This document shows positions 1 through 64,000 of a stretch of 64,000 nucleotides of DNA, one piece after another. The notes below the pieces were generated by a model. That model did no database searches. It was given only the letters and a program-made list of their open reading frames with translations, and was not told the origin of the DNA. Positions within the stretch are counted from its first letter, which is position 1. Each line of letters begins with the position of its first letter. The stretch comes from Candidatus Omnitrophota bacterium (GTDB taxonomy: Bacteria > Omnitrophota > Gorgyraeia > Gygaellales > Profunditerraquicolaceae), in assembly GCA_026387355.1 (NCBI GenBank), contig JAPLLW010000011.1, positions 9,504-73,503 of the forward strand, in the 5' to 3' direction. A program made the position numbers and the translations under genes.

Positions 1-603
1 GGACAATTCCCTGGCAAAGTCTTCGTCTTCAACTAATCTTATTCCATTAGTATTAAGCATCAAATGACGTATTTTCTTAGACTTAGCCAGTTCTATTATT
101 TTGAATATTTCAGGATGCAAGGTCGGCTCGCCACCACTGATTTGCAATACCTCGGGATGGCCTTCATAACGCACATATTGATTCAACATAAAATCTATTG
201 TCTCTAAATCTAGGAATTTATGCCCCTGCGCCTGCGCATAGCAGCTTGCGCAGCAAAGATTACAGTCATCAGTTACTTCAAGTAGAGCCAAACAGGTATG
301 CTGCTGGTGGTTAGGACAAATTCCGCAATCATCGGGACACCCTAGCTTTATTACGCTTCCGTATTCAAGTGGGCTTTGCCCCGGCTTATTAAAGGCTAAG
401 CTATGCGTGTACATATTAATATCAGAAGAGATTAGTGCTTCGAATTCTCCGTGCTCAAAACAACGTTTAAACATATACACTTTATCATTCCTAACCCTGA
501 TCTGAGCATCAAGGGTTTTCTTGCACACAGGACAGATTGAACGTGTTAATTCTAAGAAAATATAATCTTTTTCTTTTTGTGTTTGTTGGATAATTTTAGT
601 CAT
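1..603 (-). CDS. radical SAM enzyme, N-terminal 201 aa (3' end lies beyond the window edge). Cys-rich N-terminal extension, then a CxxxCxxC cluster motif
   Basis: Own translation of the reverse complement: MTKIIQQTQKEKDYIFLELTRSICPVCKK...CPDDCGICPNHQQHTCLALLEVTDDCNLCCASCYAQAQG...ISGGEPTLHPEIF. CNLCCASC is the CxxxCxxC motif and GGEPTL is the glycine-rich SAM motif. Absent from the ORF track because the stop is outside the window. Confidence 0.75.
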   Translation of the reverse strand, partial: MTKIIQQTQKEKDYIFLELTRSICPVCKKTLDAQIRVRNDKVYMFKRCFEHGEFEALISSDINMYTHSLAFNKPGQSPLEYGSVIKLGCPDDCGICPNHQQHTCLALLEVTDDCNLCCASCYAQAQGHKFLDLETIDFMLNQYVRYEGHPEVLQISGGEPTLHPEIFKIIELAKSKKIRHLMLNTNGIRLVEDEDFARELS

Positions 604-608
604 CTAAG

Positions 609-782
609 TTAATGTGGCCTCAAAATACCTGTTACTGACAACATACAAGTACCTAATAAAACTAACGGAACAAGCAAAATAATGGCAACGATTCCTATTG
701 AAATCGCTTTAATAATTTTTGAATCGGTAAAATATGCTAGTATTAATAGTAAGATGACTACTGCGACAATTACGTGAAACAT
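609..782 (-). CDS. 57-aa small membrane protein, paralog 1 of a PLV(L/F)LGTC-motif family. Not in the ORF track
   Basis: Own translation: MFHVIVAVVILLLILAYFTDSKIIKAISIGIVAIILLVPLVLLGTCMLSVTGILRPH. Two hydrophobic helices. The C-terminal motif is shared with 844-1137 and 1744-2040. Lies 6 nt upstream of the radical SAM start. Confidence 0.5.
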   Translation of the reverse strand: MFHVIVAVVILLLILAYFTDSKIIKAISIGIVAIILLVPLVLLGTCMLSVTGILRPH

Positions 783-843
783 AGTTGCTACCCCCTCATT
801 CTAAAAAGATTAAGGAAAATACATTTTTGTTTCAGGATTTTAT

Positions 844-1137
844 TCATCGCATAGGTACAAATAAGCTTCTTAAAGATGATCCTCCTACTGCCAAAAGGCA
901 TGTCCCAAGAAATACTAAAGGTATTAATACTAAAGCTATAAGAATAGCAATTAATATCTTTCTTGTACCAGCACTTTCCTTTATCTTCTTCAATATATTG
1001 CTACCACCTAATATCGCTATAATCAAGATAGAACAGATTACCCAAACTAGAAAACCGCTACCATTCCAATTTTGTATTAACCCATTTAAAAAAGCTACAA
1101 CAAAAAGCAATAACACAAAAATTGTTTTTCGATTCAT
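844..1137 (-). CDS. 97-aa small membrane protein, paralog 2 (…IPLVFLGTCLLAVGG…)
   Basis: ORF track. Three predicted TM helices. Motif shared with the two neighbours. Same strand as every flanking gene, so chosen over the overlapping plus-strand ORF 785-1162. Confidence 0.5.
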   Translation of the reverse strand: MNRKTIFVLLLFVVAFLNGLIQNWNGSGFLVWVICSILIIAILGGSNILKKIKESAGTRKILIAILIALVLIPLVFLGTCLLAVGGSSLRSLFVPMR

Positions 1138-1151
1138 ATTATCTCCTTTCT

Positions 1152-1718
1152 TTAGAAAATAAACGGAATTAGCATCTTAGTATCTTTAATATACTCCTCA
1201 TATTCTGGAAGCGCTACTTTAAGCATCTCTTCTTCTTTCTTAGACCTTAAGTAGTAAAGAAACGTGACTATAGGCGTATATAAAATTATAAAATAGTTAG
1301 AAATAAGCAAACCGGAACCCAGCACAACCAGGATCATAAAGAAATACATCGGGTGCCTTACCATTTTATACGGGCCAGCTTTAACTAAGCTATGCCCTTC
1401 TTTAATTGCCGCGGAGATTGCCCAATTTTGTTTTAAATAAAGGATGGCTGCAATATAGCCGCTTACACCTATAAGCATAATCGCTAGTCCAAGAAGTTGC
1501 GCAATAACATTGGCTTTATATGTTCCGAAATAAACGCGAACTGAGAACCAGCCAAAGACCACTAAATATGGCGCAACAACTTGGAGCCTTGCAATTAAAC
1601 CCCCGCTTTGTTTGTGTTTACCCCTAAAGCGAATCTGCGCAATAATCGCAACGATTAATAAAAACCCCCAAATATCTTTAAAAATTAATTCTGCCTTATA
1701 TTGAGAAATCATATTCAC
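1152..1718 (-). CDS. Membrane methyltransferase of the isoprenylcysteine carboxyl methyltransferase / phospholipid methyltransferase family
   Basis: Polytopic protein with KAGPYKMVRHPMYFF…EEEMLKVALPEYEEY. The RHPxY motif and the C-terminal EE..L…P.Y..Y block are typical of ICMT/PEMT-type enzymes. Confidence 0.7.
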   Translation of the reverse strand: MNMISQYKAELIFKDIWGFLLIVAIIAQIRFRGKHKQSGGLIARLQVVAPYLVVFGWFSVRVYFGTYKANVIAQLLGLAIMLIGVSGYIAAILYLKQNWAISAAIKEGHSLVKAGPYKMVRHPMYFFMILVVLGSGLLISNYFIILYTPIVTFLYYLRSKKEEEMLKVALPEYEEYIKDTKMLIPFIF

Positions 1719-1743
1719 CTCATAAATAACAACTTAGCAAGAA

Positions 1744-2040
1744 TCAATAAAACCATTTTAAAAAACATGTACCTAAAAGTACAAGGGGAAAACTAATCAT
1801 TGCGAATAGAAAACCTATACCTATGTATTTTCTTTTTTTGCCGAAATAGTTAACAAGAAGTAAACTTAATATAAGAAAAACTGGATATCCTATTGAACCT
1901 AACGGGTTAAAAATATGAAAACTCGTTGTCAAATACCTTACCAGGTACAAAATTAGACCTATCCCACCAGGTATTATCAAAAAACCTACTAAAAAGTCAA
2001 TTACCTTTTCACTCGTCTTTTCATAGATCTTTTTCTCCAT
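1744..2040 (-). CDS. 98-aa small membrane protein, paralog 3 (…FPLVLLGTCFLKWFY)
   Basis: ORF track. Hydrophobic helices. The C-terminal motif aligns with 609-782 and 844-1137. Confidence 0.55.
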   Translation of the reverse strand: MEKKIYEKTSEKVIDFLVGFLIIPGGIGLILYLVRYLTTSFHIFNPLGSIGYPVFLILSLLLVNYFGKKRKYIGIGFLFAMISFPLVLLGTCFLKWFY

Positions 2041-2081
2041 TTTTCTCCCTCCCTTCTATACTAGCTATCTTCTCTAACCTC

Positions 2082-2630
2082 TTATTCCTTTTTACTACCT
2101 TCAAGTTTTTTTGTGATTAATACCAGATTGAGATCTGCTATGATCTCTGTAGCTATTTTGGAATAGCTATCCGTTCCATAGGCCCGATAAACCTTACCCC
2201 ACCTTCCTTTATCAGTAGAATATGATACATGAATGTCCGTTCCCTCAACCTTATGGGTCCCTCCATTAAATCCATCATTAGGAATTAAACCAAAAAAGAA
2301 ATATTTTGTACCCTCATTTTTCTTAAAATGCTTAATTCTAAGCCTTGCTGCTAAATCAGCTCCTTTGGGAGACGCAACGATTGTATATCCCCTTTCCACC
2401 AACTTTCCTTTAAGATGCCTCTCAAAATCCCCTAAAACAGCCCCTTGGTCCTTAGGGTCCCCTGATAATTCAAAATAAATAGTGTCAATTGCACTGCCGG
2501 ACTTCATCTGAATCCTGTCAAACAAATAATCATCCGCCGTAAAGGTAATCCAAGTACAGCCAGTTGCAATTAAATAAAATATTACCGATAAAAATAAACC
2601 CGCAAAAAGTGCTTTTCTAGTAAAATTCAT
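2082..2630 (-). CDS. probable lipoprotein, unknown function
   Basis: Signal peptide ending LIATGC (lipobox-like), then a soluble domain. ATGA overlap with the lgt stop. Confidence 0.5.
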   Translation of the reverse strand: MNFTRKALFAGLFLSVIFYLIATGCTWITFTADDYLFDRIQMKSGSAIDTIYFELSGDPKDQGAVLGDFERHLKGKLVERGYTIVASPKGADLAARLRIKHFKKNEGTKYFFFGLIPNDGFNGGTHKVEGTDIHVSYSTDKGRWGKVYRAYGTDSYSKIATEIIADLNLVLITKKLEGSKKE

Positions 2631-3343
2631 TTTAATCTCCGGTTTGTTTTCAGAAAATACCCTGCCAGAATAATAAAAATAGAGCCTGTTATAAGCTGGG
2701 CCAAACTTAAATTAAATATTGAATTAACTGTATCTGCGCGCAAAAACTCTACCCAAAACCTAAAAAAACAATACGCAAGTAAGAATATCTTAAATAAATC
2801 CCCTTCTTTTCTTTCTTTCTCTCGCACTGACCATAAATATAAAAAGAGTATTAAACAAAAAATTGACTCATAAATCTGCGTAGGATGCCTTATCGCGCCT
2901 TTATAAAATATCCCCCAAGGTAAACAAGTAGGAACCCCATAACAGCAACCATTTAGAAAACAACCAATTCTTCCTATGGCAATACCAAGCGCTAACCCTG
3001 GTGCGAATAAATCACCTGTAGAGCGTTTTACTTTTAGAATCCTCTTAGCAATTATTACCCCAATATATCCGCCAATTAAACCACCAACAATAGTTTTCCC
3101 CCCTACTTCGGGAAAAAGTATAGCCAATGGATTATTAATATAGAAATCAGGGTATACAAATAAGGCTGAGCCTAGCTTACTGCCTATCAATCCACCTAAT
3201 AAAGCAGCAAAAACAATATACAAAACGTTCTCCGAGTTATATTCTTTACGTTTTGCCTCAAGGTAAATAACAAACCCTGCTGCGCTGTATGCCAACACGC
3301 TAAATAAACTATATGCTATTCTTCCGTATAATTGACTATACAT
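2627..3343 (-). CDS. lgt: prolipoprotein diacylglyceryl transferase
   Basis: Lgt signature GRIGCFLNGCCYG and multi-TM topology. Stop codon is TGA. Confidence 0.85.
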   Translation of the reverse strand: MYSQLYGRIAYSLFSVLAYSAAGFVIYLEAKRKEYNSENVLYIVFAALLGGLIGSKLGSALFVYPDFYINNPLAILFPEVGGKTIVGGLIGGYIGVIIAKRILKVKRSTGDLFAPGLALGIAIGRIGCFLNGCCYGVPTCLPWGIFYKGAIRHPTQIYESIFCLILFLYLWSVREKERKEGDLFKIFLLAYCFFRFWVEFLRADTVNSIFNLSLAQLITGSIFIILAGYFLKTNRRLK

Positions 3344-3365
3344 AATGAACTTTTATTACGAACAT

Positions 3366-4130
3366 CTAACCTGTTTGTGCCATAATAGCTGGGTACATCG
3401 TAACTGCAAACCAGCTTTTTATTTCACGAACAAATTCTTCTTTTGAGTCTTTCATCAAATACTCTGCGTGCGAACCATTCTTGATAATAACAAGCTTCTT
3501 ATTTGATTGAGTTTGCTCAAAAAGGATTTTAGAATGCCACGGCTTAACTACCCAGTCTTTCTCTCCGTGAATATAACAAACCGGAATATTTACTCTATCT
3601 ATATTATCAATTGGTTTTTGTTTTTTACGCCAGAAAACCCCTGGCCTAAAACCTCTCCCTTTTAGCCCGTCCGGAGTAAATAAGGTATACGCCAGGTCGC
3701 CCTTCAGATCTAAATTCCAGAAATTATAATCAATTTTATCGGGATCTGATGCAGCGCTTACGCAGATTAACGAATCAACTCGCTTGCCTTGCGCTAAGAA
3801 ATTAATTGCTACGCTTGCTCCCAATGAAAAGGCAATTAACCCGGTTTTCTTATATTTACCTTCTATATACTCTAGGACTGCTTTTAGATCTTTCCCTTCA
3901 TTGCTTATCCAGCTAAAAAGACCACCGCTCTTTCCATGTCCCCTAAAGTCAAACATAAATACGTCATATTCGTCAATGAGCCTGTTTTTTAACTCTTGGA
4001 GCAAAACCGCGTCTTTACTATTGTAAAACCCATGCGCAATTATAATAATCCTATCATGATTATTCAGCGCATGCTCATAAGCAATCTTCTGACTATCTTG
4101 CGTTATTAAATTACCTTTCAGTAATTTCAT
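3366..4130 (-). CDS. alpha/beta-fold hydrolase
   Basis: HGFYNS…GHGKSGG oxyanion region and the GxSxG nucleophile elbow FSLGAS. Confidence 0.7.
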   Translation of the reverse strand: MKLLKGNLITQDSQKIAYEHALNNHDRIIIIAHGFYNSKDAVLLQELKNRLIDEYDVFMFDFRGHGKSGGLFSWISNEGKDLKAVLEYIEGKYKKTGLIAFSLGASVAINFLAQGKRVDSLICVSAASDPDKIDYNFWNLDLKGDLAYTLFTPDGLKGRGFRPGVFWRKKQKPIDNIDRVNIPVCYIHGEKDWVVKPWHSKILFEQTQSNKKLVIIKNGSHAEYLMKDSKEEFVREIKSWFAVTMYPAIMAQTG

Positions 4131-4143
4131 GATAATTCCCGCG

Positions 4144-5847
4144 TTATTTATTTACCATTTCCGATACAGCTTTTCTTTTTATCTTCCGGGAAGCTGTTTT
4201 GGGAAGCTCAGCGTTCCAAATTTCAAAATCTACTATTCTTTTATAATCAGCAAGATTTTCGCTAAGGCGAGAAATATCTTTCGAGATCTTATCCTTAATC
4301 TTCTGCGCATCTGTATGCTCGCCTTGCTCAAACGCATCAAGATTAGGGACAATTACGGCATAAACCTCTTCGCAGCCTTGACGCATTCCTCTCGTAGCGA
4401 TTCTACCCAAAACACAAATCTCCTTAATTAAAGGGCTCCTACCCATCACATCTTCTACTTCTTCAGGAAATACTTTTTTTCCTGCCCCAAGTACAATCAG
4501 GTTTCTAATTCTTCCTGAAATGTATAAAAATCCGTCTTTATCAAAATATCCTAAATCGCCCGTATGAAACCAGCCGTACTTAATAACTTCCGCTGTCTTC
4601 TCAGGGCTCTGAAAATACCCTTTCATGACATGATTACCCCTGGTTAATATCTCTCCGTCTTTAGAGCTATCATTTTCTTTTAGTATTTTAACCTTTGCCC
4701 CTGGAAGCGCTTTCCCAACCGAACCAAACCTGCTCTGCTTATAAGTATTAACTGTTATAACAGGAGAGGTTTCAGTTAGGCCGTAACCTTGCAATACCCT
4801 AAAGCCTAAAGCATTAAAATTTATCTCGACATCTATATTTAATGGCGCCCCTCCGCTCATAAAGCTATGTAGTGACCCGCCGAACTGCTGTTGTACGCTC
4901 CAAAATAATAAACAGCCTATCCTAATATTAAACTTAAGCAAACTTTTTGATAAACTCAATAAGCTATTAAAGATTTTTTGCTTATACGCGGGCATCTTAG
5001 CCGCCTTATCCATAATTCCATCGTGGAGCATCTTTAATACAAGCGGCACGCAAATCATCATCACTGTGTGTGTCTCTTGCATAAGTGAAATTATGCGGGT
5101 AGGTTTTACGCTATCGCAGTATGTAATACAGGCGCCGGCATATAAAGGAGAGATAAGCCCTCCAGTTAACTCAAGCGTATGGTTTAATGGCAGGATAGAA
5201 AGAAACTGCTCGCCAATCTTATAATTGATTATTTCACTTAAGGACCTGACCTGAAACATTAAATTCCTAAAAGTAAGCTCAACGCCCTTGGCTGATCCTG
5301 TAGTACCTGAGGTATATATTATTAACGCGGTATCTTCCTCGTGTATCGGCCGGTTCTTATTTTCTTCACTGACAAGTTTCAGATCTTTTAGCTTAATTAT
5401 ATCTTGCCTCTGACTATCATCTATGACAATAACATATTTTAATTCCGGCAGATTTGTCCTTATTTTATCAATAAGCTCCAAATGCTTTTCGCTAACGAAT
5501 ATGCATTTAGTCTGGCTATTACTTAGTATAAACTGCACTTCAGCTTCACTAAGCTTAACATCTACAGGCACAACTATAGCAGCGGCACAAACAATGCCGA
5601 AAAAAGCTACTGACCATTCAGGCCTATTCTCCGAATATATTGCGATTTTGTCATCTTTAACTATACCTAATTTTATAAGATTAGAAGAAACATCAACTGT
5701 TCTCCTGCCTAATTCCACATAAGAGATTTTTCTAAATGACCCGTCTTTCTCTTTTATCTGAACGGCCGTAATGTCGCCATAATTCTTATTTATCGCCTCC
5801 ATAATATCAATTATAGTAACGGTATTTAAGCTTATTTTCTTTTTCAT
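4144..5847 (-). CDS. AMP-dependent synthetase/ligase (fatty-acyl-CoA/ACP ligase-like)
   Basis: AMP-binding motif YTSGTTGSAKGV. 567 aa. Confidence 0.8.
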   Translation of the reverse strand: MKKKISLNTVTIIDIMEAINKNYGDITAVQIKEKDGSFRKISYVELGRRTVDVSSNLIKLGIVKDDKIAIYSENRPEWSVAFFGIVCAAAIVVPVDVKLSEAEVQFILSNSQTKCIFVSEKHLELIDKIRTNLPELKYVIVIDDSQRQDIIKLKDLKLVSEENKNRPIHEEDTALIIYTSGTTGSAKGVELTFRNLMFQVRSLSEIINYKIGEQFLSILPLNHTLELTGGLISPLYAGACITYCDSVKPTRIISLMQETHTVMMICVPLVLKMLHDGIMDKAAKMPAYKQKIFNSLLSLSKSLLKFNIRIGCLLFWSVQQQFGGSLHSFMSGGAPLNIDVEINFNALGFRVLQGYGLTETSPVITVNTYKQSRFGSVGKALPGAKVKILKENDSSKDGEILTRGNHVMKGYFQSPEKTAEVIKYGWFHTGDLGYFDKDGFLYISGRIRNLIVLGAGKKVFPEEVEDVMGRSPLIKEICVLGRIATRGMRQGCEEVYAVIVPNLDAFEQGEHTDAQKIKDKISKDISRLSENLADYKRIVDFEIWNAELPKTASRKIKRKAVSEMVNK

Positions 5848-6587
5848 TGTTTATCGTGCTCTCTTCTTTCTTTTGTGGATTCGGCAGGAACACCCGCATA
5901 GACACTATGCGGCTCAACCTGCTTGTTTTTCCCCAATACAGCCCCTGCAGTAATAAAAGCACCGTCTCCGATCTCTGCTCCTGCTAAAACTACAGAATTT
6001 AGGCCGATAACCACATTTTTGCCAATTTTAACTTTGCGCAATATTAACCTGTTACGCTCAAAAGAATGGCCGATTACCGTTGCATGGCCCCCTATAACAG
6101 TATTATCCCCTATCTCAAGCAGGGATAAATCTGCGCAGATCTTTGAGTTGATTTGCACGTTCTTACCGACTTTAGCCCCCATTAGACGGAAAAATAATGC
6201 CGCGATAGGAGTAAGCAGGATAAAATCCATAAATGTAATCGAAACTATTATATACAGCGCATTAATAAACATCCACCGCATCATACCTATGGAAGCTACG
6301 CGATACTCTCCTTCTTTAAGATTCAATCTTAATACTATTCTTAATAACCCCAGTATAGAAATTAAGCTAAACCCGTAAACAAAATAAGCCAAAACTAAGC
6401 TAACGCAAAGCAACCAAACACGTAAAACAATAAAATAAACAACGGTGTGAGTCCATACATAATAGATCAACAAAACACCTGGGAAGATTGCCGAACCAAT
6501 AACTAAGATACCTATCAGATGAAGACAGGCTACGAATAAAAGCTGTAACATTGTCGTAAACAAAGCCTTAACTTTAACAGTCACCAT
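5844..6587 (-). CDS. membrane-anchored hexapeptide-repeat (left-handed beta-helix) acyltransferase
   Basis: N-terminal TM helices, then imperfect hexapeptide repeats (IGDNTVIGGHATVIG…IGKNVVIGLNSVVLAGAEIGDGAFI). Start overlaps the stop of the ligase. Confidence 0.65.
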   Translation of the reverse strand: MVTVKVKALFTTMLQLLFVACLHLIGILVIGSAIFPGVLLIYYVWTHTVVYFIVLRVWLLCVSLVLAYFVYGFSLISILGLLRIVLRLNLKEGEYRVASIGMMRWMFINALYIIVSITFMDFILLTPIAALFFRLMGAKVGKNVQINSKICADLSLLEIGDNTVIGGHATVIGHSFERNRLILRKVKIGKNVVIGLNSVVLAGAEIGDGAFITAGAVLGKNKQVEPHSVYAGVPAESTKERREHDKQ

Positions 6588-6662
6588 TTAAAACCTCCTT
6601 GCACAATAAGTGCACACCGACTTATTCGATAAGACCGGGCGTTATTTAACAATCGCATAATA

Positions 6663-7154
6663 TTATACCCTGTTATCAAAATTACTCTTTGATAATTTAG
6701 CGCACCATTTCTCAAGAACATGTGCAAGCTGACTTAATTCACCTTGATTTAAAAGCTTAGCTAACTCTTGTATTTTCCTATAATAACCAGGCCACAATTG
6801 ATCAAGCAGATCCGAACCCTTTTGGCTGATTTTCACTAAGTTAACCCTTCTATCGCCTTTTAAATTTAAACGCTCAATAAAACCTTCTTTTTCTAATTTA
6901 TCAATAAGCCGCGTCATATTTGATGCAGTGACTACCAGATGCCTGCCAATCTCGATTTGACTTATCCCCTCATCTCTACCCTTGTGCTTTATGACCATCA
7001 TAGCATTAAACTTTGCCGGAGTGAGGTTATGGGGTCTTAAAATATCAGAAATAACTTTTTCTATGAGGGTAAAGGTGCGTGCCACTCCGTATATCGAGCC
7101 TTCCAATAAACTATTTTTGTATATGTCTACCCCAAACTGCCTAAGCGGTTCCAT
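6663..7154 (-). CDS. MarR-family transcriptional regulator
   Basis: Winged-helix region (…ISQIEIGRHLVVTASNMTRLIDKLEKEGFIERL…) typical of MarR. 163 aa. Confidence 0.75.
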   Translation of the reverse strand: MEPLRQFGVDIYKNSLLEGSIYGVARTFTLIEKVISDILRPHNLTPAKFNAMMVIKHKGRDEGISQIEIGRHLVVTASNMTRLIDKLEKEGFIERLNLKGDRRVNLVKISQKGSDLLDQLWPGYYRKIQELAKLLNQGELSQLAHVLEKWCAKLSKSNFDNRV

Positions 7155-7199
7155 TTATTAGCTAACCTCCTTACCTAAATATAGTTTACTATGCAATAG

Positions 7200-7211
7200 T
7201 TGACTTGTCAA
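7200..7211. promoter_or_regulatory. perfect palindrome TTGACTTGTCAA overlapping a putative -35 of the marR promoter (candidate MarR operator)
   Basis: In minus sense: TTGACA-N17-TAAACT, then an AAGGAGG ribosome-binding site and the marR ATG at 7154. Confidence 0.35.
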
Positions 7212-7263
7212 GTATATCTGTACAAAATAAACGAGAGGCTATAAAGCCCCCCGTTTTATAAAA

Positions 7264-7335
7264 TGCCGAGGAGAAGAATCGAACTTCCCACGCCGGCCTT
7301 TTCAGGGCCGCGCTCTACCACTGAGCTACCTCGGC
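7264..7335 (-). tRNA. tRNA-Phe (anticodon GAA)
   Basis: Hand-folded cloverleaf. Acceptor GCCGAGG/CCUCGGC, D-arm GCUC…GAGC, anticodon stem CGGCC/GGCCG with loop CUGAAAA, T-arm GGAAG-UUCGAUU-CUUCU, discriminator A. No encoded CCA. Confidence 0.85.
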
Positions 7336-7425
7336 GAATGATTCTTAAGGAATATCTATTTTTACCACAAAAAAAGGAAATTTCAAGGATTACTTAATCT
7401 CTTTCCTAGAGAAAGCCCTCGCCAA

Positions 7426-7920
7426 TTATTTATAATTCTTGGCAGTTAAGAACCATTCTATTAACTGCTTTAATGTATTGTTAACTTCAGGGCTTAAGCC
7501 CTCACCAAAAGAAATAACCTTTGGCTGAATTGCCAAAACCATTATATCAACCTTAAAACTGTTTTTCAAATAACTGATGGCAAGCGATATGGACGCATCG
7601 TGGGTCGAAAAAAAGTTTACTGTTTGAATATCTTCTCCTTCGTACATCCTGAATTCACCGGGAGAGCCTCCAAAATCCACTGCGTCAATTATTAAAACAG
7701 TATCCGGCTTATCTTTTATAATCTTTCCAAGATAATTCTCAGGGCTTGAACTTGAGTCATAGACAATATAAGGCACCTTACCTTCTATAGCCGAAGCCAG
7801 CATTGATCCAATGCCATCGTCGCTACATAAGGTATTTCCTATACCTAAAACCAAAACTTTGCCGGTAAGATGTAACTTGAGATGCTCTAAGGCGCCTAAA
7901 TGTTCAGAACTTTTTTCCAT
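7426..7920 (-). CDS. hydrogenase maturation endopeptidase (HycI/HyaD family)
   Basis: GIGNTLCSDDGIG and DAVDFGG motifs. 164 aa. Confidence 0.75.
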   Translation of the reverse strand: MEKSSEHLGALEHLKLHLTGKVLVLGIGNTLCSDDGIGSMLASAIEGKVPYIVYDSSSSPENYLGKIIKDKPDTVLIIDAVDFGGSPGEFRMYEGEDIQTVNFFSTHDASISLAISYLKNSFKVDIMVLAIQPKVISFGEGLSPEVNNTLKQLIEWFLTAKNYK

Positions 7921-8215
7921 GACGGTGGGGCCGGGTCTTATTATACTTTATCTTCTTTAGCAGCGCTTTTTCCAGGTTTATCTTTCTTGAGCCGCAATAA
8001 TCAAATATACGAATACAGCAATCCGCTAGTTCTTCGGCTATATCTTCCTGCTTACCATCCTTACGCATCGCCTCCAACGCCTCAGATAGCTCGGAATGCA
8101 TAAGCGCAATTAACTCTCCATCATTACGCGCATCCATCCACCAACCCTTAGATTTAGCAACTCTATGGCAAACTTTAATGAAATCATTTACCGAAAGTTT
8201 TCTTTTCTCTAACAT
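7904..8215 (-). CDS. MazG-like nucleotide pyrophosphohydrolase domain protein
   Basis: All-alpha EExxE-type motifs (HSELSEALEA…IAEELADC). Confidence 0.6.
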   Translation of the reverse strand: MLEKRKLSVNDFIKVCHRVAKSKGWWMDARNDGELIALMHSELSEALEAMRKDGKQEDIAEELADCCIRIFDYCGSRKINLEKALLKKIKYNKTRPHRHGKKF

Positions 8216-8718
8216 TAATTACTCCCTTTCTCTTCTTTTACTTTTAGTGAATCTGTTAGGCCCTTAAAAATGGTATTAGCAATAGTTTCTTTTGCGTAAG
8301 TGCTAGGACTGGATACCTCAACCAGAGTTTTACCTTTACCGGTTTCTGTCAGAAATATTCCCACGGGCGTTGTATCGGTTTCAGTAAGATAGCATGCGAT
8401 AAAATCTTGCTTTAGATTATCCTCATAAACATAAACCCTGTTACTGACATTATCCTCGGTATCCTCGCTGCCAAACATACCCTTATTTCCCATAAGACTA
8501 TTAACATTCTTATTAACCATATCCTGCCTAATTATCTTCATTATCTTGCTGTGGGAAGTAACTAAATCATAATTAAATTCCTTCTTAATGGCATCTTTGC
8601 GGTGATCCTCTAAAACCTTAGTAGAAACTCCAAGAAATCCCTTAACCCCCTCTTTCATACTGCTACATCCTGCTAATATGCCTATTAATAATATCAAAAA
8701 TATCTTAAGACCTTTCAT
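8215..8718 (-). CDS. lipoprotein, unknown function
   Basis: Signal peptide with canonical lipobox LAGC. Confidence 0.5.
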   Translation of the reverse strand: MKGLKIFLILLIGILAGCSSMKEGVKGFLGVSTKVLEDHRKDAIKKEFNYDLVTSHSKIMKIIRQDMVNKNVNSLMGNKGMFGSEDTEDNVSNRVYVYEDNLKQDFIACYLTETDTTPVGIFLTETGKGKTLVEVSSPSTYAKETIANTIFKGLTDSLKVKEEKGSN

Positions 8719-8732
8719 AGCTCTTCCCCCCC

Positions 8733-10748
8733 CTATTCGTTTATAACCTTCCAGATTTTGTCCAGATTCTTACGCGCTTCTTCTTCTCCTCTACGGGCAA
8801 ACTCTGAGGCCCTGTGCAATTCAAGCCAATATAGCCCTGAAGTATCAGGATGCAAAACTATATCCGCAAGCAACCCCTCTTTTTGCGCTACCTCAGACTG
8901 AAGTATTTCAAAAGTACTAAATATAATATCCAGTATATTAGTTTTAAATAGATCTTTAAAGTGCCTGCCTAAATTAAACCAGTTCTTCTTTTTTATCTCT
9001 CCGGAGATATTTACCTTTATCCCCTGTTTTATCTTTTCGTATTGATTCAATATATCCTGTCGCGAAGGCGTAACATTAACCGCGATAATCTTTTTTACCC
9101 CCATCTTTAGAAGCGGTTCGGTGGGAAGCGGATTAGTTACCCCGCCATCAAAGAGAAATTCTTCTTTAAATTTAAAAGGCGCAAAAACTCCGGGCATAGA
9201 ACAGCTCGCCATAATTGCATCTGCCAATAAACCTTTATCGAGAACGCGAGGCTCTTTCCTTTTAACATCAGTAGCAATAATCTTAAGCGGAAGGCGTACA
9301 TCATAAAAAGTCTTATCTCCTAAATGCTTCTTCAAAAACCCATGCAGTTTATTGCCTTTAAGAAATCCGATATGCGGAAATGTCAGGTCAATCAAACCCC
9401 AGATATGCTTTGGCTCCTTAAATTCCTTCATAATCTCCAGAATCTCGGAACTTGACTTGCCAATCGCCCAAAGACTAGCAATTAGCGCCCCCATACTGGA
9501 ACCGGCAATAATATCTATCGGGATATTCTCTTCTTCAATTACCTTTAATACGCCCAGATGACAAAAACCATAACCTACCCCTACTCCCAAGACTAAACCT
9601 ACCATACATTCGCCCACATAGCGGGAGATTCTTCTTACCGCTCTGGTATACTCGCTATCCGGCTCATCCAAGACCAACCGGTCAGTAAGACCAGGCTTAA
9701 TCATAGGTAAAGTGGCAAAAATATTCCTATCTAAGATCTTAGCCTGTTCGATAGGAGTAACTTTGGAGAATTTATATTCATTGATAATAATCTTAATTTT
9801 ATCGACTTGAAAATCAAACTCTTTCTTTAACCTAAGAGTAAGATTATGCGTTTTCTCAAGCTCTGGCTCATCCGGACCACTCAATAAATGTATAAGGTCG
9901 GACTGATTCAAGATACTAAATATATTCTTATCTAGAAGCGATGGTAGGTCTAAGATCAGGTAGTGATAGTCATTTACTAACCAACTTAAGATACCCACCA
10001 GACTTCTTACGCACTGATCATCGAGCGGATTATAATAAAAACAAAGCACGTCAATCCCAAAACTGCTATTTAAGATAAAATCTTTGGCTAAGCTTGAATT
10101 CCCGGAATCCTTACTAGAAAGATCAAATACTTTCTCATTACTAATCCCCAGCCTCCCCGGTAAACTATGCTTTTTATTAGCAGAGAGTATGTCCAGTATG
10201 ATTACTGACTTACGTGTCTCATTTTTAAGGCTTAAGGCAAGATTCAAAGCATAAATTGTTTTTCCTGCCTGAGAATATGAACTAAAAACAGAGATAAACG
10301 TACTTACAAAAATTGTTTTTTGATGGACGTCTTTTCTTTTAAGCCTGCGCGATAGGGTCTTACTTAAATCAATAGCTAAACGTGGGATTTTATTAATAAT
10401 AAAATCAAAATCTTCTTTACTAATAACCAGAATCAAACAATCATTAGTTGCCTGGGCAGTAACCGAATGCGTCTCGTTTGTAAGAAGCGAGATTATTCCG
10501 AAATATTTACCTCGGTGCAGATATTCCAGTATCTTCTGTGTGCCCTGGTTATCCTTAGTGTAAATAACCACTCTTCCTTGGGCCAAACAATAAAAACCGC
10601 TAGGGGAAGATCCTTCTTGATAAATTATATCCCCTTTTTTCAATGAAATAACGCTTGAGCGCTGCATGATAATTTTGCGCTGATGGATAGATAAATCCGC
10701 AAAGATAGGAAATTCCTGGATAACTAAACTCTTATTGATTAATTCCAT
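8733..10748 (-). CDS. three-domain protein: N-terminal cNMP-binding-like (CAP effector) domain, degenerate ParA/MinD-like middle domain, C-terminal patatin-like phospholipase
   Basis: aa 1-140: CAP_ED-like (FGIISLL…HSVTAQA). Middle: ParA-like (SQAGKT, HYLILDLPSLLD). C-terminus: patatin GxSxG (AGSSMGA) and DGG (FLFDGGV) catalytic dyad motifs. Confidence 0.75.
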   Translation of the reverse strand: MELINKSLVIQEFPIFADLSIHQRKIIMQRSSVISLKKGDIIYQEGSSPSGFYCLAQGRVVIYTKDNQGTQKILEYLHRGKYFGIISLLTNETHSVTAQATNDCLILVISKEDFDFIINKIPRLAIDLSKTLSRRLKRKDVHQKTIFVSTFISVFSSYSQAGKTIYALNLALSLKNETRKSVIILDILSANKKHSLPGRLGISNEKVFDLSSKDSGNSSLAKDFILNSSFGIDVLCFYYNPLDDQCVRSLVGILSWLVNDYHYLILDLPSLLDKNIFSILNQSDLIHLLSGPDEPELEKTHNLTLRLKKEFDFQVDKIKIIINEYKFSKVTPIEQAKILDRNIFATLPMIKPGLTDRLVLDEPDSEYTRAVRRISRYVGECMVGLVLGVGVGYGFCHLGVLKVIEEENIPIDIIAGSSMGALIASLWAIGKSSSEILEIMKEFKEPKHIWGLIDLTFPHIGFLKGNKLHGFLKKHLGDKTFYDVRLPLKIIATDVKRKEPRVLDKGLLADAIMASCSMPGVFAPFKFKEEFLFDGGVTNPLPTEPLLKMGVKKIIAVNVTPSRQDILNQYEKIKQGIKVNISGEIKKKNWFNLGRHFKDLFKTNILDIIFSTFEILQSEVAQKEGLLADIVLHPDTSGLYWLELHRASEFARRGEEEARKNLDKIWKVINE

Positions 10749-10750
10749 AT

Positions 10751-11968
10751 CTATAATTTACCGGTTAAACACACCTGCGCAAATTTCTTAGCGCTCTCTC
10801 TAACTGTACGCTGAAAAGTATTGTAATCTATACCTATAAGCCCAAAGCGCGGACTAAACCCCTTATCCCACTCAAAATTATCCAAAAGCGACCAATAGAT
10901 AAATCCCATTATCTCTAAACCGCTAAGTAGCGCCTTATTTACGCTCTTTAAATGCTCCTGAATAAACTCCCATCTTAAAGCATCATCTTCTGTGCAAATT
11001 CCGTTCTCTAGAATAAACACGGGCAATTTATAACGCTTAATACTTATCAATACATCATAGAGCCCCTGCGGATATATATCCCAACCCATAGAGTTCTTTT
11101 TTAAATGATGGTGGTCTTTCTCGCAAACATCCGAAGCAAAATTCTTTATTCCCCAACCCTTAAGTTCAACCCAAGTAGGACTATAATAATTTACTCCTAT
11201 AAAATCCAAAGCTTTGTGACGGAATATCTTGTCAATAAATCCAAGGTTGTAAGATTTGTGCCTTAAATAAGCGGCGAGTTTATTCCTTAAGCTTAGGCGA
11301 CAAGGGACAAATGCCTGCATATTCTGAGCAACACTTATTTTAGGAGGCATTAAATTCTTTTCCTTATATATCTGGCGGATAAGACGATACGCCTTAATGT
11401 GAATACGCTCCAGAGTATTCATTACCCTTGTGGATTTTATTAAAGACTTCTCCTGCGGAGGCCAAAAACCTAAAAGATAGGAAAAATAGGCATAGACATT
11501 GGGTTCATTTATAGTAACCCAGAAACGCACATTATTCGCTAATACTTCTACAACCTTACTGACATAACGTAGAAAATATTTGTCAGCATCCTTATTACAC
11601 CAGGCGCCAAGAGAAGCAAACCATGCAGGATTAGTAAAATGATGCAGAGTAACTATCGGCTCAAGCCCGCGCTCCTTAAGCGCAAGGATTACTAATCTGT
11701 AATGCTCTAGTGCCTCAGATGAGAATTTACCCTCTTGTGGCTCAATGCGTGACCATTCAATTGATAAACGATGACAATTATGATGCAAAGATTTTGCTAA
11801 ATCAAGATCCTGGTTATAAAAATCATAATGCCGGCAAGCAGCGCCGGATTGATTTTTCAAATTCGCTCGCTTCTCCCACTCCCACCAGTCGCTGTAAACA
11901 TTGCCGCCTTCGACCTGGTAGGCTGAAGTAGCTGCACCCCATAGGAATCTTTTAGGAAATTCGATCAT
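10751..11968 (-). CDS. glycoside hydrolase family 1 beta-glucosidase
   Basis: N-terminal FPKRFLWGAATSAYQVEGG, catalytic TLHHFTNPAWF (acid/base NEP region) and ILENG nucleophile motif. Confidence 0.85.
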   Translation of the reverse strand: MIEFPKRFLWGAATSAYQVEGGNVYSDWWEWEKRANLKNQSGAACRHYDFYNQDLDLAKSLHHNCHRLSIEWSRIEPQEGKFSSEALEHYRLVILALKERGLEPIVTLHHFTNPAWFASLGAWCNKDADKYFLRYVSKVVEVLANNVRFWVTINEPNVYAYFSYLLGFWPPQEKSLIKSTRVMNTLERIHIKAYRLIRQIYKEKNLMPPKISVAQNMQAFVPCRLSLRNKLAAYLRHKSYNLGFIDKIFRHKALDFIGVNYYSPTWVELKGWGIKNFASDVCEKDHHHLKKNSMGWDIYPQGLYDVLISIKRYKLPVFILENGICTEDDALRWEFIQEHLKSVNKALLSGLEIMGFIYWSLLDNFEWDKGFSPRFGLIGIDYNTFQRTVRESAKKFAQVCLTGKL

Positions 11969-11985
11969 CGAGGGTACATTATAAC

Positions 11986-12027
11986 ATCAAAAAACAGAAA
12001 GTCCCAACAAAAATGCTGGGACTTTCT
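11986..12027 (-). terminator. rho-independent terminator after gene 12055-12519
   Basis: Perfect 11-bp inverted repeat AGAAAGTCCCA-N10-TGGGACTTTCT, followed in minus sense by GTTTTTTG. Confidence 0.6.
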
Positions 12028-12054
12028 TGGATTACTTAGTGAAAAACAATAACT

Positions 12055-12519
12055 TTATCTACTTTTTGAAGGCGCTTTCTCTAAATTCAGGCTCTTACTT
12101 AATGCACTCCAAGTCTTCGGCCCGACTTTACCATCAGCCGTCAAACCATTTGCTTTCTGGAATTCTGCGATAGCCTTCTTGGTCTTAGAGCCAAGCTTAC
12201 CATCTACCTCTCCGGTATAAAAGGAAGCATTTTTAAGCGCTGTTTGAATTTCAACAGGCGTAGGCTTATACGGACCAGCTGGTGGCAATGACTCCAATTT
12301 ACCTGGTTTAGAAGCAGTAACAAACACCGGCTCAACCTTTATCTCAGGAGTCTTTACCTCGATTGCCTGAACAGTTGCCGGAGCTGTGGTATTCATGGTA
12401 GTAAGCGTCTCCATAGACATCGGCTGCTGCACTTCTTCTAAGGATTGCTGTTTCTTACCACATCCATATAGATAAGTTCCTAATGCAAAAACTAAAGCGA
12501 CAAAAACAAATTTCTTCAT
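12055..12519 (-). CDS. secreted/lipoprotein with C-terminal peptidoglycan-binding domain
   Basis: Signal peptide (…LYGCGKK). PG_binding_1-like repeat GEVDGKLGSKTKKAIAEFQKANGLTADGKVGPKTWSAL. Confidence 0.6.
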   Translation of the reverse strand: MKKFVFVALVFALGTYLYGCGKKQQSLEEVQQPMSMETLTTMNTTAPATVQAIEVKTPEIKVEPVFVTASKPGKLESLPPAGPYKPTPVEIQTALKNASFYTGEVDGKLGSKTKKAIAEFQKANGLTADGKVGPKTWSALSKSLNLEKAPSKSR

Positions 12520-12586
12520 ATTCGTTCACCTCCTTAGTGGATTAATTAATTTTAGCAAAATTTCTATAAAAAGCAAATAAAATTAC

Positions 12587-13783
12587 CTAAATCAACCTGA
12601 TCTTAGGATACAATACATTTACGCTTAAGAAGAATCCTAAGCAGATAATCCCGCCTAAGAAAACCGCAAAAGAAACACCTAATGATTGAGCAATAATACC
12701 AGCAAATAAATTTCCAAAAGGCATAAGGCCGGCAAAGGTAATCATAAATACACTCATTACCCTACCTCTGAATCTATCCTCTACCTTAGTCTGTAATAAA
12801 GTGTTCACTAAAGCCAAGGCGATAACACTTGAGCCTCCTACAAACGCCAGTGCCACCAGTGATAAAGAGTATATTTTTGACAATGAAAAGGTAATCAAGG
12901 AGACAGAGAATAATATCGAAGAGAACGAAAGTAATTTCCCCTTATATTTGAAATCGCCTAAACGTGCTAAGACCAACGCCCCTATAAGAGCGCCGGCACC
13001 TGCACTAGACATAAGTACACCTAGACCTTTGACACCAACCTTTAATATATCTTTAGCAAATATAGGCATAAGAACAACGTGCGCTACGCCAAAAAGACTA
13101 ACCACTCCTATCATCGAGATCAGAGCCAGGATTAAACGATTATTCTTTATAAAAATAAGCCCTTCTATAGAATCTTTGAATGCACTGCCAGCTAAATTAT
13201 CCTGCGGCTTGTCATATATCTTGATTGTCCAAAGCGCAAGTAGCACTGCAAAGAAACTTATCCCATTTATATAGAAACATCCGCTCATGCCAATACTTGA
13301 AATCAAAATACCGCCAAGCGCAGGCCCGATAATGCGCGAAGAATTAAAAGATACGGAATTTAAAGCAATAGCGTTGGTCAAATGTTCTTTCCCGGTTAAT
13401 TCTACAACTACCGCCTGGCGACTCGGGGCATCAAAAGCCATCACAATACCGTTTAAAACAGCAATAACCATAATTTGCATAGTTGTAATTAATTTTAACT
13501 GGGTAAGAATAGCCAGGGCAAATGCCAAGACCATGAAAGCAAATTGAGTAGCAATAAGAATACTTCTTTTGTTGAGACGGTCAGCTAAAACACCCCCGAA
13601 TAAAGAAAGGAAGAGTATGGGGATAGAACTTAAGAATCCTACTACGCCTAATAAAAAAGCAGAATTAGTCAGCTGAAAAACAAGCCAACTAAGGGAAACC
13701 TGCTGGATCCATGTCCCCACCAGCGAAACAAACATACCAAACCAATAAACCCTGAAATCTTTTACCTTGAGTGATGAGAACAT
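12587..13783 (-). CDS. MFS transporter
   Basis: 12 predicted TM helices and a typical MFS loop motif (GVLADRLNKR). Confidence 0.8.
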   Translation of the reverse strand: MFSSLKVKDFRVYWFGMFVSLVGTWIQQVSLSWLVFQLTNSAFLLGVVGFLSSIPILFLSLFGGVLADRLNKRSILIATQFAFMVLAFALAILTQLKLITTMQIMVIAVLNGIVMAFDAPSRQAVVVELTGKEHLTNAIALNSVSFNSSRIIGPALGGILISSIGMSGCFYINGISFFAVLLALWTIKIYDKPQDNLAGSAFKDSIEGLIFIKNNRLILALISMIGVVSLFGVAHVVLMPIFAKDILKVGVKGLGVLMSSAGAGALIGALVLARLGDFKYKGKLLSFSSILFSVSLITFSLSKIYSLSLVALAFVGGSSVIALALVNTLLQTKVEDRFRGRVMSVFMITFAGLMPFGNLFAGIIAQSLGVSFAVFLGGIICLGFFLSVNVLYPKIRLI

Positions 13784-13784
13784 C

Positions 13785-14399
13785 TTAAGACTTAATTACT
13801 GCTTCTCGACGACAACCCGGGCAGAGAATCTTTGTGCGCGTTGAACGATTAATTGTTGCGGATCTACTACCGGGAGAGGCCCTCTCTTTTAAACTTAAAC
13901 CTATACTCCTTAAATAGAAAAGTAGAAGCGAGGCATTAGAAAAAGTTAGCGGACCTAATTTATTGGCTACCCATGCGTATTGATCATAGGGAATAATCGG
14001 CACACCGCAACATTCACAAACAATAAATTCCTTTTCTATTGACTGCTTAAGTTCTTGTCTCTTTTCCGTAGTAGCATAATCAAACTCCTGAGAAAGAATT
14101 ATGCCTTTGGTAGTCAAACAATTAGCCTGGCACTGCCCGCAAGATACACAAATATCCCAATGTACGGTAAGTCTTCTTTTGACCAAAGTCCCTTTTATCT
14201 CATCGATAAATTCAATTGCATTCGCAGGGCATACCTGGGCACAAGCAGCACATCCTACGCAACCATCTTGATAAAAATACGGTCGACCGCGAAAACGCTC
14301 ATATGGCTTATGGGGCTTGACCGGGAAGTTGTTGGTGTAGGGCCTACTAAATAGTGACTTTAACGCCTGCTTTAATTCTCTTACTTTAGGTCTTCGCAT
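13785..14399 (-). CDS. group-4 hydrogenase 2x[4Fe-4S] subunit (NuoI/EchF-like)
   Basis: Two CxxCxxCxxxCP motifs (CVGCAACAQVCP, CVSCGQCQANCL). Confidence 0.7.
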   Translation of the reverse strand: MRRPKVRELKQALKSLFSRPYTNNFPVKPHKPYERFRGRPYFYQDGCVGCAACAQVCPANAIEFIDEIKGTLVKRRLTVHWDICVSCGQCQANCLTTKGIILSQEFDYATTEKRQELKQSIEKEFIVCECCGVPIIPYDQYAWVANKLGPLTFSNASLLLFYLRSIGLSLKERASPGSRSATINRSTRTKILCPGCRREAVIKS

Positions 14400-16128
14400 T
14401 TTTATTCTTACGCTTAAAAATCCATTTTAAAGTGAGAATATTATAAATATCTAAATCTTCCGACTTAAGGAAACGATAATAAATGCGCAGTAACGGCAGG
14501 TTTTCGATAGTTTTATAAAATTCTGTTGCCGGAAAAAGCGGACGGCTATACCCGGATTCTCCACCGACAAAAAAAGTATCTTCTCTAACGCCCTTTTTAT
14601 TCATTGAATTCCAAATTATAAAACCTATAACTAACGCCATAATTATAAATACTGAAACAAAAATACTATTCCAGCTACCGCTATAATCTAATATAAACGA
14701 AAAAGACGGAGCAATGAATTTTCCTACAAAATAATTTGCAAATACCCCAAGCATAACGCAAAAAGCAGCTAAAGTTAGCAAAGGTACAAGCATCTCCCAG
14801 GAAGCCTCACCGATTTTTTCCTTTGACTTAAGATTGTCCTGACCTAAGAAGATAGCATGGATAAACTTGATGAAACTAGCCAAGGTAAGCGCACTACCAA
14901 ACATAGCGGCAACTAAAGCAAACATGTAAATAAATCTTAAGCATATGTTTGTTGTAGCTAATAGACCTAGAAAAGCGCCTTGATAAAGCATCCATTTTGA
15001 AGCAAATCCATTTAACGGAGGAATACCAGAGATAGAAAGAGAGAAAACTATTGCCGCTAGAAAAGTAAGCGGCATATAACGTGCTAAACCTCCCAGTCGA
15101 TCTAATTCAAATGTATTGGCCTTCTTCTCTACTGCTCCACCTACTAGAAATAACCCGCTCTTATATATGGAATTATTAATCATATGAAATATAGCGCCGA
15201 TAATGCCGATTGGGGTTGCGGTACCAATCCCTAAGACCATATAGCCCACCTGGCTTATAGCATGATAGGAGAGCAGCTTCCTCAAATCATGTTGAATCAA
15301 AGCCATCATTACTGCAAAAATAATCGTAAGGCTACCGGTAATAAGCAAGAGGCCGATTATAAAATTGTTCATCACAAAAAAATCCAGGCATATGCGGGAG
15401 AGAATATATATACCAAGCAGCTTATCCAGTGAAGCAGGCAATATCGCCATTACCGTAGCCGGAGCACTCTGGCTTGCCGTAGGAATCCAGGTATGCAGCG
15501 GGCCTGAACCTGCCTTTGCCAATGCCCCTATAAGCATAAGCACGATCGCTACCCAACAGACCGGCCGATTCAAAATCATCGTCGATCCGGTGAACATACT
15601 ATTTGATCCGGTAAAGGAAGTATAAATAATAGCGCCCGCAATAAAACAGAGGTAAGAAAATCCTAGAATTACTCCCGCTTTCTTAGCGCTAAACTTTGAA
15701 TTTAAATTAAGCAACATATAAAGGATAAAGATCGAACCACCCCAGGATAATGTAAAGACAATAAAATCCGTAGCCAGGATTTCTAAATTAGTAAAAACCA
15801 TAAGCAGGATTAACCAGGAGAAATACCCGCCTTTACCGTTAGAATAATCTTTGGAAAAAAGACAAATTAGGAAACCGAAAAGATTAGCAAAGACTAAGAC
15901 CAGACGAGAGAGCTTATCCAAAGTAAGAAATACGGTGAACCCGGGGAAAATCTGCTTGCTCCAGGCAAAATGCGGGCTTAGCGATATGATTATGGCGTAG
16001 ATTAAACTGAATAATAAAACTCCTAGGCTTATGTTTTTTCTTAGATTATCGAGGCGCCCTAAAAAGAAAAAACATATCCCGGATAAAAGCGGTAAAGTTA
16101 GCAGGAAAAATAAACTGATATTCGTCAT
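14386..16128 (-). CDS. complex-I antiporter-like membrane subunit (NuoL/MrpA/EchA-like)
   Basis: About 16 TM helices. Conserved GPLHTWIPTA…PATVMA motif. Confidence 0.8.
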   Translation of the reverse strand: MTNISLFFLLTLPLLSGICFFFLGRLDNLRKNISLGVLLFSLIYAIIISLSPHFAWSKQIFPGFTVFLTLDKLSRLVLVFANLFGFLICLFSKDYSNGKGGYFSWLILLMVFTNLEILATDFIVFTLSWGGSIFILYMLLNLNSKFSAKKAGVILGFSYLCFIAGAIIYTSFTGSNSMFTGSTMILNRPVCWVAIVLMLIGALAKAGSGPLHTWIPTASQSAPATVMAILPASLDKLLGIYILSRICLDFFVMNNFIIGLLLITGSLTIIFAVMMALIQHDLRKLLSYHAISQVGYMVLGIGTATPIGIIGAIFHMINNSIYKSGLFLVGGAVEKKANTFELDRLGGLARYMPLTFLAAIVFSLSISGIPPLNGFASKWMLYQGAFLGLLATTNICLRFIYMFALVAAMFGSALTLASFIKFIHAIFLGQDNLKSKEKIGEASWEMLVPLLTLAAFCVMLGVFANYFVGKFIAPSFSFILDYSGSWNSIFVSVFIIMALVIGFIIWNSMNKKGVREDTFFVGGESGYSRPLFPATEFYKTIENLPLLRIYYRFLKSEDLDIYNILTLKWIFKRKNKNAKT

Positions 16129-16742
16129 TTTATCTTTAGTAAGCTCTTAGCGATTTTCTTAATGTGATAATAAACCGCGGCTGTAAAATCAAGCATATTC
16201 AAATACATATTGCAACTCATAGGAGTACATAGACCGGCAATAAGCCTCTGATTATGGTGATTACGGTATTTATCAACCATACTATCAATATGCTCTTCGT
16301 TCCTTAAAACCTCTTGCACTAAAGCGGGGTTATCTTTTTCTAAGACAAAAACCACCTCTTCTAAGGCAACTTTTGTTTTATTGTAAAGTTCTTTATATTC
16401 TTCAACAGCGACCTCATCAAATAAAAGCCTCTCTTCTATCTTGATTTGAATCCTCTCAAGAATATCTTTACAATAATCTCCGATTAACTCAAAATCAGCT
16501 GCAATATCCGCATAAACTAAGATTCTCATTTTTTCTTCAGTAGAATAAGCGGTGCGACCTAAATCAATAATGTTTTTGTTAATATCTTCTTCTAGGGCAT
16601 TCAACCTAGCTTCGTCTTCCAGGGCCTTAGTAATAAGCTCCACGTCGTGTTCAATAAAAGCGTCATAGGTGAGCTTCCACATAGACAATGAGCTTTTTGC
16701 CATCTGAGTTACTTTTTCCTTAATACTATTTAGATCTACCAT
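16125..16742 (-). CDS. PhoU-domain-like all-helical protein embedded in the hydrogenase operon
   Basis: Two-repeat acidic helical protein resembling PhoU/DUF47 (…EDEARLNALEEDINKNIIDLGR… repeated). Translationally overlapped on both sides. Confidence 0.4.
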   Translation of the reverse strand: MVDLNSIKEKVTQMAKSSLSMWKLTYDAFIEHDVELITKALEDEARLNALEEDINKNIIDLGRTAYSTEEKMRILVYADIAADFELIGDYCKDILERIQIKIEERLLFDEVAVEEYKELYNKTKVALEEVVFVLEKDNPALVQEVLRNEEHIDSMVDKYRNHHNQRLIAGLCTPMSCNMYLNMLDFTAAVYYHIKKIAKSLLKIK

Positions 16743-17934
16743 AGTAGCTCTCCTTTAGTTTAAGGGTTTTATCCTGCGACAATTTAATCAAATCCCAACC
16801 ATTCATTATTTTAGAATTATCCGATTTATTAATCACCGCCACCCTCTCCGTACAGCAATAACAAGGATCGACCGCTGCTAGAGTAAGAGTAGCGTCGGAG
16901 ATCGTACCTCCCACAGCAGCTACCTTATCGGACGCTACATTCATAAAGCTTGGGGAACGGATCTTATGCCTTAACGGCCGGTTAGTTCCGTCACTTACTA
17001 TATAATGGAAACATTCACCTCTGGGAGCCTCCACCCTACCGATACCCTCACCAACTGGGATATCCTTAATGTCAGCGTCAATTATTCCGGATTTAGGCAT
17101 CTTATCTAAACATTGCCTGATAAGGCTTATGCTTTCATATAACTCTAAAATCCTTACTACGGTTTTACAAAATATATCTCCGTCTTTTTCTATAATTACC
17201 TTCCAGTCAAGCCGGTCGCTTGAGCCATATGGTTCATCCCGACGTATATCAATATTCACACCTGAAGCACGCGCAGTCGGGCCTACAACCGCCCATTCAA
17301 TTGCCTGCTGCCTAGTTAATCTCCCAACATCCTTTAAGCGCATCTTTATTATCGGGTCATCCATAATCGCGCCATGAAATAAATCTATCCCCGGCAATAA
17401 TTCATCCAGCATCTTCTTAATCTGCGGGATATCATCGTCTTTTATATCACGCCTAACTCCTCCGACCTTAAACATCGCGTAATTATTACGGTTACCAGTG
17501 ACCATCTCAAACATATCCAAAACCGGCTCGCGGAACTTCCAGGCCCACATCCAGACAGTATTATAACCGATAAAGTGCCCCACCAACCCCAGCCACAAAA
17601 GATGACTGTGAATCCTCTGCAATTCATCTATAATCGTACGGATGAAAAGTGATTTTTCAGGTACAATATTAAATTCTCCGCCCAATATATTTTCTACTGC
17701 CAAAACATAAGCATATGGATGGCTGGACGAACAAATACCGCAGATGCGCTCAACTAAAAACGGAACCTGATCAAAATGCTTAGACTCAGAGAGTTTCTCT
17801 ATGCCGCGGTGGTTATAGCCAATGATAATATCAATATCAACCACCTTCTCGCCCTCGACATAAAGCTGGAAAAACTCCGGTTCTTCCTGTAACGGATGAT
17901 ACGGGCCTATAGGAACAATGATTTTATGACTCAT
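16726..17934 (-). CDS. [NiFe] hydrogenase large subunit, group 4 (NuoD/EchE-like)
   Basis: L1 motif RICGICSSSH (RxCGxCxxxH) and L2 motif DPCYCC (DPCxxC). Confidence 0.85.
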   Translation of the reverse strand: MSHKIIVPIGPYHPLQEEPEFFQLYVEGEKVVDIDIIIGYNHRGIEKLSESKHFDQVPFLVERICGICSSSHPYAYVLAVENILGGEFNIVPEKSLFIRTIIDELQRIHSHLLWLGLVGHFIGYNTVWMWAWKFREPVLDMFEMVTGNRNNYAMFKVGGVRRDIKDDDIPQIKKMLDELLPGIDLFHGAIMDDPIIKMRLKDVGRLTRQQAIEWAVVGPTARASGVNIDIRRDEPYGSSDRLDWKVIIEKDGDIFCKTVVRILELYESISLIRQCLDKMPKSGIIDADIKDIPVGEGIGRVEAPRGECFHYIVSDGTNRPLRHKIRSPSFMNVASDKVAAVGGTISDATLTLAAVDPCYCCTERVAVINKSDNSKIMNGWDLIKLSQDKTLKLKESYYGRSK

Positions 17935-18359
17935 TTTTTATTCCTCATAGGGTAGTCGCCTTGCGGCCATTCATCAGCGAGAAGCAATTTCTTTAAATTC
18001 GGATGGCCTATAAAATTAATTCCGAACATCTCCCAAATCTCACGCTCGATCCATTCTCCTCCCGGGAATAACGGTGAGATAGAAGCAACCTCGGGCTTTA
18101 GCTTATCATCTAACAAAAGACGCACTGTATAAATCTCGCCAGATGGATCATTGCTAAAATGATAGAGTAATTCAAAACCATGCGGAAGCTCTACAGCTGA
18201 AGCAGTAATAAATCTTAACTCTAGATTCTTAAGCAGGATTTCGGTCGTCTTAAGAATGTCTTTTTTATCCAGACTAAAATATATTCTCTTAGTAGAGACC
18301 TCTCTCCAATCTTTAATCTTGTCCTGCAGCTTTTCTTTAATTCTATCCCTCATCTCCAT
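17931..18359 (-). CDS. hydrogenase NuoC/EchD-like subunit
   Basis: 30-kDa-subunit-like fold. Position between the small and large subunits. Confidence 0.65.
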   Translation of the reverse strand: MEMRDRIKEKLQDKIKDWREVSTKRIYFSLDKKDILKTTEILLKNLELRFITASAVELPHGFELLYHFSNDPSGEIYTVRLLLDDKLKPEVASISPLFPGGEWIEREIWEMFGINFIGHPNLKKLLLADEWPQGDYPMRNKK

Positions 18360-18363
18360 AAGA

Positions 18364-18822
18364 CTATTTGCCTTTCTTCATTTTATTCACTAACTGCAGA
18401 ATGCCTGAAATAATAGCTTCGGGTTTAGGAGGACAACCCGGGATATATAAATCGACCGGCAGGATCTTATCCAACGGCTCACCGACATTATAGCTGTCTC
18501 TAAACATGTGCTGCGAACAGGCGCAGATACCACAAGCAACCACCACGCACGGCTTAGCTGTCTGCTCGTAAACCTTCTTCATCCTGACAATTGCCTTCTT
18601 ATTCATTGCGCCGGTAATTAAGAGCGCATCCGCATGCCGGACCGAACCGATAAGCTGAATACCAAAACGCTCAATATCATGCCTAGGAGTAAAACAATCC
18701 AATATCTCGATATCACAGTTATTGCAGGAACCAACACTCATATGAAATACCCAGATGGATTTAGTTAGGGCCTTACTTCTAATATCCATATTATAAACCG
18801 AATGAGGCAAGGATAACCGCAA
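18364..18822 (-). CDS. [NiFe] hydrogenase small subunit (NuoB/EchC-like)
   Basis: GSCNNC, CGICA and PGCPP cluster-binding motifs. Confidence 0.8.
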   Translation of the reverse strand: MRLSLPHSVYNMDIRSKALTKSIWVFHMSVGSCNNCDIEILDCFTPRHDIERFGIQLIGSVRHADALLITGAMNKKAIVRMKKVYEQTAKPCVVVACGICACSQHMFRDSYNVGEPLDKILPVDLYIPGCPPKPEAIISGILQLVNKMKKGK

Positions 18823-19702
18823 TCCCCGCCAACACCGTCGGAATCCTCCAAAAGAATTTTAACGCCTGGTCAATACGCAGACGCGGATTAGTATTTTTGA
18901 TCAATATAATTATTAATAATAACATTAGATATTTAGCAATTATAAAAATCGGAGTTAAATCACGACCTAAAAACAGAACAATAATAAAGACTGGAAGCAC
19001 ATAAAGCATAACCGCTTTGGTTAATTTAAAGATCGCTAGAGGTAAGCCCGAATATTCGATGAGCGTACCACCCATAATCTCCTGGTCTGCCTCGGCAATA
19101 TCAAAAAGCCCGATTCCTAACTTTGCTTGTATGCAGAATATAGCAACAATAAAAGCTAGGGCTCCGGATAGGCTAAAAGCAATTGAACCATATAGTAACT
19201 GATATTGAATAACTTGACCAATCTGGAGCGCGCCTTTACACTTAAGCACTACCGCGATCACGCAAAGAATTAACGGCAGCTCATAAGCTAGAATCAATTT
19301 CATCTCTCTAGACGCACCCACCGAAGCTAGCGGGTTTCTTGAAGACGATGCCCCGATAATTACCGCAATCGCCGGAATAATTAATAAATATAAAAAGACG
19401 ATTAAATCTCCGGAGAAACTATCAAGCGGTGAAATTATACTCCTACCTAAACTAGCGGTTACCAAAACTACACTTGCCAAACCCAGATATGGAGATAACA
19501 AGAAAACTAGTTTTGAGCCCTCAGGGACAATAGTCTCTTTTCCGAGCAACTTTAAAATATCCATAAAGTTTTGATACCACGGCGGGCCAACCCTCCATTG
19601 CAGACGCGCAGTGAGCTTACGGTCTAACCAACCGGCTAAAAGCCCGACTGTTAAGCTAAATAAAAAACCCGGAAATATTAACAGATAGAATATAGTCTTC
19701 AT
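18791..19702 (-). CDS. hydrogenase membrane subunit (NuoH/EchB/HyfC-like)
   Basis: 8-TM protein with a NuoH-like profile. Confidence 0.7.
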   Translation of the reverse strand: MKTIFYLLIFPGFLFSLTVGLLAGWLDRKLTARLQWRVGPPWYQNFMDILKLLGKETIVPEGSKLVFLLSPYLGLASVVLVTASLGRSIISPLDSFSGDLIVFLYLLIIPAIAVIIGASSSRNPLASVGASREMKLILAYELPLILCVIAVVLKCKGALQIGQVIQYQLLYGSIAFSLSGALAFIVAIFCIQAKLGIGLFDIAEADQEIMGGTLIEYSGLPLAIFKLTKAVMLYVLPVFIIVLFLGRDLTPIFIIAKYLMLLLIIILIKNTNPRLRIDQALKFFWRIPTVLAGIAVILASFGL

Positions 19703-20193
19703 TTCTTCTTAGGTAATTGAACATCCTCTTTTGACCACCTACAAGTATGCACAGCCAAGTTCTCTCCCACAAAATAAATGTCCTGCTCCAGATTCTCTTC
19801 TACTTCTTTTATCTGAACGGCTTTCTCTGGGCAGAGAGAAACGCATTTAGGTAATTCAACTGATTTACCAATACAAAAATCGCATTTTGAATCCAAGTAC
19901 GGGATAAAATCCTGAAAGATAACCCCAAATGGACAGGCGATGGTGCAAGATTTACAGCTTGTGCAGCGCATCTTGTATCGCTTAAGGTGACCGTCGCTAG
20001 CTCGCTCAAGGGCATTGTGATAACAGGAATTTACGCAAGGCGCCTCCTCGCAATGCCGGCAGATAGTAGCAAAGGTAGCGTACTCTCGCAAAGAAGTAAT
20101 CCCGTTATTCTGCGGATGATAAAAATAATCGCAGACAATTGAACATTCTTTGCATTTATTACAGATGTCTAAATCAATAAATAAACGTTTCAT
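19699..20193 (-). CDS. polyferredoxin, 4x[4Fe-4S] (HycB/CooF-like)
   Basis: Four Cys clusters (CNKCKEC…C, CRHCEEAPC, CTSCKSCTIACP, CDFCIGK…CVSLCP). Confidence 0.75.
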   Translation of the reverse strand: MKRLFIDLDICNKCKECSIVCDYFYHPQNNGITSLREYATFATICRHCEEAPCVNSCYHNALERASDGHLKRYKMRCTSCKSCTIACPFGVIFQDFIPYLDSKCDFCIGKSVELPKCVSLCPEKAVQIKEVEENLEQDIYFVGENLAVHTCRWSKEDVQLPKKK

Positions 20194-20213
20194 TTATTAA
20201 GCTTTAAGCTTTC

Positions 20214-20245
20214 AGCTATCAGCTAACGGCTGACGGCTGATAGCT
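20214..20245 (-). other. intra-operon RNA hairpin (10-bp perfect stem AGCTATCAGC/GCTGATAGCT), 1 nt after the stop of 20247-21065
   Basis: Seen directly. No U-run follows, so it is not a terminator. Adjacent duplicated AAGCTT and CAGCCGT motifs. Confidence 0.4.
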
Positions 20246-20246
20246 A

Positions 20247-21065
20247 TTAGTCCCAAATATCCCGAATATCTTTTAATTGCTCATAAGTAAAAACCGGACC
20301 ATCTTTACAGGCATAGTATTTCCCGATACGGCAATGCCCGCATTTACCTAAACCGCAAGACATGCTCTTCTCCATTGATAGATAGATATCCTGCGGATTA
20401 AAACCTAAATCCAATAATTTTAAAGTAACAAATTTCATCATGATCGGCGGACCGCAAACTATTGCTACTGCCTTAGCAGAGACTACCGGAACTTCCCCCA
20501 ATACTGTTGTCACTAAACCTACATTCCCCTGCCAGCTTGGGTCTCCTATATCAACACTCGCTAAAACATCAACCTTGTCCTTCTTGGCCCATTCGGGAAG
20601 TAGTGCTTTATAAACTATATCGCTTGGCGTACGCGCACCATAGCGCAAAACCACTTTGTTATACTGGTCTATTCTAGAAAAAAGACTAAACAAAAGAGAA
20701 CGTAGTGGTGCTAATCCCACACCACCACCAATTATTAATATATCTCTGCCTTTAAATTTATCGAGAGGATAACCTAAGCCATATGGCCCCCGGATACCGA
20801 GAATATCGTTTTTTTGCATAGTATGCAATTTAGAGGTGACTTCTCCTGCCTTCATTATAGTAAGCTCTAGTAAATCTTTTATTCCGGGATCAGAAGAGGG
20901 TGTAAAAGGAGCCTCCCCTACGCCCGGCACAGTCAACTCTATAAATTGTCCGGTAGCAAAGCTAAACGGAATAGCCGGCCTTAATTTAAAGGTCTTTATC
21001 GTGGAGGTTTCTTCAATTACCTCTTCAATGACTGCCTTGATTGGCTGGTATATATTTTTCTTCAA
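20247..21065 (-). CDS. FAD/NAD(P)-binding oxidoreductase subunit with C-terminal [2Fe-2S] (PyrK/HydG/AsrB-like)
   Basis: FNR-like fold. C-terminal CGLGKCGHC…C cluster motif. Confidence 0.75.
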   Translation of the reverse strand: MKKNIYQPIKAVIEEVIEETSTIKTFKLRPAIPFSFATGQFIELTVPGVGEAPFTPSSDPGIKDLLELTIMKAGEVTSKLHTMQKNDILGIRGPYGLGYPLDKFKGRDILIIGGGVGLAPLRSLLFSLFSRIDQYNKVVLRYGARTPSDIVYKALLPEWAKKDKVDVLASVDIGDPSWQGNVGLVTTVLGEVPVVSAKAVAIVCGPPIMMKFVTLKLLDLGFNPQDIYLSMEKSMSCGLGKCGHCRIGKYYACKDGPVFTYEQLKDIRDIWD

Positions 21066-22168
21066 CCCACAACCTCCGGCTGCACTTGACGAGATTCATG
21101 TAATATCTTTAAGATGCGGCGTATATCTATTTTCCCAGGACATACATCAATGCATCTTCCGCAACCACAACAAGCCTGAATCCCTAAATTAGAGATGAAA
21201 AAATCAAATTTCTTTAAGAAACGGTTACGCAGCCTCATATAGCGCAACTTTAAAGGATTAGCGCCTCCGGCAACTTTAGTAAAATTTTTAAGCAGACAAC
21301 CATCCCAAAGACGCAGGCGCCTGGCATTACCTGATGACGAATCGTCAGATAATAAGAAACAATGGCAGGTATCGCAGATAAAAACGCAACCGTTACATTC
21401 TACACAGGTGCGCGATTCGTTCTGCCAAACTGTTGAATTGTGCCCTGATACAACTATATCCTGTAATTTTTCTTTCTTGGGAATCTGGTATTGAGTAAGG
21501 TAATCATCTAGCCTACGAACTACTGACTCTCTTTTGGATGACCGTCCTGAAAGTTGACCTAGGGTAGCCGGAACTAATACATCTTTTAAGGAAAATGCAA
21601 TCGAGCTTGCCTTTTGCGAAGCTACATCAACGAGATAGCCGTTAGTTAACGGAGAGAAATTAAAATCATAGCCTTCGGTAGGAAAAGGGTTAATATCAAA
21701 AGCCCTGCAGAAACAAACATTCTTGAACTGAGGACAATCGCTGGCAATAATCAGGGTAGTATCTCTTCTTGCCTTATAAGCAGCGTCGACTTCGCTTCCT
21801 CCTAAAAAGACAAAATCCTGTATCTTTAACGCAAATATATCACAATTCTTTACCCCGCATAACGCAAGAGGCCTCTCCTTCTTGCCTTTTGAATCTTCGC
21901 CTTCGAAGAAAACAGAAACCTCTTCCTTATACTGAGTAAAAAAAGACCGGATTGGCTCGGTAGAACGGTAATCGCTAAAAACTATTTCTTCTTTTTTAAC
22001 TTGAGAGAACTTCTTTATGGAGAAATCATCCGTAGGGACGATTGGCTTACAATCACAGTTTAATTTTAACGCAGATTTGGCTTTGACGGGAACGAATAGC
22101 TCGTATTCCTGGTTGAGCCGTTCATAAAATTTGAGGATATCCTCGTTTTTTAGAAAATATGTTTCCAT
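21062..22168 (-). CDS. iron-sulfur subunit (sulfhydrogenase beta HydB / AsrA-like)
   Basis: CVECNGCVFIC and CCGCGRCIDVCP 4Fe-4S motifs. Paired with the PyrK-like subunit. Confidence 0.6.
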   Translation of the reverse strand: METYFLKNEDILKFYERLNQEYELFVPVKAKSALKLNCDCKPIVPTDDFSIKKFSQVKKEEIVFSDYRSTEPIRSFFTQYKEEVSVFFEGEDSKGKKERPLALCGVKNCDIFALKIQDFVFLGGSEVDAAYKARRDTTLIIASDCPQFKNVCFCRAFDINPFPTEGYDFNFSPLTNGYLVDVASQKASSIAFSLKDVLVPATLGQLSGRSSKRESVVRRLDDYLTQYQIPKKEKLQDIVVSGHNSTVWQNESRTCVECNGCVFICDTCHCFLLSDDSSSGNARRLRLWDGCLLKNFTKVAGGANPLKLRYMRLRNRFLKKFDFFISNLGIQACCGCGRCIDVCPGKIDIRRILKILHESRQVQPEVVG

Positions 22169-22249
22169 TGGAAAAAAGTTTTAAAAGATTGATCGGAAGG
22201 AGAAAATAAGATAACATACTTAGCGCTTACTGTCCAGACAAATCTAAAA

Positions 22250-22699
22250 TTATGGCTTAGAAAGCCGCTCTCTGACTAAGTCGCTGACTAGCCTACCATC
22301 CGCCTTACCCGCTATCTTGGCATTAACTTCCTTCATTAACCTACCCATATCTTTCATGCCGCCTGCATTAAGCTCAGCTGCCGACTCTTCAATTATCTTC
22401 TTAATTTCATCAGCGGATAACTCCGGAGGAAGATAGATTTTAAGAATCTCCAGCTCCTTCTTCTCTTTTTCGGCCATCTCCAGACGCTCTCCCTTTGTAA
22501 ACTGCTCGATAGAATCTTGACGCTGCTTAATCTGCTTCTTAATTACCGCTACTACCTCGCTATCATCAAGAGCATTCTTTTTCTTAGCAAGAGCCGTATT
22601 CATAATATCTGCTCTTAAAAAACTTAAAACCGAACTCTTTAACGTATCCCTGGCTTTCATCGCCTCTTTATAATCTGCCATCATCTTCTCTTCTAACAT
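22250..22699 (-). CDS. GatB/YqeY domain protein
   Basis: 149 aa. The C-terminal …AGKADGRLVSDLVRERL matches the YqeY family. Confidence 0.8.
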   Translation of the reverse strand: MLEEKMMADYKEAMKARDTLKSSVLSFLRADIMNTALAKKKNALDDSEVVAVIKKQIKQRQDSIEQFTKGERLEMAEKEKKELEILKIYLPPELSADEIKKIIEESAAELNAGGMKDMGRLMKEVNAKIAGKADGRLVSDLVRERLSKP

Positions 22700-22709
22700 A
22701 AATCCTCCC

Positions 22710-23609
22710 TTAGAATAAAACTTGCCTTCTGAATTCTGCTAACCTATTATCTAAATCTTTCATAGAAAGTTTAGCCGTTCTTTCTAAACCAAAACCCTCA
22801 ATATTAAAAGAAGCGGCTATTGTCCCATAAGCTAATGCCTTCTTAATATTCTGCGCATTAACCGTTTTAGCCTTAGCCAAATATCCCATAAACCCTCCAG
22901 CAAAGGTATCGCCTGCGCCAGTAGGGTCTACCACTTTATCTTCCGGATACGCAGGAAGCGAAAATATGAATTTATCCGAATAGAATAAAACCCCATGCTC
23001 GCCTTTCTTTATCAAAATCATCGGGGGACCAAAGGAACGCAATCGCTTAGCCGCTCTAATAAGATTATCCTCCTGGGTGAGAGAACGCGCCTCTTGATCA
23101 TTAGCTACATAAATATCCACTTTCTTTAATACTTTCAGCAATGACTTACGTTTAGTATTAATCCAGTAATTCATACTATCCAAAACAATTAACTTTGGCG
23201 AGGATAAATGAGGCAAGATATGTCCTTGAATATCGGGATCAACATTAGCTAAGAAAATATACTTTATCTTTTTCTGCTCCTCGGAAAGCTTAGGCTTAAA
23301 TGAAGCCAAAACTCCCAGCTCTGTATTTAAAGTAACCGCGGTATTCAAATCTCCTTTATATTCGCCTGACCACTGAAAGGTTTTCCCTTGGGCCCGGATA
23401 AGCGAAGCAAGACTAATGCCTTTTTGTTGCAGGAAATCAATATGCCTCTGAGGAAAGTCTTCGCCTACAGTAGCAACCAGACTAACCTTGGTAAATAAAC
23501 GGCTGGACATAGAAAAATGCGCAGCTGAACCACCAAGCAGTTTATTCCTCTCTCCATATGGAGTCCTGACGTTATCTAAAGCCACCGTCCCTAAAACAAG
23601 TATGCTCAT
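22710..23609 (-). CDS. PfkB-family carbohydrate/nucleoside kinase
   Basis: DPTGAGDTFAGGF motif. Start placed at the internal MSILVLGTV so that it abuts the uppP stop (ATGA overlap). The track ORF extends 31 codons further upstream. Confidence 0.75.
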   Translation of the reverse strand: MSILVLGTVALDNVRTPYGERNKLLGGSAAHFSMSSRLFTKVSLVATVGEDFPQRHIDFLQQKGISLASLIRAQGKTFQWSGEYKGDLNTAVTLNTELGVLASFKPKLSEEQKKIKYIFLANVDPDIQGHILPHLSSPKLIVLDSMNYWINTKRKSLLKVLKKVDIYVANDQEARSLTQEDNLIRAAKRLRSFGPPMILIKKGEHGVLFYSDKFIFSLPAYPEDKVVDPTGAGDTFAGGFMGYLAKAKTVNAQNIKKALAYGTIAASFNIEGFGLERTAKLSMKDLDNRLAEFRRQVLF

Positions 23610-24349
23610 CTTATAAATACCATAGTTAAAATTGCTAATGCAATACAATAATACCCAAAATAATAAAATTTGGCTCGTGTTATAACCAATTTTAAGATCC
23701 AAAGCGCTAACAAACCAGTAAACAAACTGACAATAAAACCAGTGACTAAGTTAATGAAATCGCTTCTTAAGGCAAGATCGACTTTTCTCGCCTCTAAAAG
23801 CGTAGCGCCTAAGATTATAGGAATGGAGACTAAAAAGGAGAACTTAAAACAAGTCTGCTTATCTATTTTTCTGAATAAAAGCGTAGAGATAGTTATGCCA
23901 GAACGCGAAATTCCCGGAATAATCGCTAAAGCTTGAGCAAACCCCAAAATGATCGCATCTCTTAATCCAACCTTATCTCTCTTTGCATCCATGAACTTAC
24001 GGGTTAATAACAGGACGATACCAGTAAAAGCGAATGAAAATCCTACTGCCTTAGCTGAACTAAATAAGCTCTCAAAAAAATCTTTACCCAGTAAACCGAT
24101 TGTGCCGGTAATTAGAGTTACTAAAAGTATTAATGAAATCAGCTTTATATCGCGCAAGAGTTTCAATATATCTTTACGGAAAAAGGCTACGACTGCAAAT
24201 AATGTGCCTAAATGCAAAACTACCGATATTGCGATCTCCTCTCCGCTCATACCGAGGAGCTTCTGAGCAATTACCAAATGCCCGGAGCTACTCACGGGGA
24301 GGAATTCGGTAAGTCCCTGAATTATTCCTAATATAATATATTTAATCAT
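23606..24349 (-). CDS. uppP: undecaprenyl-diphosphatase
   Basis: N-terminal GIIQGLTEFLPVSSSGHL and the BacA/UppP multi-TM profile. Confidence 0.85.
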   Translation of the reverse strand: MIKYIILGIIQGLTEFLPVSSSGHLVIAQKLLGMSGEEIAISVVLHLGTLFAVVAFFRKDILKLLRDIKLISLILLVTLITGTIGLLGKDFFESLFSSAKAVGFSFAFTGIVLLLTRKFMDAKRDKVGLRDAIILGFAQALAIIPGISRSGITISTLLFRKIDKQTCFKFSFLVSIPIILGATLLEARKVDLALRSDFINLVTGFIVSLFTGLLALWILKLVITRAKFYYFGYYCIALAILTMVFIR

Positions 24350-24939
24350 TTATGCTTGTTTAAAAACTCTTCCAAATCCTTCGGCAATGGACTCTCTAAA
24401 TACAACTGTTTTCCTGTCAGAGGATGAACAAATTCTAATCTCTCTGCGTGCAGACAAAGCCGCTTAGCCTTAACTATAGAATCCCGACGAAAAGCAAATT
24501 TGCTTTCGCCCAAAACCGGGTGACCTATCTGCTTAAAATGAATCCTGATCTGATTTGTCCTGCCGGTTAAAGGATTAACTTTTACAATAGCAAAATCATT
24601 CATTTTTGCAATAACTTTATAGCGAGTGCAAGCACTTAACCCTTCAATCTTATTCTTTATTTCCCCCTCTAATCTAAGTGGGACACCCTGCACAAAAGCA
24701 ATATAACTTTTCTTAACTACACGCTGCCTAAATTGATCAGCCAACTTTTGCTGAGTAGACTTGCTTTTTGCGTAAATAATCAATCCAGAAGTTTCGCGAT
24801 CAAGCCGATGACAAGGATATAAATTAAGTATACTTGTGAGTGTGCGTTCTTCGTTTTTAGGGGTAGGGACTGTCAGTAGCCCGGAGGGTTTGTCAACTAC
24901 AAGTATCCAATCGTCTTCATAAATAACGGGTATATTCAC
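24346..24939 (-). CDS. RluA-family pseudouridine synthase
   Basis: Catalytic HRLDRETSG motif. Confidence 0.75.
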   Translation of the reverse strand: MNIPVIYEDDWILVVDKPSGLLTVPTPKNEERTLTSILNLYPCHRLDRETSGLIIYAKSKSTQQKLADQFRQRVVKKSYIAFVQGVPLRLEGEIKNKIEGLSACTRYKVIAKMNDFAIVKVNPLTGRTNQIRIHFKQIGHPVLGESKFAFRRDSIVKAKRLCLHAERLEFVHPLTGKQLYLESPLPKDLEEFLNKHK

Positions 24940-24940
24940 C

Positions 24941-25858
24941 TTAAATTATTTCCAACATCCTATCTATTGCTTTTTTTGCCTTAAGCCGTATCTCGTCTGA
25001 AACCTTGACCTCTTCCTTTAATTCTTCCAAAGCCCAGAGAATCTTTTCTTGAGTAGTCCGCTTCATATTCGGGCAGACAGCCCGCTCAGAAGCAGGGTAA
25101 AATTCCTTATTAGGATTATCTTTCTTAAGACGGTAAATAAGACCTATCTCAGTCCCGACAATAAACTCTGTTGCTTCTGACTCTTTTGCAAATTTAGACA
25201 TCTGGCTTGTGGATAAAGCCGCATCTGCCAGGCCTACTACCTGCGGCAGGCATTCCGGATGCACAATCACTTTTGCAAAAGGATGAAATTTCTTTTCGCG
25301 CTTAACATCTTCGGGAAGGATCTTTATATGCGTCGGACAAAATCCGTTCCAGGTGATAAGTTTTCTCCCTGTCTTTTTAGATACATAATCCCCAAGATAC
25401 TTATCAGGAACAAAAATTATCTCTTCTTTATCTTTTAAGGCATTAACTACGGTTACGGCGTTAGTTGATGTGCAGCAATAATCTAATTCCGCCTTTACTT
25501 CTGCCGAAGTATTCACATAACCCACCACTACCGCATTGGGATGTTCTTTCTTTAGTTTCTTCAGCTCCTCAGCATTAAGCATATTCGCCATAGGGCAACC
25601 CGCTTGTATATCAGGCATAATTACTAATTTCTCCGGAGATAGAATTGAAGCGGTCTCTGCCATAAAATACACCCCGCAGAAAACAATTACCTTGTTTTCG
25701 ACCTTAGCTGCGATACGGCTTAACTCTAGAGAATCGCCTCTAAAATCAGCCACATCTTGAACCTCCGGCAACTGATAGTTGTGCGCCAATATTATAGCAT
25801 CGCGCTTCTTCTTTAACTTTGCGATCTTCTCTTCTAAACCAGCAATTTCTTTAGTCAT
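24941..25858 (-). CDS. nadA: quinolinate synthase A
   Basis: ILAHNYQ and the NadA three-repeat architecture. 305 aa. Confidence 0.85.
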   Translation of the reverse strand: MTKEIAGLEEKIAKLKKKRDAIILAHNYQLPEVQDVADFRGDSLELSRIAAKVENKVIVFCGVYFMAETASILSPEKLVIMPDIQAGCPMANMLNAEELKKLKKEHPNAVVVGYVNTSAEVKAELDYCCTSTNAVTVVNALKDKEEIIFVPDKYLGDYVSKKTGRKLITWNGFCPTHIKILPEDVKREKKFHPFAKVIVHPECLPQVVGLADAALSTSQMSKFAKESEATEFIVGTEIGLIYRLKKDNPNKEFYPASERAVCPNMKRTTQEKILWALEELKEEVKVSDEIRLKAKKAIDRMLEII

Positions 25859-25865
25859 TTAATTC

Positions 25866-26927
25866 TTAATCCTTCTCAATAATCCCGCCACCTAAAACCA
25901 AATTTTTATCGTAGAAAACTGCGGATTGTCCAGGCGTTATGGCGAATTGGGATTTATTAAATACGACCTTGATTTTCTTCCCGATGGGAAACAACTCTGC
26001 TTCCGATTCTTTATGATTATACCTTATTTTAACCTTAAGGGCAACCCTCTTTTTGATGGGTTTTAATGCAAAGTGCACATCTCTAACAAAAAAGCTACTG
26101 CCAAAAACAGACTCTCTCGGCCCTATAGTTATCCGGTTTTTCTTAAAGTCTATACTAGTTATATAAACCGGGTGCCCCCTAGCAAGGCCTAGGCCTTCGC
26201 GCTGACCAATAGTATAATATGCAATACCTTTATGCTCGCCAACTACCTGGCCATTTTCATCCACAACTGGGCCGGGAGCTATCTTTTTCCCAAATCTCTC
26301 CCTTAAAAACGCGCGATAGTCATCTTTCGGTAGAAAACAGATTTCTTGACTGGCTTTTTTCTCAGCAACAGGAAGTGCAAATTTCCTAGCCAGAGAGCGC
26401 ACCTCTTCCTTAGTATAGCCGCCTAAAGGAAAAATTATATGCTTAAGCTTATCTTGATTTAATCTATACAAGAAATACGTCTGGTCCTTCTTGGGATCTT
26501 TTGCCTTTTTCAACAAATACCCACCTCTTGACCTAGCTATCCTAGCATAGTGACCGGTAGCGAGGAATTTAGCGTCAAAGGATTTAGCCTTATTTAATAA
26601 TTCACCGAATTTAAGATATTGATTGCAAATAACGCAAGGATTCGGCGTTTCCCCTTCAAGATAGCTCTTACAGAAGTCTTTAATTACCCGCTCCTCCAAA
26701 TCCTTTTGCATATTTAAAATATAATGCCTTATTCCCAGCTTATGTGCTACTCTCCTTGCGTCTTCTACCCCTTGGATACTACAGCAGGCAGGTGACTTAC
26801 GGGGATAATCAGCGAAATTGAAACACATAGTGATCCCTATCACCTCATAGCCTTGATCAATTAATAAAGCAGCGGCTACTGAAGAATCTACTCCCCCACT
26901 CATGCCTACAACCACACGTTTTTTCAT
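25866..26927 (-). CDS. mnmA: tRNA-specific 2-thiouridylase
   Basis: PP-loop VVVGMSGGVDSS and the MnmA C-terminal domain. Confidence 0.85.
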   Translation of the reverse strand: MKKRVVVGMSGGVDSSVAAALLIDQGYEVIGITMCFNFADYPRKSPACCSIQGVEDARRVAHKLGIRHYILNMQKDLEERVIKDFCKSYLEGETPNPCVICNQYLKFGELLNKAKSFDAKFLATGHYARIARSRGGYLLKKAKDPKKDQTYFLYRLNQDKLKHIIFPLGGYTKEEVRSLARKFALPVAEKKASQEICFLPKDDYRAFLRERFGKKIAPGPVVDENGQVVGEHKGIAYYTIGQREGLGLARGHPVYITSIDFKKNRITIGPRESVFGSSFFVRDVHFALKPIKKRVALKVKIRYNHKESEAELFPIGKKIKVVFNKSQFAITPGQSAVFYDKNLVLGGGIIEKD

Positions 26928-26967
26928 AATATCAATTATAGCACAATGCTTTTAAAATTAAGTAACA

Positions 26968-27011
26968 AAAAGGGATGCCTCTATCTAAAAGACTAAAGCA
27001 TCCCTTTTTTT
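26968..27011. terminator. bidirectional hairpin terminator (AAAGGGATGC…GCATCCCTTT flanked by A- and T-runs)
   Basis: Seen directly. Downstream of the small ORF 27035-27214. Confidence 0.45.
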
Positions 27012-27034
27012 GAACTAACCCGAAAGCTATTCTT

Positions 27035-27214
27035 TTATTTCTTTTCGAAAAGCTTAGCCGCAATCGCTAATAAAAGTACAGTATTAGCAAGCGTAATCGT
27101 TGTCAATATTTTAACCCCCATGAAAGTACGAGGATTCCCGACAAATCTACCCACAACTGCACCAACAAGCAAGATAACCCCTGCTCCAAGCAAAACCATA
27201 GGTAATTTCTTCAT
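27035..27214 (-). CDS. 59-aa small membrane protein (not in the ORF track)
   Basis: Own translation MKKLPMVLLGAGVILLVGAVVGRFVGNPRTFMGVKILTTITLANTVLLLAIAAKLFEKK. Strong SD AAAGGAGGT 5 nt upstream. Confidence 0.5.
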   Translation of the reverse strand: MKKLPMVLLGAGVILLVGAVVGRFVGNPRTFMGVKILTTITLANTVLLLAIAAKLFEKK

Positions 27215-27261
27215 TTTACCTCCTTTTGTGTATTATAGCACAAAATTTCATTTATCAATAA

Positions 27262-27300
27262 AAAAATAGGCCCAGTATATTCTACAAGGCCTATTTTTAT
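27262..27300 (-). terminator. cspA terminator (AATAGGCC…GGCCTATT followed by TTTTTATTT)
   Basis: Perfect 8-bp stem, U-run. Confidence 0.6.
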
Positions 27301-27312
27301 TTACTACTTAGG

Positions 27313-27513
27313 TTATAACTTGTTTACCTTTGTAGCTTGCTCACCCTTAGGACCTTTTTCAATCTCAAATTCAACTTCCTGGCCCTCTTCTAAAGTCTTA
27401 TAGCCATCACCCTGTATAGCAGTATGATGTACGAATACATCATTACCGTTCTCAGGAGTAATAAACCCATAACCCTTTTGGTTGGAAAACCACTTTACTT
27501 TACCTTTTACCAT
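27313..27513 (-). CDS. cspA: cold-shock protein
   Basis: [21 protein letters not shown]…VFVHH (RNP1/RNP2 motifs). 66 aa. Confidence 0.9.
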
Positions 27514-27681
27514 TTACTGTACTTCCTCCTTCCTTGTTCCCGCTGATTCGTTTAAACTCTAGTCGGGATCCCGTTTCACCGGGATAAATTTTAGTAAACC
27601 AAGATAACAAAAAACCGTAAGGCGCGTCACTCTTTCTCCTCACGGTTCAAGCGTTCAACTACCTTGTTTACTACTGTGGTA
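27514..27681 (-). promoter_or_regulatory. long (~165 nt) structured 5' UTR of cspA
   Basis: Distance from the predicted TSS to the ATG. Established knowledge: csp mRNAs carry long thermoregulatory leaders. Confidence 0.45.
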
Positions 27682-27709
27682 AGTATACACTAAATTCTGC
27701 TATTGTCAA
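27682..27709 (-). promoter_or_regulatory. sigma70-like promoter of cspA (TTGACA-16 nt-TATACT)
   Basis: Read in minus sense: TTGACAatagcagaatttagtgTATACT. Confidence 0.5.
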
Positions 27710-27769
27710 TAAGAAACTTAATAGAATAAACACTTTGGATAACTTAGCGAGAGGTATTTTCAGGCTTTT

Positions 27770-27797
27770 ACTTACGACTTACCACTTACGACTTACG
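27770..27797. repeat. 4 tandem copies of the heptamer ACTTACG/ACTTACC
   Basis: Seen directly. Overlaps the 3' end of CDS 27786-28082. Confidence 0.6.
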
Positions 27798-28082
27798 ACT
27801 AATATCTATACCCTTAAGATTATAGTAACCCAACACCTTTACCTTCGCCTTAGATTTACTTACAAGCCAATCGTGGCGCTTTTTCATAAAACCCTCATGG
27901 CTCTCCTGCTTATCCCATTCATATACCGAGGCATACTGGTTCTTATAGCCATAGCGCTTCATGGTAAAATAGGCCCTAAAACCCTTTACCTTCTTGGCGA
28001 AGCTAGCCCAAATCAAGCTATCTTTACGGTACTTAGTAACTTCTTTAGGCTGGATTTTGAATAAGACGGTATGTATAAACAT
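27786..28082 (-). CDS. antibiotic-biosynthesis-monooxygenase (ABM)-like small protein
   Basis: About 98 aa. W…ES..H pattern (YEWDKQESHEGFMKKRH) typical of the ferredoxin-like ABM fold. Confidence 0.45.
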   Translation of the reverse strand: MFIHTVLFKIQPKEVTKYRKDSLIWASFAKKVKGFRAYFTMKRYGYKNQYASVYEWDKQESHEGFMKKRHDWLVSKSKAKVKVLGYYNLKGIDISRKS

Positions 28083-28086
28083 CTAC

Positions 28087-28653
28087 CTAGAATATCTCTT
28101 TGAAGCGGGAATTTAATTTAGAATAGATAATCGTTGCAACAAGCGCCTTTAAGATATCTCCTACAATAAAAGGAATAAAACCTAAGGTAAGTGCATTTAA
28201 AAGACTGCACCTGAAAAGCTGTTTAATCCACAGGCTTCCACAAACCAAAATCAATATATCCGCTACACAAAATAGCAAGAAAGTAGTCGAGAAATCACTT
28301 TTAAAATATTTCAAGAAAGTCCCCAGGAAAATAGCCGCAAAGATAAAACCGAATATATAACCTGAGGTTGGACCAGAAAGATAAAGCAGGCCGCTACCGC
28401 TTCCCGTAAACAAAGGAATACCAGCAATTCCTAATACGGCATAACATATTTGCGAAAATCCCCCTAGCCTTGAACCTAAAAATGCTCCGGATAATAAAAC
28501 GAAAAGTGTTTGCAGTGTTATAGGCACTGGCGTAAAGAAAAGAGGAATGCGCACAAAGGCCCCTAATGCCGTCAATATAACAAATACTGCCACTGCAATT
28601 ACTTTACATAAATCTTTATTTATGATTATTTCTTTTTTTAAGATAGCTTCCAT
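28087..28653 (-). CDS. bioY: biotin transporter, ECF S-component BioY
   Basis: PITLQTLFVLLSGAFLG motif. Six TM helices. Confidence 0.75.
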   Translation of the reverse strand: MEAILKKEIIINKDLCKVIAVAVFVILTALGAFVRIPLFFTPVPITLQTLFVLLSGAFLGSRLGGFSQICYAVLGIAGIPLFTGSGSGLLYLSGPTSGYIFGFIFAAIFLGTFLKYFKSDFSTTFLLFCVADILILVCGSLWIKQLFRCSLLNALTLGFIPFIVGDILKALVATIIYSKLNSRFKEIF

Positions 28654-28740
28654 TATTCCTCCCTGCCTACTTAAAACCGATAGGCGTAATTAGTTTGCTT
28701 AGTTAGTAATTATACCTAAAATTTATAGAAAGTAAAGCTT

Positions 28741-30561
28741 CTACCATTGAAATTTTAATCCCGTTTTAATCCATCTTCCCGGCTGGAGGACCCCTCCTAC
28801 TTCGCTGTATTGCGTATTGGTGAAATTATCCACGCTTACAAATGGCTCTAAAGAAAAATCCTTTGTCTCAAATTTTTTTCCTAAATAGATATTCCCGACA
28901 AAGTAATTATCGCTGTAATACCTGTCGTTATAAGAAAACTGCCAATTTAATTTTAACCCGCAAACTAAAGTATATATATCAAGGAGATACTGGTGTTTAA
29001 GTATATCTAACGCATATTTTGACTGAAATCCATTTGCCTTTCTGTTCGCATACATATAATTATATGAAAACCCTACTTTTGGTACTTTTAAGAATTTAAA
29101 GTCGGCATTGGGATTGATCTTGAAATTGAATTCTAGCCCGCTATAATCCACTCTCCCCAGATTCGTCGCCTGCCAAGGCTGAGTTGATACGCTGCGCGTC
29201 CAATCAATCAAATTATACCCGCGACGCAAAAATCCTGCTAACCCAGTTTCTAGAAATTCATTTGCAAAATCCAGCCCTAATCTAAAATTATAGGAATATT
29301 CTTCTTTTAGATTTGGATTTCCTTTGTTTCCGGGGTCGGAATAATACAGTTCAGTAAATGAGGGTAGTCTGTACGACCTGGAAACAGCTCCGTTTATTTT
29401 CAATTTATTATCTATCAAATAATACCCTAGCCCCAAATTAAATGACTCCTGCCAGTTCCATTTCTGATAATAATCAACCCCGAAATTAAAATTAGACCTT
29501 AACCTCCCCGCAGGATCAAGGGAAAAACCCAGAGTAGCGCCTTCATGGCGCCTTGAATGCTTACCTAAATTAGTAGAGTTTATCTCTTCTTCTACGATAT
29601 TAAACCCCAATGATGCTTTTCCGTATTTAACCGGACGCTCAAAATTGGAATCAAAACCATAGACATAAGTAGTGTGGTAATTTACCGAAGTCGGGTTATT
29701 TCTTTGTAAGATAAACTTATCATTATGCTTCCTTAAATAGAGACTTGTCTTAAAGAAACCTGGATTTAATTTAAACTTAGCCCCTGTTTTATAAAAGTAA
29801 ATTTCTGTGTGCTCTTCCTCTTCGGGGTATAAATTGGAGTAGAAACTATCCGCGCCAAAATCTTTTTTCTGATAACCGGCTAAGAGATCTAAATCAGCAA
29901 ATTCATAATCTTTAGTCAGGTATAAAGAAGCGGTTTGATTCTCAAAATCAGTGTTCGGCACTGCAGCCTGGGCTTTCTTATGGTCAAAAGAAAACCTCCC
30001 TGAAATTACCTCAGATGGGAAAGTCAGAGATAGCGCCTGTCCGAACAAAGCATGCTCTCCGAATAAAGCTTCTAAATTGAATTTTTTTTGCGTAGGCTTC
30101 TTGACCACCATATTAACACTTCCGGCAAAAGCACCGGCGCCGTATAAAGAAGAATCCCCGATTTTGTCGACATTAATTCTTTCGACATCAAAAATTGTTA
30201 AAGGAATATCCAGGTTGTGGTGGCCTGTTTGAGGATCCATAACATTTATCCCGTCAATAGCTACTGCTACTTCTTCAAAGTTAGAGCCATTAAGCGATAA
30301 GTCGCCTTGAATTCCCATCGGAGAGCGATTACGCAGATCTATTCCCGGGACATAGTTAAGAACATCGTAGGTAAAAGTGGCATCGCCTTCACCAATGCCC
30401 TCTATATTAAAGCTTTCAAAGCCTTCTTGGCTCTGGGTCTTTACCACAATCTTATCCAAAGCATAAGGCTCGGCAGAGAAGAGAGGAGTTAAAAACAGAA
30501 AAAACGCTAAGATAATCCCATATATTATTTTCATTTTTAGAATAAAAAAACTCCAGCCCAT
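28741..30561 (-). CDS. TonB-dependent outer-membrane receptor
   Basis: Plug and beta-barrel. C-terminal …GLKFQW aromatic terminus. The start is ambiguous. ATG 30534 gives a classic MKIIYG… signal peptide. Track ATG 30561 lies inside the hairpin. Confidence 0.7.
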   Translation of the reverse strand: MGWSFFILKMKIIYGIILAFFLFLTPLFSAEPYALDKIVVKTQSQEGFESFNIEGIGEGDATFTYDVLNYVPGIDLRNRSPMGIQGDLSLNGSNFEEVAVAIDGINVMDPQTGHHNLDIPLTIFDVERINVDKIGDSSLYGAGAFAGSVNMVVKKPTQKKFNLEALFGEHALFGQALSLTFPSEVISGRFSFDHKKAQAAVPNTDFENQTASLYLTKDYEFADLDLLAGYQKKDFGADSFYSNLYPEEEEHTEIYFYKTGAKFKLNPGFFKTSLYLRKHNDKFILQRNNPTSVNYHTTYVYGFDSNFERPVKYGKASLGFNIVEEEINSTNLGKHSRRHEGATLGFSLDPAGRLRSNFNFGVDYYQKWNWQESFNLGLGYYLIDNKLKINGAVSRSYRLPSFTELYYSDPGNKGNPNLKEEYSYNFRLGLDFANEFLETGLAGFLRRGYNLIDWTRSVSTQPWQATNLGRVDYSGLEFNFKINPNADFKFLKVPKVGFSYNYMYANRKANGFQSKYALDILKHQYLLDIYTLVCGLKLNWQFSYNDRYYSDNYFVGNIYLGKKFETKDFSLEPFVSVDNFTNTQYSEVGGVLQPGRWIKTGLKFQW

Positions 30562-30579
30562 ATTATATATGGGCTGGAG
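30544..30579 (-). terminator. hairpin (13-bp perfect stem CTCCAGCCCATAT/ATATGGGCTGGAG) plus U-run after birA. Overlaps the possible start codon of the TonB receptor
   Basis: Seen directly. May act as terminator or attenuator. Confidence 0.5.
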
Positions 30580-30582
30580 CCA

Positions 30583-30614
30583 TTGTCAACTATTCTAGTA
30601 TGCTTGGTTTACAA
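30583..30614. promoter_or_regulatory. BirA-box-like palindrome ATTGTCAAC-N16-GTTTACAAT
   Basis: Matches the half-site consensus TTGTAAAC / GTTTACAA of biotin-repressor operators. Lies between birA and the TonB-receptor/bioY genes. Confidence 0.5.
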
Positions 30615-30645
30615 TTGCAAGGAAAGATTAACTACTGGTAGAAAA

Positions 30646-31605
30646 TTACCTGCAGTGGACTACATCGCCGGTCATAACCTTCTGGGTTAAACCGGAATCT
30701 TTTCTTATTAATAATCCTCCGTCTTTATCAATATCTACTGCCTCTCCCTCAATATGTTTACTCTGGCAATAAACCTTAACCCTTCGGCCTAAGGTAAGAT
30801 TATTCTGGCGCCATTTATCAATAATAATAGAGCTACCTTTCTTGGCTAAAAGTAAATAATTTGCTTCGAGCCTGCGTAGTATCTCCTGCAACAACTCCAG
30901 ACGGCTTACCTCTTCTTTCTTCTGCTCCCTCAAAGATGTAGCGCCGCTAATCAAAGACTTCTTATCATTATTCACGTTTATGCCGATACCGATATTTACA
31001 AAATTAACTTTATCAGTTTCAGCGCTTATCTCTGTAAGTATCCCGCCGAGCTTCTTACTGTGTACTAAGATATCATTCGGCCATTTTATCTGCGCATCGA
31101 TACCTGCAACTTCTTTTACTGCTTCGCAAATACTAATTGCAGCCATGAATGTTAATATCGATGCCTGCGCAGGCAAAAGATCGGGCCGCAGTATCAAAGA
31201 AAAATAAAGCCCCTTGTATTTCGGAGAAGACCAGATTCTCCCTAATCTACCCCTGCCTTTATTTTGCGCCTCGGCTAAAATCATTGTGCCTTCACTTGCG
31301 CCTTTTATCCCTAATTGCATAGCCATATCCATGGTAGAATTTAGAGAATCGAAATAAAGAATTTTTCTACCTAAAACCTTTGTATCCAAGCCATTCTTAA
31401 CCTCAAAATCAAACAACCTATCGGGACTAGATTCCAGACGATATCCGAGATGGGGAACTGCGGCGATATTGTAACCTAGATCCTTTAGCTCCTGGATATG
31501 CTTCCAGAGCGCCTGACGGCTTATTTTAAAATGGCTGCTTATCTCTTCGCCGGATATATAATCTTTTTCCCTTTTTAATAGTTCGATTATCTTTTCATCG
31601 ATCAT
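30646..31605 (-). CDS. birA: bifunctional biotin-protein ligase / biotin operon repressor
   Basis: N-terminal HTH (ISGEEISSHFKISRQALWKHIQELKDLGY) plus ligase motif GRGRLGRIWSSP. Confidence 0.85.
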   Translation of the reverse strand: MIDEKIIELLKREKDYISGEEISSHFKISRQALWKHIQELKDLGYNIAAVPHLGYRLESSPDRLFDFEVKNGLDTKVLGRKILYFDSLNSTMDMAMQLGIKGASEGTMILAEAQNKGRGRLGRIWSSPKYKGLYFSLILRPDLLPAQASILTFMAAISICEAVKEVAGIDAQIKWPNDILVHSKKLGGILTEISAETDKVNFVNIGIGINVNNDKKSLISGATSLREQKKEEVSRLELLQEILRRLEANYLLLAKKGSSIIIDKWRQNNLTLGRRVKVYCQSKHIEGEAVDIDKDGGLLIRKDSGLTQKVMTGDVVHCR

Positions 31606-32636
31606 TTCTTCAGATACTCCTCAAACTTGGCCCAAAAAGGATCTACGCCGGGATGCTTAAGCTTATACTCTTTGTTTTTCTCAAAAACACAGATGCCTTT
31701 ATTCTTTTCAACCACTTCTCCGGCTACGCTGGCAGGAATACCCTCTTTAATTAAAGCACTAACCACGGCCTGAGCCTTATTCTTCTTAACGGTTGCAAGT
31801 AATGTCCCTTCGCTTATCGAATTATAAGGATTGATATCAAAACATGCGCAGGTTTTCTTTACTTCATCCTGAACTACTATCTTATCCAGATAAATATGCA
31901 TACCCACCTGACTATGCATAGCTATCTCATAAAGCCCACCGAATATGCCGCATTCAGTAGCATCATGCATAGCAGTCACTCCTCCTACTCTAGCGACAAT
32001 CTGCGCGTCTTTTACCGTCGACATCTGATAATAAACATCTTGGGCAGGCTTGACAAATTTCTTGCCATATTTAGCCTCCAAAAACTTTGGGAAATAAGCC
32101 GCCAATAATCCTGTGGTTTCAATAGCCGGCCCCTTAGAGATAACAATCACATCCCCGATTTTTGCCTGAGGCATAATCAGTTTTTCTTTTTTATCTATAC
32201 CAAATACAGTCGCACCACCTACAAATGGGTAATTACACCCCGCATATCTAGCAGTATGCCCGGTGACAACGCTTATACCTAAAGCCTTACATTCGCTATC
32301 TACTACACCCCACATCCTGCTTAGCTCATTTTCAGTCATCTCTGGAGGAAGATTTAAATCAACAGCCAAGTATCTTGGTCTTATACCACTGACTGCTACG
32401 TCGCTAGCTAAGATATGCACTGCAAACCAAGCAGCTTTTTCTATGCCTAGCTCTTTTGCGATATAGAAAGGGTCGGTTGATAAAACCATCGCCTTATCGC
32501 CTAAATCAATTACCCCAAAATCAACCCCGGATTGAGGCTTTAGTATGACGGAAGAATCTTTTCTCCCTAATCTAGGATAAATTACTTTATTAAAAAATTC
32601 CGGATTGATTTTACCGAGTTTTGGCAGCTTACTCAT
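31602..32636 (-). CDS. PurM-superfamily (AIR-synthase-related / HypE-like) protein of unclear function
   Basis: PurM N/C domains (VDFGVIDLGDKAMVLSTDPF…FAVHILASDVAVSGIRP). No C-terminal Cys, so not canonical HypE or SelD. Confidence 0.5.
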   Translation of the reverse strand: MSKLPKLGKINPEFFNKVIYPRLGRKDSSVILKPQSGVDFGVIDLGDKAMVLSTDPFYIAKELGIEKAAWFAVHILASDVAVSGIRPRYLAVDLNLPPEMTENELSRMWGVVDSECKALGISVVTGHTARYAGCNYPFVGGATVFGIDKKEKLIMPQAKIGDVIVISKGPAIETTGLLAAYFPKFLEAKYGKKFVKPAQDVYYQMSTVKDAQIVARVGGVTAMHDATECGIFGGLYEIAMHSQVGMHIYLDKIVVQDEVKKTCACFDINPYNSISEGTLLATVKKNKAQAVVSALIKEGIPASVAGEVVEKNKGICVFEKNKEYKLKHPGVDPFWAKFEEYLKK

Positions 32637-33796
32637 TTTTTATCGTATAGCGGAGACATGGCACGTAACTTATGCACAACCTTAGGTAGGTTTTCTAAAA
32701 GATAATCAATATCTGACTCTTTGGTCCATCTACCCATAGTAATTCTCACTGAGCCATGGGCAGTCTCGTGGTCAAGACCGATAGCTAAAAGCACATGGGA
32801 TGGCTCTAAGGAACTGGATGTGCAGGCAGATCCGGTAGAAACAGCTATACCCAACATATCTAGACTCAAGAGAATGGATTCGCCTTCGATATATTTTATT
32901 GAAAAATTAACATTGTTTGGCAATCTCTGCGTAGGGTGGCCGTTAAGCATAACATCGCTAATCTTCTTGGGTATTTCTTTAATTAATCTATCTCTTAAGG
33001 CAATCTGAAATTCAGCCTCTTTTTTCATATTCTTACTGCACAGCTCTATTGCCTTGCTTAAACCTACGATACCTGGAATATTATGAGTGGATGCCCTCCT
33101 GCCCTTCTCCTGATCCCCTCCCTGCAGGAATTTTCCTAAACGCGTACCTTTTCTTATAAACAAAGCGCCTACGCCTTTTGGCCCGTAAAATTTATGGCCT
33201 GAAATAGAAAGCAGGTCAACGTTTAAATTATTTACATCAACCGGTATGTGCCCTGCAGTCTGCACTGCATCAGAGTGAAAACATACTCCTTTTGCCTTGG
33301 CAATCTTTCCAATTTCAGCAATTGGCTGAATAGTCCCGATCTCATTATTCGCATGCATTATAGAGATGAGGATGGTTTTGTCGGTAATCGCCTTTTTAAC
33401 ATCTTCAGCAGAGACAATTCCCTGTTTATCAACTCCTAGATAACTAATTTTAAAACCTTTTTTCTCAAGAACTGCGCATGGTTCGCTTATAGCGTGATGC
33501 TCGATCTTAGAAGTGATAATATGGTTGCCTTTATCGCCTAAAGCCTCGGCTACCCCGAATATCGCGTTGTTATCAGATTCTGTGCCTCCAGAGCTAAATA
33601 TAATTTCATCCGGTTTTGCCCCTAGAAATTCAGCAACATTATGACGGCTATCTTCAAGCGCCTTCTTCGCCTCTTGTCCGTATGCATGTAAACTAGAAGC
33701 ATTGCCAAACTTCTCAAAGAAATAAGGCTCCATGGACTTGATCACTTCAGGATCAGTAGGTGAAGTTGCTGCGTAATCTAAGTATACCCTTTTCAT
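32633..33796 (-). CDS. cysteine desulfurase (NifS/IscS class)
   Basis: PLP lysine in SGHKFYGPKG. Catalytic loop STGSACTSSS. Confidence 0.85.
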   Translation of the reverse strand: MKRVYLDYAATSPTDPEVIKSMEPYFFEKFGNASSLHAYGQEAKKALEDSRHNVAEFLGAKPDEIIFSSGGTESDNNAIFGVAEALGDKGNHIITSKIEHHAISEPCAVLEKKGFKISYLGVDKQGIVSAEDVKKAITDKTILISIMHANNEIGTIQPIAEIGKIAKAKGVCFHSDAVQTAGHIPVDVNNLNVDLLSISGHKFYGPKGVGALFIRKGTRLGKFLQGGDQEKGRRASTHNIPGIVGLSKAIELCSKNMKKEAEFQIALRDRLIKEIPKKISDVMLNGHPTQRLPNNVNFSIKYIEGESILLSLDMLGIAVSTGSACTSSSLEPSHVLLAIGLDHETAHGSVRITMGRWTKESDIDYLLENLPKVVHKLRAMSPLYDKK

Positions 33797-34599
33797 CTGA
33801 TAAGCCCCTCGTTCATACTCCCTGTACGATAACCCTCTAAATCTATAGTGATATAATTATATCCCAATTTCTTTAATTTGTCGATTATGCTTTTTCTTTT
33901 ATCTATCAAATCAGGGATACCCTTTTTCCCCACTTCTATGCGGCATAAATTCTCGTAATCCCTGACTCTGACATGATCAAAACCAATTGTTCTTAGATAA
34001 GTTTCTGCTTTGTTAATCCGCTCAAGAATAATTGTAGAGATGCGCCTGCCATAAGGAATACGCGAAGCAAGACAAGCTAAAGCCGGCTTATCCCAAGTAA
34101 TCAGACCTAACTTTCTACTTAATTTGCGAATCTCGTCTTTATTAAGGTCCACTTTCTGGAGCGGAGATAGCACCTTGAGTTCTTTTTTTGCTTCATTCCC
34201 GGGCCTAAAATCAGATTTATCCGACGCATTGCTAGCGTCAAATATATACTTAATATTATTCTTTTGCGCGATCGACCATAATTGTGTAAAAAGTTCTTTC
34301 TTACAAAAATAGCAACGCTGGGTAGAATTAGCAATAAACTTTTTGTTATTTAATTCGCGCGTACTAATTACCTTGTGCCTGACTCCAAAACTACGGGCAA
34401 TCCTCTTAGCAAAAACCAATTCCTCTTTAGGGTAAGTAGGAGAATTTGCAGTTACGCCTAGAATCTTGTTTTTTGGAATAACCAAAGAGGCAACCTTTAA
34501 CAAAAAGGCGCTATCCACTCCGCCTGAGAAAGCAATCAGGCAGGAATCATACTTTGAAAGCAACTTTTTAAGTTTATTTAGCTTTTTTGCAAGTTGCAT
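33793..34599 (-). CDS. PP-loop ATPase of the LarE/TIGR00268 family, 3-Cys type
   Basis: PP-loop AFSGGVDSAF. Cys at CYFC and ACLASRIP. Confidence 0.7.
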   Translation of the reverse strand: MQLAKKLNKLKKLLSKYDSCLIAFSGGVDSAFLLKVASLVIPKNKILGVTANSPTYPKEELVFAKRIARSFGVRHKVISTRELNNKKFIANSTQRCYFCKKELFTQLWSIAQKNNIKYIFDASNASDKSDFRPGNEAKKELKVLSPLQKVDLNKDEIRKLSRKLGLITWDKPALACLASRIPYGRRISTIILERINKAETYLRTIGFDHVRVRDYENLCRIEVGKKGIPDLIDKRKSIIDKLKKLGYNYITIDLEGYRTGSMNEGLIR

Positions 34600-34605
34600 T
34601 AATTA

Positions 34606-35013
34606 TCAGAAATGTACTTCCATGGCGCGCGGCGGGCAGAGCTTTACGCAAAGTTCGCAGGCGATGCATTTCTTATTATCGAATGAAATTTCCCGTGTTT
34701 TAGGATCAACTATTAAAGCCTGTGTAGGACAAATCGGCACGCAAACACCGCAATTAGTACACCTCTCTTCATTTCTAATAACATCCTGACTTAAAGGTTG
34801 GATGCGCACGCCGCAAGATTTCAAATATTCAATACCCTTATCAAAATTCTCGCGCTTGCCCGTTAATTCCAAAACCATGAGTCCTTCTTCTTGCGGAGTT
34901 ACAAAAGCTTTAAGGATATTAAATTGTAAATCGAGCTCCTTAACCAGCTTATAAATAATCGGCTGATTAACCAATCGATGAGGAAAATGCAGAACTATTC
35001 TTTTAGAAACCAT
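34606..35013 (-). CDS. NIL-domain / 2x[4Fe-4S] ferredoxin protein (homocysteine biosynthesis partner, MA1822-like)
   Basis: N-terminal NIL-like domain. CTNCGVCVPICP and CIACELCVKLCP. Confidence 0.7.
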   Translation of the reverse strand: MVSKRIVLHFPHRLVNQPIIYKLVKELDLQFNILKAFVTPQEEGLMVLELTGKRENFDKGIEYLKSCGVRIQPLSQDVIRNEERCTNCGVCVPICPTQALIVDPKTREISFDNKKCIACELCVKLCPPRAMEVHF

Positions 35014-35014
35014 A

Positions 35015-36229
35015 TCACTCCTCTTTCTGTAATATCGGCCTCTCCTTGAGCAGCTTAAAACTATACCCGGAATCTGCCGCAGGGAGCTTTGCCACTGGTT
35101 CAGTTAATTCAAAATCACCTTTTTTAATCCAAGACTTTAATTCTTCGGATATTTTAACTGCCTTGGAATAACTAGAAAGGTTTCCCGTAGGAACCTCTTT
35201 ACCTTGAATAGTTATCTTGCCGGACTTTAATTGTTCATAGCTAGCCTCTCCGAGTGAACCTGGAATAACCTGCGGATAATTCTGGCTATAATCCACAATA
35301 GGCGCGTATATATCTTTATCCTTAGCTGCGGCATGCTGAATAACTTCTTCGTCTAGAACCGGAATCGGCACACCTATACCGACGATAAGCGTAACTCCGT
35401 AACCAAGCATACTTGTACCCACCAAATATTGTGACTTCATCTGTTTCAGGTCTCCGATAACCGAAAGAGTACCTCCGGGAACCTTAGTCGTTCCATTCTC
35501 TCTACGCGGTACTCCGGGATTATGCTGCGTCCCCTGCCAGGCAACAAAACCTATTCCTCCACCTAAGAAAATCTTAGTGCCTATACCAATAGTTTTATAA
35601 TACGGGTCCTTGAGTAGCGGAGAGAGTTGACCGGCCGAACAATAATTAGCATTACCAAGATTCGGCTTAAGCATCCCTAGATAAGTATAAATCGGCTTAT
35701 CCGATAAATTTACCGCAATATTATAGTTTTGATAGGCATTACGCATATTGAATAATACTGCCTCATTCAAATCTTTGATATTAAGCAGAGTCTCTAACTT
35801 TCTACGCGGATAGCAATCAGTACCGTAAGCAGTAGCATCAAGCCGCACATCTTTACCTGCGACAATATCTTCAATTACATGTGCGCCGCCGTATTTAAAT
35901 TCTCCGGGATAAACTTTATTACGCGGATCATCATCCGGAATGGCTGTTGCGCCCATATAAATATCCACTGCGGCAAACCCGGTATACGCAGGCACATCGT
36001 TAAGCGTACAGGTTCCTCCGCCGATTTTTATACGCGGCTTAGTATGCCCAATATTAAAATATGCGCCACTTGAACACATAGGACCGAATGTCCCGGTAGT
36101 AACAACATCTACCTCCTGCGCAACCTTCTTGACCCCTTTCTTCTCAACAAGGTCTATCACTTCCTCGGCAGTAACTACAACTACCTGCCCTTTTCTTATT
36201 TTCTCGTTAATCTCTTTTATCGTGCGCAT
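35015..36229 (-). CDS. DUF39/COG1900 homocysteine-biosynthesis enzyme (MA1821-like)
   Basis: 404 aa with a COG1900-like profile (…VVTTGTFGPMCSSGAYFN…GGGTC…). Adjacent to the NIL-ferredoxin. Confidence 0.7.
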   Translation of the reverse strand: MRTIKEINEKIRKGQVVVVTAEEVIDLVEKKGVKKVAQEVDVVTTGTFGPMCSSGAYFNIGHTKPRIKIGGGTCTLNDVPAYTGFAAVDIYMGATAIPDDDPRNKVYPGEFKYGGAHVIEDIVAGKDVRLDATAYGTDCYPRRKLETLLNIKDLNEAVLFNMRNAYQNYNIAVNLSDKPIYTYLGMLKPNLGNANYCSAGQLSPLLKDPYYKTIGIGTKIFLGGGIGFVAWQGTQHNPGVPRRENGTTKVPGGTLSVIGDLKQMKSQYLVGTSMLGYGVTLIVGIGVPIPVLDEEVIQHAAAKDKDIYAPIVDYSQNYPQVIPGSLGEASYEQLKSGKITIQGKEVPTGNLSSYSKAVKISEELKSWIKKGDFELTEPVAKLPAADSGYSFKLLKERPILQKEE

Positions 36230-36268
36230 CTTTACCCTTTCTTATCTTTAAATAAATTATTAAAAAGT

Positions 36269-36490
36269 TTAAATCGCAATTACCTCTTTTACCTCCGGAA
36301 CCTCTTCTTTAAGTATTCTCTCAATTCCCATCTTTAGAGTCATCTGAGACATCGGACAGCAACCACAGCTGCCCTTAAGCTTTAATTTTACTACCCCATC
36401 ACTGGTTACTTCTATTAATTCAACATTGCCACCATCAGCAATAAGCATAGGCCTAACCTTTTCTAACGCCTTCTCTACTCTGTCTCTCAT
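36269..36490 (-). CDS. NifU/Nfu-like Fe-S scaffold domain protein
   Basis: GGNVELIEV…GSCGCCPMS (Nfu C-terminal CxxC). Confidence 0.7.
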
Positions 36491-36505
36491 TTTATTCTCC
36501 TTTTG

Positions 36506-37426
36506 TTAGGTAAACAGGCCCGTGCTTAAATAACGCTCGCCGGTATCAGGTAAAATTACCACAATTAGCTTACCCTTATTCTCTTCTCTTTTAGCTACTT
36601 CTAGAGCCGCAAATAACGCAGCACCCGAAGATATCCCAGCCAATATCCCTTCCTCTTTGGCTAATCTCCGAGCTGTCTGGGCAGCATCCTCATTAGAAAC
36701 CTGGATTACCTCGTCAATAATTTTACGATTCAATATCGCAGGGACAAAACCTGCTCCGATGCCCTGAATCTTGTGCGGTCCGGGGGAGCCCCCTGATAAA
36801 ACCGGTGAATCTTTAGGCTCTACTGCAACGGCCTTAAAATTTGGCTTTTTCTTTTTAATCGCCTCGGCTATGCCCGTAACTGTACCTCCTGTTCCTACTC
36901 CGGCAACTAAAATATCAATCTTGCCGTCAGTATCTTCCCAGATCTCTCTTGCGGTTGTACGACGGTGGATCTCTGGATTCGCTGTATTCTCAAATTGCTG
37001 CAAAACAAAATATCGTTTATCATTTTTAGCTAGCTCAACTGCCTTTCTTACTGCCCCGGACATCCCTTCGCCTCCGGGAGTAAGAATAATCTCTGCACCA
37101 AAAGCAGCTAATAACTGCCTGCGTTCAAGACTCATAGTCTCAGGCATGGTCAAAATAAGTTTATATCCTTTTACTGCGCATACAAAAGCTAAAGCTATCC
37201 CCGTATTTCCGGAAGTAGGCTCAACAATAATCGTATCTTTCTTTATTCTGCTTTCCTTCTCAGCTGCCTCTATCATACTCAACCCAATTCTATCCTTAAC
37301 CGAAGAGCAAGGATTAAATGATTCGACTTTCACAACCACCGTAGCAAGCGCATCCTGGCTTAAACGGTTAAGCTTAACCAAAGGGGTATTCCCGATTAAC
37401 TCTGTGATATTCTTAGCTATCTTCAT
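36506..37426 (-). CDS. cysK: cysteine synthase A (O-acetylserine sulfhydrylase)
   Basis: PLP-lysine motif SVKDR. GTGGT glycine loop. Confidence 0.85.
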
Positions 37427-37429
37427 CTT

Positions 37430-37879
37430 TTAAATTTGATAAGTAGAAACGGCACTTGTCTTTTTTGTCCTCTTAACCAAATCCTCAAAAGTTATATTAT
37501 CTATAATCTTGCTCGTGGCTTTATTTACCTCATACCAAATATCTTTAAATGCGCAGGTTCCCATATCGCGACATCCTGAATACTCTTTACTTACGCAGGC
37601 AATCGGCTCAACTGAGCCGTCAATAAATCTAACTACCTCTCCAAGCTTGATCTCAGAAGGTGCTTTAGCCAAGAAATAACCACCAACGCTACCTCTTCTA
37701 CTTTCTACAAACCTGCCTCTTTTTAAATCTAGAAGTATCTGCTCTAAGAATTTAGTCGGAATATCCAGCCGCTTAGCAAGTTCAGTAATTGTTGCAGCGG
37801 GTTCTTCCCCATAATGTAGCGCCAACTCCAAAATTGTCTTTAAAGCATAATCGCCACGATAAGTTATGCGCATAATCAC
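37430..37879 (-). CDS. Rrf2-family regulator (IscR/CymR-like) with 3 Cys
   Basis: N-terminal wHTH (RITYRGDYALKTILELAL). CVSKEYSGCRDMGTC. Confidence 0.75.
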   Translation of the reverse strand: MIMRITYRGDYALKTILELALHYGEEPAATITELAKRLDIPTKFLEQILLDLKRGRFVESRRGSVGGYFLAKAPSEIKLGEVVRFIDGSVEPIACVSKEYSGCRDMGTCAFKDIWYEVNKATSKIIDNITFEDLVKRTKKTSAVSTYQI

Positions 37880-37943
37880 CTCTTCTATATAATCTCTATT
37901 GCTTTAGTAGAGTATACAATGAAAAAAATAGTTGTCAAGTTCT

Positions 37944-38246
37944 TTATGCAATTATTTTTAGAGCTTCTTTTACTGTCATTCCTTTAATCACTCCAAGCTT
38001 AGCTGCTTGCGGAGTAAGCGCAGCTACTTTTGCCCTTAATGCCTCCTCAATATTAGAGACCCCAGTTATTTTTATAGCCGCATCCTTAAACTTTCTGGCC
38101 ACGGATAAGTTAAGATAACCGCACGAAACATACCCTCGGCTTCCTCTTAAAAGAATAAAATTCTTAACGCTTAAATTAATACAAAGCGCTTCGATAATTT
38201 TAGGACCAACCTTTATCTTTCTATATACCAGCATTCTTCTTTTCAT
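37944..38246 (-). CDS. DUF1805 (YunC-like) small protein
   Basis: …RGSRGYVSCGYLNL… motif. 100 aa. Weak call. Confidence 0.35.
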   Translation of the reverse strand: MKRRMLVYRKIKVGPKIIEALCINLSVKNFILLRGSRGYVSCGYLNLSVARKFKDAAIKITGVSNIEEALRAKVAALTPQAAKLGVIKGMTVKEALKIIA

Positions 38247-38610
38247 GCTTTTTTATCTTATTCCAGTTAGCGATAATCTGACGCGTAGACTTTACCCTTA
38301 ACCCGCCAAAAACGTGCGGATGCCTTCTCTTGATCTTTTTAATCAAACCGTCAATAACATCTTCTATGTCAAACTCACCCTCTTTAGAAGCAATCTGGGC
38401 ATTAAACATAACGTGCAATAATATATCACCTAACTCTTCCTTCATATGCTGCTGGTTATTACTTTTTACAGCATGGATAAACTCTTCTACCTCTTCCCGT
38501 AAATCCTTAATCAGACTCTTATGCGTCTGCTTTCTATCCCACATACACCCTTTTGGACTATGTAGAATTTTGTATATTTCTTTTAGCTCATTAAACTTGG
38601 TTTTTTTCAT
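38221..38610 (-). CDS. MazG-family nucleotide pyrophosphohydrolase
   Basis: EEVEEF and ELGDILLHV motifs. Confidence 0.7.
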   Translation of the reverse strand: MKKTKFNELKEIYKILHSPKGCMWDRKQTHKSLIKDLREEVEEFIHAVKSNNQQHMKEELGDILLHVMFNAQIASKEGEFDIEDVIDGLIKKIKRRHPHVFGGLRVKSTRQIIANWNKIKKHEKKNAGI

Positions 38611-39029
38611 TATAATAATTGAATCTTTGTCAGATTATATGTAGGATTTTCATCATCGACGATTGAATCAAGATTTCCGCTAATCAAGCAACCTCTGACT
38701 ATTGATCCATTGCTATCCATAAGAAAAGTAGGGCTCATTTCTACGCTCACGGTTATCGTTTTACCGACCTTATAGACTTTTTGACAGTCGATATCTAAAC
38801 TATAGGCTTCTTTAATTACAGAACCAATCTTTTTAATCTGAATCATCATATCTAAATAGGTAACATCTCCAAATGAACCATCGAATTGCATAACCTGCTC
38901 ATGCCTTTCTTTAACGGAGATTACTCTAGCAGTTATTTCTACTATGCAACGATTGGAGACAACCGCAGCATACGAATTAATAAATAAGAAAATAGATATT
39001 ACAAATAAAGCTAGCCGTTTATAATTCAT
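38610..39029 (-). CDS. secreted hypothetical protein
   Basis: Signal peptide. No recognisable motif. Confidence 0.4.
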   Translation of the reverse strand: MNYKRLALFVISIFLFINSYAAVVSNRCIVEITARVISVKERHEQVMQFDGSFGDVTYLDMMIQIKKIGSVIKEAYSLDIDCQKVYKVGKTITVSVEMSPTFLMDSNGSIVRGCLISGNLDSIVDDENPTYNLTKIQLL

Positions 39030-39040
39030 TTGTAAGCTCC

Positions 39041-39970
39041 TTAGCTAAATGTTTTGCTATTTAAGTACTTAAATATATTCAAACACGCCTTTGAGCCTTC
39101 ACCTGCAGCAATAATAATTTGCTTCTCCGGGACATCAGTTACATCCCCCGCAGCAAAAATACCAGCTAGATTAGTCTGATTATGAGCGTTTATTTTGATC
39201 TCTCCTTGAATATTCCTTTCAACGTCTTTCACAAAATCCGCATTTGGAATTAACCCGATCTCTACAAATATACCCTGAAGCGAGATGATCTCCTCTGTGC
39301 CATCGCGTTTTATCTTAATAGCATTAACAAACTTGTCTCCTAAGACAGCAGTTACTTTAGTATCGTTAAAAATACTTACTCTTTTCGAGTCTTCTAACTT
39401 CTTACGCATAATTGCGTCGCCATTAAGCTTAGGTGTATTATTTATGATATAAACTTTCTCTGCAATCTTTACTAATTGCAATCCTGCATCCAAAGCGGAA
39501 TTTCCTCCTCCAATAACTGCAACGACTTTCCCGCTAAAAAGCGGTCCGTCGCAGGTTGCGCAATAGGTAAGCCCTTTATTCTTGAATTCTTTTTCTCCCG
39601 AAACACCCAACTCCCTTGAGCGCTTGCCTGAAGCAATAATAACTGCCCTTGCTTGATAATCACCCTTAACTGTCTTGACCGAAATAATCTCACCGGACTT
39701 TTTTATCTCCAAAACTTCTTCTTTCTCTTTAAGGCTAGTATTATATTTACGCATATGCTCTTCAAATTTCTGCGTAAGCTGCGGCCCGGTAATGAATTGG
39801 TAACCCGTATAATTCTCGATATCTCCGCTCCAGGCAGCCTGGCCTCCGATATCCTGCGTTATAACCAGAAAATCCATCTGTTTACGCGCAGCATAAACGC
39901 TGGCAGTAATCCCTGCCGGCCCGGCACCAATAATTATAAGATCGTAAATCTTCATACCTTGAGCACCCAA
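39041..39970 (-). CDS. trxB: thioredoxin reductase
   Basis: GAGPAG FAD motif and redox-active CATCDG. The true start is probably ATG 39955 (MKIYDLIIIG). The track uses TTG 39970. Confidence 0.85.
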   Translation of the reverse strand: MGAQGMKIYDLIIIGAGPAGITASVYAARKQMDFLVITQDIGGQAAWSGDIENYTGYQFITGPQLTQKFEEHMRKYNTSLKEKEEVLEIKKSGEIISVKTVKGDYQARAVIIASGKRSRELGVSGEKEFKNKGLTYCATCDGPLFSGKVVAVIGGGNSALDAGLQLVKIAEKVYIINNTPKLNGDAIMRKKLEDSKRVSIFNDTKVTAVLGDKFVNAIKIKRDGTEEIISLQGIFVEIGLIPNADFVKDVERNIQGEIKINAHNQTNLAGIFAAGDVTDVPEKQIIIAAGEGSKACLNIFKYLNSKTFS

Positions 39971-39989
39971 TTAATAGTTATCTTGTCGT

Positions 39990-40030
39990 GGGACAGTCCC
40001 CTTATGAACCTTCGCATATAGGACAGTCCC
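39990..40030. promoter_or_regulatory. two copies of the palindrome GGGACAGTCCC / GGACAGTCC, 30 bp apart, upstream of trxB
   Basis: Seen directly. Candidate operator. Confidence 0.35.
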
Positions 40031-40045
40031 TACTGGCGACGCTGG

Positions 40046-40291
40046 TTATAACCCCAAAGAAGATTTAATCTTCTCCTTGTCAAATCCAACGATAATTTCA
40101 CCTTCGATATCAATCACCGGAACACCCATCTGCCCGGTCTTCTTAATCATCTCTTCGGCCCTTACTTGGTCGGTTCCAACATCGTAATCCTCAAAAACAA
40201 TATTACTATCTTTCAAGAACTGCTTAACCCTAATACACCAGGGACAAGTCGGGGTACTATAGACTCTTACGCTTTTAGCCATATAAACCAT
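40046..40291 (-). CDS. glutaredoxin/NrdH-like thioredoxin-fold protein
   Basis: CPWC active site. 81 aa. Confidence 0.7.
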   Translation of the reverse strand: MVYMAKSVRVYSTPTCPWCIRVKQFLKDSNIVFEDYDVGTDQVRAEEMIKKTGQMGVPVIDIEGEIIVGFDKEKIKSSLGL

Positions 40292-40320
40292 CCTTTCTAA
40301 TAAAGCTATTCTTAATATTA

Positions 40321-40782
40321 TTATCTAAGATTATAAGGCGCTAGATCAACTACCTCTTGCACTTCAAATAAAATAAGGTATTTTGGCTTAGGGAGCGAGA
40401 CCTCCGGGTGAGGCGAATTGACTTTTTCTTCACGCAGATTCTTTAATAGCCTTTGGGTAGCCCTATTAGTAATCCTCTCTTCCCAAGACTTAAGCACTTC
40501 CGGGGTCATCTCTTTTTCAGAGAGAGAACTTGCCTTACCCTTAAGACAATACCCGATAAACTTATGTTCGTTAAAAGCAGTGATACTAGCCAAAGAGCTT
40601 CTTTTTAAATTCTCAAAGGTTTTCCCATGATAAACATCCAACAGATAAATCTTACCCTCTCTATCTATCTTAATAATATCTTTACAGGCACTATGCGGGA
40701 AACCTAGTGCATCAATAGTAGCTAAAATTACGCATCCCTGGCTTTCAAAAAACCTGATTACCGATTCAGTTAACTTAACCAT
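40321..40782 (-). CDS. PNPOx-like FMN-binding split-barrel protein
   Basis: Fold-level resemblance (…GCVILATIDALGFPH…). Low specificity. Confidence 0.5.
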   Translation of the reverse strand: MVKLTESVIRFFESQGCVILATIDALGFPHSACKDIIKIDREGKIYLLDVYHGKTFENLKRSSLASITAFNEHKFIGYCLKGKASSLSEKEMTPEVLKSWEERITNRATQRLLKNLREEKVNSPHPEVSLPKPKYLILFEVQEVVDLAPYNLR

Positions 40783-41965
40783 TTATTCTTCTCGCAAAAT
40801 CCTTTCCAAACTCAAAGCAACGCTGCATTTCATCTTTATCTGGAAGATACTTGAAGGCTATTCCGGGTTGAGCAACTTCTATGCCAGCCTTAATAACCAC
40901 TTCTTCCATCTCTTTAACCGAACCTCCTGCCCAGCCAAAAGAACCAAAACAGCTAGCTACCCTGTTTTTAGCAGCCAGGCCTTTTACAAATTCCAGAAAT
41001 CCTGCCATTGTCGGAAGCATTCCGTTATCATGAGTAGAAGAACCGAATATAAAACCTTTTGCATCAAGCATCTCTTTAATTACGTCGGTGCGATCAGCTT
41101 GATTAACGTCAAAAAACTTTACACTTACCCCGCTCTCGCTTAAGCCAGAGATTATCTGCCGAGCCATCTTTTCGGTTGCACCCCACATTGTCTCATAAAC
41201 TACAACTACCTTAGGTTTAGTTTCGTTCTTAGCCCAACTTAGATATTTATTTACTATTTGTAACGGATCTTTCCTCCAGATTAACCCGTGGCTAGGAGCA
41301 ATTATTTTTATTTCGATATTCATCTTCAAAACATCCGCAATCTTCTTCTCAATAAGTGAGCCCAGCGGCCAGAGTATATTTGCATAATATTTTGCTGCTT
41401 CATCCCATAAGGCGCATTGATCAACTTCGTCAGCAAAACGTTCCGAACTAGCCAAGTGCTGACCGAATGCGTCATTGGGCATAAGTAAAGACTCTTCGGG
41501 ACAATAGGTAAACATACTATCCGGCCAATGAATCATGGGAGCCTCTATAAAAGTAAGGCTACGCTTACCCAGTTTTAAAATATCACCGGTCTTAACTACC
41601 TGAGAATCCCAGTTAACGTAGTAATTTTTATATAAACCATCCTTGCATTTTGCCGTCCCCAAAATCTTTGCCTTCGGGCATAACCTCATTAACTCAGGCA
41701 GAGCCCCTGAATGGTCTGTTTCTACGTGATTTGCAATTATATAATCAATCTTTTCAAGTGGAGTAATCGCTTTAATATTCTCTATTAACTCATCCGAAAA
41801 AGAACCAAGCACCGTATCCACCAAAACAATCTTTTCATCAATAATTAAATATGCATTATAAGTTGTACCCCTTTTAGTAGTATAGGTATGCCCGTGAAAA
41901 CTACGCACATTCCAATCAACTACACCGACAGAATATATCCCGGGCAATAGTTTCGTAGCTGGCAT
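40775..41965 (-). CDS. flavodiiron protein (rubredoxin:oxygen/NO oxidoreductase, FprA)
   Basis: Metallo-beta-lactamase diiron motif HVETDHSG plus a C-terminal flavodoxin domain. Confidence 0.85.
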   Translation of the reverse strand: MPATKLLPGIYSVGVVDWNVRSFHGHTYTTKRGTTYNAYLIIDEKIVLVDTVLGSFSDELIENIKAITPLEKIDYIIANHVETDHSGALPELMRLCPKAKILGTAKCKDGLYKNYYVNWDSQVVKTGDILKLGKRSLTFIEAPMIHWPDSMFTYCPEESLLMPNDAFGQHLASSERFADEVDQCALWDEAAKYYANILWPLGSLIEKKIADVLKMNIEIKIIAPSHGLIWRKDPLQIVNKYLSWAKNETKPKVVVVYETMWGATEKMARQIISGLSESGVSVKFFDVNQADRTDVIKEMLDAKGFIFGSSTHDNGMLPTMAGFLEFVKGLAAKNRVASCFGSFGWAGGSVKEMEEVVIKAGIEVAQPGIAFKYLPDKDEMQRCFEFGKDFARRING

Positions 41966-41973
41966 AAATCCTC

Positions 41974-42678
41974 CTAATATCCCTGAAAGTTTTCAGTAAT
42001 AATATTATCTTTTGCTAAACTTAATTCCTCAGCCAACATCTTCCTCATCGCCTCAACCATTGGAGGCGGGCCGCACAAATAAAATTTTCTTTCCAAATAA
42101 TCCTTAATTTCACTCTTAATCAACTGGGCATTAATTAAACCGGGCAGACATTTAAAAGACGGATCAGGCTCACAAAGAACGTGGATTACCCTTAATTTCT
42201 GATATGCTTTCTGCATAGCGTCAAAATCTTCTTTAAACACAATGTCTTTAATAGAACGGTTGGCATAAACTAAGACTATATCCGTACCCAGATTCTTATC
42301 CACGACGAATTTAGCCATACTCCTTAAAGGGGTTATGCCAATGCCTCCGGATAAGAAAACCAACTTCTCTCTCGACTCCCCTAAAGTAAACTTACCCATC
42401 GGATATTGAATTCTCACATTATCTTCGGGCTTAAGCTCATCAAGTGCTTTCGAGAAATCACTAGCGGTAATTCTCTTAGTAAATTCCAGATAAGCGCCTT
42501 CTGTAGGAGAGCTTGATATTGAAAGATACCTTTTTAGAGCGGGGTTATTTAAAAGGGTGACCGAGAGAAACTGGCCAGCCTTAAAATCAATAACACTATC
42601 GATCTTAAGACGAACGCTTTTAACATTATAGGTTCTCTGAATAACTTCACTTATTCTAGCTTCTAATTCAAGTGCCAT
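41974..42678 (-). CDS. FNR-like FAD/NAD(P)H oxidoreductase (possible rubredoxin reductase partner)
   Basis: RYLSISS FAD motif and GGIGITP NAD motif. No Fe-S Cys. Confidence 0.6.
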   Translation of the reverse strand: MALELEARISEVIQRTYNVKSVRLKIDSVIDFKAGQFLSVTLLNNPALKRYLSISSSPTEGAYLEFTKRITASDFSKALDELKPEDNVRIQYPMGKFTLGESREKLVFLSGGIGITPLRSMAKFVVDKNLGTDIVLVYANRSIKDIVFKEDFDAMQKAYQKLRVIHVLCEPDPSFKCLPGLINAQLIKSEIKDYLERKFYLCGPPPMVEAMRKMLAEELSLAKDNIITENFQGY

Positions 42679-43530
42679 CTAAACACCTAATTCGTCGATT
42701 ATCTTAGCCATAATAAAATCGTTTTCAGTGAGCCCTAAAGCTGCATGCGTACTAAGCGTAACTTTTAATTTATTAAAAGTTAGTGTCAAGGTCGGATGAT
42801 GCCCTTGATCCTGGGCGATAATTGAGATTAAATCTAGGAAAAATTTTGCCTCAACAAAATCAGCAAACTTAAACTCTTTAACTATTTTTCTATCTTCAAC
42901 TAATTCCCAGCCACGGCTAAGCGCAAGCAATCTCTCTAATTTTTCCTTAGAAATTGGCGCGATTTCTCCTTCACAAGGTTTACAGTGCAAAGACAGATCT
43001 TCCTTGAGCGTTAACGCAGGGCTCTTAATAACCTCCCCCAGATTCCTTAAAACATCCTCGTAATTTAAGGCGTGGGTTAATTCCGGGGCAATCTGGATGT
43101 ATCTTAAAATATTATTTTTATCTAAAATAAGCGCTGCCCTAGCTAGAAGTTTCAACTCTTTAATCAACAAACCATAATTTATCCCAAAAGAGGAAAATCG
43201 GTAATCTGAGAGTACCATTTCATTCTTAATTTCGTTTAAAGAACAAAATCGGCTTTGCGCAAAAGGTAGGTCATCACTTATCCCTAAGACTACGATATCA
43301 CTAGAAAGCTGGGCTATCTTTTTATTAAATTCCTTAACCTGCAGGTCACAGATAGGAGTATCTAAAGACGGGAAAGAACTAATTACCTTAATCTTGGCTT
43401 TAAAATCCGATAAACTTACTTCCTTTAGGCTATTAGAAATAACCTTAAAATCCGGAGCAATACTACCAAGACTGATTCGCCTTCCTACTAAAGTAAGCGG
43501 GTTTCCTTGAAAAGCTATTTTTAGCGGCAT
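42679..43530 (-). CDS. fusion: thiol peroxidase Tpx + pterin-4a-carbinolamine dehydratase (DCoH)-like domain
   Basis: Tpx: FQGNP…SLDTPIC…LPFAQSRFC…LARAA. C-terminal 100 aa: CKPCEG…GHHPTLTLTF…THAALGLTENDFIMA, matching the PCD [EDKH]x3H[HN]P signature. Confidence 0.7.
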   Translation of the reverse strand: MPLKIAFQGNPLTLVGRRISLGSIAPDFKVISNSLKEVSLSDFKAKIKVISSFPSLDTPICDLQVKEFNKKIAQLSSDIVVLGISDDLPFAQSRFCSLNEIKNEMVLSDYRFSSFGINYGLLIKELKLLARAALILDKNNILRYIQIAPELTHALNYEDVLRNLGEVIKSPALTLKEDLSLHCKPCEGEIAPISKEKLERLLALSRGWELVEDRKIVKEFKFADFVEAKFFLDLISIIAQDQGHHPTLTLTFNKLKVTLSTHAALGLTENDFIMAKIIDELGV

Positions 43531-43542
43531 AAACTTACACCT

Positions 43543-43701
43543 TTAAATCTTCTCAAACATATCCTTGCCTACTCCGCAATCAGGACAGACCCAATCAACG
43601 GGAAGCTTATCAAAAGGCGTACCAGCAGGGATTCCGCCGACTGAATCACCTATAGCAGGGTCATAAATATAACCACAAACAGTACACTTATATTTATCCA
43701 T
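43543..43701 (-). CDS. rubredoxin (52 aa, not in the ORF track)
   Basis: Own translation [20 protein letters not shown]…[17 protein letters not shown]. Two CxxCG knuckles. Confidence 0.85.
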
Positions 43702-43728
43702 TTAAATTCTCCTCTTATGAATAACAAA

Positions 43729-44130
43729 CTATTCTGCCTTGTAAATTACCCCTTTGTTACCGGCGCAACCTAACTTATCCTGATTAACATCCTTATCTTT
43801 AACGATAGCTTGCTTAGCCATAGGCGGAGTCTGTTCTCTAACCATGTCTCTTTTACTATCCATATTCTTATACATCTTATGGTGACCTGCCTTCATTCCC
43901 ATCATAGGACATGGAGGCCTCATTAAAGGCTTACCCGTCACTATATGAAAGATCCCGCATGATAAAACTAAACCCGCAGAAATCCATAACATAACCGCTA
44001 CAGCAAAACCAAAAAGTTTCAACTCTTTTTGCTCTACCTTGCGTAGCGCAAATAAAACAAAAAAACTTATGGTTAATAATACTGAACAAGGTATTACTGC
44101 AAATACACCTAATAATCTATGCATACCCAT
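43729..44130 (-). CDS. membrane protein with Met/His-rich segment (CPMMGMKAGHHKMY), possible metal binding
   Basis: Two TM helices, then MxM/HH motifs. Confidence 0.45.
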   Translation of the reverse strand: MGMHRLLGVFAVIPCSVLLTISFFVLFALRKVEQKELKLFGFAVAVMLWISAGLVLSCGIFHIVTGKPLMRPPCPMMGMKAGHHKMYKNMDSKRDMVREQTPPMAKQAIVKDKDVNQDKLGCAGNKGVIYKAE

Positions 44131-44145
44131 ATTTACCTCCTCAAA

Positions 44146-44634
44146 TTAGCCTTCTCTTTTACCTAATTCCCTATCTAACATAATTAAAGCCGCAGAATCC
44201 GGCTTGATTATTTTCAAGGTGTCCAAGATCGCCGAAGCATTCTTTTCTTCTTCAACCTGCTCGGTGATAAACCACTGCAGAAATATTTCAGCTGCCTTAT
44301 CATCGACTTTTTTAGCTAAATCACTTAAAGACTCGATGAGTGACGTAACTTTCTTTTCATGCTTTAAGGTCTCCACGAACAACTCCTGGACAGAAGCAAA
44401 ATCAAAGGCCGGCTCAGGGATGGCCTGCAGATGCACGCGCGCACCCTTATCATGCAGGAATTCAAACATCTTCATCCCGTGAGATATCTCTTCCTTGTAT
44501 TGGACCTTAAACCACTTAGCAAAACCCGGAAGATTATTGCTTTCGGCAAAAGCTGCCATTGCTAAATAAAGATACCCCGAATAAAATTCATTCTTGATCT
44601 GATCGTTAAATGCCTTCTCTAATTTCTTATCCAT
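44146..44634 (-). CDS. ferritin-like protein (non-heme ferritin)
   Basis: Ferritin diiron ligands (E…EExH…E…QxxE pattern). 162 aa. Confidence 0.7.
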   Translation of the reverse strand: MDKKLEKAFNDQIKNEFYSGYLYLAMAAFAESNNLPGFAKWFKVQYKEEISHGMKMFEFLHDKGARVHLQAIPEPAFDFASVQELFVETLKHEKKVTSLIESLSDLAKKVDDKAAEIFLQWFITEQVEEEKNASAILDTLKIIKPDSAALIMLDRELGKREG

Positions 44635-44649
44635 AAGACTCCCCTTTCT

Positions 44650-45039
44650 TTATTCAACCTTTAATTCCTTAGTATTCTTCCATATCCCGTGTATATTGCA
44701 ATAAGAAGTGACATAAATTGTCCCACTCTTCTCGGTTTTAAATGACACAGCTACGTTAGGCTCGGAGAAAACAGTACTAGTATTCGGTCCTTGCGTAGAC
44801 TCTCCGTGAGTATTGAGCTCGAAACGCGCCACCTGAAAAGGAAATTTCTCCCCCTCAGCTAAGAAATAAACCTCAATTGATTGAATATGATGCTCGGCAG
44901 TATTAGGGTGAGCTATCTCTTTGCCCACAATAACAGCAACCTTTAAAGACTCTCCTCTTTTAATTTTGTCCGGGGCCTCAATTACCGGAACATGTTTTTC
45001 GGTTTTCCAATCTGCGCTCTGTAATAATCAATCTACCAT
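44650..45039 (-). pseudogene. 1Fe superoxide reductase (neelaredoxin) with an in-frame TGA at codon 4 (45028-45030)
   Basis: From the ATG at 45039 with a good SD: M V D [TGA] L L Q S A D W K T E K H V P V I E … Y C N I H G I W. It is co-linear residue for residue with Pyrococcus SOR (MISETIRSGDWKGEKHVPVIE…CNIHGLW). The track ORF starts only at the GTG after the EKHVP motif. Confidence 0.65.
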
Positions 45040-45053
45040 CGCATCCCCCCCTC

Positions 45054-45093
45054 TTTAAAATAACCCCGGCGTCTTTCTTAGAAAAGCGCCGGG
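45054..45093 (-). terminator. hairpin CCCCGGCG-N14-CGCCGGGG followed by a U-rich tract, between the hcp region and the SOR
   Basis: Seen directly. Confidence 0.5.
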
Positions 45094-45101
45094 ATTCAAA
45101 A

Positions 45102-45155
45102 CTACTTCTTCTTTGCTTTCTTCTTTTTCTTTGCTCCGCATTTTCCACAACCCAT
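45102..45155 (-). CDS. 17-aa ORF MGCGKCGAKKKKKAKKK with SD AGGAGGTG, directly after the hcp stop
   Basis: Own translation. Strong ribosome-binding site 5 nt upstream. Could be spurious. Confidence 0.25.
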   Translation of the reverse strand: MGCGKCGAKKKKKAKKK

Positions 45156-45169
45156 ATCCACCTCCTGAT

Positions 45170-46462
45170 TTATTTACTTAAAATTGTTTTTAAGTCTCCA
45201 TCCGGAGTACTGATTAATCTTAAATCAAAACTCTTTTGTAAAACCGAGAATACATTCTTAGAAATAAACGCCGGCGGGGTCGGCCCGACATAAATACCCT
45301 TGATATTAAGATACAACAAAGTGAGCAATATGGCAACTGCTTTTTGCTCAAACCACGATAGAACCATGGTTAAAGGGAGTTCGTTTACTGTACAGTTAAA
45401 TACTTTGCTTAAAGCAAGTGCCACCTGAATTGCAGAATAGGCATTATTACACTGGCCAATATCAATTAGCCGCGGAACCCCATCTATCTCCCCAAAATCC
45501 AGCTTGTTAAAACGGTATTTACCACAGGCAAGCGTAAGGATAACGCAGTCTTTAGGGACTTTTTCCGCAATTTCAGTATAGTAATTCCTACCTGGCTTGG
45601 CACCATCGCAACCGCCGATTAGAAAGAATCTTTTAATCTTTCCTGTCTTAACCAGATTAACAATCTTATCCGCTAAATTTAAGATTGCAGTATGGTGAAA
45701 TCCGGTCAAAATCTTCTTACCCGGAGCCTCTGGCAAAGAAGGTAGGGATTTTGCTTTATCAATCAAAAGCTTGAAATTTCTATCTTTTAAATGCGTAGCC
45801 CCGGGGACACCGGTAATTCCTATTGTAAATAAACGGTCTAAATAGCTATTCTCCGGAGGGATTAATACGCAATTAGTGGTTGCTAGAATAGCGCCACTAA
45901 AATTATTAAACTCGTTTTTTTGCTCCTGCCAAGCTCCTCCATAGTTTCCGACAAGATGCTTGAATTTCTTTAACTCAGGATACCCGTGCGCAGGTAACAT
46001 CTCGCTATGTGTATAAATATTTACGCCTGTGCCTTCGGCCTGCTTCAACAGCTCAAATAAATCCAGTAAATCATGGCCTGTAATCAATATGCCTGGCCCA
46101 GATTTTGTCCCTGTCTCGACAGGAGTTGGAACCGGATTCCCAAAGCTTTCAGTATGGGCCTTGTCTAATAACTCCATAACCTTTAAATTCATCTCTCCGC
46201 ATTTTAATACTTCTTCAAGATGCTGATTAAGGTCAAAACTCACATTTGTAATCGTTTTAAATAGTGCTTCGTGCATAAATGCATCAACCTTTTCATCCCA
46301 GGCGCCAAACTCCCTAGCATGATAGGCGTATGCTGCAATACCTTTTAACCCGAATAATAAAATATCCTGCAGGCTTTGGATATCTTCGTTTTTCCCGCAC
46401 GCACCTACTGATTTTGTACAAGCGCTCCCGCCAATTGTCTGCTCACACTGATAACAAAACAT
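45170..46462 (-). CDS. hcp: hybrid cluster protein / hydroxylamine reductase (short class)
   Basis: N-terminal MFCYQCEQT Cys motif. 430 aa. Confidence 0.85.
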   Translation of the reverse strand: MFCYQCEQTIGGSACTKSVGACGKNEDIQSLQDILLFGLKGIAAYAYHAREFGAWDEKVDAFMHEALFKTITNVSFDLNQHLEEVLKCGEMNLKVMELLDKAHTESFGNPVPTPVETGTKSGPGILITGHDLLDLFELLKQAEGTGVNIYTHSEMLPAHGYPELKKFKHLVGNYGGAWQEQKNEFNNFSGAILATTNCVLIPPENSYLDRLFTIGITGVPGATHLKDRNFKLLIDKAKSLPSLPEAPGKKILTGFHHTAILNLADKIVNLVKTGKIKRFFLIGGCDGAKPGRNYYTEIAEKVPKDCVILTLACGKYRFNKLDFGEIDGVPRLIDIGQCNNAYSAIQVALALSKVFNCTVNELPLTMVLSWFEQKAVAILLTLLYLNIKGIYVGPTPPAFISKNVFSVLQKSFDLRLISTPDGDLKTILSK

Positions 46463-46692
46463 TACTTACCTCCTTTTAACTGCTTCCACTTCTCTTCTCC
46501 GATACATTCTCTTGCCGCTTTACACCAATCTACGCAGGATGGTAAACGACTCCTGCAGATAAAACCCTTACATTTAGGACATTTTACTTTTATCTCATCC
46601 GTAAAGATCTCAGCCGTATAACCGCAATCCGGACACCTAATCGGCTCTGCCTTTATATTACGGTCATCTTGCCCGGGACATTTATTAATCAC
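46462..46692 (-). CDS. Cys-rich zinc-ribbon-like small protein
   Basis: CPDCGY…CPKCKG knuckles. 76 aa. Confidence 0.5.
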   Translation of the reverse strand: MINKCPGQDDRNIKAEPIRCPDCGYTAEIFTDEIKVKCPKCKGFICRSRLPSCVDWCKAARECIGEEKWKQLKGGK

Positions 46693-47528
46693 TTTAGCCT
46701 CTCTCCCTTGATCCCGATTATTACCTCTTGGAACGGGATCTTCTTACCAGAACCAGCAATCGCTTCTTCAACAACTCCGAGCAAACCAGAACAACAAGGA
46801 ACCTCAATATGGACATAGGTCATAGATTTAAGATTATTATTTTCGATTATCTGTTTAATCTTCTGCTTATAAATATCGATATTGTCGAGTTTCGGACAAC
46901 CAACCAATAAAACCTTCCCCTTAAGCAAATCTTCATGAAAGGAAGGATATGCAAAAGCTACGCAATCCGCTGCAATTAATAAATCGGCATTATTTAGGAA
47001 AGGCGCAAAAGCCGGAACGAGCATTATCTGCACCGGCCAGTTGACTAACTCTGACTCCCTATTTGCTGAAACTTCTTTATTAGTCGTAGTCTGTTTATGC
47101 TTTAAATCCATTATCTTTGAGCCAGGGCAACCACCAGAGATATGCTGATGTGCTCCTATTCCGGCTTGCGCATCAATGGGATTATTAATCCCTTTTTCTT
47201 TTAAATAAGAGAGGGCTTCGTGCAAATATCCCTGCTCATTATGCTCTTTTAGATGATTAAGATGCGCCTTAATCACATTCGCGCCCTGCTTAACAATATT
47301 CTCCATCACCTTTCGCTCGCTGTATTTCTCTGCCTCTCTCTCCTCTATAATAATTGCGCCCTCTGGGCAATGCCCAAGACATGCGCCCAGGCCATCGCAA
47401 AATAAATCACTAATTAGGCGCGCTTTACCATCGATAATCTGGATAGCTCCCTCAGGGCAGTTAGGAATACACAACCCGCAGCCATTACATTTATCCTCTT
47501 CAATCTTAATAATCTTTCGCTTTGACAT
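46689..47528 (-). CDS. 2x[4Fe-4S] ferredoxin-domain protein with Cys-containing C-terminal domain
   Basis: CNGCGLCIPNCP and CDGLGACLGHCP, followed by CVAF…GCPK…PCCSG. Confidence 0.6.
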   Translation of the reverse strand: MSKRKIIKIEEDKCNGCGLCIPNCPEGAIQIIDGKARLISDLFCDGLGACLGHCPEGAIIIEEREAEKYSERKVMENIVKQGANVIKAHLNHLKEHNEQGYLHEALSYLKEKGINNPIDAQAGIGAHQHISGGCPGSKIMDLKHKQTTTNKEVSANRESELVNWPVQIMLVPAFAPFLNNADLLIAADCVAFAYPSFHEDLLKGKVLLVGCPKLDNIDIYKQKIKQIIENNNLKSMTYVHIEVPCCSGLLGVVEEAIAGSGKKIPFQEVIIGIKGERLK

Positions 47529-47537
47529 TTACTAAAC

Positions 47538-47939
47538 TTAGCTCCTTAATAATAATGCTATGCTTACAGTTCCCAATTCTCTCAAAACATAATCCTCAAT
47601 TTTAACAATCTTTTTCCTTAATGGGCAACTTCCAGTATGAGGACAAACAATCTTCTTTAAAAAACACTCATTCAGGCTTGGCTTACCCTGGAATATACGC
47701 ATAATATCAGTTAAAAATATCTTTGCCGGTTCCTTGGCAAGAATAAACCCGCCACTCTGTCCCTTAAAAGACTCGAGAATCTTTTTTTTATTCAGCTGCT
47801 GGAGTATTTTTCTTAAGAATGGCCTGGGCAATTGCAATGCCAGAGCCAACTTCTTCACAGAAACAATACAACCTTTACGCTGAGCAATTAAACATAGGGC
47901 CCTTACCGCATAATCAGTATCTCTAGTTATTAATTTCAT
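47538..47939 (-). CDS. Rrf2-family regulator, NsrR-like (3 Cys)
   Basis: N-terminal wHTH DYAVRALCLIAQ. CFLKKIVCPHTGSCP. Sits upstream of hcp, as NsrR regulons do. Confidence 0.75.
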   Translation of the reverse strand: MKLITRDTDYAVRALCLIAQRKGCIVSVKKLALALQLPRPFLRKILQQLNKKKILESFKGQSGGFILAKEPAKIFLTDIMRIFQGKPSLNECFLKKIVCPHTGSCPLRKKIVKIEDYVLRELGTVSIALLLRS

Positions 47940-48049
47940 ATTTTAATTAAATTCGTTTGGGCAGTTTTAAGTCTTACCCAGGACAAAATACTGCAGCCCT
48001 CTTTACAATGGGCTACCGGACGAATCATGTATCTAACTGTTATATCCAT
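47936..48049 (-). CDS. 37-aa ORF MDITVRYMIRPVAHCKEGCSILSWVRLKTAQTNLIKI, translationally coupled (ATGA) to the Rrf2 gene
   Basis: Own translation. SD AAGGAAGGAGGG 3 nt upstream. Not in the ORF track. Confidence 0.35.
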   Translation of the reverse strand: MDITVRYMIRPVAHCKEGCSILSWVRLKTAQTNLIKI

Positions 48050-48072
48050 ACGCCCTCCTTCCTTTAATCATA

Positions 48073-48100
48073 ATGATACTATAATTGTATCATTTGTCAA
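48073..48100 (-). promoter_or_regulatory. promoter (TTGACA-16 nt-TATCAT) with an embedded palindrome ATGATAC-N7-GTATCAT overlapping the -10 and spacer. Candidate Rrf2 operator
   Basis: Seen directly in minus sense. Confidence 0.45.
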
Positions 48101-48143
48101 GTAAAATTTTAGGGCCCTCTGAATTTAACAAAGAGCCCTAAAA
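48101..48143 (-). terminator. terminator after 48148-48495 (TAGGGCCCTCT…AGAGCCCTA stem plus U-run)
   Basis: Seen directly. Confidence 0.55.
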
Positions 48144-48147
48144 ATAG

Positions 48148-48495
48148 TTACTTTACCGTAATCTCTTTTTCGAGCTTTCCACTTAAATTACAATACCCCT
48201 CTACCGAAAGTTTATCCCCGGGCCTTACATTAACGATCGCGTAACTTACGCTTTGGGTAGCCGAGTTATCCTGCTTTGTGAACTTGAGCTCTTTTATCTC
48301 TTTACCATTTAATCCAATATCAACTTTCTTAATATAGTGTGTTGCTGGATTGCTTACACTATGTTTGATTACCGCATTAAGCGTATTTGTTTTTTTGTCA
48401 AAGGTTATAATAATATCCTGCGGTGGATGCGCATAGGCTACAACTGATAATGTAAAACAAAAACACAGCAAAATAAATAAAACCTTTCTTTTCAT
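48148..48495 (-). CDS. exported SOR-fold-like (desulfoferrodoxin Fe-binding-domain-like) protein with altered metal ligands
   Basis: Signal peptide …VVAYA|HPPQ. NPATHYIKKVDI vs HPNTAEHHIQSIEV of SOR, and YCNLSG vs YCNIHG of SOR. Inferred by eye alignment to the SOR in this window. Confidence 0.4.
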   Translation of the reverse strand: MKRKVLFILLCFCFTLSVVAYAHPPQDIIITFDKKTNTLNAVIKHSVSNPATHYIKKVDIGLNGKEIKELKFTKQDNSATQSVSYAIVNVRPGDKLSVEGYCNLSGKLEKEITVK

Positions 48496-49238
48496 GCCTT
48501 CCTCCTTTGCGATATCTTGTTCAAGATCGGAACAAAAAGATTTAAAACTAATAACGCACCTATCTCTGCGTCAAAACTTACTCCGCTTTGAGTAAAAATA
48601 AAAATTAAAGCAGCAACACTAGCGCCAAAGGTTAACTTAGCTAAAAAATTAAACGGAGTTGATTTAGGCTCAATTAACATTATAAAGATAAAAAAGTAAC
48701 TAAGATAACCGAAAATTGATCCTATTGGCTCTCTACGTATTAATGCCTGTGATCCAAAAATAACCAGCGAAGTAATAAAATAACTGAGGAGTAGTTCTAG
48801 TTTATGTATCTTAAAAATAAAATACAGACCTACAGGAATAAGGATATACCATAAATACGTCCCTCTCCATTGGGTTTGGGCGCCTAGAAGTAAGGTCGCC
48901 AAAATTACGCCAAATCCAGCGGGATTAAATATGTGCTTCTTGTTAAAGCGAATTAAATACTTTGATGAGATAGCAAAAACTGATGTCAATACGATAACCC
49001 ACCAATGGCTATCACTAGCTAACACAAAGCCGATTATTAATCCTGTGATAATCGAGCTTTCCGATATAGAAAACCTTTTATCTTTTAAATAGAGTAGCAA
49101 TGATTCCGCTGCAATTGCGCTTATTAACGCAATCGCAGTAGCAAAGAAAAAAGAGCTATCTTTATCTATAAACGATAAGGATAAACCAAACAAAATCAGA
49201 AATAGAATTAGCTGCTTTTTAATTGAGACAGGTTTCAT
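48492..49238 (-). CDS. polytopic membrane protein, unknown function
   Basis: About 7 TM helices. HIFNPAGFG motif. Overlaps neighbours on both sides. Confidence 0.55.
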   Translation of the reverse strand: MKPVSIKKQLILFLILFGLSLSFIDKDSSFFFATAIALISAIAAESLLLYLKDKRFSISESSIITGLIIGFVLASDSHWWVIVLTSVFAISSKYLIRFNKKHIFNPAGFGVILATLLLGAQTQWRGTYLWYILIPVGLYFIFKIHKLELLLSYFITSLVIFGSQALIRREPIGSIFGYLSYFFIFIMLIEPKSTPFNFLAKLTFGASVAALIFIFTQSGVSFDAEIGALLVLNLFVPILNKISQRRKA

Positions 49239-49339
49239 TTTTTATCCGAAGAACCGCAACCACACCCACAATTACCCTTACCCTTCTTTATAAAGATAAT
49301 CAAAACAATAACTAAAATTATAAGCCCAAGCCAAAGCAT
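49235..49339 (-). CDS. 34-aa TM peptide with C-terminal CGCGCG (resembles the FeoB-associated Cys-rich membrane protein family)
   Basis: Own translation MLWLGLIILVIVLIIFIKKGKGNCGCGCGSSDKK. SD GGAGGTG. The TGA overlaps the ATG of 48492-49238. Confidence 0.45.
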   Translation of the reverse strand: MLWLGLIILVIVLIIFIKKGKGNCGCGCGSSDKK

Positions 49340-49455
49340 CTCACACCTCCTTGTTATTTAAAAGTTACACCATAAAAGACTATTTGCCCCTTCTTTCCTT
49401 ATTCATTTTACTCTTTAGTAATAAGTTGTCAATTGTATTAAGATTAAAAAAGTAC

Positions 49456-49483
49456 TTGCATTTAATTAATTTTTTCATATAAT
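49456..49483 (+). promoter_or_regulatory. promoter TTGCAT-16 nt-TATAAT ending 7 nt before the ATG 49491 (leaderless transcript candidate)
   Basis: Seen directly. No SD precedes the ATG. Confidence 0.4.
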
Positions 49484-49490
49484 ACAACTA

Positions 49491-50126
49491 ATGAAAAAAA
49501 TAGTAGTTTTCCTAGTTTTATTTGGCCTAACCGTTCTACTTTCAAGGCCCTGTGCAGCTGATGAGGGGAAAAAAGCCAACGGGCAGAAATCAAAGGCTTC
49601 TCAAACCGAAGAAGCCAAGAAAGGTAGCCTTGAGGCTATTGAAATCCTCACCGGATTTAGCTGGGGGAATTTAGTTAATGGGCAGGAGAATTACAATCTT
49701 ATCCCCGTAAGCGTATCTTTTGATTTTAACCTTAGAGAGCTAACCAAAAAAATACATTTTAATCCCAAGCAGCTATTGCAATTTCAGATAGAGCCATTTT
49801 TGGGATTTATTTCAAGCCCTGACTCCAATTTCGAAGGCGGAACAAATTTCTGGATCAAGATGGGGATCTTCCCAGATACCTGGAAATGCCAACCTTATGC
49901 TAAAATCGGTGTAGGATTAGATTACATGACCCTACACACACAGGAACAATCTACGCAATTTAATTTTACCGAACAGGTTGGCCTAGGACTACATTATTAC
50001 TTCACCAAGAACACTGCCCTGACCATAGAAGGACGCATGCGCCACCTTTCTAATGCCAGCATAAAACAACCAAACCACGGCATAAACAGTTACTTCGGCC
50101 TTGCGGGAATATCTTACCGGTTTTAA
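49491..50126 (+). CDS. outer-membrane beta-barrel protein, PagL-like lipid A deacylase family (tentative)
   Basis: Signal peptide. HLSN (HxSN) motif near the C-terminus. Terminal …YRF aromatic. Confidence 0.45.
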   Translation: MKKIVVFLVLFGLTVLLSRPCAADEGKKANGQKSKASQTEEAKKGSLEAIEILTGFSWGNLVNGQENYNLIPVSVSFDFNLRELTKKIHFNPKQLLQFQIEPFLGFISSPDSNFEGGTNFWIKMGIFPDTWKCQPYAKIGVGLDYMTLHTQEQSTQFNFTEQVGLGLHYYFTKNTALTIEGRMRHLSNASIKQPNHGINSYFGLAGISYRF

Positions 50127-50189
50127 CCAAGAATACTGACAAAAATCTCCAAAATTAAAACATAATGTCAGAAAAATTATCTTAATAAA

Positions 50190-51050
50190 ATGATTATTTT
50201 TTCCCTTAGAGAAGACTGGCGCAAGATCCAAGATATTCCGGATTCTAGCTTCTTTCTTGAAGGCGACAAGAACCTTTGCTTTCTTATCCATGGCTTAACC
50301 GGGACAGCAAAAGAAATGGGCTCTATTGGCCAGAGGCTTAATAGGCAAGGCTATTCCGTTTATAGCCCGATGATCAGTGGACACAACCAATCTTTGTCTA
50401 TACTCAAAAGAAAAAAATGGCAAGAATTATACTCGCAGATAAAAAATGAGTTCTTAAAATATGAATCTAAATACGAGAATATATTTGTTGCGGGACTATC
50501 CTTTGGCGCGTTATTAGGATTAAACCTCTCCTACGAATTCCCAAGAAAAATACGCGCGATCAACTGCTTCTCCCCTACGCTATTTTTCGATGGCTGGGCC
50601 ACGCCAAAACTAAAAATACTTTTACCTATAGTCTATAAGACGCCTCTTCAATATTATTTTTATCTTAAGGAAGAGTTTCCCTACGGCATTAAAAACGAGA
50701 GGCTGCGATCAAGGATTGAAAACTTCTACAAGAAATCGGATTTATTTGATTATAGTAAGGTGCACCTTTATGGTTATCCGGTTATTCCGGTATCAAGCAT
50801 GCACCAGAATAGCCTCTTAGCAAAACATGTTATGAATTTATTACCTGAAATAAATACCCCAATACAGCTATTACAGGCAAAAGAAGATGATGTCACTAGT
50901 CCTAAGAATTCATATTATATACGCGACCACATAGGCTCTATTGATAAAGAGGTCGTGCTTTTTGAAGACTCCTACCATATTATTATTGCCGACCAACAGA
51001 GGGATGAAGTTGCGCAGAAGACACTGGACTTCTTTAACAAATACAAATAA
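50190..51050 (+). CDS. alpha/beta hydrolase (esterase/lipase)
   Basis: HGLTGT oxyanion region. GLSFGA nucleophile elbow. Confidence 0.7.
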   Translation: MIIFSLREDWRKIQDIPDSSFFLEGDKNLCFLIHGLTGTAKEMGSIGQRLNRQGYSVYSPMISGHNQSLSILKRKKWQELYSQIKNEFLKYESKYENIFVAGLSFGALLGLNLSYEFPRKIRAINCFSPTLFFDGWATPKLKILLPIVYKTPLQYYFYLKEEFPYGIKNERLRSRIENFYKKSDLFDYSKVHLYGYPVIPVSSMHQNSLLAKHVMNLLPEINTPIQLLQAKEDDVTSPKNSYYIRDHIGSIDKEVVLFEDSYHIIIADQQRDEVAQKTLDFFNKYK

Positions 51051-51079
51051 AGCTTCCCTAAGAAACTCTACCTAAAGAT

Positions 51080-52489
51080 TTATTTTAATGCCCTGGATAA
51101 TGCCTCTTCAAAAAGCTCAACCCCTAAATCCATCTCTTTCTCAGTGATATAAAAAGATGGCGCCATAGTAAAGGCGTTTTTATAATATCCTCCCACATCT
51201 AGTATAAGCCCGCGTTTTTTACCGCCAACAGAAAGTGTTCCACTTAAACCAAGATTCGCTATTCTATCGGTTAACTCTTTATTAGGCGTAAAACTATCTT
51301 TTTCACACATCTCAACGCGTATAGCCAGGCCTAAACCGGCAACATCTCCGATCTGCGGGTATTTCTTTTGCAGCTTCTTAAAGCGAGCGAGCAGATATTG
51401 GCCCTTCTTAGGAACATCCACAGCAAAGTTTGACTCTTCAATTAATTTCATTACCTCGAGTCCCGCTGCAGTACCTAACGGGTTAGCAGAGAATGTGGAG
51501 TGCGTTGAGCCCGGAGGAAATACTTGCGGTGAGATAAGTTTTTCCTTTGCCCAGATACCGGAGATAGGGTTTAGTCCATTGGTTAAAGCCTTGCCGAATA
51601 CAATTATATCCGGAGTAACGTTAAAATGCTCTATTGCCCAAAGTTTACCCGTACGAAAGAATCCCATCTGTATTTCATCATCAACGAAAAGTATACCGTA
51701 TCTATCCAAAACTTCTTTTAGGCCTGAAAAATACTCCTGCGGAGGAACAATATAGCCTCCTGTCCCTTGAATAGCCTCAACGTAGAAAGCAGCAAATTCG
51801 CACTTGTTTGTCTTCTTGTTTACTACCGAATAATATTCGGTTTCAAACAATCTTTCAAATTGCTTCAAGCAGTACAGATCGCAAAAATCCTTCTTTTTAT
51901 CATAAGGGCATCTAAAACAGTACGGATATGGAACAAAGAACGCCCTATCCCCAAAATGACCAAACTTTTCACGATAACGAAAACTTGAGGTAATCGCTGA
52001 GGCAGCCAGGGTCCTTCCATGATAACCACCCATAAAAGCAAATACCAAGCTCCTCCCGGAATGATTTCTTACAAGCTTTAACGAGTCTTCAAGCGCAGAC
52101 GAACCGCCGACATTAAAATGCACCCTCCCCTTCTCCTCAAAGGTCATTTCATTTCTCCGGGAGATCTTTGTGGCAAGCTGAATTTTCTCCTCGTGCAAAT
52201 ATTGACAGGCTAACTGCGGAAGGATATCAATTTGTTTCTTAAGCGCTGCATTTAACCGTTTATTCCTGTACCCGAAATTAACTGCAGAATACCACATCTG
52301 TAAATCCAAATATTCAACACCTTTATCATCATACAGGAAGCTCCCGTTAGCTGACTTAAAAATATTTAGCTTTTCCGCATAATGCACCGTATCTCCCCAA
52401 GAACAATATTTTGCTTCTAAGGCCAGGAGCTCATCGGAGGATACCGGATTACTGACTTTATTCTTTTTTACAGCTAAATTCTGACTCAT
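51080..52489 (-). CDS. class-III PLP aminotransferase
   Basis: DDEIQMGFFRTGKLWA motif. 469 aa. Confidence 0.8.
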   Translation of the reverse strand: MSQNLAVKKNKVSNPVSSDELLALEAKYCSWGDTVHYAEKLNIFKSANGSFLYDDKGVEYLDLQMWYSAVNFGYRNKRLNAALKKQIDILPQLACQYLHEEKIQLATKISRRNEMTFEEKGRVHFNVGGSSALEDSLKLVRNHSGRSLVFAFMGGYHGRTLAASAITSSFRYREKFGHFGDRAFFVPYPYCFRCPYDKKKDFCDLYCLKQFERLFETEYYSVVNKKTNKCEFAAFYVEAIQGTGGYIVPPQEYFSGLKEVLDRYGILFVDDEIQMGFFRTGKLWAIEHFNVTPDIIVFGKALTNGLNPISGIWAKEKLISPQVFPPGSTHSTFSANPLGTAAGLEVMKLIEESNFAVDVPKKGQYLLARFKKLQKKYPQIGDVAGLGLAIRVEMCEKDSFTPNKELTDRIANLGLSGTLSVGGKKRGLILDVGGYYKNAFTMAPSFYITEKEMDLGVELFEEALSRALK

Positions 52490-53169
52490 ATAAAACTCCT
52501 TCTGAAATATTTATACACATCTTTTAAAGAATTATAAGCAAAACAGGTAAGCTTTTTATCCTGAAAATGTTTTAAAAGGCTATCTTTAGCAAATACTATA
52601 TCCGCATGCTGCGCCGGACAAATATCCGACCGCCCATCTCCAACATATATTATTATAGAATCTTGCGCCACGTTTGCCAAGAGGTTTTTTGTCTTACAAT
52701 GGCCACAAACCTGGCAATTCTTGTTATGAAATGGAAAGCGCGGAATGAGCCCATTCTTGTTAAAGCTTAATTTATTAGAATAAATCTTCAGACTCTTGAT
52801 AGAATGCCGATTTAATATACGCTTCAATATATAATCAAAATTATCGCTTAAAACGATTGTCTTTATTTGTTTTGCAGAGAGTAATTTTACTATCTTCTCA
52901 AAATAAGGGTCTAATTTTATACTAGATAGATACTTATTCAGCTTAACCTTTGTAATGCTTAAACCCTTAATCTGGCCTTCGAGGCAAACGTGGGATCCAA
53001 TCTTTCCCTTTTCCCACTCCTTCTCAAGCTTAATCCAGAGCTCATCCTTAGAAAAACGGGGTAGCATGCTATCGAGAACATCACAGGTAGAGATAGTATT
53101 ATCAAAATCAAAGAATACAATACACTTTTGCGGATTAATTATCTTCATTCTTTCTTTAAAATCAGGCAA
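52486..53169 (-). CDS. HAD-superfamily hydrolase (phosphatase, IB-like)
   Basis: FDFDNTI (DxDxT) motif I. C-terminal CQVCGHC. Confidence 0.65.
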   Translation of the reverse strand: MPDFKERMKIINPQKCIVFFDFDNTISTCDVLDSMLPRFSKDELWIKLEKEWEKGKIGSHVCLEGQIKGLSITKVKLNKYLSSIKLDPYFEKIVKLLSAKQIKTIVLSDNFDYILKRILNRHSIKSLKIYSNKLSFNKNGLIPRFPFHNKNCQVCGHCKTKNLLANVAQDSIIIYVGDGRSDICPAQHADIVFAKDSLLKHFQDKKLTCFAYNSLKDVYKYFRRSFI

Positions 53170-54172
53170 ATACTCCGGGGGTTATTTTGTTACAATAAAC
53201 ACAATTGCCCTGCTTAATATTATACTCCATAATACTGAAATCTTTCCTCTTAATCAACCTCTTTTTGCATGCGTAACATTCTGTATCCGTTCCCCAGCCA
53301 CTGACATTCCCAGCATAAATATACTCTAATCCTGCTTCAAAACCTATAATTCTGGCTTTTTTTAGTATATCCTCAGGCGTAACCTCATAATCCTTGAATT
53401 TATAATCCGGATGGAAACGCGAAACATGCCAAGGGATAGTTTTGTCTACGCTTGCGATAAAATTAGCTATCTTGCTTAACTCTTTTTCAGAATCATTTAT
53501 ATTGGGGATAATTAAGGTAGTTATCTCAACCCAAATCCCTAAGGCCTTCATAAGCTTAATCGAATCTAAAACTGGGTTTAAAGAACCGTTACAATATTTT
53601 TTATAGGAAGCTTCGCTAAAAAATTTAAGATCAATATTCGCAGCATCAAGATAAGGCCTGATCATTTCAATACAATCAGAACTCATATAACCGTTAGTAA
53701 CAAATATATTGTAAAGGCCTTTCGCTTTGGCTAGCTTTGCTATTTCCTGGGCGTATTCAAAGAAAATAGTCGGTTCAGTATAAGTATAGGAGATGCTTTT
53801 GCAGTCGCTCTGGATAGCTTGTTCAACTATATCCTTGGGAAGAAACTCTTCCTCCTCTAAATGCGCTTGGGCTTTAAACGTTTCTTGAGATATCTCCCAA
53901 TTCTGACAAAAACCGCAACGAAAATTACAACCCAGCGTTGCTATCGAAAAACTGCTTGAGCCCGGTAAGAAATGATACAACGGTTTCTTTTCAATGGGAT
54001 CTACGTGAGCTGCTACCACATTCCCATAAGTATGAGTATACAATATGCCATCGACGTTCGCCCTTACTCCGCATAGACCAAACTTCTGATTAGCGATTCT
54101 ACAGTTATGGCTGCAGAGATAGCAGAGCACCCCCTTTTCTTCGAGCTGCTTATAAAGTAACGCTTCTCTCAT
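53162..54172 (-). CDS. radical SAM enzyme of the AmmeMemoRadiSam type (PflA-like)
   Basis: CYLCSHNC…GLCGVRAN…DPIEKKPLYHF…GCNFRCGFCQNW. Confidence 0.65.
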   Translation of the reverse strand: MREALLYKQLEEKGVLCYLCSHNCRIANQKFGLCGVRANVDGILYTHTYGNVVAAHVDPIEKKPLYHFLPGSSSFSIATLGCNFRCGFCQNWEISQETFKAQAHLEEEEFLPKDIVEQAIQSDCKSISYTYTEPTIFFEYAQEIAKLAKAKGLYNIFVTNGYMSSDCIEMIRPYLDAANIDLKFFSEASYKKYCNGSLNPVLDSIKLMKALGIWVEITTLIIPNINDSEKELSKIANFIASVDKTIPWHVSRFHPDYKFKDYEVTPEDILKKARIIGFEAGLEYIYAGNVSGWGTDTECYACKKRLIKRKDFSIMEYNIKQGNCVYCNKITPGVFA

Positions 54173-55176
54173 AATCTTAAACTATCGAGTTTGCCTTCGC
54201 ATATAGGAAAGGCCTCTGCTACGCAAGGCGTAGTTACAGAATTATCTTTTCTATAATAAATTATTCTTGCTCTCTTGGCATCATTTAAATCACAGTAACG
54301 GCTCATTATCTGACAGGATAATTCCACCAATTGATCATTAAACTCTCCCCTACCTAAACAAGCCGGACCAGCTAAATCTTGATCGGGTATGAATAAATAA
54401 TCGGTTTCTTTAACTAAATACTCTAACTCCTTATTCTCTATTTCATTTCGGCCTACGATCAATTTAGTAGAAGCACTAAGTCTAAAATGCCTGCCTATTT
54501 TCAATAACTCCACATTTTCTATATTTAGCTGCCTATGTATAATAAGATCCCTGAGTCTATTAGAAAATTGCAGATCCGTAAGAAGACATCCTCCTGCTGA
54601 ATTCGGATAATCGCTTATCCCAAGCTTACGGGCTAAATTTATTTGAGGCCGGCGGGAGCGGCCATTAAAATTAAATAATTCTTCTCGCCTCACCCAAAGC
54701 TCTTTCTCGGGGACAGTTTCAGGAAATAATTTAGCGGATAATGGCCTAAGCAATAAACCCTCTAAAGCCGAATCCTTCTCGATAACCTGTAAGGCTCTTC
54801 TATGTTGTGACATCGGGCGTTGACCTAAAACTTCACCCGTAACTATGAACTGCGCATTCCATTCTCCCAACAGCTCTTTGGCCTTCTTCAACATAGTAAT
54901 CTTACAGTCTATGCAAGGATTCATATTTGAACCAAAACCGTGCTTAGGATTTAAAACTAGCTCCATAAAATCTTTACTAATATCCATACACCTAAGCTCT
55001 TCGCCTAAGTTATTCTTTACAAAAGAACTCATGGTATTATCAGGCTGCGCATTTTTCTTTCGCTGGCAAAAAGGAATCTTAAAATTAAGCGGGATAACCT
55101 CTACCCCTTGATCCTTAACTACTTTTGCCGCCAGAATGCTATCCAGGCCGCCAGAAATTAATGTAATTGCTTTCAT
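54169..55176 (-). CDS. PP-loop ATPase, ThiI-like without THUMP domain
   Basis: LISGGLDS PP-loop. GEVLGQRPMSQ (like ThiI GESLGQVASQT). Extra CIDC. Confidence 0.55.
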   Translation of the reverse strand: MKAITLISGGLDSILAAKVVKDQGVEVIPLNFKIPFCQRKKNAQPDNTMSSFVKNNLGEELRCMDISKDFMELVLNPKHGFGSNMNPCIDCKITMLKKAKELLGEWNAQFIVTGEVLGQRPMSQHRRALQVIEKDSALEGLLLRPLSAKLFPETVPEKELWVRREELFNFNGRSRRPQINLARKLGISDYPNSAGGCLLTDLQFSNRLRDLIIHRQLNIENVELLKIGRHFRLSASTKLIVGRNEIENKELEYLVKETDYLFIPDQDLAGPACLGRGEFNDQLVELSCQIMSRYCDLNDAKRARIIYYRKDNSVTTPCVAEAFPICEGKLDSLRL

Positions 55177-55197
55177 AAATTAAAATAAAATGAAGAG

Positions 55198-55938
55198 TTA
55201 TTCCGGTAGAAAATATTTGGCTAAAGCCATAAAAAGAATACCAAATAAGAACGCAACAAACGCAAACGTTGCGCGTTTTTGGTTACTTTCTTTGTGTATC
55301 TCGGGGATAAGATCAGATGTAGCTATGTATATAAAGCCTCCTGCAGTTAAAGGCATGATGAAATTAGTAAAATTATGAACATAACTAGAGATAAAATATC
55401 CTATCAAAGCGCCAATTACCGCTGTTAATGCTGTTAGGAAATTACAAAGAAGAGCCTTTTTACGGGTAAACCCCCCATAAACCAATACTCCAAAATCTCC
55501 AAGTTCCTGAGGTATTTCGTGTAATATTATGGCTATTGTAGTAGCCACACCGACATTAAAAGAGACAATAAAGCTGACCGAAATAACAATTCCATCAAGA
55601 AAATTATGGAATGCATCTCCTACAAGGTTAAGATAAGTAAAGGCGTGAATACGACAATTCTCTTCATGGCAGTGGCGCCAATGAAGAAACCTTTCCATTA
55701 AGAAGAACACTATTATCCCGAGTATGGTGAAGTAGAATACGGTTGTAGTATTGGTTTTTTCTATAGCTTCAGGCAGGATATGCAAAAATGCGCCTCCAAT
55801 AAGCGCACCGGCTGAGAATCCAAGGAGATAAAAAATAATCTTGTGCAATAAATTATTTTTTATCGCTAAAGTTACAACGCCAATCAGCGAGATAACGCTG
55901 ACTAATAATGTACTCGTAAGGATCCAAATCAAAACCAT
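55198..55938 (-). CDS. zupT: ZIP-family metal (Zn/Fe) transporter
   Basis: HNFLDGIVISVSF and HEIPQELGDFGVL motifs. Confidence 0.8.
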   Translation of the reverse strand: MVLIWILTSTLLVSVISLIGVVTLAIKNNLLHKIIFYLLGFSAGALIGGAFLHILPEAIEKTNTTTVFYFTILGIIVFFLMERFLHWRHCHEENCRIHAFTYLNLVGDAFHNFLDGIVISVSFIVSFNVGVATTIAIILHEIPQELGDFGVLVYGGFTRKKALLCNFLTALTAVIGALIGYFISSYVHNFTNFIMPLTAGGFIYIATSDLIPEIHKESNQKRATFAFVAFLFGILFMALAKYFLPE

Positions 55939-56025
55939 AATTAAATTTCTTCTACTACTTAACCTAGGTTAGGCTTTCTTCCGTGGTTCGCTTTCTTAGT
56001 GCGCCAGTTAAGTTTGCCTCTACGT

Positions 56026-56718
56026 TTACGCTTTCCCATTTTTATCTCCCTTGTAATAACTTGCTGGTACGTTTTGCACAATATATTTAACTGCTTCAAT
56101 AATACATTTATGAATCGCCTGTTCTATAGGGGTATTGACATAGGCAGAAATCCCCTCTTTTAGTGAATCCCTATTGCGAGGCTTCTTCCTTATGGCGCTT
56201 TCCGTTTCGGTAGCCTGACCAGTGATGCGCTCTGAAGCTAAGACCTTTGATGACAGAGTATCAACAATGCGGATATTTATTGCTATGTACGGCTTATTAA
56301 CGCCTGTGCCCAGAAGGCTACCAAGCGTCCCGCTCCCAGCGCTCCCGCCGCCACCTATACCAAGACTCCCGCCGGATGTGCGCGGCTCAAAATTTATTAC
56401 TTCAGTTGCAATAATAATCGATTTAATCGGCTTTTCAATCTCTTCCTTAGTTGCAGAGACTACCAGAAAACGGTTGGTCTTATTAAGCCCGGCTATCAAC
56501 ATATCCCGTAAATCCGAGCCAACATCAGTAGTGGCCTTAGCCGCTTTAATTTCGAAATCAGCTACCATTACCTCTACCTTAGGTCCGGAATAAGGGGGAA
56601 AGAAAGTCTGACCGATAAATCTATCTACAAATTGAACAGGCTTATTTATTAATACACAACCCGTTGCTCCAAGTATTATGAATACGCAACCGATTATAAA
56701 TAGAAAATTAGCTTTCAT
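56026..56718 (-). CDS. CsgG-like outer-membrane lipoprotein (tentative)
   Basis: Lipobox-like ATGC. …KVEVMVADFEIKAAK…LRDMLIAGLNKTNRFLVV resembles the CsgG-family N-terminal motif. Gly-rich loop. Confidence 0.45.
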   Translation of the reverse strand: MKANFLFIIGCVFIILGATGCVLINKPVQFVDRFIGQTFFPPYSGPKVEVMVADFEIKAAKATTDVGSDLRDMLIAGLNKTNRFLVVSATKEEIEKPIKSIIIATEVINFEPRTSGGSLGIGGGGSAGSGTLGSLLGTGVNKPYIAINIRIVDTLSSKVLASERITGQATETESAIRKKPRNRDSLKEGISAYVNTPIEQAIHKCIIEAVKYIVQNVPASYYKGDKNGKA

Positions 56719-56727
56719 TAAGTTAAA

Positions 56728-56751
56728 GGCAGGGAGTTCTTAAGCCCTGCC
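56728..56751 (-). terminator. hairpin GGCAGGG-N9-CCCTGCC after gene 56783-57268 (weak U-tract)
   Basis: Seen directly. Confidence 0.35.
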
Positions 56752-56782
56752 ATATATACTTTATTTTATATACGCCGAACTA

Positions 56783-57268
56783 CTAATTGGCTAAAGAAGG
56801 TGCAGCAGCAGGCTCTGGTTGTGAAGAGGTGCTCTGATCTGCCTGAGCCTCTTCAACTGTTATTTTATCTTCTCCTGGCCCAGTGGGTGTGGTTGAATCT
56901 TCGGCTTTTTCTTTACTTATGTTTTTGGCAGTATTCTTGGAATCGCTAACTATAAAATCAACGCTTAAAGTATCTTTTAGCTGAATATCCTGCAGAGACT
57001 TAACATTTTCATATGCAGTTGAGTCGTCTACAACTAAAACTAGGTCTTTTTCCTGATCAGTATCAAAATCAAGATATTTAATAGTCAGGGTTTTATTCTG
57101 TGGATCCAAACTTACCACTTCTCCCCAACGCCATTGCGTATCTGTATCGCTGCCTACCTGGGAAGTTTGCTGAACAGGCCCATCCTCAGTTAAGCCTAAG
57201 GTTAAATTAGTACTCGCGAATATTAATAAAGATAAAGCCACGAGAATTATATATACTCTAATCTTCAT
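56783..57268 (-). CDS. secreted acidic low-complexity protein
   Basis: Signal peptide. D/E/T/S/Q-rich. Confidence 0.4.
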   Translation of the reverse strand: MKIRVYIILVALSLLIFASTNLTLGLTEDGPVQQTSQVGSDTDTQWRWGEVVSLDPQNKTLTIKYLDFDTDQEKDLVLVVDDSTAYENVKSLQDIQLKDTLSVDFIVSDSKNTAKNISKEKAEDSTTPTGPGEDKITVEEAQADQSTSSQPEPAAAPSLAN

Positions 57269-57350
57269 CTAAACCCTCCTTTTATGGTTTTACTTTACCA
57301 CAAAAGAGAGCTTTTGTCAATAAAATGAGCCTATCGGATATTTATTTCAA

Positions 57351-57395
57351 AATAAAAAAGGGCTGGCTTACGCTACAAAAGCCAACCCTCTTTCT
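57351..57395. terminator. bidirectional terminator (GGGCTGGCTT…AAGCCAACCC flanked by A- and T-runs)
   Basis: Seen directly. 9/10 bp stem. Confidence 0.5.
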
Positions 57396-57411
57396 TAAAT
57401 CTCAAGCTTTA

Positions 57412-57612
57412 TTATTCTTTAGCTATAGCTAAGGTAATTACACCGGCTAAAATAAAGAACAGGCCAATACAGCCCTTGATAATCATAAAAAGCAACTTGT
57501 ACCATCTTAGGATCGCAAAGACGCCTATTCCTAAGAAAGCTAAACCCAAGATAACTTTAAGCAAAGCGGCAACTCCTTTTTTTGCATCTGCTTTCTTTAC
57601 CTCTTCTGCCAT
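57412..57612 (-). CDS. 66-aa two-TM small membrane protein
   Basis: Hydrophobicity only. Confidence 0.4.
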   Translation of the reverse strand: MAEEVKKADAKKGVAALLKVILGLAFLGIGVFAILRWYKLLFMIIKGCIGLFFILAGVITLAIAKE

Positions 57613-57625
57613 CTCACACCTCCTT

Positions 57626-58537
57626 TTAGTTCGGTTTACTCTTCCATCTGCGGTGAATCCATCCCCATTCCGCAGGATATTTACGAATATATTCTTCTAT
57701 GATGCTGGTTAATTTCTGAATATTTATAAGAACCATTTCCTGCGCATCTTTACCCTCCTCCAGCTTTAGAGAAGGCTCAAAAATAATCTTATACATATTG
57801 TCGCCATGCCTAACAATAAAACAAGGCAAAAGCGAAGCGCCGGTACGCTGAGCAAGAATTACCGGACCGGTTGCTGTAGCAGCCTGTCTACCGAAGAAAT
57901 TTACAAACACACCCCCCGTACCAAAATTCTGGTCTATGGGAATAAAAACCAACTCGTTATTACGTAAAGCTTTTATAGTGTTATTCACGCATACATTGCG
58001 CGGCTGGCTATATATTGTTTTTACCCCAAATTTTTCTCGCTTCTCAAAAAAAATCTTCTCAACCCGAGAATCTCTCATCGGACGCATAATTCCACCCGCC
58101 TTATAACCTTCGAGTGCCAACCTTCCCAATAAAAGCGGGAAATTACCAAAATGCGCGCTAATTAATATTACTCCGTGCCCATTAGCTAAAGCACGGTCTA
58201 AATTCTCTCTACCCTCTATTACCACGCGCTCTTTTACCAGCTTAGGCCTGTCCATAAGAAACATTAACTCCACCGCTGACTTTGCTATATAAGTAAAACA
58301 GTCGCGGGCAATATCCTCTAACTCTTGCTGGGACTTCTCTTTACCAAAAGCAATACTTAAGCTTTCTAAAGCAATCTTACGCTGCTTTCCGGCAAAACGA
58401 TACGCCAAGGAACCTATCCCCTGGGCAAAACCATACAAAAACTGTGTCGGAATAAGCTTAATTATCAAAGAACAGAGGATTAAACCTAGCCATCCTGCGA
58501 AACGACCAATACTTTTACGTATTTTTTTAAAATCCAT
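57626..58537 (-). CDS. lipid A biosynthesis (Kdo2-lipid IVA) acyltransferase, LpxL/HtrB family
   Basis: N-terminal TM. AHFGNFP (HX4D-like) motif. About 300 aa. Confidence 0.75.
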   Translation of the reverse strand: MDFKKIRKSIGRFAGWLGLILCSLIIKLIPTQFLYGFAQGIGSLAYRFAGKQRKIALESLSIAFGKEKSQQELEDIARDCFTYIAKSAVELMFLMDRPKLVKERVVIEGRENLDRALANGHGVILISAHFGNFPLLLGRLALEGYKAGGIMRPMRDSRVEKIFFEKREKFGVKTIYSQPRNVCVNNTIKALRNNELVFIPIDQNFGTGGVFVNFFGRQAATATGPVILAQRTGASLLPCFIVRHGDNMYKIIFEPSLKLEEGKDAQEMVLINIQKLTSIIEEYIRKYPAEWGWIHRRWKSKPN

Positions 58538-58588
58538 TATAACCTGTGAAAATAATTATAGCAATTTGGGTTTAATTTACAAGATAAA

Positions 58589-59074
58589 TTATAGCTTATA
58601 TCCGATTTTACGCAAGAATTCTTTACGCCAGATAAGATCGGCTTCATCTTCAACGCCTTTTGGCCGAGCACCGTCAATTACACCCAATATTCCGTTACCT
58701 TGCTCTGTCTGAACCACAACAACCTTAAGCAAATTAGCAGTTGCGCAGTATATATTACATACCTCTGGGATATTCTTAATGGCATTGAGAATATTTATCG
58801 GAAAGGCATTACGCATACAGATTACAAAACTATGCCCCGCGCTTATTTCAAGGCAATTATCCACAGCTACTTTTTTAAGCTCAGGATCATTACCCTCAAC
58901 CCTCACCTTACAGGCGCCGCTAGCCTCCGCAAAAGCTATGCCAAATTTTATACCAGGGACATTATTTACTAAAACTTCATAGATATCTTCTACGCTTTTA
59001 ATAAAATGGCTCTGCCCTAAAATTAGATTAACATCTTCTGGTTTTTTTATCTCGATCAGTTTTAACTCTAACAT
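58589..59074 (-). CDS. adenosine-specific-kinase-family (PF04008/DUF355-like) protein, tentative
   Basis: 161 aa. …GHSFVICMRNAFPINILNAIKNIPEV… resembles that family. Low certainty. Confidence 0.35.
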   Translation of the reverse strand: MLELKLIEIKKPEDVNLILGQSHFIKSVEDIYEVLVNNVPGIKFGIAFAEASGACKVRVEGNDPELKKVAVDNCLEISAGHSFVICMRNAFPINILNAIKNIPEVCNIYCATANLLKVVVVQTEQGNGILGVIDGARPKGVEDEADLIWRKEFLRKIGYKL

Positions 59075-59088
59075 CAGATCCTCCCGCT

Positions 59089-60483
59089 TTATTTTATAAC
59101 GATCTCCCTAAATCCAGTTGCATCTACAGGAAGCCTTCCACTATAAGCCTTTAGCGAAGTAAGTATTAAGCCAGGGTCACCTAATAAGGTAAGCGGGATA
59201 TGCACAACTACTTCCTCGGAATCCGTGTCCAAAAGAAACCCTACCGGTGATGCTACTTTCTTTTTCCCGTCATAAATTCTGTGCTTCTTACCTTTAATAA
59301 GAATGCGTATTTTAGGCATAGAGGAAAATGGGACTTTATCATTATAACCAAAGACATAAAGCATAAAGCTTAAGCCCTTGATTGACTTCTTAGTTTTATC
59401 AACACGTATAACTAAACAATGATCCACAATAGCATAGCCTACTTCACCCTGACCCTCTATGAAGCTATCACGAGAAAGCATCCCCTCATCTTCCGAATCT
59501 TCAAAGATACGCGTAGAACCGAAGAACTCCGGAGCTTTTTCTTTCAAAGAAGCCTGCCTGGCTAATTCAATCTGCGGATAGTTACCGAATAATTCATTTT
59601 TGCGGGCAAAGGCTAAAAGATAAAAAGCATGCGAAGCAGTCTGACTTCTATAGCAGAGTATTGCCTGATGCTTTTTCTCTAACTCCTCTGGGGTTAAATT
59701 GGATTTTAACCAGCTCGCCTGGGAATCTAGAAAGTTTTTCGGAGGCACTAAATCTAGTTCGGGATGATAATGTCGCGGTTTGGGCCAACCCACGCAATGT
59801 ATCAAATAAGGATAAACCTTTACAGGAGAAATCTGCTTATTTAAATCGAGTAAAGCCACTCTTAAAAAAAGATAGAATGTTTTATGATCTAAGTTTACAT
59901 CGGCAGGATGAGAGACAAGAATCTTGGTAGGCTTATAATCAAGGAGGATCTTTTTTAAATCATTCAGAATACTCTCTCCGACGTAAGGTGAACCGAAAGA
60001 TAAATCATTCTTATAAGGAACGCTGGATGTGCGTGTAAGTAAATTCCTAAATGGCTTATCTGTCTGCCAAAATTGACTAAATATCGTAAATGTTCCAAAA
60101 TCTGGATACCCAAGAAAGATAAGATCCCGCTCATTTAAGCCTAATAACTTCATGGCATTAATCGCTTCTTTGCAACGTAGCTGCCCCATGTGAAGAAACT
60201 CTCCTTTTCTAAAGGTGAGCCTTTTTTCATATACGATAAATGCTAACTCATTGTGATCACTATTAGTTAAATAAACTATCTTTACTTGAGCGCCTGCTGA
60301 AAGTGCATGTTGGATCACACCGGCTCCCCCTATAGCCTCATCGTCCGGATGAGGAGCTAATATAAGGATGCGGTCGGTTTTCTGGAAAGCTTCTATATCC
60401 GGAATATCTTGAGCATAAATAGATACTCTTGCCAGGATAATTGCAAGAAATGTTAATAATAAAGCTGGATATTTCTTTAGCAT
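59089..60483 (-). CDS. exported PIG-L/LmbE-family N-deacetylase with an extra ~230-aa C-terminal domain
   Basis: Signal peptide. ILAPHPDDEAIGGAG (PIG-L zinc motif). Confidence 0.7.
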   Translation of the reverse strand: MLKKYPALLLTFLAIILARVSIYAQDIPDIEAFQKTDRILILAPHPDDEAIGGAGVIQHALSAGAQVKIVYLTNSDHNELAFIVYEKRLTFRKGEFLHMGQLRCKEAINAMKLLGLNERDLIFLGYPDFGTFTIFSQFWQTDKPFRNLLTRTSSVPYKNDLSFGSPYVGESILNDLKKILLDYKPTKILVSHPADVNLDHKTFYLFLRVALLDLNKQISPVKVYPYLIHCVGWPKPRHYHPELDLVPPKNFLDSQASWLKSNLTPEELEKKHQAILCYRSQTASHAFYLLAFARKNELFGNYPQIELARQASLKEKAPEFFGSTRIFEDSEDEGMLSRDSFIEGQGEVGYAIVDHCLVIRVDKTKKSIKGLSFMLYVFGYNDKVPFSSMPKIRILIKGKKHRIYDGKKKVASPVGFLLDTDSEEVVVHIPLTLLGDPGLILTSLKAYSGRLPVDATGFREIVIK

Positions 60484-60537
60484 ATTTTTATTTTATCACA
60501 CGATCTTAATTCTGCCGATATTATATCTTGTCTTACA

Positions 60538-62580
60538 CTATTGCAAATACTCCAAAGGATCTTGAGGGATATTGTTTTTTTCTATTTCAAAATGTAAATG
60601 GGATTGCATATCCTTATAGTTGGCATTCCCGGTCTTCCCTACCGCACCAATGACATCACCCTGACGGACAATCTTGTTTTTTGTAACCAGAATCTGTGAG
60701 AGGTGCCCATATATAGTTACTAAGCTTGGGCTATGCCTAATAATAATATATTTGCCCATACCGCGGTTCCTATTGGCCTGAATGACTATTCCTGAACGCA
60801 CGGCTAAAACCGGTGTGCCTATCTTGGCAAAAAGGTCTATCCCCTCATGCATACGCCTACCGCTACGATTAGTGCCGAAAAATCCATCCCCCCTGGCATC
60901 AGAACGGATAATTAAGTCGCCGCTATAATTTATCGGAGAAATAAAATAATATTTATCCGCAAAATAAAAGACAAAAGCGGAATAGATTGTTAAGATTAAT
61001 AAAAAGACTAACAATACCTTCTTTGCCAAATTCTTATGTAAAGCAAAGATAAATAAATACAATAAACAGAGTAAACATATAACAATTAGGAAATCTCCGT
61101 GATTACTATAAAAAGATGCTTGTCCGCGAATAAAGATATTTTGGGTTTTAAACCCCGGGACAAATATCAGATTTCCAAACTCATCGTGCACCGAAGAAAT
61201 TATCCTGCCTTGAGGATTAATAAATCCAGAGATCCCTGTATTGGCAGAGCGCACCAGATACACCCTATTCTCAACCGCACGAAATACCGAACCTGCCAGA
61301 TGTTGAGATGCTTCAGTGGTCTTGCCAAACCAAGCATCATTAGTGATGTTGATTAAGAAATCTGCACCCTTATTCACGAAATTTCTAGCTAAATTAGGAA
61401 AAACATCCTCAAAACAAATCAATGTTCCGAATTGAAAATATCTACCTGATAAATAAACTTGTCTTCCGGAGTTTAAAACCGGGGCCGCTATCTTCTGGCT
61501 ACGAATTTTAAATAATGTATAGTATTTCCCTCTTGTAATATCGCCTATAGGAGCAATTGTATCTAAAAACTTTAAGATATTCCTAAAAGGTATGTACTCA
61601 CCAAAAGGGACAAGATGCAACTTATCATACCTTCCCAATAAAATACCTTCTCCTGAAGCCATAAGCGCACTATTATAATAAGAGTCTAGTCGACAAGTAA
61701 CCGCTCCAAATACTAAGGGCTTGCCTATTGTTTTAATAAACCGGCTTAACTTCCCATAGTAAACAGGTTCCTCCTCAGGAATGACCGGAAACGAAGCCTC
61801 TGGCCAGATAATTAAATCCGGATTATCCTTTCTTGCTTCAACAGTTAATTTAAAATACCTCTCCATAATAAATTCCCTGGAGCTCTCCTCCCACTTACGT
61901 TCCTGGGGGATATTCCCTTGGATAACAGATATTTTTAACGGAATTCCTGACAAGCCCTGATTCAACCTTAGGTATCCATAAGCAAAAACAGCTACTAGTA
62001 GAACAATAATTAAAGACGAATACAGTTTGCGCTTGCCTAAAATCATCTCCTGGATAACTACATTAATCAGCACTACCAAAAATGATACCAACCATACCCC
62101 TGCAATATCCGCAATCTGAATAAGTGTCAAATTAAGATACTGCGAATAGCCTAATAAAGCCCAGGGGAAACCGGAAAAAAGATGGCTGCGCAAATACTCC
62201 AGCATAACCCAGAGAGTTGGTATAAAAAGTATGCGCAGTTTAATTGATGGTCTGGATATTAGAAACCCGAAAACCCCGAAGTAACAGGCGAGATAAAAAA
62301 TCAAAATAATCTGACCTAATAATGTTACATGAATTAACCAGTATAAAGTAGCTGTCCAAAATATAACTCCTGCAAGATAAGAAATAAGAAACGCTTTTTT
62401 TCCGCTTTGATACTTCAGCGCAAAAAATAAAGGGATAAACCCAAACCATGCCAAAATCCATAATTTTCCAAAAGAAAATGGAACGGCTAATAGGACCGCA
62501 GAAAAAATAGCTAGTATTATGCTTTTTACTATAGGTTGTTGTTGACTATAGAGTATTGGCGCTTTCATTTTCCGCAACAT
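60538..62580 (-). CDS. lnt: apolipoprotein N-acyltransferase fused through two extra TM helices to a C-terminal M23 (LytM-type) metallopeptidase domain
   Basis: Lnt: TM-rich N-terminus. CN-hydrolase catalytic Cys in TLICFE. NDAWFG. M23: HEGID (HxxxD) and HLHFE (HxH). Confidence 0.8.
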
Positions 62581-64000
62581 TTTTTATATTTTTTACCGGA
62601 TCCGCAGGGGCAGGGATCATTTCGTCCGACTTTAGGGTGGGATAATTTTACTGTTTTAACAACTGCCTCCTGCGGAGAAGATAAATCTTGGGCGTCAAAC
62701 TTCTCTACAGGAGCCTGTAAACCGCTAACTTCAGGATGCGTTAGTTCCTGACGCACAGTACTAAATACACCCTTAAATCTTTCCGGATGCACCGACTCCA
62801 ATTTAAAGATCGCCTCAATCGCATCTTCTTCAATAGCCGCAACCATCTGACTGAACATACCAAATGCCTCACGCTTATATTCAACTAAAGGATCGCGCTG
62901 GCCATAGGCGCGTAAACCTATTCCTTCGCGCAGACTATCCATTGCATAAAGATGATCCTTCCATTTAGCATCAATAATCTGCAAGAATACCATGCGCTCA
63001 AGATGACGCATTAAATCCGTACCAAAAGACTTCTCTTTTTCTTCGTAAATCTTAAAAGCGCTACTAATTAACTCTTCTTTTAAATCTGACTTAGATAAGC
63101 TACTCATTTTCTCAGCCTCAAGCTCTATGCCAAATTTTGCCCTTACTACAGCAATAAAGCCTTGTAGATCTGGTTCAGAGCCAGTTGAGTTTTCTGCAAA
63201 ATATATACTGGTAAGATTATCAACTACTCCGTCGACTATCTCAATTATTCTCTCTTTGAGAGAAATACCCTCTAAGATTTGACGACGCTGGCCATAGATT
63301 ATTTCTCTCTGTTTATTCATTACATTATCGTATTCCAGGAGTTGTTTTCTAATCTCAAAGTTATGCTGTTCAACACGGCGCTGTGCAATCTCGATAGAGC
63401 GGCTAACCCAGGGATGCTCGATAGCCTGGCCTTCCTCTAAACCTAATTTATCCATAATACCGATAAGCCGATCAGATCCGAACAAGCGCATCAGATCATC
63501 GCCTAAAGAAACGTAGAATCTTGAAGAGCCAGGGTCACCCTGGCGCCCGCACCTACCGCGCAACTGATTATCAATCCTGCGCGCCTCATGCCGTTCAGTC
63601 CCTAAAACATGCAAACCTCCTAAGCCTACTACTTTTTCATGTTCTGTGCTAGTCTCGCTCTTATATTTATCAAACAGCTTATGATATTCTGCTTGATAAT
63701 TCGGATCCTGCAGATCTAACTTCTGTCTAGCGACATTCTTAGACATAAACTCAGGATTACCGCCTAATAAAATATCCGTACCGCGGCCAGCCATATTTGT
63801 AGCAATGGTTATGCCTTTGTATCTACCGGCTTGAGCAACAATTTGCGCCTCTGTCTCGTGATATTTAGCATTGAGCACCTGATGCGTTATGCCCCGGCGT
63901 TTCAACATCTCAGAAAGAAGTTCTGATTTCTCTATTGAAATTGTACCTACCAAAACTGGCCTCCCGGCACTATAAAGCTCTGAGATCTCGTTTACCACAG
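62565..64000 (-). CDS. secA: preprotein translocase ATPase SecA, C-terminal ~480 aa (5' end beyond the window)
   Basis: Helical scaffold/wing domains. C-terminal zinc finger [14 protein letters not shown]. Confidence 0.9.

What the first reader, a model, noticed from the sequence alone, without database searches (positions are those of the whole stretch)
42679..43530. Thiol peroxidase (Tpx) fused to a pterin-4a-carbinolamine dehydratase (DCoH)-like domain
Seen: the N-terminal 170 aa align motif by motif with Tpx (FQGNP, peroxidatic Cys in SLDTPIC, resolving Cys in AQSRFC). The C-terminal ~100 aa carry the PCD signature (…GW…FKFADFVEA…GHHPTLTLTF…THAALGL…D) preceded by a CKPC pair.

I am not aware of a described Tpx-DCoH fusion. 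DCoH-like domains also act as protein-interaction or dimerisation modules.
Basis: partly seen in the sequence, partly recalled or inferred. Interest (0 to 1): 0.5.

Follow-up and report, generated by a model that had tools for sequence, protein, structure and literature searches.

The report
Thiol peroxidase fused to pterin dehydratase
A real, widely conserved gene in oxygen-sensitive bacteria joins a peroxide-destroying enzyme (Tpx) to a complete pterin-recycling enzyme (PCD) inside an oxygen-defence operon; the combination has not been described in the literature searched and hints that 'orphan' PCDs act in oxidative-damage control.

Summary
ORF 42679..43530 (minus strand, 283 aa) encodes a full Tpx-type peroxiredoxin (residues 4-164) and a full PhhB-type pterin-4a-carbinolamine dehydratase (182-283).

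- Tpx scores 172.6 bits on NCBIfam NF001808 (cut-off 123). Pfam Pterin_4a scores 87.5 bits (cut-off 26).
- It is not an assembly artefact. All 120 listed clusters from the first search have the same length and both domains. At least 80 GTDB species representatives carry the junction.
- Most carriers are Omnitrophota. Others are labelled anammox Planctomycetota, Gammaproteobacteria, Parachlamydiales and Spirochaetota.
- 198 of 217 non-identical fusions keep both Tpx cysteines, the CxxC and the PCD histidines.
- The PCD core is more conserved than the Tpx domain (72% vs 65% pairwise identity).
- The 'CKPC' pair is the native N-terminus of bacterial PCDs, including P. aeruginosa PhhB. It is not a fusion novelty.
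- The gene sits in a recurrent Rrf2-headed O2/ROS-defence island.
- No pterin, folate or Moco gene lies in the annotated 56 kb of the window or recurs beside the fusion.

Best reading: a bifunctional oxidative-stress enzyme. How the two activities are coupled is inferred only. A small lineage keeps a catalytically dead PCD domain, so the fold also has a structural role. I found no paper describing it. Verdict: new variant of known kinds, moderate interest.

The parts
42679..43530 (-). Whole Tpx-PCD fusion gene (283 aa plus TAG stop). An AGGTG Shine-Dalgarno lies 8 nt upstream of the ATG, and the stop abuts the ATG of the next gene.
43039..43521 (-). Tpx (atypical 2-Cys peroxiredoxin) domain, residues 4-164. 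Peroxidatic Cys61 is at 43348-43350, resolving Cys96 at 43243-43245; Thr58 and Arg131 are present.
   Evidence: NF001808 172.6 bits vs cut-off 123. Foldseek TM 0.95, rmsd 1.2 A to S. aureus Tpx 3p7x. Conservation: C61 138/140, C96 132/140, R131 137/140.
42988..43038 (-). Inter-domain linker, residues 165-181: the least conserved segment and the one with the lowest model confidence.
   Evidence: 37% mean pairwise identity; pLDDT about 67-71
42682..42987 (-). Complete PhhB-type pterin-4a-carbinolamine dehydratase domain, residues 182-283. CxxC (C183, C186) is at 42973-42984, His244-His245-Pro246 at 42793-42801, His262 at 42745-42747; Asp271 is present.
   Evidence: Pfam PF01329 87.5 bits, E 6.7e-25. 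PDB PCDs 2ebb 9.8e-15 and rat DCoH 1dch 1.5e-12. CxxC aligned with free-standing PCDs. Conservation figures.
43543..43701 (-). Rubredoxin gene immediately upstream in the same operon.
   Evidence: PF00301 E 2.4e-23; a rubredoxin match is present in 36 of 80 related loci
41974..42678 (-). FNR-like FAD/NAD(P)-binding reductase; its start codon abuts the fusion's stop codon.
   Evidence: PF00175 and PF00970; present in 28 of 80 related loci
40775..41965 (-). Flavodiiron protein (O2/NO reductase).
   Evidence: ODP/Lactamase_B plus Flavodoxin_1; the most frequent neighbour, 37 of 80 loci
40321..40782 (-). PNPOx-like flavin-binding protein.
   Evidence: PF01243; 18-22 of 80 loci
40046..40291 (-). 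Small glutaredoxin-like protein with a CPWC motif; candidate direct reductant of the Tpx domain (inferred).
   Evidence: PF00462 E 8.4e-18; 21-24 of 80 loci
39041..39970 (-). Thioredoxin-reductase-like flavoprotein; candidate NAD(P)H-linked reductase for the Grx-like protein (inferred).
   Evidence: Pyr_redox_2 E 8.7e-39; 19 of 80 loci
43729..47939 (-). Upstream half of the island. In transcription order: Rrf2 regulator (47538-47939), Fer4 protein (46689-47528), small Cys-rich protein (46462-46692), hybrid-cluster protein (45170-46462), superoxide reductase (44650-45039, with an in-frame TGA at codon 4), ferritin (44146-44634), membrane protein (43729-44130).
   Evidence: the same order is seen in L003 and L005

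Best explanation
The gene encodes a bifunctional oxidative-stress enzyme of an anaerobe, probably an Omnitrophota bacterium.

Shown:
- The N-terminal domain is a canonical Tpx-subfamily atypical 2-Cys peroxiredoxin (PxxxTxxC with Cys61, resolving Cys96, Arg131).
- The C-terminal domain is a complete bacterial PhhB-type PCD with its N-terminal CxxC, the His-His-Pro...His set and the terminal Asp intact.
- The two are joined by a variable linker of about 17 residues.
- The gene is co-oriented and tightly packed inside an Rrf2-headed O2/ROS/NO-defence operon.

Inferred:
- The Tpx domain reduces H2O2 and organic hydroperoxides. It is probably recycled by the Grx-like (CPWC) and TrxR-like pair encoded five and six genes downstream, by analogy with the Clostridium pasteurianum Cp34/Cp9/peroxiredoxin system (recalled from memory).
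- The PCD domain dehydrates 4a-hydroxy-tetrahydropterins to quinonoid dihydropterins.
- The fusion exists because both reactions handle what forms when reduced pterins meet O2: peroxide on one side and 4a-oxygenated pterin on the other. In the tightest version, Tpx reduces a pterin 4a-hydroperoxide to exactly the 4a-carbinolamine that PCD dehydrates. The neighbouring FNR-like reductase or another enzyme would then re-reduce the quinonoid product.
- The PCD fold also contributes structurally, because the model packs it against Tpx.
For: - Domain identities.
- Residue conservation: 198 of 217 non-identical fusions keep CP, CR, CxxC and the His set. The PCD core has 72% mean pairwise identity against 65% for Tpx, so the PCD part is under at least as strong purifying selection.
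- PCD signature: the catalytic histidines align with those of rat DCoH and of the solved bacterial and protist PCDs. The published PCD activity signature is matched by 167 of 217 members. The window protein differs only by Q for [EDKH] at the first position.
- Context: in 80 GTDB loci the recurrent same-strand neighbours are FDP (37), FNR-like (28), DJ-1/PfpI (28), rubrerythrin (24), SOR (23), Grx (21), TrxR (19), Rrf2 (19) and HCP (16). The operon order is identical in L003 and L005.
- Module behaviour: the Tpx-PCD unit is further fused to rhodanese or rubrerythrin. It occurs at 53-64% identity under several phylum labels, so it is inherited or transferred as one module.
- Structure: AF2 pLDDT 89 and pTM 0.86 for the two-domain chain.
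- Chemistry and precedent: tetrahydropterin autoxidation yields quinonoid dihydropterin, H2O2 and superoxide (PMC9737128). PCDs in organisms without aromatic amino acid hydroxylases are active and have an unexplained role linked to Moco (Naponelli 2008, as summarised in PMC3223725).
Against: - No pterin, folate or molybdopterin gene is found in the annotated 56 kb of the window or among the 40 most recurrent neighbour families. The pterin link therefore rests on the domain alone.
- The review read here states that the pterin hydroperoxide is thermodynamically unfavoured (PMC9737128), which weakens the channelling version.
- All five NCBIfam PCD equivalog models score below their cut-offs.
- Several side lineages lost the catalytic histidines but kept the domain. 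Catalysis is therefore not the only reason to keep it.
Confidence: 0.55

Rival explanations
1. The PCD domain is mainly a structural module. Like DCoH with HNF1, or the PCD-like acRAF with RuBisCO, it would serve as an oligomerisation or partner-docking scaffold for the Tpx dimer. Pterin chemistry would be irrelevant in vivo, and the conserved histidines would reflect a ligand- or partner-binding pocket rather than catalysis.
For: - The P0139/P0360/P0361 lineage lost the CxxC and all catalytic histidines but keeps a full-length C-terminal domain. That domain is still about 54% identical between members that are 66% identical overall.
- 8 of 20 distant clusters lost part of the His set.
- pTM 0.86 suggests a fixed packing of the domain on Tpx.
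- There is a weak match to the non-catalytic acRAF structure 4low.
- No pterin genes occur in the context.
Against: - In the main clade the catalytic positions are nearly invariant: H244 137/140, H245 132/140, P246 139/140, H262 133/140, D271 138/140.
- The PCD core is more conserved than Tpx.
- Known non-catalytic PCD-like proteins have lost these residues, whereas the window protein has not.
- The degenerate lineages are few and small.
Confidence: 0.25
2. The CxxC at the start of the PCD domain acts as a built-in redox relay or alternative resolving centre for the Tpx peroxidatic cysteine. The fusion would then be a self-contained thiol relay, analogous to Prx-Grx or Prx-Trx hybrid proteins.
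For: - The CxxC is conserved (C183 136/140, C186 133/140) and lies on the flexible linker side of the domain.
- Five of the six distant members that kept CP but lost the resolving Cys retain the full CxxC. Almost no member lacks both.
Against: - The same CxxC exists in free-standing PCDs that have no peroxiredoxin partner, including PhhB in the phhA operon. It was therefore inherited, not evolved for the fusion.
- It co-varies with the PCD histidines rather than with the Tpx cysteines: both present 205, CxxC only 4, His set only 2, neither 6.
- The association with loss of CR rests on 18 non-independent sequences and is not significant.
Confidence: 0.1
3. The apparent fusion is an artefact: a frameshift, misassembly or gene-calling error that joins two adjacent genes.
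For: None found. Read support could not be examined.
Against: - It is a single uninterrupted ORF with its own Shine-Dalgarno.
- The same 279-295 aa architecture appears in all 120 listed clusters from NCBI, JGI, ENA and Logan assemblies.
- It is found in about 25 clusters at 50% identity.
- All 80 listed GTDB matches span the junction.
Confidence: 0.01

Closest known systems
Thiol peroxidase Tpx (E. coli, Yersinia, S. aureus, M. tuberculosis; atypical 2-Cys peroxiredoxin)
   Same: The N-terminal 164 residues pass the Tpx equivalog model. They have the PxxxTxxC motif, the resolving Cys about 35 residues downstream and the conserved Arg. The model superposes on 3p7x at rmsd 1.2 A and TM 0.95, with 36-45% identity to solved Tpx proteins.
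   Different: Known Tpx proteins are single-domain, about 165 aa. This one carries a C-terminal extension of about 120 residues comprising a whole second enzyme. No listed PDB chain spans both domains.
Bacterial pterin-4a-carbinolamine dehydratase PhhB (P. aeruginosa) and other COG2154/PF01329 proteins
   Same: Residues 182-283 align end to end with free-standing PCDs at 33-41% identity. The alignment includes the N-terminal CxxC, W208, HHP, the second His and NDFIMA.
   Different: - PhhB is a free-standing protein of about 118 aa encoded next to phenylalanine hydroxylase. Here the domain is fused to a peroxidase.
- No hydroxylase or pterin gene was found in the annotated 56 kb of the window.
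- The domain scores below the NCBIfam equivalog cut-offs.
- Q240 replaces the acidic or basic first residue of the activity signature.
'Partnerless' PCDs of organisms lacking aromatic amino acid hydroxylases (Naponelli et al. 2008, Plant Physiol 146:1515; cited in PMC3223725)
   Same: It is a catalytically intact PCD in an organism, and a context, where no hydroxylase partner is evident.
   Different: Those proteins are free-standing and were linked by phylogenomics to Moco metabolism. Here the physical partner is a peroxidase and the context is ROS defence, with no Moco genes nearby.
Hybrid peroxiredoxins (Prx-Grx of Haemophilus influenzae; the plant NTRC / 2-Cys Prx system; recalled from memory, NTRC context from PMC6812714)
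   Same: A peroxiredoxin is covalently or functionally joined to a second redox-related module.
   Different: In those systems the partner is the reductant of the peroxiredoxin. A PCD is a dehydratase with no known thiol-transfer role. As a lead only: an Arabidopsis plastid PCD-like protein, PDL1, is listed among NTRC interactors.
Non-catalytic PCD-like proteins (acRAF/RAF2 RuBisCO assembly factor; DCoH as HNF1 cofactor)
   Same: They share the fold, and they show that the fold can act as a protein-binding module. The P0139 lineage of the fusion resembles them in having lost the histidines.
   Different: The window protein and the main clade keep the full catalytic set. The sequence match to acRAF (4low) is marginal, E 0.0016.

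Membership tests
Tpx subfamily of peroxiredoxins | Profile match above the curated threshold of the Tpx equivalog model | tested here: met
   NF001808 scores 172.6 bits against a cut-off of 123, residues 4-164 on profile positions 3-165 of 167
Tpx subfamily of peroxiredoxins | PxxxT/SxxC active-site motif with the peroxidatic Cys, plus the conserved Arg | tested here: met
   P54-S-L-D-T58-P-I-C61 and R131. C61 is kept in 138/140 and R131 in 137/140 family members
Tpx subfamily of peroxiredoxins | Resolving Cys about 34 residues after CP (E. coli C95), giving the atypical 2-Cys mechanism | tested here: met
   C96 lies in AQSRFC and is kept in 132/140 members. It is lost in a few distant members
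Tpx subfamily of peroxiredoxins | Tpx fold | tested here: met
   The AF2 model matches 3p7x, 2yzh, 1psq and 2xpd with TM 0.90-0.95 and rmsd 1.2-1.8 A
Tpx subfamily of peroxiredoxins | Thioredoxin-dependent hydroperoxide reductase activity | not testable with these tools
   Needs an enzyme assay. A Grx-like and TrxR-like pair is encoded in the operon
Pterin-4a-carbinolamine dehydratase superfamily (Pfam PF01329 / COG2154) | Domain profile match above the Pfam gathering score over the full profile | tested here: met
   87.5 bits against 26, profile positions 2-91 of 91. Sequence matches to solved PCDs: 2ebb 9.8e-15, 2v6s 3e-13, 1dch 1.5e-12
Pterin-4a-carbinolamine dehydratase superfamily (Pfam PF01329 / COG2154) | Catalytic histidines (rat DCoH His61, His62, His79) and the terminal Asp | tested here: met
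   H244, H245, H262 and D271 align with HHP...H...D of rat DCoH and of bacterial and protist PCDs. They are kept in 132-138 of 140 members
Pterin-4a-carbinolamine dehydratase superfamily (Pfam PF01329 / COG2154) | PCD activity signature [EDKH]-x3-H-[HN]-[PCS]-x5,6-[YWF]-x9-[HW]-x8,15-D (Naponelli 2008; recalled from memory, paper not held) | tested here: inconclusive
   The window protein matches every position except the first, where Q240 replaces [EDKH]. 167 of 217 fusions match fully. Position 240 is E in 169 and Q in 37
NCBIfam 4a-hydroxytetrahydrobiopterin dehydratase equivalogs (PRK00823 series) | Score above the curated equivalog cut-off | tested here: not met
   85 vs 137, 70.8 vs 108, 69.6 vs 146, 68.7 vs 133 and 67.4 vs 80. 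It is therefore a divergent PCD-family domain, not an assigned equivalog, which is why pipelines name the protein only 'thiol peroxidase'
PhhB-type bacterial PCD | N-terminal CxxC preceding the conserved Trp | tested here: met
   C183 and C186 align with the CxxC of P. aeruginosa PhhB, Methylocystis and Acetoanaerobium PCDs, and both Cys are invariant in alignment A2
PhhB-type bacterial PCD | Genomic partnership with a pterin-dependent aromatic amino acid hydroxylase | tested here: not met
   No hydroxylase or pterin-synthesis gene occurs in the annotated 56 kb of the window or among recurrent neighbours in 80 loci. Whole genomes could not be searched
PhhB-type bacterial PCD | 4a-hydroxytetrahydropterin dehydratase activity | not testable with these tools
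   Needs an enzyme assay or E. coli complementation
Non-catalytic PCD-like proteins (acRAF/RAF2 type) | Loss of the catalytic histidines with retention of the fold | tested here: not met
   The window protein keeps H244, H245 and H262. Only side lineages such as P0139, P0360 and P0361 fit this description

The most novel reading that the evidence does not exclude
The fusion is a 'Rosetta stone' for the long-unexplained partnerless PCDs. In anaerobes, PCD would be a metabolite-damage-control enzyme for reduced pterins (folate, molybdopterin or an unknown pterin) that have been oxygenated at C4a. In this protein it would be kinetically coupled to a peroxidase: Tpx converts a pterin 4a-hydroperoxide, or removes the H2O2 it releases, and PCD immediately dehydrates the resulting 4a-carbinolamine to the re-reducible quinonoid form. 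That would avoid side products such as the 7-substituted pterins that form when the carbinolamine dehydrates non-enzymatically (PMC9737128).
Probability: 0.2. Interest if true: 0.7.

Novelty: new variant of a known kind. Interest (0 to 1): 0.45.

Why it matters
Both halves are textbook enzymes, but their covalent union is undescribed in the literature I could search. It is nonetheless widespread: hundreds of sequence clusters and at least 80 species-level genomes, mostly uncultured Omnitrophota plus anammox and other anaerobe-associated lineages.

Since 2008 it has been known that many organisms have an active PCD but no pterin-dependent hydroxylase, and the reason is still open. A conserved physical fusion of PCD to a peroxidase inside an O2/ROS-defence operon is direct comparative evidence that places a partnerless PCD in oxidative-damage control. 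It also gives a concrete, expressible protein with which to test that idea.

On the practical side, annotation pipelines miss the second domain, so every member is labelled simply 'thiol peroxidase'.

Tried and rejected
- Assembly or frameshift artefact: rejected, because the fusion recurs in independent assemblies.
- CKPC as a fusion-specific redox motif: rejected, because free-standing PCDs have the same CxxC.
- 'Dead Tpx with intact PCD' (P0157) as evidence that PCD is the selected activity: P0157 is a singleton whose nearest relatives are normal fusions at about 38% identity, so it carries little weight.
- Pterin, folate or Moco neighbours: none in the annotated 56 kb of the window and none among the top 40 neighbour families in 80 loci.
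- TGA recoding as the explanation for the interrupted SOR gene: rejected, because TGA ends 20 of 71 ORFs.

Technical dead ends:
- The afdb50 fold library was unavailable.
- The 15-sequence junction alignment A4 was too diverse for the search for related loci, so the 5-sequence A5 was used instead.
- Naponelli 2008 (PMC2287330) is not held.
- The AF2 model coordinates are not exposed, so the inter-domain interface and the position of the CxxC relative to either active site could not be inspected.
- ORFs at 30646-32636 and 55198-64000 were not run against profile libraries.
- The literature searches for the architecture returned nothing relevant.
Full report
**1. What is there**

The window has a single uninterrupted ORF on the minus strand at 42679..43530 (283 aa, ATG start, TAG stop). 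An AGGTG Shine-Dalgarno lies 8 nt upstream of the ATG and overlaps the end of the rubredoxin gene. The TAG stop is followed directly by the ATG of the next gene.

Profile searches confirm both halves. Pfam Redoxin/AhpC-TSA covers residues 22-161 (E 3e-20 and 1e-17). Pterin_4a covers 192-281 (E 6.7e-25, 87.5 bits against a gathering score of 26, profile positions 2-91 of 91). The NCBIfam Tpx equivalog NF001808 scores 172.6 bits against a cut-off of 123. The five NCBIfam PCD equivalog models score 67-85 bits, all below their cut-offs. That explains why public annotation calls these proteins only 'thiol peroxidase'.

**2. Not an artefact, and not rare**

The first homology search listed 120 clusters (90% identity level). 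All are 270-295 aa and all carry both Pfam domains. They come from NCBI, JGI, ENA and Logan assemblies, and the named ones are Candidatus Omnitrophota.

An exhaustive HMMER scan of 1.84 billion cluster representatives found about 25 clusters at 50% identity that align over query residues 4-281, down to 37% identity.

A scan of one genome per GTDB species, using a junction-spanning query (residues 104-283), found 104 relatives. The best 80 all span the junction. Most are Omnitrophota. By record title, others are:
- Ca. Jettenia ecosi and Ca. Loosdrechtia aerotolerans (anammox)
- several 'Planctomycetales' MAGs
- Coxiellaceae and Gammaproteobacteria MAGs
- a Parachlamydiales MAG (690 kb contig)
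- Spirochaetota and Clostridia MAGs

Later searches add Margulisiibacteriota, Deltaproteobacteria and FCPU426 labels and a Spirochaetales MAG. MAG taxonomic labels are only as good as the binning, but several of these contigs are hundreds of kilobases long.

Variants with a third domain exist: Rhodanese-Tpx-PCD and Rubrerythrin-Tpx-PCD. The Tpx-PCD pair therefore behaves as one evolutionary module.

**3. Anatomy and conservation**

The key residues in 140 full-length fusions:

| Domain | Residue | Conserved in |
|---|---|---|
| Tpx | Cys61 (peroxidatic) | 138 |
| Tpx | Cys96 (resolving) | 132 |
| Tpx | Arg131 | 137 |
| Linker / PCD N-terminus | C183 | 136 |
| Linker / PCD N-terminus | C186 | 133 |
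| PCD | W208 | 140 |
| PCD | H244 | 137 |
| PCD | H245 | 132 |
| PCD | P246 | 139 |
| PCD | H262 | 133 |
| PCD | D271 | 138 |

After adding the GTDB proteins, 198 of 217 non-identical fusions keep both Tpx cysteines, the CxxC and the His set together.

Mean pairwise identity by segment is 65% for Tpx, 37% for the linker, 52% for the PCD N-terminal segment and 72% for the PCD core. The PCD core is the most constrained part of the protein.

The C-terminal region matches solved PCDs by sequence: Geobacillus 2ebb at 9.8e-15, Toxoplasma 2v6s at 3e-13 and rat DCoH 1dch at 1.5e-12. In those alignments the HHP and STH histidines are in register.

The published PCD activity signature (Naponelli 2008, recalled from memory because the paper is not held) is matched by 167 of 217 fusions. 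The window protein deviates only at the first position, Q240 instead of [EDKH].

**4. The CKPC pair**

The solved structures begin after this position. Free-standing PCD genes found by tblastn in plasmid and chromid records align from exactly this point. P. aeruginosa PhhB (next to phhA and phhR), the Methylocystis PCD and the Acetoanaerobium PCD all carry a CxxC that aligns with C183 and C186.

The pair is therefore the ancestral N-terminus of PhhB-type PCDs, and the fusion joins two complete enzymes. Within the fusion family the CxxC co-varies with the His set: both present 205, CxxC only 4, His set only 2, neither 6. These counts are not phylogenetically independent. What the CxxC does in any PCD is unknown to me.

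**5. Structure**

AlphaFold2 with the 140-sequence alignment gives mean pLDDT 89 and pTM 0.86. Confidence dips only in the linker, at about 67-71.

Foldseek against the PDB returns Tpx structures: 3p7x at TM 0.95 and rmsd 1.2 A, plus 2yzh, 1psq, 2xpd and E. coli 3hvv. None of the listed chains spans both domains.

**6. Context**

In the window the gene lies in a co-directional, tightly packed island. In transcription order it contains:
- Rrf2 regulator
- 4Fe-4S protein
- small Cys-rich protein
- hybrid-cluster protein
- superoxide reductase
- ferritin
- membrane protein
- rubredoxin
- Tpx-PCD
- FNR-like reductase
- flavodiiron protein
- PNPOx-like protein
- glutaredoxin-like protein (CPWC)
- thioredoxin-reductase-like protein

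The same order occurs in two metagenomic contigs (L003 and L005).

Across the 80 GTDB loci, unbiased clustering of neighbouring ORFs gives these recurrent families:

| Neighbour family | Loci (of 80) |
|---|---|
| Flavodiiron protein | 37 |
| FNR-like reductase | 28 |
| DJ-1/PfpI | 28 (26 directly downstream) |
| Rubrerythrin | 24 |
| 2-oxoacid:ferredoxin oxidoreductase alpha / beta | 24 / 22 |
| Superoxide reductase | 23 |
| Grx-like | 21 |
| TrxR-like | 19 |
| Rrf2 | 19 |
| PNPOx-like | 18 |
| Hybrid-cluster protein | 16 |
| VIT1 | 10 |

No pterin-, folate- or Moco-related family appears among the top 40. None is found in the annotated 56 kb of the window either. That stretch does encode a group-4 membrane-bound [NiFe]-hydrogenase module, which fits an anaerobic lifestyle.

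**7. Tests between catalytic and structural roles for the PCD domain**

- A form with dead Tpx cysteines but an intact PCD (P0157) turned out to be a singleton. It is uninformative.
- A form with a dead PCD (P0139) belongs to a small lineage of three clusters: P0139, P0360 (82%) and P0361 (66%). All are 271 aa. They have an 11-residue deletion that removes the CxxC, and all catalytic histidines are replaced. The C-terminal domain is nevertheless retained and still recognisably conserved: I counted about 54% identity by eye between members that are 66% identical overall.
- Eight of 20 distant clusters have lost part of the His set.

My conclusion is that catalytic integrity is under strong selection in the main clade, which includes the window protein. 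The fold also does something that survives loss of catalysis.

**8. Mechanism**

Shown: the domain identities, the conserved catalytic residues, the operon membership and the modular inheritance.

Inferred:
- The Tpx domain is a hydroperoxide reductase. It is probably recycled by the operon's Grx-like and TrxR-like pair, by analogy with the Clostridium pasteurianum Cp34/Cp9 peroxiredoxin-reducing system (my recollection).
- The PCD domain dehydrates 4a-hydroxytetrahydropterins.
- The link between them is that reduced pterins exposed to O2 give peroxide, superoxide and oxidised pterin (PMC9737128). The product of a two-electron reduction of a pterin 4a-hydroperoxide is exactly the PCD substrate.

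The same review says the pterin hydroperoxide is disfavoured. I therefore rate strict channelling as the less likely version, and co-localised clean-up of two consequences of the same chemistry as the more likely one.

This connects to the open question of 'partnerless' PCDs. COG2154 proteins are active in organisms without aromatic amino acid hydroxylases and have been linked to Moco metabolism (PMC3223725 citing Naponelli 2008).

**9. Prior knowledge and novelty**

Full-text searches found no description of a Tpx-PCD or peroxiredoxin-DCoH fusion. The only tangential link is that the Arabidopsis plastid PCD-like protein PDL1 is listed among in vivo NTRC interactors.

The architecture is visible in databases but unremarked and under-annotated. 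I classify it as a new variant of known kinds. Interest is moderate: the parts are ordinary, but the combination is conserved, phylogenetically broad and bears on an open functional question.

Noticed in passing
window 44650-45039 (-), TGA at 45028-45030: The superoxide reductase gene has a good Shine-Dalgarno and an ATG at 45039-45037. An in-frame TGA follows at codon 4, after which the frame continues as a normal 1Fe-SOR (LLQSADWKTEKHVP...). TGA is an ordinary stop elsewhere in the window (20 of 71 ORFs). This is therefore a nonsense mutation, a sequencing error or a case of reinitiation, not recoding.
   Followed up: partly
whole window: 67 of 71 ORFs of at least 100 aa lie on the minus strand, an unusually strong co-orientation over 64 kb. 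G+C is 39%.
   Followed up: no
window 48148-49238 (-); L001/L018, L069, L072, L073: An RnfD/NqrB-like 248-aa membrane protein plus a 115-aa protein sit just upstream of the Rrf2 regulator here. The same pair lies directly downstream of the fusion in several loci that lack the rest of the island, so it may belong to the same functional set.
   Followed up: partly
P0121, P0133, P0300, P0304, P0349 (Rhodanese-Tpx-PCD); P0125 (Rubrerythrin-Tpx-PCD); P0129, P0151 (tandem double Tpx): There are higher-order fusions built on the Tpx-PCD unit. The rhodanese form occurs in a MAG labelled Gammaproteobacteria (L011/L089). There are also proteins with two Tpx domains in tandem.
   Followed up: partly
L014-L093 (26 of 80 loci), e.g. 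L056 6539-7051: A DJ-1/PfpI family gene (170 aa, Pfam E 1e-50) directly follows the fusion in 26 GTDB loci but is absent from this window. VIT1 iron transporters, or rubrerythrin-VIT fusions, often precede the fusion.
   Followed up: partly
window 13785-20193 (-) and 7426-7920 (-): A group-4 (Ech/Mbh-like) membrane-bound [NiFe]-hydrogenase module is present: NuoD-like large subunit, 30-kDa, 20-kDa, NuoH-like and antiporter-like subunits, and Fer4 proteins. A HycI maturation protease gene lies nearby.
   Followed up: no
window 34606-37879 (-): A second Rrf2 regulator is followed by cysteine synthase (PALP), a HcyBio homocysteine-biosynthesis enzyme and a NIL-ferredoxin. This looks like a sulfur amino acid cluster immediately downstream of the ROS island.
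   Followed up: no
alignment of 217 fusions; A2: The N-terminal CxxC of PhhB-type PCDs co-varies with the catalytic His set (both 205, CxxC only 4, His only 2, neither 6). It is invariant in the three free-standing PCDs examined. Its function in any PCD is unknown to me, and it lies outside all solved PCD structures matched here.
   Followed up: partly

What the first reader, a model, noticed from the sequence alone, without database searches (positions are those of the whole stretch)
44650..45039. Superoxide reductase with a perfectly co-linear N-terminus interrupted by an in-frame TGA at codon 4
Seen: from the SD-preceded ATG at 45039 the frame reads M-V-D-TGA-L-L-Q-S-A-D-W-K-T-E-K-H-V-P-V-I-E… and continues into the annotated SOR (…YCNIHGIW). 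This is co-linear residue for residue with Pyrococcus furiosus SOR (MISETIRSGDWKGEKHVPVIE…).

TGA is a genuine stop elsewhere in this window (lgt, uppP). The ORF track therefore starts the protein at a GTG after the EKHVP motif, dropping the Glu14/His16 iron ligands.

Possibilities: a sequencing or assembly error (a single base change gives GGA, CGA or TGG), a very recent nonsense mutation, or programmed stop-codon readthrough.
Basis: seen in the sequence. Interest (0 to 1): 0.55.

Follow-up and report, generated by a model that had tools for sequence, protein, structure and literature searches.

The report
Superoxide reductase gene with one-base stop
An ordinary oxygen-defence gene (superoxide reductase) of an uncultured Omnitrophota bacterium is broken at its fourth codon by one base change seen only in this assembly, so it is a sequencing error or a very recent mutation, not a special decoding mechanism.

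Summary
On the minus strand an SD-preceded ATG (45039) is followed by GTA GAT TGA (45030-45028). The frame then runs through a complete class II (1Fe) superoxide reductase to TAA at 44652-44650.

The TGA is a private T->G change at window 45029 (TTA Leu4 -> TGA). All three public contigs that cover the site carry TTA. One of them (L007) is otherwise identical to the window over 1,617 bases. No protein diagnostic of the G allele exists among about 15 billion public proteins. About 18 kb of the window is matched at 100% by contigs from four sequencing runs, and 45029 is the only isolated difference.

None of 80 orthologous loci has an N-terminal stop. TGA is a normal stop in this genome. No SECIS-like structure, suppressor tRNA or Rfam element is present, so programmed readthrough is rejected. 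The 92-aa GTG ORF lacks Glu14, Lys15 and His16 and is a gene-calling by-product.

Without reads I cannot separate a consensus or base-call error (about 55%) from a real, very recent nonsense allele (about 40%). Either way the finding is ordinary and of low interest.

The parts
44650..45039 (-). Complete reading frame of a class II (1Fe, neelaredoxin-type) superoxide reductase, 129 codons plus TAA, interrupted at codon 4.
   Evidence: Sequence and translation. Pfam PF01880 E 2.8e-32, residues 9-122. PDB 2AMU E 3.6e-44 and 1DO6 E 4.8e-43. P0001 is an intact 129-aa protein, 99% identical.
45028..45030 (-). In-frame TGA at codon 4. The private base is 45029 (G on the minus strand, C on the plus strand). 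Relatives have T, giving TTA = Leu.
   Evidence: DNA alignment with L001 and L002. Per-base comparison with L001, L002 and L007. Classified as the only nonsense site among 86 variable sites.
45037..45039 (-). ATG start codon of the superoxide reductase, the same start as in the intact relatives.
   Evidence: It is the first start after an in-frame TAA. P0001 starts MVDLLLQ at the identical ATG in L001 and L002. 78 of 80 orthologues have a canonical in-frame start 10-26 codons before the Trp of the DWK motif, usually 12.
45045..45053 (-). Shine-Dalgarno-like GAGGGGGGG run (seven G), 5 nt upstream of the ATG. It is identical in all contigs compared.
   Evidence: Sequence. Invariant in alignment A1.
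44650..44928 (-). The 92-aa GTG-initiated ORF that mechanical ORF calling reports. It is the C-terminal 71% of the enzyme and lacks Glu14, Lys15 and His16. It is a by-product of the stop, not a gene product of the species.
   Evidence: ORF list. (profile positions 31-97 only). This exact product is absent from public collections.
44990..44998 (-). Codons 14-16 (GAA AAA CAT = Glu14-Lys15-His16). This is the iron-ligand and catalytic-lysine motif that is lost unless translation passes codon 4.
   Evidence: Sequence. It aligns to EKH of P. furiosus SOR 1DO6 and T. maritima 2AMU. The ligand roles come from established knowledge of 1Fe-SOR structures.
44978..45148 (-). Overlapping 56-aa ORF in another frame, probably spurious with no Pfam hit. 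It was used here as an allele marker: the G allele gives ...GRLIIT..., the T allele ...GRFIIT...
   Evidence: It was called as a gene in L001 and L002. The T version is in the collection (P0121) and the G version is not.
45055..45096 (-). Strong hairpin (15 pairs with one bulge) followed by UUAUUUU, between the hcp/tiny-ORF unit and the SOR ribosome-binding site. It is terminator-like and forms the upstream boundary of the SOR translation signals.
   Evidence: -21.9 kcal/mol, z -3.47, 1 of 200 shuffles fold as well. The simple terminator scan missed it.

Best explanation
The locus encodes an ordinary class II (1Fe) superoxide reductase of a Candidatus Omnitrophota bacterium. It is the first gene of an oxidative-stress cluster that continues with ferritin, a small membrane protein, rubredoxin, a thiol peroxidase fusion and an FAD/NAD oxidoreductase. 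In the species the gene starts at the ATG at 45039 and encodes 129 residues beginning MVDLLLQSADWKTEKH. In this assembly one base, 45029, reads G instead of T on the coding strand, turning Leu4 (TTA) into TGA. I think the most likely cause is an error in the consensus sequence of this assembly, such as a miscalled base in a thinly covered stretch. On that reading the organism makes the full-length enzyme and nothing unusual happens at codon 4. Shown: the change is one base, it is private to this sequence, and it is not conserved. Inferred: that it is an artefact rather than a real allele.
For: 1. All three public contigs covering the site have TTA: L001 (SRR12676968, 99.6% identical to the window), L002 (ERZ27271942, 98.8%) and L007 (SRR20698639). 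L007's single mismatch in 1,617 bases is exactly 45029.
2. Contigs from SRR20698638, SRR20698639, ERR15302206 and ERR15302223 match about 18 kb of the window at 100%. 45029 is the only isolated difference.
3. Neither product specific to the G allele (the 92-aa GTG ORF and the 56-aa overlapping ORF with Leu) occurs among about 15 billion public proteins. The T-allele versions (P0001, P0121) do occur.
4. Real variation among strains here is 60 synonymous, 25 non-synonymous and 1 nonsense site, with 71 transitions and 15 transversions. The 45029 change is the only nonsense site and is a T->G transversion, so it does not fit the natural pattern. Random errors produce stop codons far more often than surviving polymorphisms do (inference).
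5. Apart from this one base, the part of the gene covered by same-strain contigs (44650-45013) is base-for-base identical to them, with no further decay.
6. Two Logan assemblies break 16-40 nt from the site (L003 and L005 start at 45013, L007 ends at 44989). This is compatible with poor read support there (inference).
Against: No reads, coverage or quality values are available, so the error is inferred and not shown. Consensus errors in short-read metagenome assemblies are rarer than real strain differences. No other error-like difference was found in about 18 kb, so the assembly looks accurate overall. L007 cannot be phased across the site. The nearest sites that distinguish strains are 45734 upstream and 44898 downstream, and L007 ends at 44989. 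Its T could therefore come from a co-occurring L001-like strain rather than from the window's own haplotype.
Confidence: 0.55

Rival explanations
1. The T->G change is real: a very recent nonsense mutation carried by the sequenced population or a sub-population of it. The strain then makes only the tripeptide Met-Val-Asp from this gene and has lost superoxide reductase activity. The gene is a newborn pseudogene or a segregating loss-of-function allele.
For: Real single-base differences between populations are commoner than consensus errors in good assemblies. The window shows no other suspicious difference in about 18 kb. The absence of any further damage in the gene fits a very young lesion. 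Contig breaks next to the site in two assemblies could reflect a polymorphic branch. L007's T cannot be phased to the window haplotype (with the sites listed).
Against: The G allele is seen in no public contig or protein. The gene family is strongly conserved with intact N-termini in all 80 related genomes. Variation in this cluster is under purifying selection, with 60 synonymous and 25 non-synonymous sites and no other stop. The window carries no second SOR copy to compensate.
Confidence: 0.4
2. The TGA is decoded on purpose, by programmed stop-codon readthrough, selenocysteine insertion or a reassigned genetic code, so that full-length enzyme is made from the sequence as written.
For: The only support is that the frame is perfectly open and conserved on both sides of the TGA. 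Some spontaneous UGA readthrough by tRNA-Trp is known in bacteria (general knowledge).
Against: The stop is not conserved. All 3 conspecific contigs have TTA (Leu) and none of 80 orthologues has a stop there. Position 4 is Leu in every 129-aa homologue read, not Cys, Sec, Trp or Gly. The 86 nt around and after the TGA fold no better than shuffles, with z -0.26. The window has no tRNA with a UCA anticodon and no Rfam element. TGA terminates 15 of 45 long ORFs, including translationally coupled ATGA overlaps, and family profiles are complete before it, which excludes codes 4 and 25.
Confidence: 0.03
3. The short 92-aa protein starting at the GTG at 44928, or some other internal start, is the genuine functional product.
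For: It is the longest canonical ORF under the standard code.
Against: It lacks profile positions 1-30 of PF01880. It also lacks the Glu14-Lys15-His16 motif that aligns with the iron ligands of solved SORs. No canonical in-frame start lies between the TGA and His16. This exact product is absent from public collections. All relatives are 129-134 aa.
Confidence: 0.02

Closest known systems
Pyrococcus furiosus superoxide reductase (PDB 1DO6, 1DQI, 1DQK), a 1Fe-SOR or neelaredoxin-type class II enzyme
   Same: It is co-linear from residue 2 to the C-terminus at E 4.8e-43. Length is similar (124 vs 129 aa) and it has a single domain. The E-K-H motif sits at positions 14-16. The HPNT(x)EHH and YCNIHG motifs supply the remaining His and Cys ligands, which are His44, His50, Cys114 and His117 in window numbering (read from the alignment; ligand roles are from established knowledge).
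   Different: The window protein has a 3-residue insertion after Glu21 and comes from a bacterium (Omnitrophota) rather than an archaeon. In this assembly codon 4 is TGA.
Thermotoga maritima putative superoxide reductase (PDB 2AMU, 3QZB)
   Same: This is the best PDB match at E 3.6e-44, aligning query 6-129 to chain 19-142 without gaps.
   Different: The N-terminal extension differs, and there is no stop codon issue.
'Class II SORL domain-containing protein' of Candidatus Omnitrophota MAGs (NCBI naming; e.g. P0021, P0047, P0068)
   Same: These share 70-81% identity and 129-134 aa length. Members read share the N-terminal pattern M-x-[DE]-(L-K-D)-L-L-Q-S-A-D-W-K-T-E-K-H. The window's species variant P0001 is 99% identical and intact.
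   Different: Only the window copy carries the in-frame stop.
Desulfoferrodoxin (2Fe-SOR, class I; PDB 1DFX, 1VZG, 2JI1)
   Same: The C-terminal iron centre II domain is homologous, with weak hits at E 1e-4 to 1e-5.
   Different: The window protein has no N-terminal desulforedoxin-like FeCys4 domain, so it is not class I.

Membership tests
Superoxide reductase, class II (1Fe-SOR / neelaredoxin; Pfam PF01880) | Significant match to the SOR (Desulfoferrodoxin) domain profile over its full length | tested here: met
   PF01880 E 2.8e-32, 111.6 bits against a cut-off of 22.2, profile positions 2-97 of 98. This was scored on the frame with codon 4 read as sense.
Superoxide reductase, class II (1Fe-SOR / neelaredoxin; Pfam PF01880) | Four His plus one Cys iron ligands, and the Glu/Lys of the E-K-H motif, at the positions seen in solved structures | tested here: met
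   the alignment to 1DO6 and 2AMU conserves EKH (14-16), H in IAHPN (44), the first H of EHH (50), and C and H of YCNIHG (114, 117). The assignment of these positions as ligands rests on established structural knowledge and was not recomputed here.
Superoxide reductase, class II (1Fe-SOR / neelaredoxin; Pfam PF01880) | Single-domain architecture of about 125-135 aa without an N-terminal desulforedoxin domain (which would make it class I) | tested here: met
   129 codons, with an in-frame TAA six codons upstream of the ATG. Homologues are 129-134 aa. There is only a weak partial match to class I desulfoferrodoxins.
Superoxide reductase, class II (1Fe-SOR / neelaredoxin; Pfam PF01880) | An uninterrupted reading frame, so that the protein can be made | tested here: not met
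   TGA at codon 4 in the window. The frame is uninterrupted in the conspecific contigs L001, L002 and L007. As written, the window copy is a disrupted gene. The species' gene is a member.
Superoxide reductase, class II (1Fe-SOR / neelaredoxin; Pfam PF01880) | Superoxide-reducing activity with rubredoxin as electron donor | not testable with these tools
   Only context is available: a rubredoxin gene (43543-43701) lies three genes downstream in the same orientation.
Programmed UGA recoding (selenocysteine insertion or programmed readthrough) | The UGA is conserved at the same position in orthologues | tested here: not met
   None of 3 conspecific contigs and none of 80 orthologous loci carries it.
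Programmed UGA recoding (selenocysteine insertion or programmed readthrough) | A stable stem-loop (bacterial SECIS) or other recoding structure immediately downstream of the UGA | tested here: not met
   minimum free energy -13.9 kcal/mol against a shuffle mean of -13.2, z -0.26. No Rfam match.
Programmed UGA recoding (selenocysteine insertion or programmed readthrough) | Cys (for Sec) or a functionally required residue at the homologous position in relatives | tested here: not met
   The position is Leu in every 129-aa homologue read. It lies outside the Pfam domain, which starts at residue 9.
Alternative genetic code with TGA as sense (tables 4 and 25) | TGA occurs inside conserved genes and does not terminate them | tested here: not met
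   15 of 45 ORFs of at least 200 aa end in TGA, with ATGA overlaps. 72% of the window is covered by such ORFs under table 11. The LGT and HcyBio profiles are complete before their TGA.

The most novel reading that the evidence does not exclude
The TGA is real in the living population and the cell still obtains some full-length superoxide reductase through leaky decoding of this very early UGA, for example near-cognate reading by tRNA-Trp. The point mutation would then act as a strong down-tuning of an oxygen-defence enzyme rather than a knock-out.
Probability: 0.03. Interest if true: 0.35.

Novelty: already known. Interest (0 to 1): 0.08.

Why it matters
It matters mainly for annotation quality. 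The gene should be annotated as a full-length class II superoxide reductase, either with a probable sequence error or as a disrupted gene. It should not be annotated as a 92-aa protein, and it is not a candidate for stop-codon recoding. If the stop is real, it is one loss-of-function allele of an oxygen-defence gene segregating in an anaerobic Omnitrophota population. That is of minor population-genetic interest and opens no new biological question.

Tried and rejected
1. Exact look-up of the 92-aa GTG ORF found nothing on record. It could not be used to locate the source contig.

2. A pattern scan leaving the variable base free (GCGATGGTAGATTNATTATTACAGAGCGCAGATTGG) gave no hits in species-representative genomes or in JGI metagenomes. 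The window's species has no representative with this exact flank in either collection.

3. Exact look-up of the G-allele 56-aa overlapping ORF found nothing. I treat this as evidence against a public G allele.

4. I tried to find the window's own 64-kb source contig through neighbouring proteins. Only short Logan or ENA contigs of 1-5 kb were returned, and one look-up found nothing. Provenance and coverage therefore remain unknown.

5. SECIS or readthrough structure: none. Suppressor tRNA: none, only tRNA-Phe in the window. Rfam: only that tRNA.

6. An alternative genetic code was rejected.

7. An alternative in-frame start between the TGA and His16: there is no ATG, GTG or TTG. The in-frame ATT codons at positions 20 and 26 lie after His16.

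8. A second SOR copy in the window that could compensate: none.

9. Literature searches for Omnitrophota plus superoxide reductase, and for the run accessions, returned no papers.

10. I tried to interpret the shared contig break at 45013/44989 as an allele bubble. The coordinates do not fit a simple k=31 SNP bubble centred on 45029, so it is left unexplained.

Full report
**What is in the sequence**

On the minus strand the window reads AAAGAGGGGGGGATGCG-ATG-GTA-GAT-TGA-TTA-TTA-CAG-AGC-GCA-GAT-TGG-AAA-ACC-GAA-AAA-CAT-GTT-CCG.... The ATG is at 45039-45037, the TGA at 45030-45028, and the frame ends with TAA at 44652-44650. The conceptual product is MVD*LLQSADWKTEKHVPVIE...SYCNIHGIWKNTKELKVE, 129 codons.

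The ATG is the first start codon after an in-frame TAA six codons upstream. It lies 5 nt after a G-rich Shine-Dalgarno-like run. No ATG, GTG or TTG occurs in frame between the TGA and the GTG at 44928, which is where mechanical ORF listing begins a 92-aa product.

**What the gene is**

With codon 4 read as sense, the protein matches Pfam PF01880 (the superoxide reductase domain) over profile positions 2-97 of 98, at E 2.8e-32. The 92-aa form covers only positions 31-97.

Against solved structures the best matches are Thermotoga maritima SOR 2AMU (E 3.6e-44) and Pyrococcus furiosus SOR 1DO6 (E 4.8e-43). Glu14-Lys15-His16, His44, His50, Cys114 and His117 align with the iron-site residues of these enzymes. 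Their roles are taken from established knowledge of 1Fe-SOR structures. There is no N-terminal desulforedoxin domain, so this is a class II (1Fe, neelaredoxin-type) enzyme.

Protein search gave 2,746 homologues. The best 120 are 129-134 aa. Those that carry a source name are called superoxide reductase or class II SORL domain-containing protein of Candidatus Omnitrophota. The closest species-representative genomes are almost all Omnitrophota MAGs.

The neighbours fit an anaerobe's oxidative-stress cluster:
- hybrid-cluster protein upstream;
- ferritin, a small membrane protein, rubredoxin, a peroxiredoxin fusion and an FAD/NAD oxidoreductase downstream, all on the same strand.

**The decisive comparison**

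The top protein hit, P0001, is 99% identical, exactly 129 aa, and begins MVDLLLQSADWK. It is encoded on two contigs assembled separately: L001 (Logan assembly of SRR12676968) and L002 (ENA assembly ERZ27271942). Aligned with the window, both have TTA where the window has TGA. The difference is a single T->G at window 45029. These two contigs are 99.6% and 98.8% identical to the window overall, so they are conspecific but slightly diverged.

Contigs of the window's own strain also exist. L003, L004 and L005 match the window at 100%, but they start at 45013 or 44719 and miss the site. L007, from the same run as L005, covers 44989-46605. It differs from the window at exactly one base, 45029, where it too has T.

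Further look-ups extended the set of 100%-identical contigs to about 18 kb of the window. They come from runs SRR20698638, SRR20698639, ERR15302206 and ERR15302223. The only isolated difference is 45029. One further contig (L096) has three clustered differences at its end.

An overlapping 56-aa ORF in another frame spans the site and was called as a gene in L001 and L002, so it serves as an allele marker. The T version is in the 15-billion-protein collection. The G version, the 92-aa GTG ORF and the window-strain intact SOR are not. In short, three of three public contigs carry T, and nothing public carries G.

**Is the stop a conserved or programmed feature? No.**

- I extracted the N-terminal region of 80 orthologous loci from species-representative genomes. 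78 have a canonical start 10-26 codons before the Trp of the DWK motif, usually 12, and none has an in-frame stop there. Of the two exceptions, L083 merely has a variant motif. L023 has ATC in place of the start codon.
- Position 4 is Leu in every 129-aa homologue read.
- The RNA around and after the TGA folds no better than shuffled sequence, z -0.26.
- The window has only a tRNA-Phe and no Rfam match apart from that tRNA.
- TGA is a normal stop in this genome. It ends 15 of 45 ORFs of at least 200 aa, several in ATGA overlaps typical of translational coupling. The LGT and HcyBio profiles are essentially complete before their TGA.

Selenocysteine, programmed readthrough and codes 4 and 25 are therefore rejected. 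So is the idea that the 92-aa form is a genuine product. It lacks one His ligand, the Glu and the catalytic Lys, along with the first 30 profile positions.

**Error or real mutation?**

This cannot be settled without reads. I lean towards error, about 55% against 40%, for these reasons.

- Natural variation between the window and the diverged strains comprises 86 sites: 60 synonymous, 25 non-synonymous and 1 nonsense, with 71 transitions and 15 transversions. That is a clear purifying-selection pattern. The 45029 change is the sole nonsense site and is a transversion.
- Random miscalls create stops at several per cent of coding sites, whereas surviving polymorphisms very rarely do (inference).
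- Apart from that base, the gene is identical to the same-strain contigs over the stretch they cover, 44650-45013.
- Two Logan assemblies break within 16-40 nt of the site, which hints at thin read support there.

Against the error reading:
- The window shows no other error-like difference in about 18 kb.
- Real strain differences are commoner than consensus errors.
- L007 cannot be phased to the window haplotype across 45029. The nearest discriminating sites are 45734 and 44898, and L007 ends at 44989. Its T could therefore belong to a co-occurring L001-like strain.

If the allele is real, the cell makes only Met-Val-Asp from this gene and has just lost SOR. The window holds no second copy.

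**Comparison with what is known, and novelty**

The enzyme is a routine member of the class II SOR family, already named as such in Omnitrophota MAGs. A private point lesion in one assembly is a familiar situation. Nothing suggests a new mechanism. The practical consequence concerns annotation: call the gene from 45039, and flag codon 4 as a probable sequence error or the gene as disrupted. Interest is low.

Noticed in passing
window 45101-45154 (minus strand): A tiny ORF preceded by AGGAGG encodes MGCGKCGAKKKKKAKKK (17 aa: two Cys, then a Lys-rich tail). It lies directly after the hybrid-cluster-protein gene (45170-46462) and before the hairpin. I did not check whether it is conserved or translated.
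   Followed up: no
window 45055-45096 (minus strand): A strong hairpin (-21.9 kcal/mol, z -3.47) followed by UUAUUUU ends only about 2 nt before the SOR Shine-Dalgarno run. That leaves no room for a promoter, and no sigma-70-like site was found in 44600-45300. SOR may therefore be transcribed through this terminator-like element from the hcp promoter, or the hairpin may be a processing or stability element.
   Followed up: partly
window 42679-43530 (minus strand): A 283-aa protein combines a thiol-peroxidase domain (AhpC-TSA/Redoxin) with a C-terminal pterin-4a-carbinolamine-dehydratase-like domain (PF01329). This comes from the Pfam listing for the gene at the corresponding position in L001. 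It looked to me like an unusual fusion inside the oxidative-stress cluster, but I did not check how common it is.
   Followed up: no
L023:1480-1510 (CAZQGT010000018.1): This SOR orthologue has ATC where every other orthologue has its start codon, 6 nt after AAGGAGG. It is either a rare non-canonical start or another single-base error in a MAG. It is a second example of N-terminal damage in this gene family.
   Followed up: partly
L003 and L005 start at window 45013; L007 ends at window 44989: Logan assemblies of two runs (SRR20698638 and SRR20698639) break at the same coordinate next to the variable base, leaving only a 25-nt overlap. This does not fit a simple k=31 SNP bubble at 45029. It could reflect low coverage, a shared low-complexity library or a branch caused by co-occurring strains.
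   Followed up: partly
L008 and L009 (MAG bin S2.101, JAKLQX01): One Omnitrophota MAG carries two SOR genes about 80% identical to the query on different contigs. So SOR paralogues, or strain duplicates within a bin, exist in the phylum. The window itself has only one copy.
   Followed up: no
window 10287-10306: Three clustered differences (T/A, T/G, T/C) separate the window from contigs L095 and L096 at the ends of those contigs. This looks like a local strain-variable patch inside the 671-aa ORF at 8733-10748.
   Followed up: no
window 44264-44397 (ferritin gene): L002 differs from the window at 24 sites within 134 nt of the ferritin gene, mostly synonymous, but at only 5 sites in its other 2 kb (sites classified). 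This suggests a recombined segment from a more distant strain, or a chimeric contig end.
   Followed up: no

Follow-up and report, generated by a model that had tools for sequence, protein, structure and literature searches.

The RnfD-like and SOR-like genes described here form a conserved two-gene core, and the case for this is strong: in 82 of 86 related loci, the gene for a membrane protein of the RnfD/NqrB family lies directly upstream, on the same strand and often with an ATGA overlap, of a gene for a protein that is predicted to be exported and that folds, in a confident model, like the iron domain of superoxide reductases (SORs). The latter protein is not a canonical SOR, since the fourth His ligand, the Glu-Lys motif, and the model cut-offs all failed. 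Our tentative interpretation is that the pair constitutes a putative extracytoplasmic mononuclear metal-centre module, whose flavin-less RnfD-like partner would serve as a cation/metal conduit and dock.

Gene pairing and operon layout

In the window, i.e., the whole 64-kb stretch of DNA from an uncultured Omnitrophota bacterium that was analyzed, the pair follows a Cys-rich micropeptide gene in an operon of three minus-strand ORFs, namely 49339..49235 (34 aa), 49238..48492 (248 aa), and 48495..48148 (115 aa) (Table 1). Both junctions are ATGA overlaps on the coding strand, which bears out the tight coupling claimed in the preliminary description, and the ribosome-binding sites of the three genes are strong. 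The same description assigned the operon its own promoter-terminator pair, and both sites are present. More specifically, a promoter-like site lies ~65 nt 5' of the micropeptide start codon, and a terminator-like hairpin begins 5 nt past the stop codon of the SOR-like gene. Terminator-like sites are enriched in the region (7 found vs 2.2 expected from shuffles), whereas the 10 promoter-like sites show no excess over the 9.9 expected. An Rrf2 operator common to the promoters of the operon and of the Rrf2 gene was considered and rejected, as the palindromes differ, and the comparison of both promoters gave no evidence of co-regulation of the operon with that gene.

Table 1. Features of the operon, with positions in the window
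Feature	Position	Strand	Basis or remark
Promoter-like site TTGACA-16-TAAAAT	49405..49432	(-)	consensus match only, 11/12
Shine-Dalgarno AAGGAGGTG, 5' of micropeptide start	49344..49352	(-)	sequence reading
34-aa micropeptide MLWLGLIILVIVLIIFIKKGKGNCGCGCGSSDKK	49235..49339	(-)	one TM helix, then Cys-Gly tail
248-aa RnfD/NqrB-family membrane protein	48492..49238	(-)	PF03116; ~10 TM helices
Sec-type signal peptide, residues 1-22, MKRKVLFILLCFCFTLSVVAYA	48430..48495	(-)	sequence reading
Mature SOR-fold domain, residues 23-115 + stop codon	48148..48429	(-)	7-strand Ig-like sandwich
Candidate ligand H23	48427-48429	(-)	position relative to predicted strands
Candidate ligand H45	48361-48363	(-)	position relative to predicted strands
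Candidate ligand H53	48337-48339	(-)	alignment
Candidate ligand C102	48190-48192	(-)	alignment
S105, in place of fourth SOR His	48181-48183	(-)	motif C102-N-L-S105
Intrinsic-terminator-like hairpin, 15-bp stem, 6 GC pairs, then T run	48107..48143	(-)	

The synteny of the trio, which the preliminary description proposed as a check, holds for the membrane protein and the SOR-like protein; the micropeptide was found in only ~6 of 81 related loci and is an accessory part, the conserved core being the two-gene module. In addition, two independent in-frame fusions of the RnfD-like and SOR-like proteins (P0246 and L016, 40% identical to each other) were identified. In these fusions the signal peptide forms an eleventh TM helix, an arrangement that fits a cytoplasmic C-terminus of the RnfD-like protein and an external SOR-like domain.

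The exported SOR-fold family as a whole is far larger, comprising 1,698 clusters at 50% identity (E up to 1e-3) across bacteria and archaea, with members annotated as hypothetical protein or, loosely, as desulfoferrodoxin. A degenerate DNA motif scan of metagenomes, by which the synteny of this wider family was gathered, revealed an RnfD-type partner in 4 of 69 loci; most members lack one, which implies that the exported protein can work alone. One distant SOR-like member (31% identity) adjoins a PF03116 gene with the gene order reversed, and beside one distant member lie, in this order, the gene of a full-length RnfD that has the flavin motif TSAT and an RnfG/NqrC-like gene. Our literature searches on RnfD-like together with desulfoferrodoxin-like proteins, and on periplasmic SOR in Omnitrophota, turned up no account of the module, nor was one found for the exported SOR-fold family.

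The SOR-like protein and its candidate metal site

The signal peptide of the SOR-like protein reads MKRKVLF... and contains no twin-arginine (RR) motif. From its sequence, the protein is predicted to be Sec-exported and cleaved after AYA (AYA/HPP, the slash marking the cleavage site), in agreement with the signal peptide and the mature His N-terminus (AYA/HPPQ) noted earlier. The 115-aa protein is confidently modelled as an SOR iron-domain Ig-like sandwich (pLDDT 91.8), with the signal-peptide segment as a helix of lower pLDDT, and its best structural matches are SORs (4d7p, 4brj, 2hvb, 1do6, and 6gq8), those of Ignicoccus and Nanoarchaeum among them. The fold proposed for this protein in the preliminary description is thus supported. 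That description had staked its reading on this fold and on co-occurrence with the partners; the fold is supported and the pairing holds in 82 of the 86 loci.

At the sequence level the resemblance is slight. The protein scores 19.3 bits against PF01880 (E 0.0018; cut-off 22.2) and 18.5 bits against TIGR00332 (cut-off 61.9), below both thresholds, and hhalign to SOR returned a weak probability of 8-33%. A PDB sequence search reached SOR only at E 0.6-1.7; its top matches, SufS and a PI3K C2 domain, were set aside as spurious (E >= ~0.015). The reported core alignment with the cytoplasmic SOR of the window stands as a weak similarity, in which YCNLSG of the SOR-like protein aligns with YCNIHG.

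By its predicted sequence features, the protein lacks one of the four SOR His ligands and retains the Cys and the other three (H23, H45, and H53); only H53 and C102 are placed on SOR ligand positions by alignment (hhalign), H23 and H45 being assigned by their position relative to predicted strands. The preliminary description was correct in that the Cys is kept and the fourth His is replaced by Ser, but it counted about two retained His rather than three. Among 52 diverse sequences, H45, H53, C102, Q75, and G106 are invariant and H23 is at least 90% conserved. In a set of 25 close homologs, all 25 have the motif A-x-A/H-P-P, and His is predicted at the mature N-terminus of 119 of 120 close homologs and of 111 of the 123 wider representatives that could be resolved; whole sublineages have Thr, Asn, or Asp there instead. 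At the C+3 position, which corresponds to the fourth SOR His, just 2 of the 142 representatives of the family have a His. The Glu-Lys-His motif that precedes strand 1 in SORs is absent, because the Glu-Lys position lies within the signal peptide; the residues preceding H23 are Y-A of the cleavage site and would be lost on export.

Class II 1Fe SOR/neelaredoxin (PF01880, TIGR00332), the cytoplasmic SOR of the window included, shares with the SOR-like protein a 7-strand Ig-like sandwich, an alignable Cys loop YC(N/S)xxG with a His before strand 3, a His directly before strand 1, and another after strand 2. Unlike these enzymes, the SOR-like protein is predicted to be Sec-exported, has Ser or a variable residue at the His of C-x-x-H, spaces its loop His residues as H-x7-H rather than H-x5-H, lacks Glu-Lys before the first His, and does not reach the curated cut-offs.

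The preliminary description knew of no exported SOR-like protein with such partners. Exported SORs have in fact been described, namely the TAT-SOR class of SORGOdb (e.g., from Geobacter and Desulfuromonas), which has a complete active site (PMC3116461). Both are SOR-fold proteins predicted to act outside the cytoplasm, but TAT-SORs are exported folded through a twin-arginine signal, which the SOR-like protein lacks; its ligand set is altered, and it has an RnfD-like partner.

A different parallel is offered by exported metal-binding domains with an N-terminal His that reside on permeases, such as Ang-1/Ang-2 on HupE/UreJ, and YcnI with YcnJ (PMC12537917, PMC8424229, PMC12362106). Here, too, an Ig-like sandwich would stand outside the membrane, its His1 made by signal-peptide cleavage (predicted in our case), and it goes with a polytopic membrane protein, encoded alongside or fused. 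The SOR-like protein differs in the origin of its fold, in the extra invariant Cys and two His residues, and in its RnfD-type partner, and its metal site is putative. The feature reminiscent of a histidine brace, an N-terminal His after predicted cleavage, is present.

The RnfD/NqrB-family partner and the micropeptide

The membrane protein had been described as an approximately 7-TM protein of unknown family, and neither statement was sustained. It passes the PF03116 cut-off (E 1.4e-17; 64.5 bits vs 27.7), and its AlphaFold2 model (pLDDT 75.9) has ~10 TM helices, with Foldseek returning RnfD (8rbq_D, TMq 0.77) and then NqrB (0.72-0.73). Family membership therefore rests on the Pfam cut-off and on a fold TM-score of 0.7-0.77 to the RnfD/NqrB subunits of Rnf and Na+-NQR. 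In common with them it has FNPA as well as an acidic residue within the membrane, in the (T/I)(D/E)P motif (IEPK, aligned to TDP of RnfD), and its N- and C-termini would likewise be cytoplasmic. It differs in being ~70-90 residues shorter and in lacking rnf/nqr partners: neither the operon nor the rest of the 64-kb window contains a further rnf or nqr gene. Its scores against the NCBIfam RnfD/RsxD equivalogs (20-42 bits) are far below the cut-offs of 207-415, with 41.6 bits where 415 is required.

What the shortening removes is the periplasmic loop with the covalent-FMN Thr (S/T-x-A-T), which is deleted directly after TQW. In PDB alignments, an 88-residue segment of RnfD faces 16 residues of the membrane protein, and the TSAT motif of a true RnfD (from locus L091) falls within the missing segment. 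T122 was considered as a leftover flavinylation site and rejected, because in the alignments it falls before the deleted loop, and its preceding residue is variable, not Ala. No Cys and only one His are conserved in the RnfD-like family, and a conserved redox-cofactor site thus appears to be absent, which bears on what could be fed through the membrane.

NqrB/RnfD-like proteins outside the classical complexes have been reported before. The NQR/RNF-like systems of Meheust et al. 2021 and Huang et al. 2024 include stand-alone NqrB/RnfD-like proteins, and in these systems, too, the FMN-binding Thr is reportedly not conserved (PMC8238504, PMC11334425). They differ in having an NqrF-type NAD-binding domain fused on the cytosolic side, with ApbE and an extracytosolic FMN-binding protein as partners, whereas the system in the window contains neither such a domain nor such genes.

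The micropeptide is composed, as first described, of an N-terminal hydrophobic helix, KKGKGN, and CGCGCG; by the positive-inside rule, the tail would lie in the cytoplasm. Its gene comes first in the window operon. Orthologs occur at the same position in L005, L017, L020, L028, L031, and L054, and in 6 loci the micropeptide comes after a YHS-ArsP_1 permease or a P-type ATPase. The preliminary description likened it to the FeoB-associated Cys-rich family (PF12669), which the literature links to the FeoB iron transporter (PMC8749426). This likeness is weak: the L005 ortholog matches PF12669 below threshold (E 2.9e-5; 24.6 bits vs cut-off 27) and other orthologs match at E 0.036 and 0.31, while the window micropeptide has no match to this model at E up to 10. 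The micropeptide shares with that family a single TM helix, a short tail rich in Cys on the cytoplasmic side, and a neighboring cation transporter gene. The tail, however, is a CGCGCG repeat instead of Cx3-5Cx2-3Cx6-8C, and no feoB lies near the micropeptide, either upstream or fused, as had been noted.

Genomic context and proposed function

The island around the operon encodes Rrf2, an FeS protein, Hcp, SOR, ferritin, Tpx, and FprA, and the Rrf2, Hcp, SOR, and Tpx neighbors are in keeping with its earlier designation as an oxidative-stress island. Similar surroundings recur in distant lineages, with Dfx, rubrerythrin, and peroxiredoxin at L096 and Rrf2 and Hcp at L097. Collectively, the module lies in or beside oxidative/nitrosative stress genes (Rrf2, Hcp, SOR, Tpx, rubrerythrin, peroxiredoxin) in at least three lineages. 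Metal transporters, of copper or heavy-metal type, make up a second recurrent context: in ~25 of the 73 loci for which an upstream gene was called, the adjacent upstream gene on the same strand encodes a YHS-ArsP_1 permease, an HMA-domain P-type ATPase, or a CitMHS/ArsB-type permease. In addition, exported YHS-domain proteins occur near related loci, and distant members adjoin YHS-ArsP_1, a ZIP transporter, a cupredoxin-DOMON protein, and a NosD-like protein.

In the metal-centre module that we tentatively favor, signal-peptidase cleavage would expose the conserved N-terminal His; through its imidazole and its free amine, this residue may join H45, H53, and C102 in a putative mononuclear Cu or Fe site on the outer face of the membrane. 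The SOR-like domain would sit on the RnfD-like protein, to which it is fused in some lineages. Given that no cofactor site is conserved in the latter, yet its intramembrane acidic residue and NPA motif are kept, its role would most likely be to conduct a cation or metal and to dock the SOR-like domain, not to pass on electrons. Such a module could move or buffer a transition metal across or at the envelope in redox stress, and may supply metal to the Sec-exported apo-protein itself, with the micropeptide, where present, as a possible cytoplasmic metal-binding end. There is precedent for exported Ig-like domains with a conserved N-terminal His on metal permeases, which bind Cu and Ni (PMC12537917). 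The pairing, the two fusions, the invariant His and Cys residues, and the metal-transporter neighbors argue for this reading. Against it weigh the replacement of the N-terminal His in whole sublineages, the rarity of RnfD-type partners in the wider family, and the weakness of the SOR homology in sequence. The broader proposal of the preliminary description, a periplasmic metal or redox module working through the membrane protein, is uncontradicted and gains from the fold and the pairing, but the micropeptide is not a constant member, the partner is a flavin-less RnfD/NqrB homolog, and the SOR-defining features are absent.

The stress-gene context fits an enzyme that scavenges reactive oxygen species at least as well as a metal module, in the window as in L096 and L097, and the distant member beside a flavin-motif RnfD and an RnfG/NqrC-like gene hints at flavin-based electron transfer. 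An exported Fe (or Cu) centre might thus reduce or dismutate superoxide or another small oxidant outside the cytoplasm, with the RnfD-like protein feeding electrons through a non-covalent flavin or quinone, or anchoring the enzyme beside superoxide-producing membrane sites. In its favor are the SORs at the top of the structural matches, the retained YC(N/S)xxG motif of the Cys loop, and Bacteroidota-like tandem copies, which lie beside a Fer4-nitroreductase and an unassigned membrane protein. NqrB passes electrons across the membrane via flavins, and some active SORs without Glu or Lys exist. We nevertheless regard a periplasmic scavenger as somewhat less likely: the fourth His is missing throughout the family, the Glu-Lys motif would go with the signal peptide, SOR model cut-offs are not reached, the partner has neither the flavin loop nor conserved Cys or His pairs for a cofactor, and most members, archaeal cell-surface forms included, have no evident electron donor nearby. 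It is quite improbable, in our estimation, that the family is a new extracytoplasmic SOR-fold enzyme class, in which the free amine of the N-terminal His would replace the fourth His in a rebuilt N4S centre that acts on superoxide or a related oxidant, by reduction or dismutation, at the envelope of strict anaerobes and that is metallated or supplied in Omnitrophota through a flavin-less RnfD-type protein.

A copper-specific envelope protein, i.e., a cuproprotein or chaperone with a 2His-1Cys set plus the N-terminal His, might be loaded by neighboring copper exporters and use the RnfD-like protein as a membrane dock only. This reading, to which we attach a low probability, overlaps with the metal-centre module and does not exclude it. 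HMA-domain P-type ATPases, YHS-domain permeases, and exported YHS proteins recur near the loci, cupredoxin-DOMON and NosD-like proteins stand beside distant members, the conserved genes of the island include one for a Met/His-rich membrane protein (window 43729-44130), and N-terminal His sites of exported proteins typically bind copper (PMC10952591, PMC12537917). However, no copper gene adjoins the window operon, and YHS, HMA, and ArsP_1 domains are not copper-specific. A role without metal, as an Ig-like structural or carrier subunit (e.g., a SoxYZ-like sulfur carrier on Cys) or a generic extracytoplasmic adaptor, is very improbable, for although a rhodanese gene adjoins one archaeal member, a metal-free protein would hardly be expected to have, besides the conserved N-terminal His, a pair of invariant His residues and a Cys where SOR ligands lie, C102 lies at a strand end and not, like the Cys of SoxY, on a flexible C-terminal GGCGG arm, and no sox genes are nearby.

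The exported SOR-fold proteins make up a large family across bacteria and archaea. If they handle metal, they would be a new family on an unexpected scaffold that joins the growing set of metal-capture proteins with an N-terminal His; if they are redox enzymes, they would provide strict anaerobes with an envelope defence against oxygen species through a re-engineered SOR site. As to the partner, the RnfD/NqrB fold exists as a stand-alone, flavin-less membrane protein, whose genes are currently mis-annotated as Rnf subunit D, and this points to a role for the fold outside respiratory complexes.

Operon layout and the exported SOR-like protein

The genes encoding the micropeptide, the membrane protein and the exported superoxide reductase (SOR)-like protein overlap as the preliminary description stated, with ATGA at both coding-strand junctions. 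It had also credited the operon with its own promoter-terminator pair, and a promoter-like site and a terminator-like hairpin are present. Terminator-like sites are enriched (7 found vs 2.2 expected), but promoter-like sites are not (10 vs 9.9), and thus the operon promoter match alone is statistically undistinctive. This promoter bears a small palindrome (TTACT-N4-AGTAA), unlike that of the Rrf2 gene, where a perfect palindrome, ATGATAC-N7-GTATCAT, overlaps the -10 element of a promoter-like site. This perfect palindrome is absent from the three-gene operon promoter and is a likely autoregulatory operator.

Features of the three-gene operon and of the adjacent stress genes in the window
Feature	Coordinates	Strand	Location
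Micropeptide ORF, 34 aa	49339..49235	minus	
RnfD-like membrane protein ORF, 248 aa	49238..48492	minus	
SOR-like exported protein ORF, 115 aa	48495..48148	minus	
Promoter-like site TTGACA-16-TAAAAT	49432..49405		5' of first gene
Ribosome-binding site AAGGAGGTG			5' of first gene
Hairpin, 15-bp stem + T run	48143..48107		3' of last gene
Palindrome ATGATAC-N7-GTATCAT	48073-48093		before Rrf2 gene
17-codon ORF MGCGKCGAKKKKKAKKK	45102-45155	minus	between hcp and SOR gene
Cytoplasmic SOR gene	44650-45040	minus	
Small membrane protein with Met/His/Cys-rich tail	43729-44130	minus	

The 115-aa protein, which shares 100% identity with a hypothetical protein from a Candidatus Omnitrophica metagenome-assembled genome, combines an export signal, an SOR-like fold and a conserved His/Cys set. 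Its Sec-type signal peptide lacks an RR motif and ends AYA|HPP. Predicted cleavage leaves His at the mature N-terminus of 119 out of 120 close homologs, and of 111 among the 123 wider representatives in which this residue was resolved. Residues A22, H23, P24, P25, H45, H53, D59, D94, E99, Y101, C102, and G106 are invariant in 25 close homologs. Matches to the SOR models PF01880 (E 0.0018) and TIGR00332 (E 0.002) are both under cut-off. Using hhalign, we obtained E 4.7e-4 and a probability of 33% against the cytoplasmic SOR of the window, with NPATHYIKKVDI paired with PNTAEHHIQSIEV and YCNLSG with YCNIHG; an SOR profile gave E 0.0043 and a probability of 8%. At the sequence level, support for SOR homology is weak yet consistent; taken together, these matches make the SOR iron domain a likely, though unproven, ancestor.

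C102 and H53 align with what we take to be Cys111 and His47 of Pyrococcus SOR, and position suggests that H45 (right after strand 2) and H23 (right before strand 1) may correspond to SOR His41 and His16. The altered SOR-like core proposed earlier stands, except that three His positions are kept, not about two. The fourth ligand (C-x-x-H) is Ser, at a position that is variable in the family (His in 2 of 142), and the signal-peptide cleavage site replaces the Glu-Lys pair that precedes the first SOR His. Because of these two differences, the protein is not a canonical SOR.

The RnfD-like membrane protein and its genetic coupling

The membrane protein, previously assigned to no known family and given ~7 TM helices, matches PF03116 (NQR2_RnfD_RnfE; E 1.4e-17, 64.5 bits, cut-off 27.7), scores far beneath the NCBIfam RnfD/RsxD equivalog cut-offs, and shows about 10 TM helices in an AlphaFold2 model (pLDDT 75.9). 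The best structural matches of this model are RnfD (TMq 0.72-0.77) and NqrB (TMq 0.64-0.73), with urea and ammonium channels far below (about 0.5). Alignments with solved RnfD chains are limited to the N- and C-terminal thirds; in the middle, 88 residues of Azotobacter RnfD face only 16, and direct alignment with the full-length RnfD of locus L091 yields the same gap. The missing part is the periplasmic loop that connects helices 5 and 6 and holds the TSAT flavinylation motif; the protein has the RnfD fold without its flavin site. The conserved T122 was rejected as a flavin-binding threonine, since it aligns upstream of the deletion relative to the L091 RnfD. Across the family, no Cys and a single His are conserved. 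FNPA is retained, as is an intramembrane Glu in IEPKTTP, which aligns with the RnfD TDP; on our topology reading, several conserved acidic residues would lie in periplasmic loops. Short flavin-less homologs are labeled "RnfABCDGE type electron transport complex subunit D" by NCBI and, in some cases, "enediyne biosynthesis protein E5" by JGI; both labels probably misdescribe the subfamily.

Genetic coupling of the two genes is tight. Of 86 loci encoding close homologs of the exported protein, 82 have an RnfD-like gene directly upstream in the same orientation, commonly with a 4-nt overlap, and the neighborhoods otherwise differ. Two in-frame fusions (P0246 and L016), only 40% identical to each other, have turned the signal peptide into an extra TM helix, which is consistent with an external SOR-like domain. 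Next to one distant member (31% identity) lies a PF03116 gene in reversed order. What was described as a three-gene trio is thus a recurrent pair, with a micropeptide gene at the corresponding place in just about 6 of the 81 non-redundant loci, always after a YHS-ArsP_1 permease or P-type ATPase. The micropeptide had been called PF12669-like; its closest ortholog approaches that family (E 2.9e-5, 24.6 bits, threshold 27), but the window peptide gave no match.

Genomic context and the wider family

In Omnitrophota, a same-strand block often begins with a CitMHS/ArsB-type permease followed, in some loci, by an exported YHS protein, continues with a YHS-ArsP_1 permease or HMA-domain P-type ATPase, the micropeptide (some loci) and the RnfD-like and SOR-like genes, and ends with Rrf2, an FeS protein, Hcp, SOR, a Met-rich membrane protein and Tpx. 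The window has no transporter genes upstream of the operon; its stress genes are present, in agreement with the oxidative-stress island recognized earlier. Its cytoplasmic SOR gene has an in-frame TGA after the third codon (MVD*LLQSADWKTEKHVPVIE...), so that the longest conventional ORF (44650..44928) begins beyond the Glu-Lys-His ligand motif. No stop interrupts the orthologs of related loci (MADFKDLLQSADWKTEKH); the TGA could mark a pseudogene, a recoded codon or an error of assembly. The 17-codon ORF, with a good ribosome-binding site (AGGAGGTGGAT) and then a GC-rich hairpin, encodes a second Cys-Gly micropeptide of the island, without a TM helix. The small membrane protein with a Met/His/Cys-rich tail (e.g., MRPPCPMMGMKAGHHKMYKNM) belongs to no Pfam family and is kept in the stress island of related Omnitrophota (L011:6435-6755 and six more loci); its tail motif resembles Cu(I)-binding Met-rich segments.

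The wider SOR-like family comprises 1,698 clusters (50% identity, E up to 1e-3). H45, H53, Q75, C102, and G106 remain invariant in 52 diverse representatives, with H23 at least 90% conserved; conservation across distant members defines an invariant core of two His and one Cys. Scanning metagenomes with a degenerate motif gave 69 true members, of which only 4, all Omnitrophota-type, have an RnfD-type neighbor. The N-terminal His is usual in the family too, and the RnfD-like partner is confined to one lineage.

Contexts of distant members include a YHS-ArsP_1 permease with a degenerate SOR-like paralog and Rrf2/Hcp; a Dfx/rubrerythrin/peroxiredoxin island followed by a ZIP transporter; a cupredoxin-DOMON protein; rhodanese and a NosD-like protein on an archaeal contig whose SOR-like protein ends in a PGF anchor; and full-length RnfD with an RnfG/NqrC-like gene. 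Around some others, no informative neighbors were found. In L091 (4001-5956) and L092, member P0350 lies ~245 nt upstream of the full-length, TSAT-bearing RnfD, and the RnfG/NqrC-like gene follows with no rnfC or nqrA between. L090 (1729-2455) and L097 (1978-2704) carry two tandem SOR-like genes downstream of a YHS-ArsP_1 permease: the first, standing where Omnitrophota have the RnfD-like gene, has a mature N-terminal Asn and Asp for the second loop His but retains Cys, and the second is canonical.

Archaeal forms have Thr or Asn, not His, at the predicted mature N-terminus, and a Pro/Ala-rich linker with a C-terminal membrane anchor; they occur in archaeal-looking, high-GC metagenome loci (L107, L125, L140, L161, and L174) with neighbors such as replication factor C and RDD proteins, and P0335 bears a PGF-type C-terminal sorting signal. 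Tandem pairs, tentatively Bacteroidota-like (L127, L172, L183, and L193), have Asp at the predicted mature N-terminus of one copy and His in the other. A Fer4-nitroreductase gene adjoins them in L127, L172, and L193, and in L127 and L172 the pair is also flanked by a membrane protein of 234 aa with many conserved His residues and no Pfam family, which could be a different membrane partner.

Possible functions and known systems

We envisage that the 115-aa protein may form a mononuclear metal site using its N-terminal His and that it would associate physically with the RnfD-like protein at the outer face of the membrane. Our tentative preference is that the pair is a metal-handling or metallation module, because the RnfD-like protein has lost its flavin site and shows no motif for another cofactor, the pair repeatedly neighbors metal-transporter genes and a Cys-rich peptide of FeoB-associated-like type, and Sec export means that any metal must be acquired outside the cytoplasm. 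Its main rival, a periplasmic ROS-scavenging enzyme derived from SOR, draws on the recurring oxidative-stress context and on the one case adjoining a genuine flavinylated RnfD, and we consider it somewhat less likely. The two readings are compatible, since the RnfD-like protein could metallate a periplasmic enzyme.

Known exported SORs (TAT-SOR) are Tat-pathway substrates with a complete active site (PMC3116461), whereas the 115-aa protein has a Sec signal without RR and an incomplete ligand set. Published stand-alone NqrB/RnfD-like systems carry a fused NqrF-type NAD-binding domain and act with FMN-binding proteins and ApbE (PMC8238504, PMC11334425), and PF12669 peptides are treated only alongside FeoB (PMC8749426). 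The direct conceptual precedent is provided by exported Ig-like domains whose His1 arises from signal-peptide cleavage; these Cu- or Ni-binding domains are joined to metal permeases (PMC12537917). YcnI with YcnJ is a further precedent for an exported His1 domain with a permease. We found no description of the SOR-like/RnfD-like module in the literature. The initial observation is real and more specific than first described, with an RnfD-type partner and a putative N-terminus-dependent site. Collectively, the pairing of an SOR fold bearing such an altered site with a flavin-less RnfD-type partner is a novel variation on known types, and the module belongs to a large uncharacterized family.
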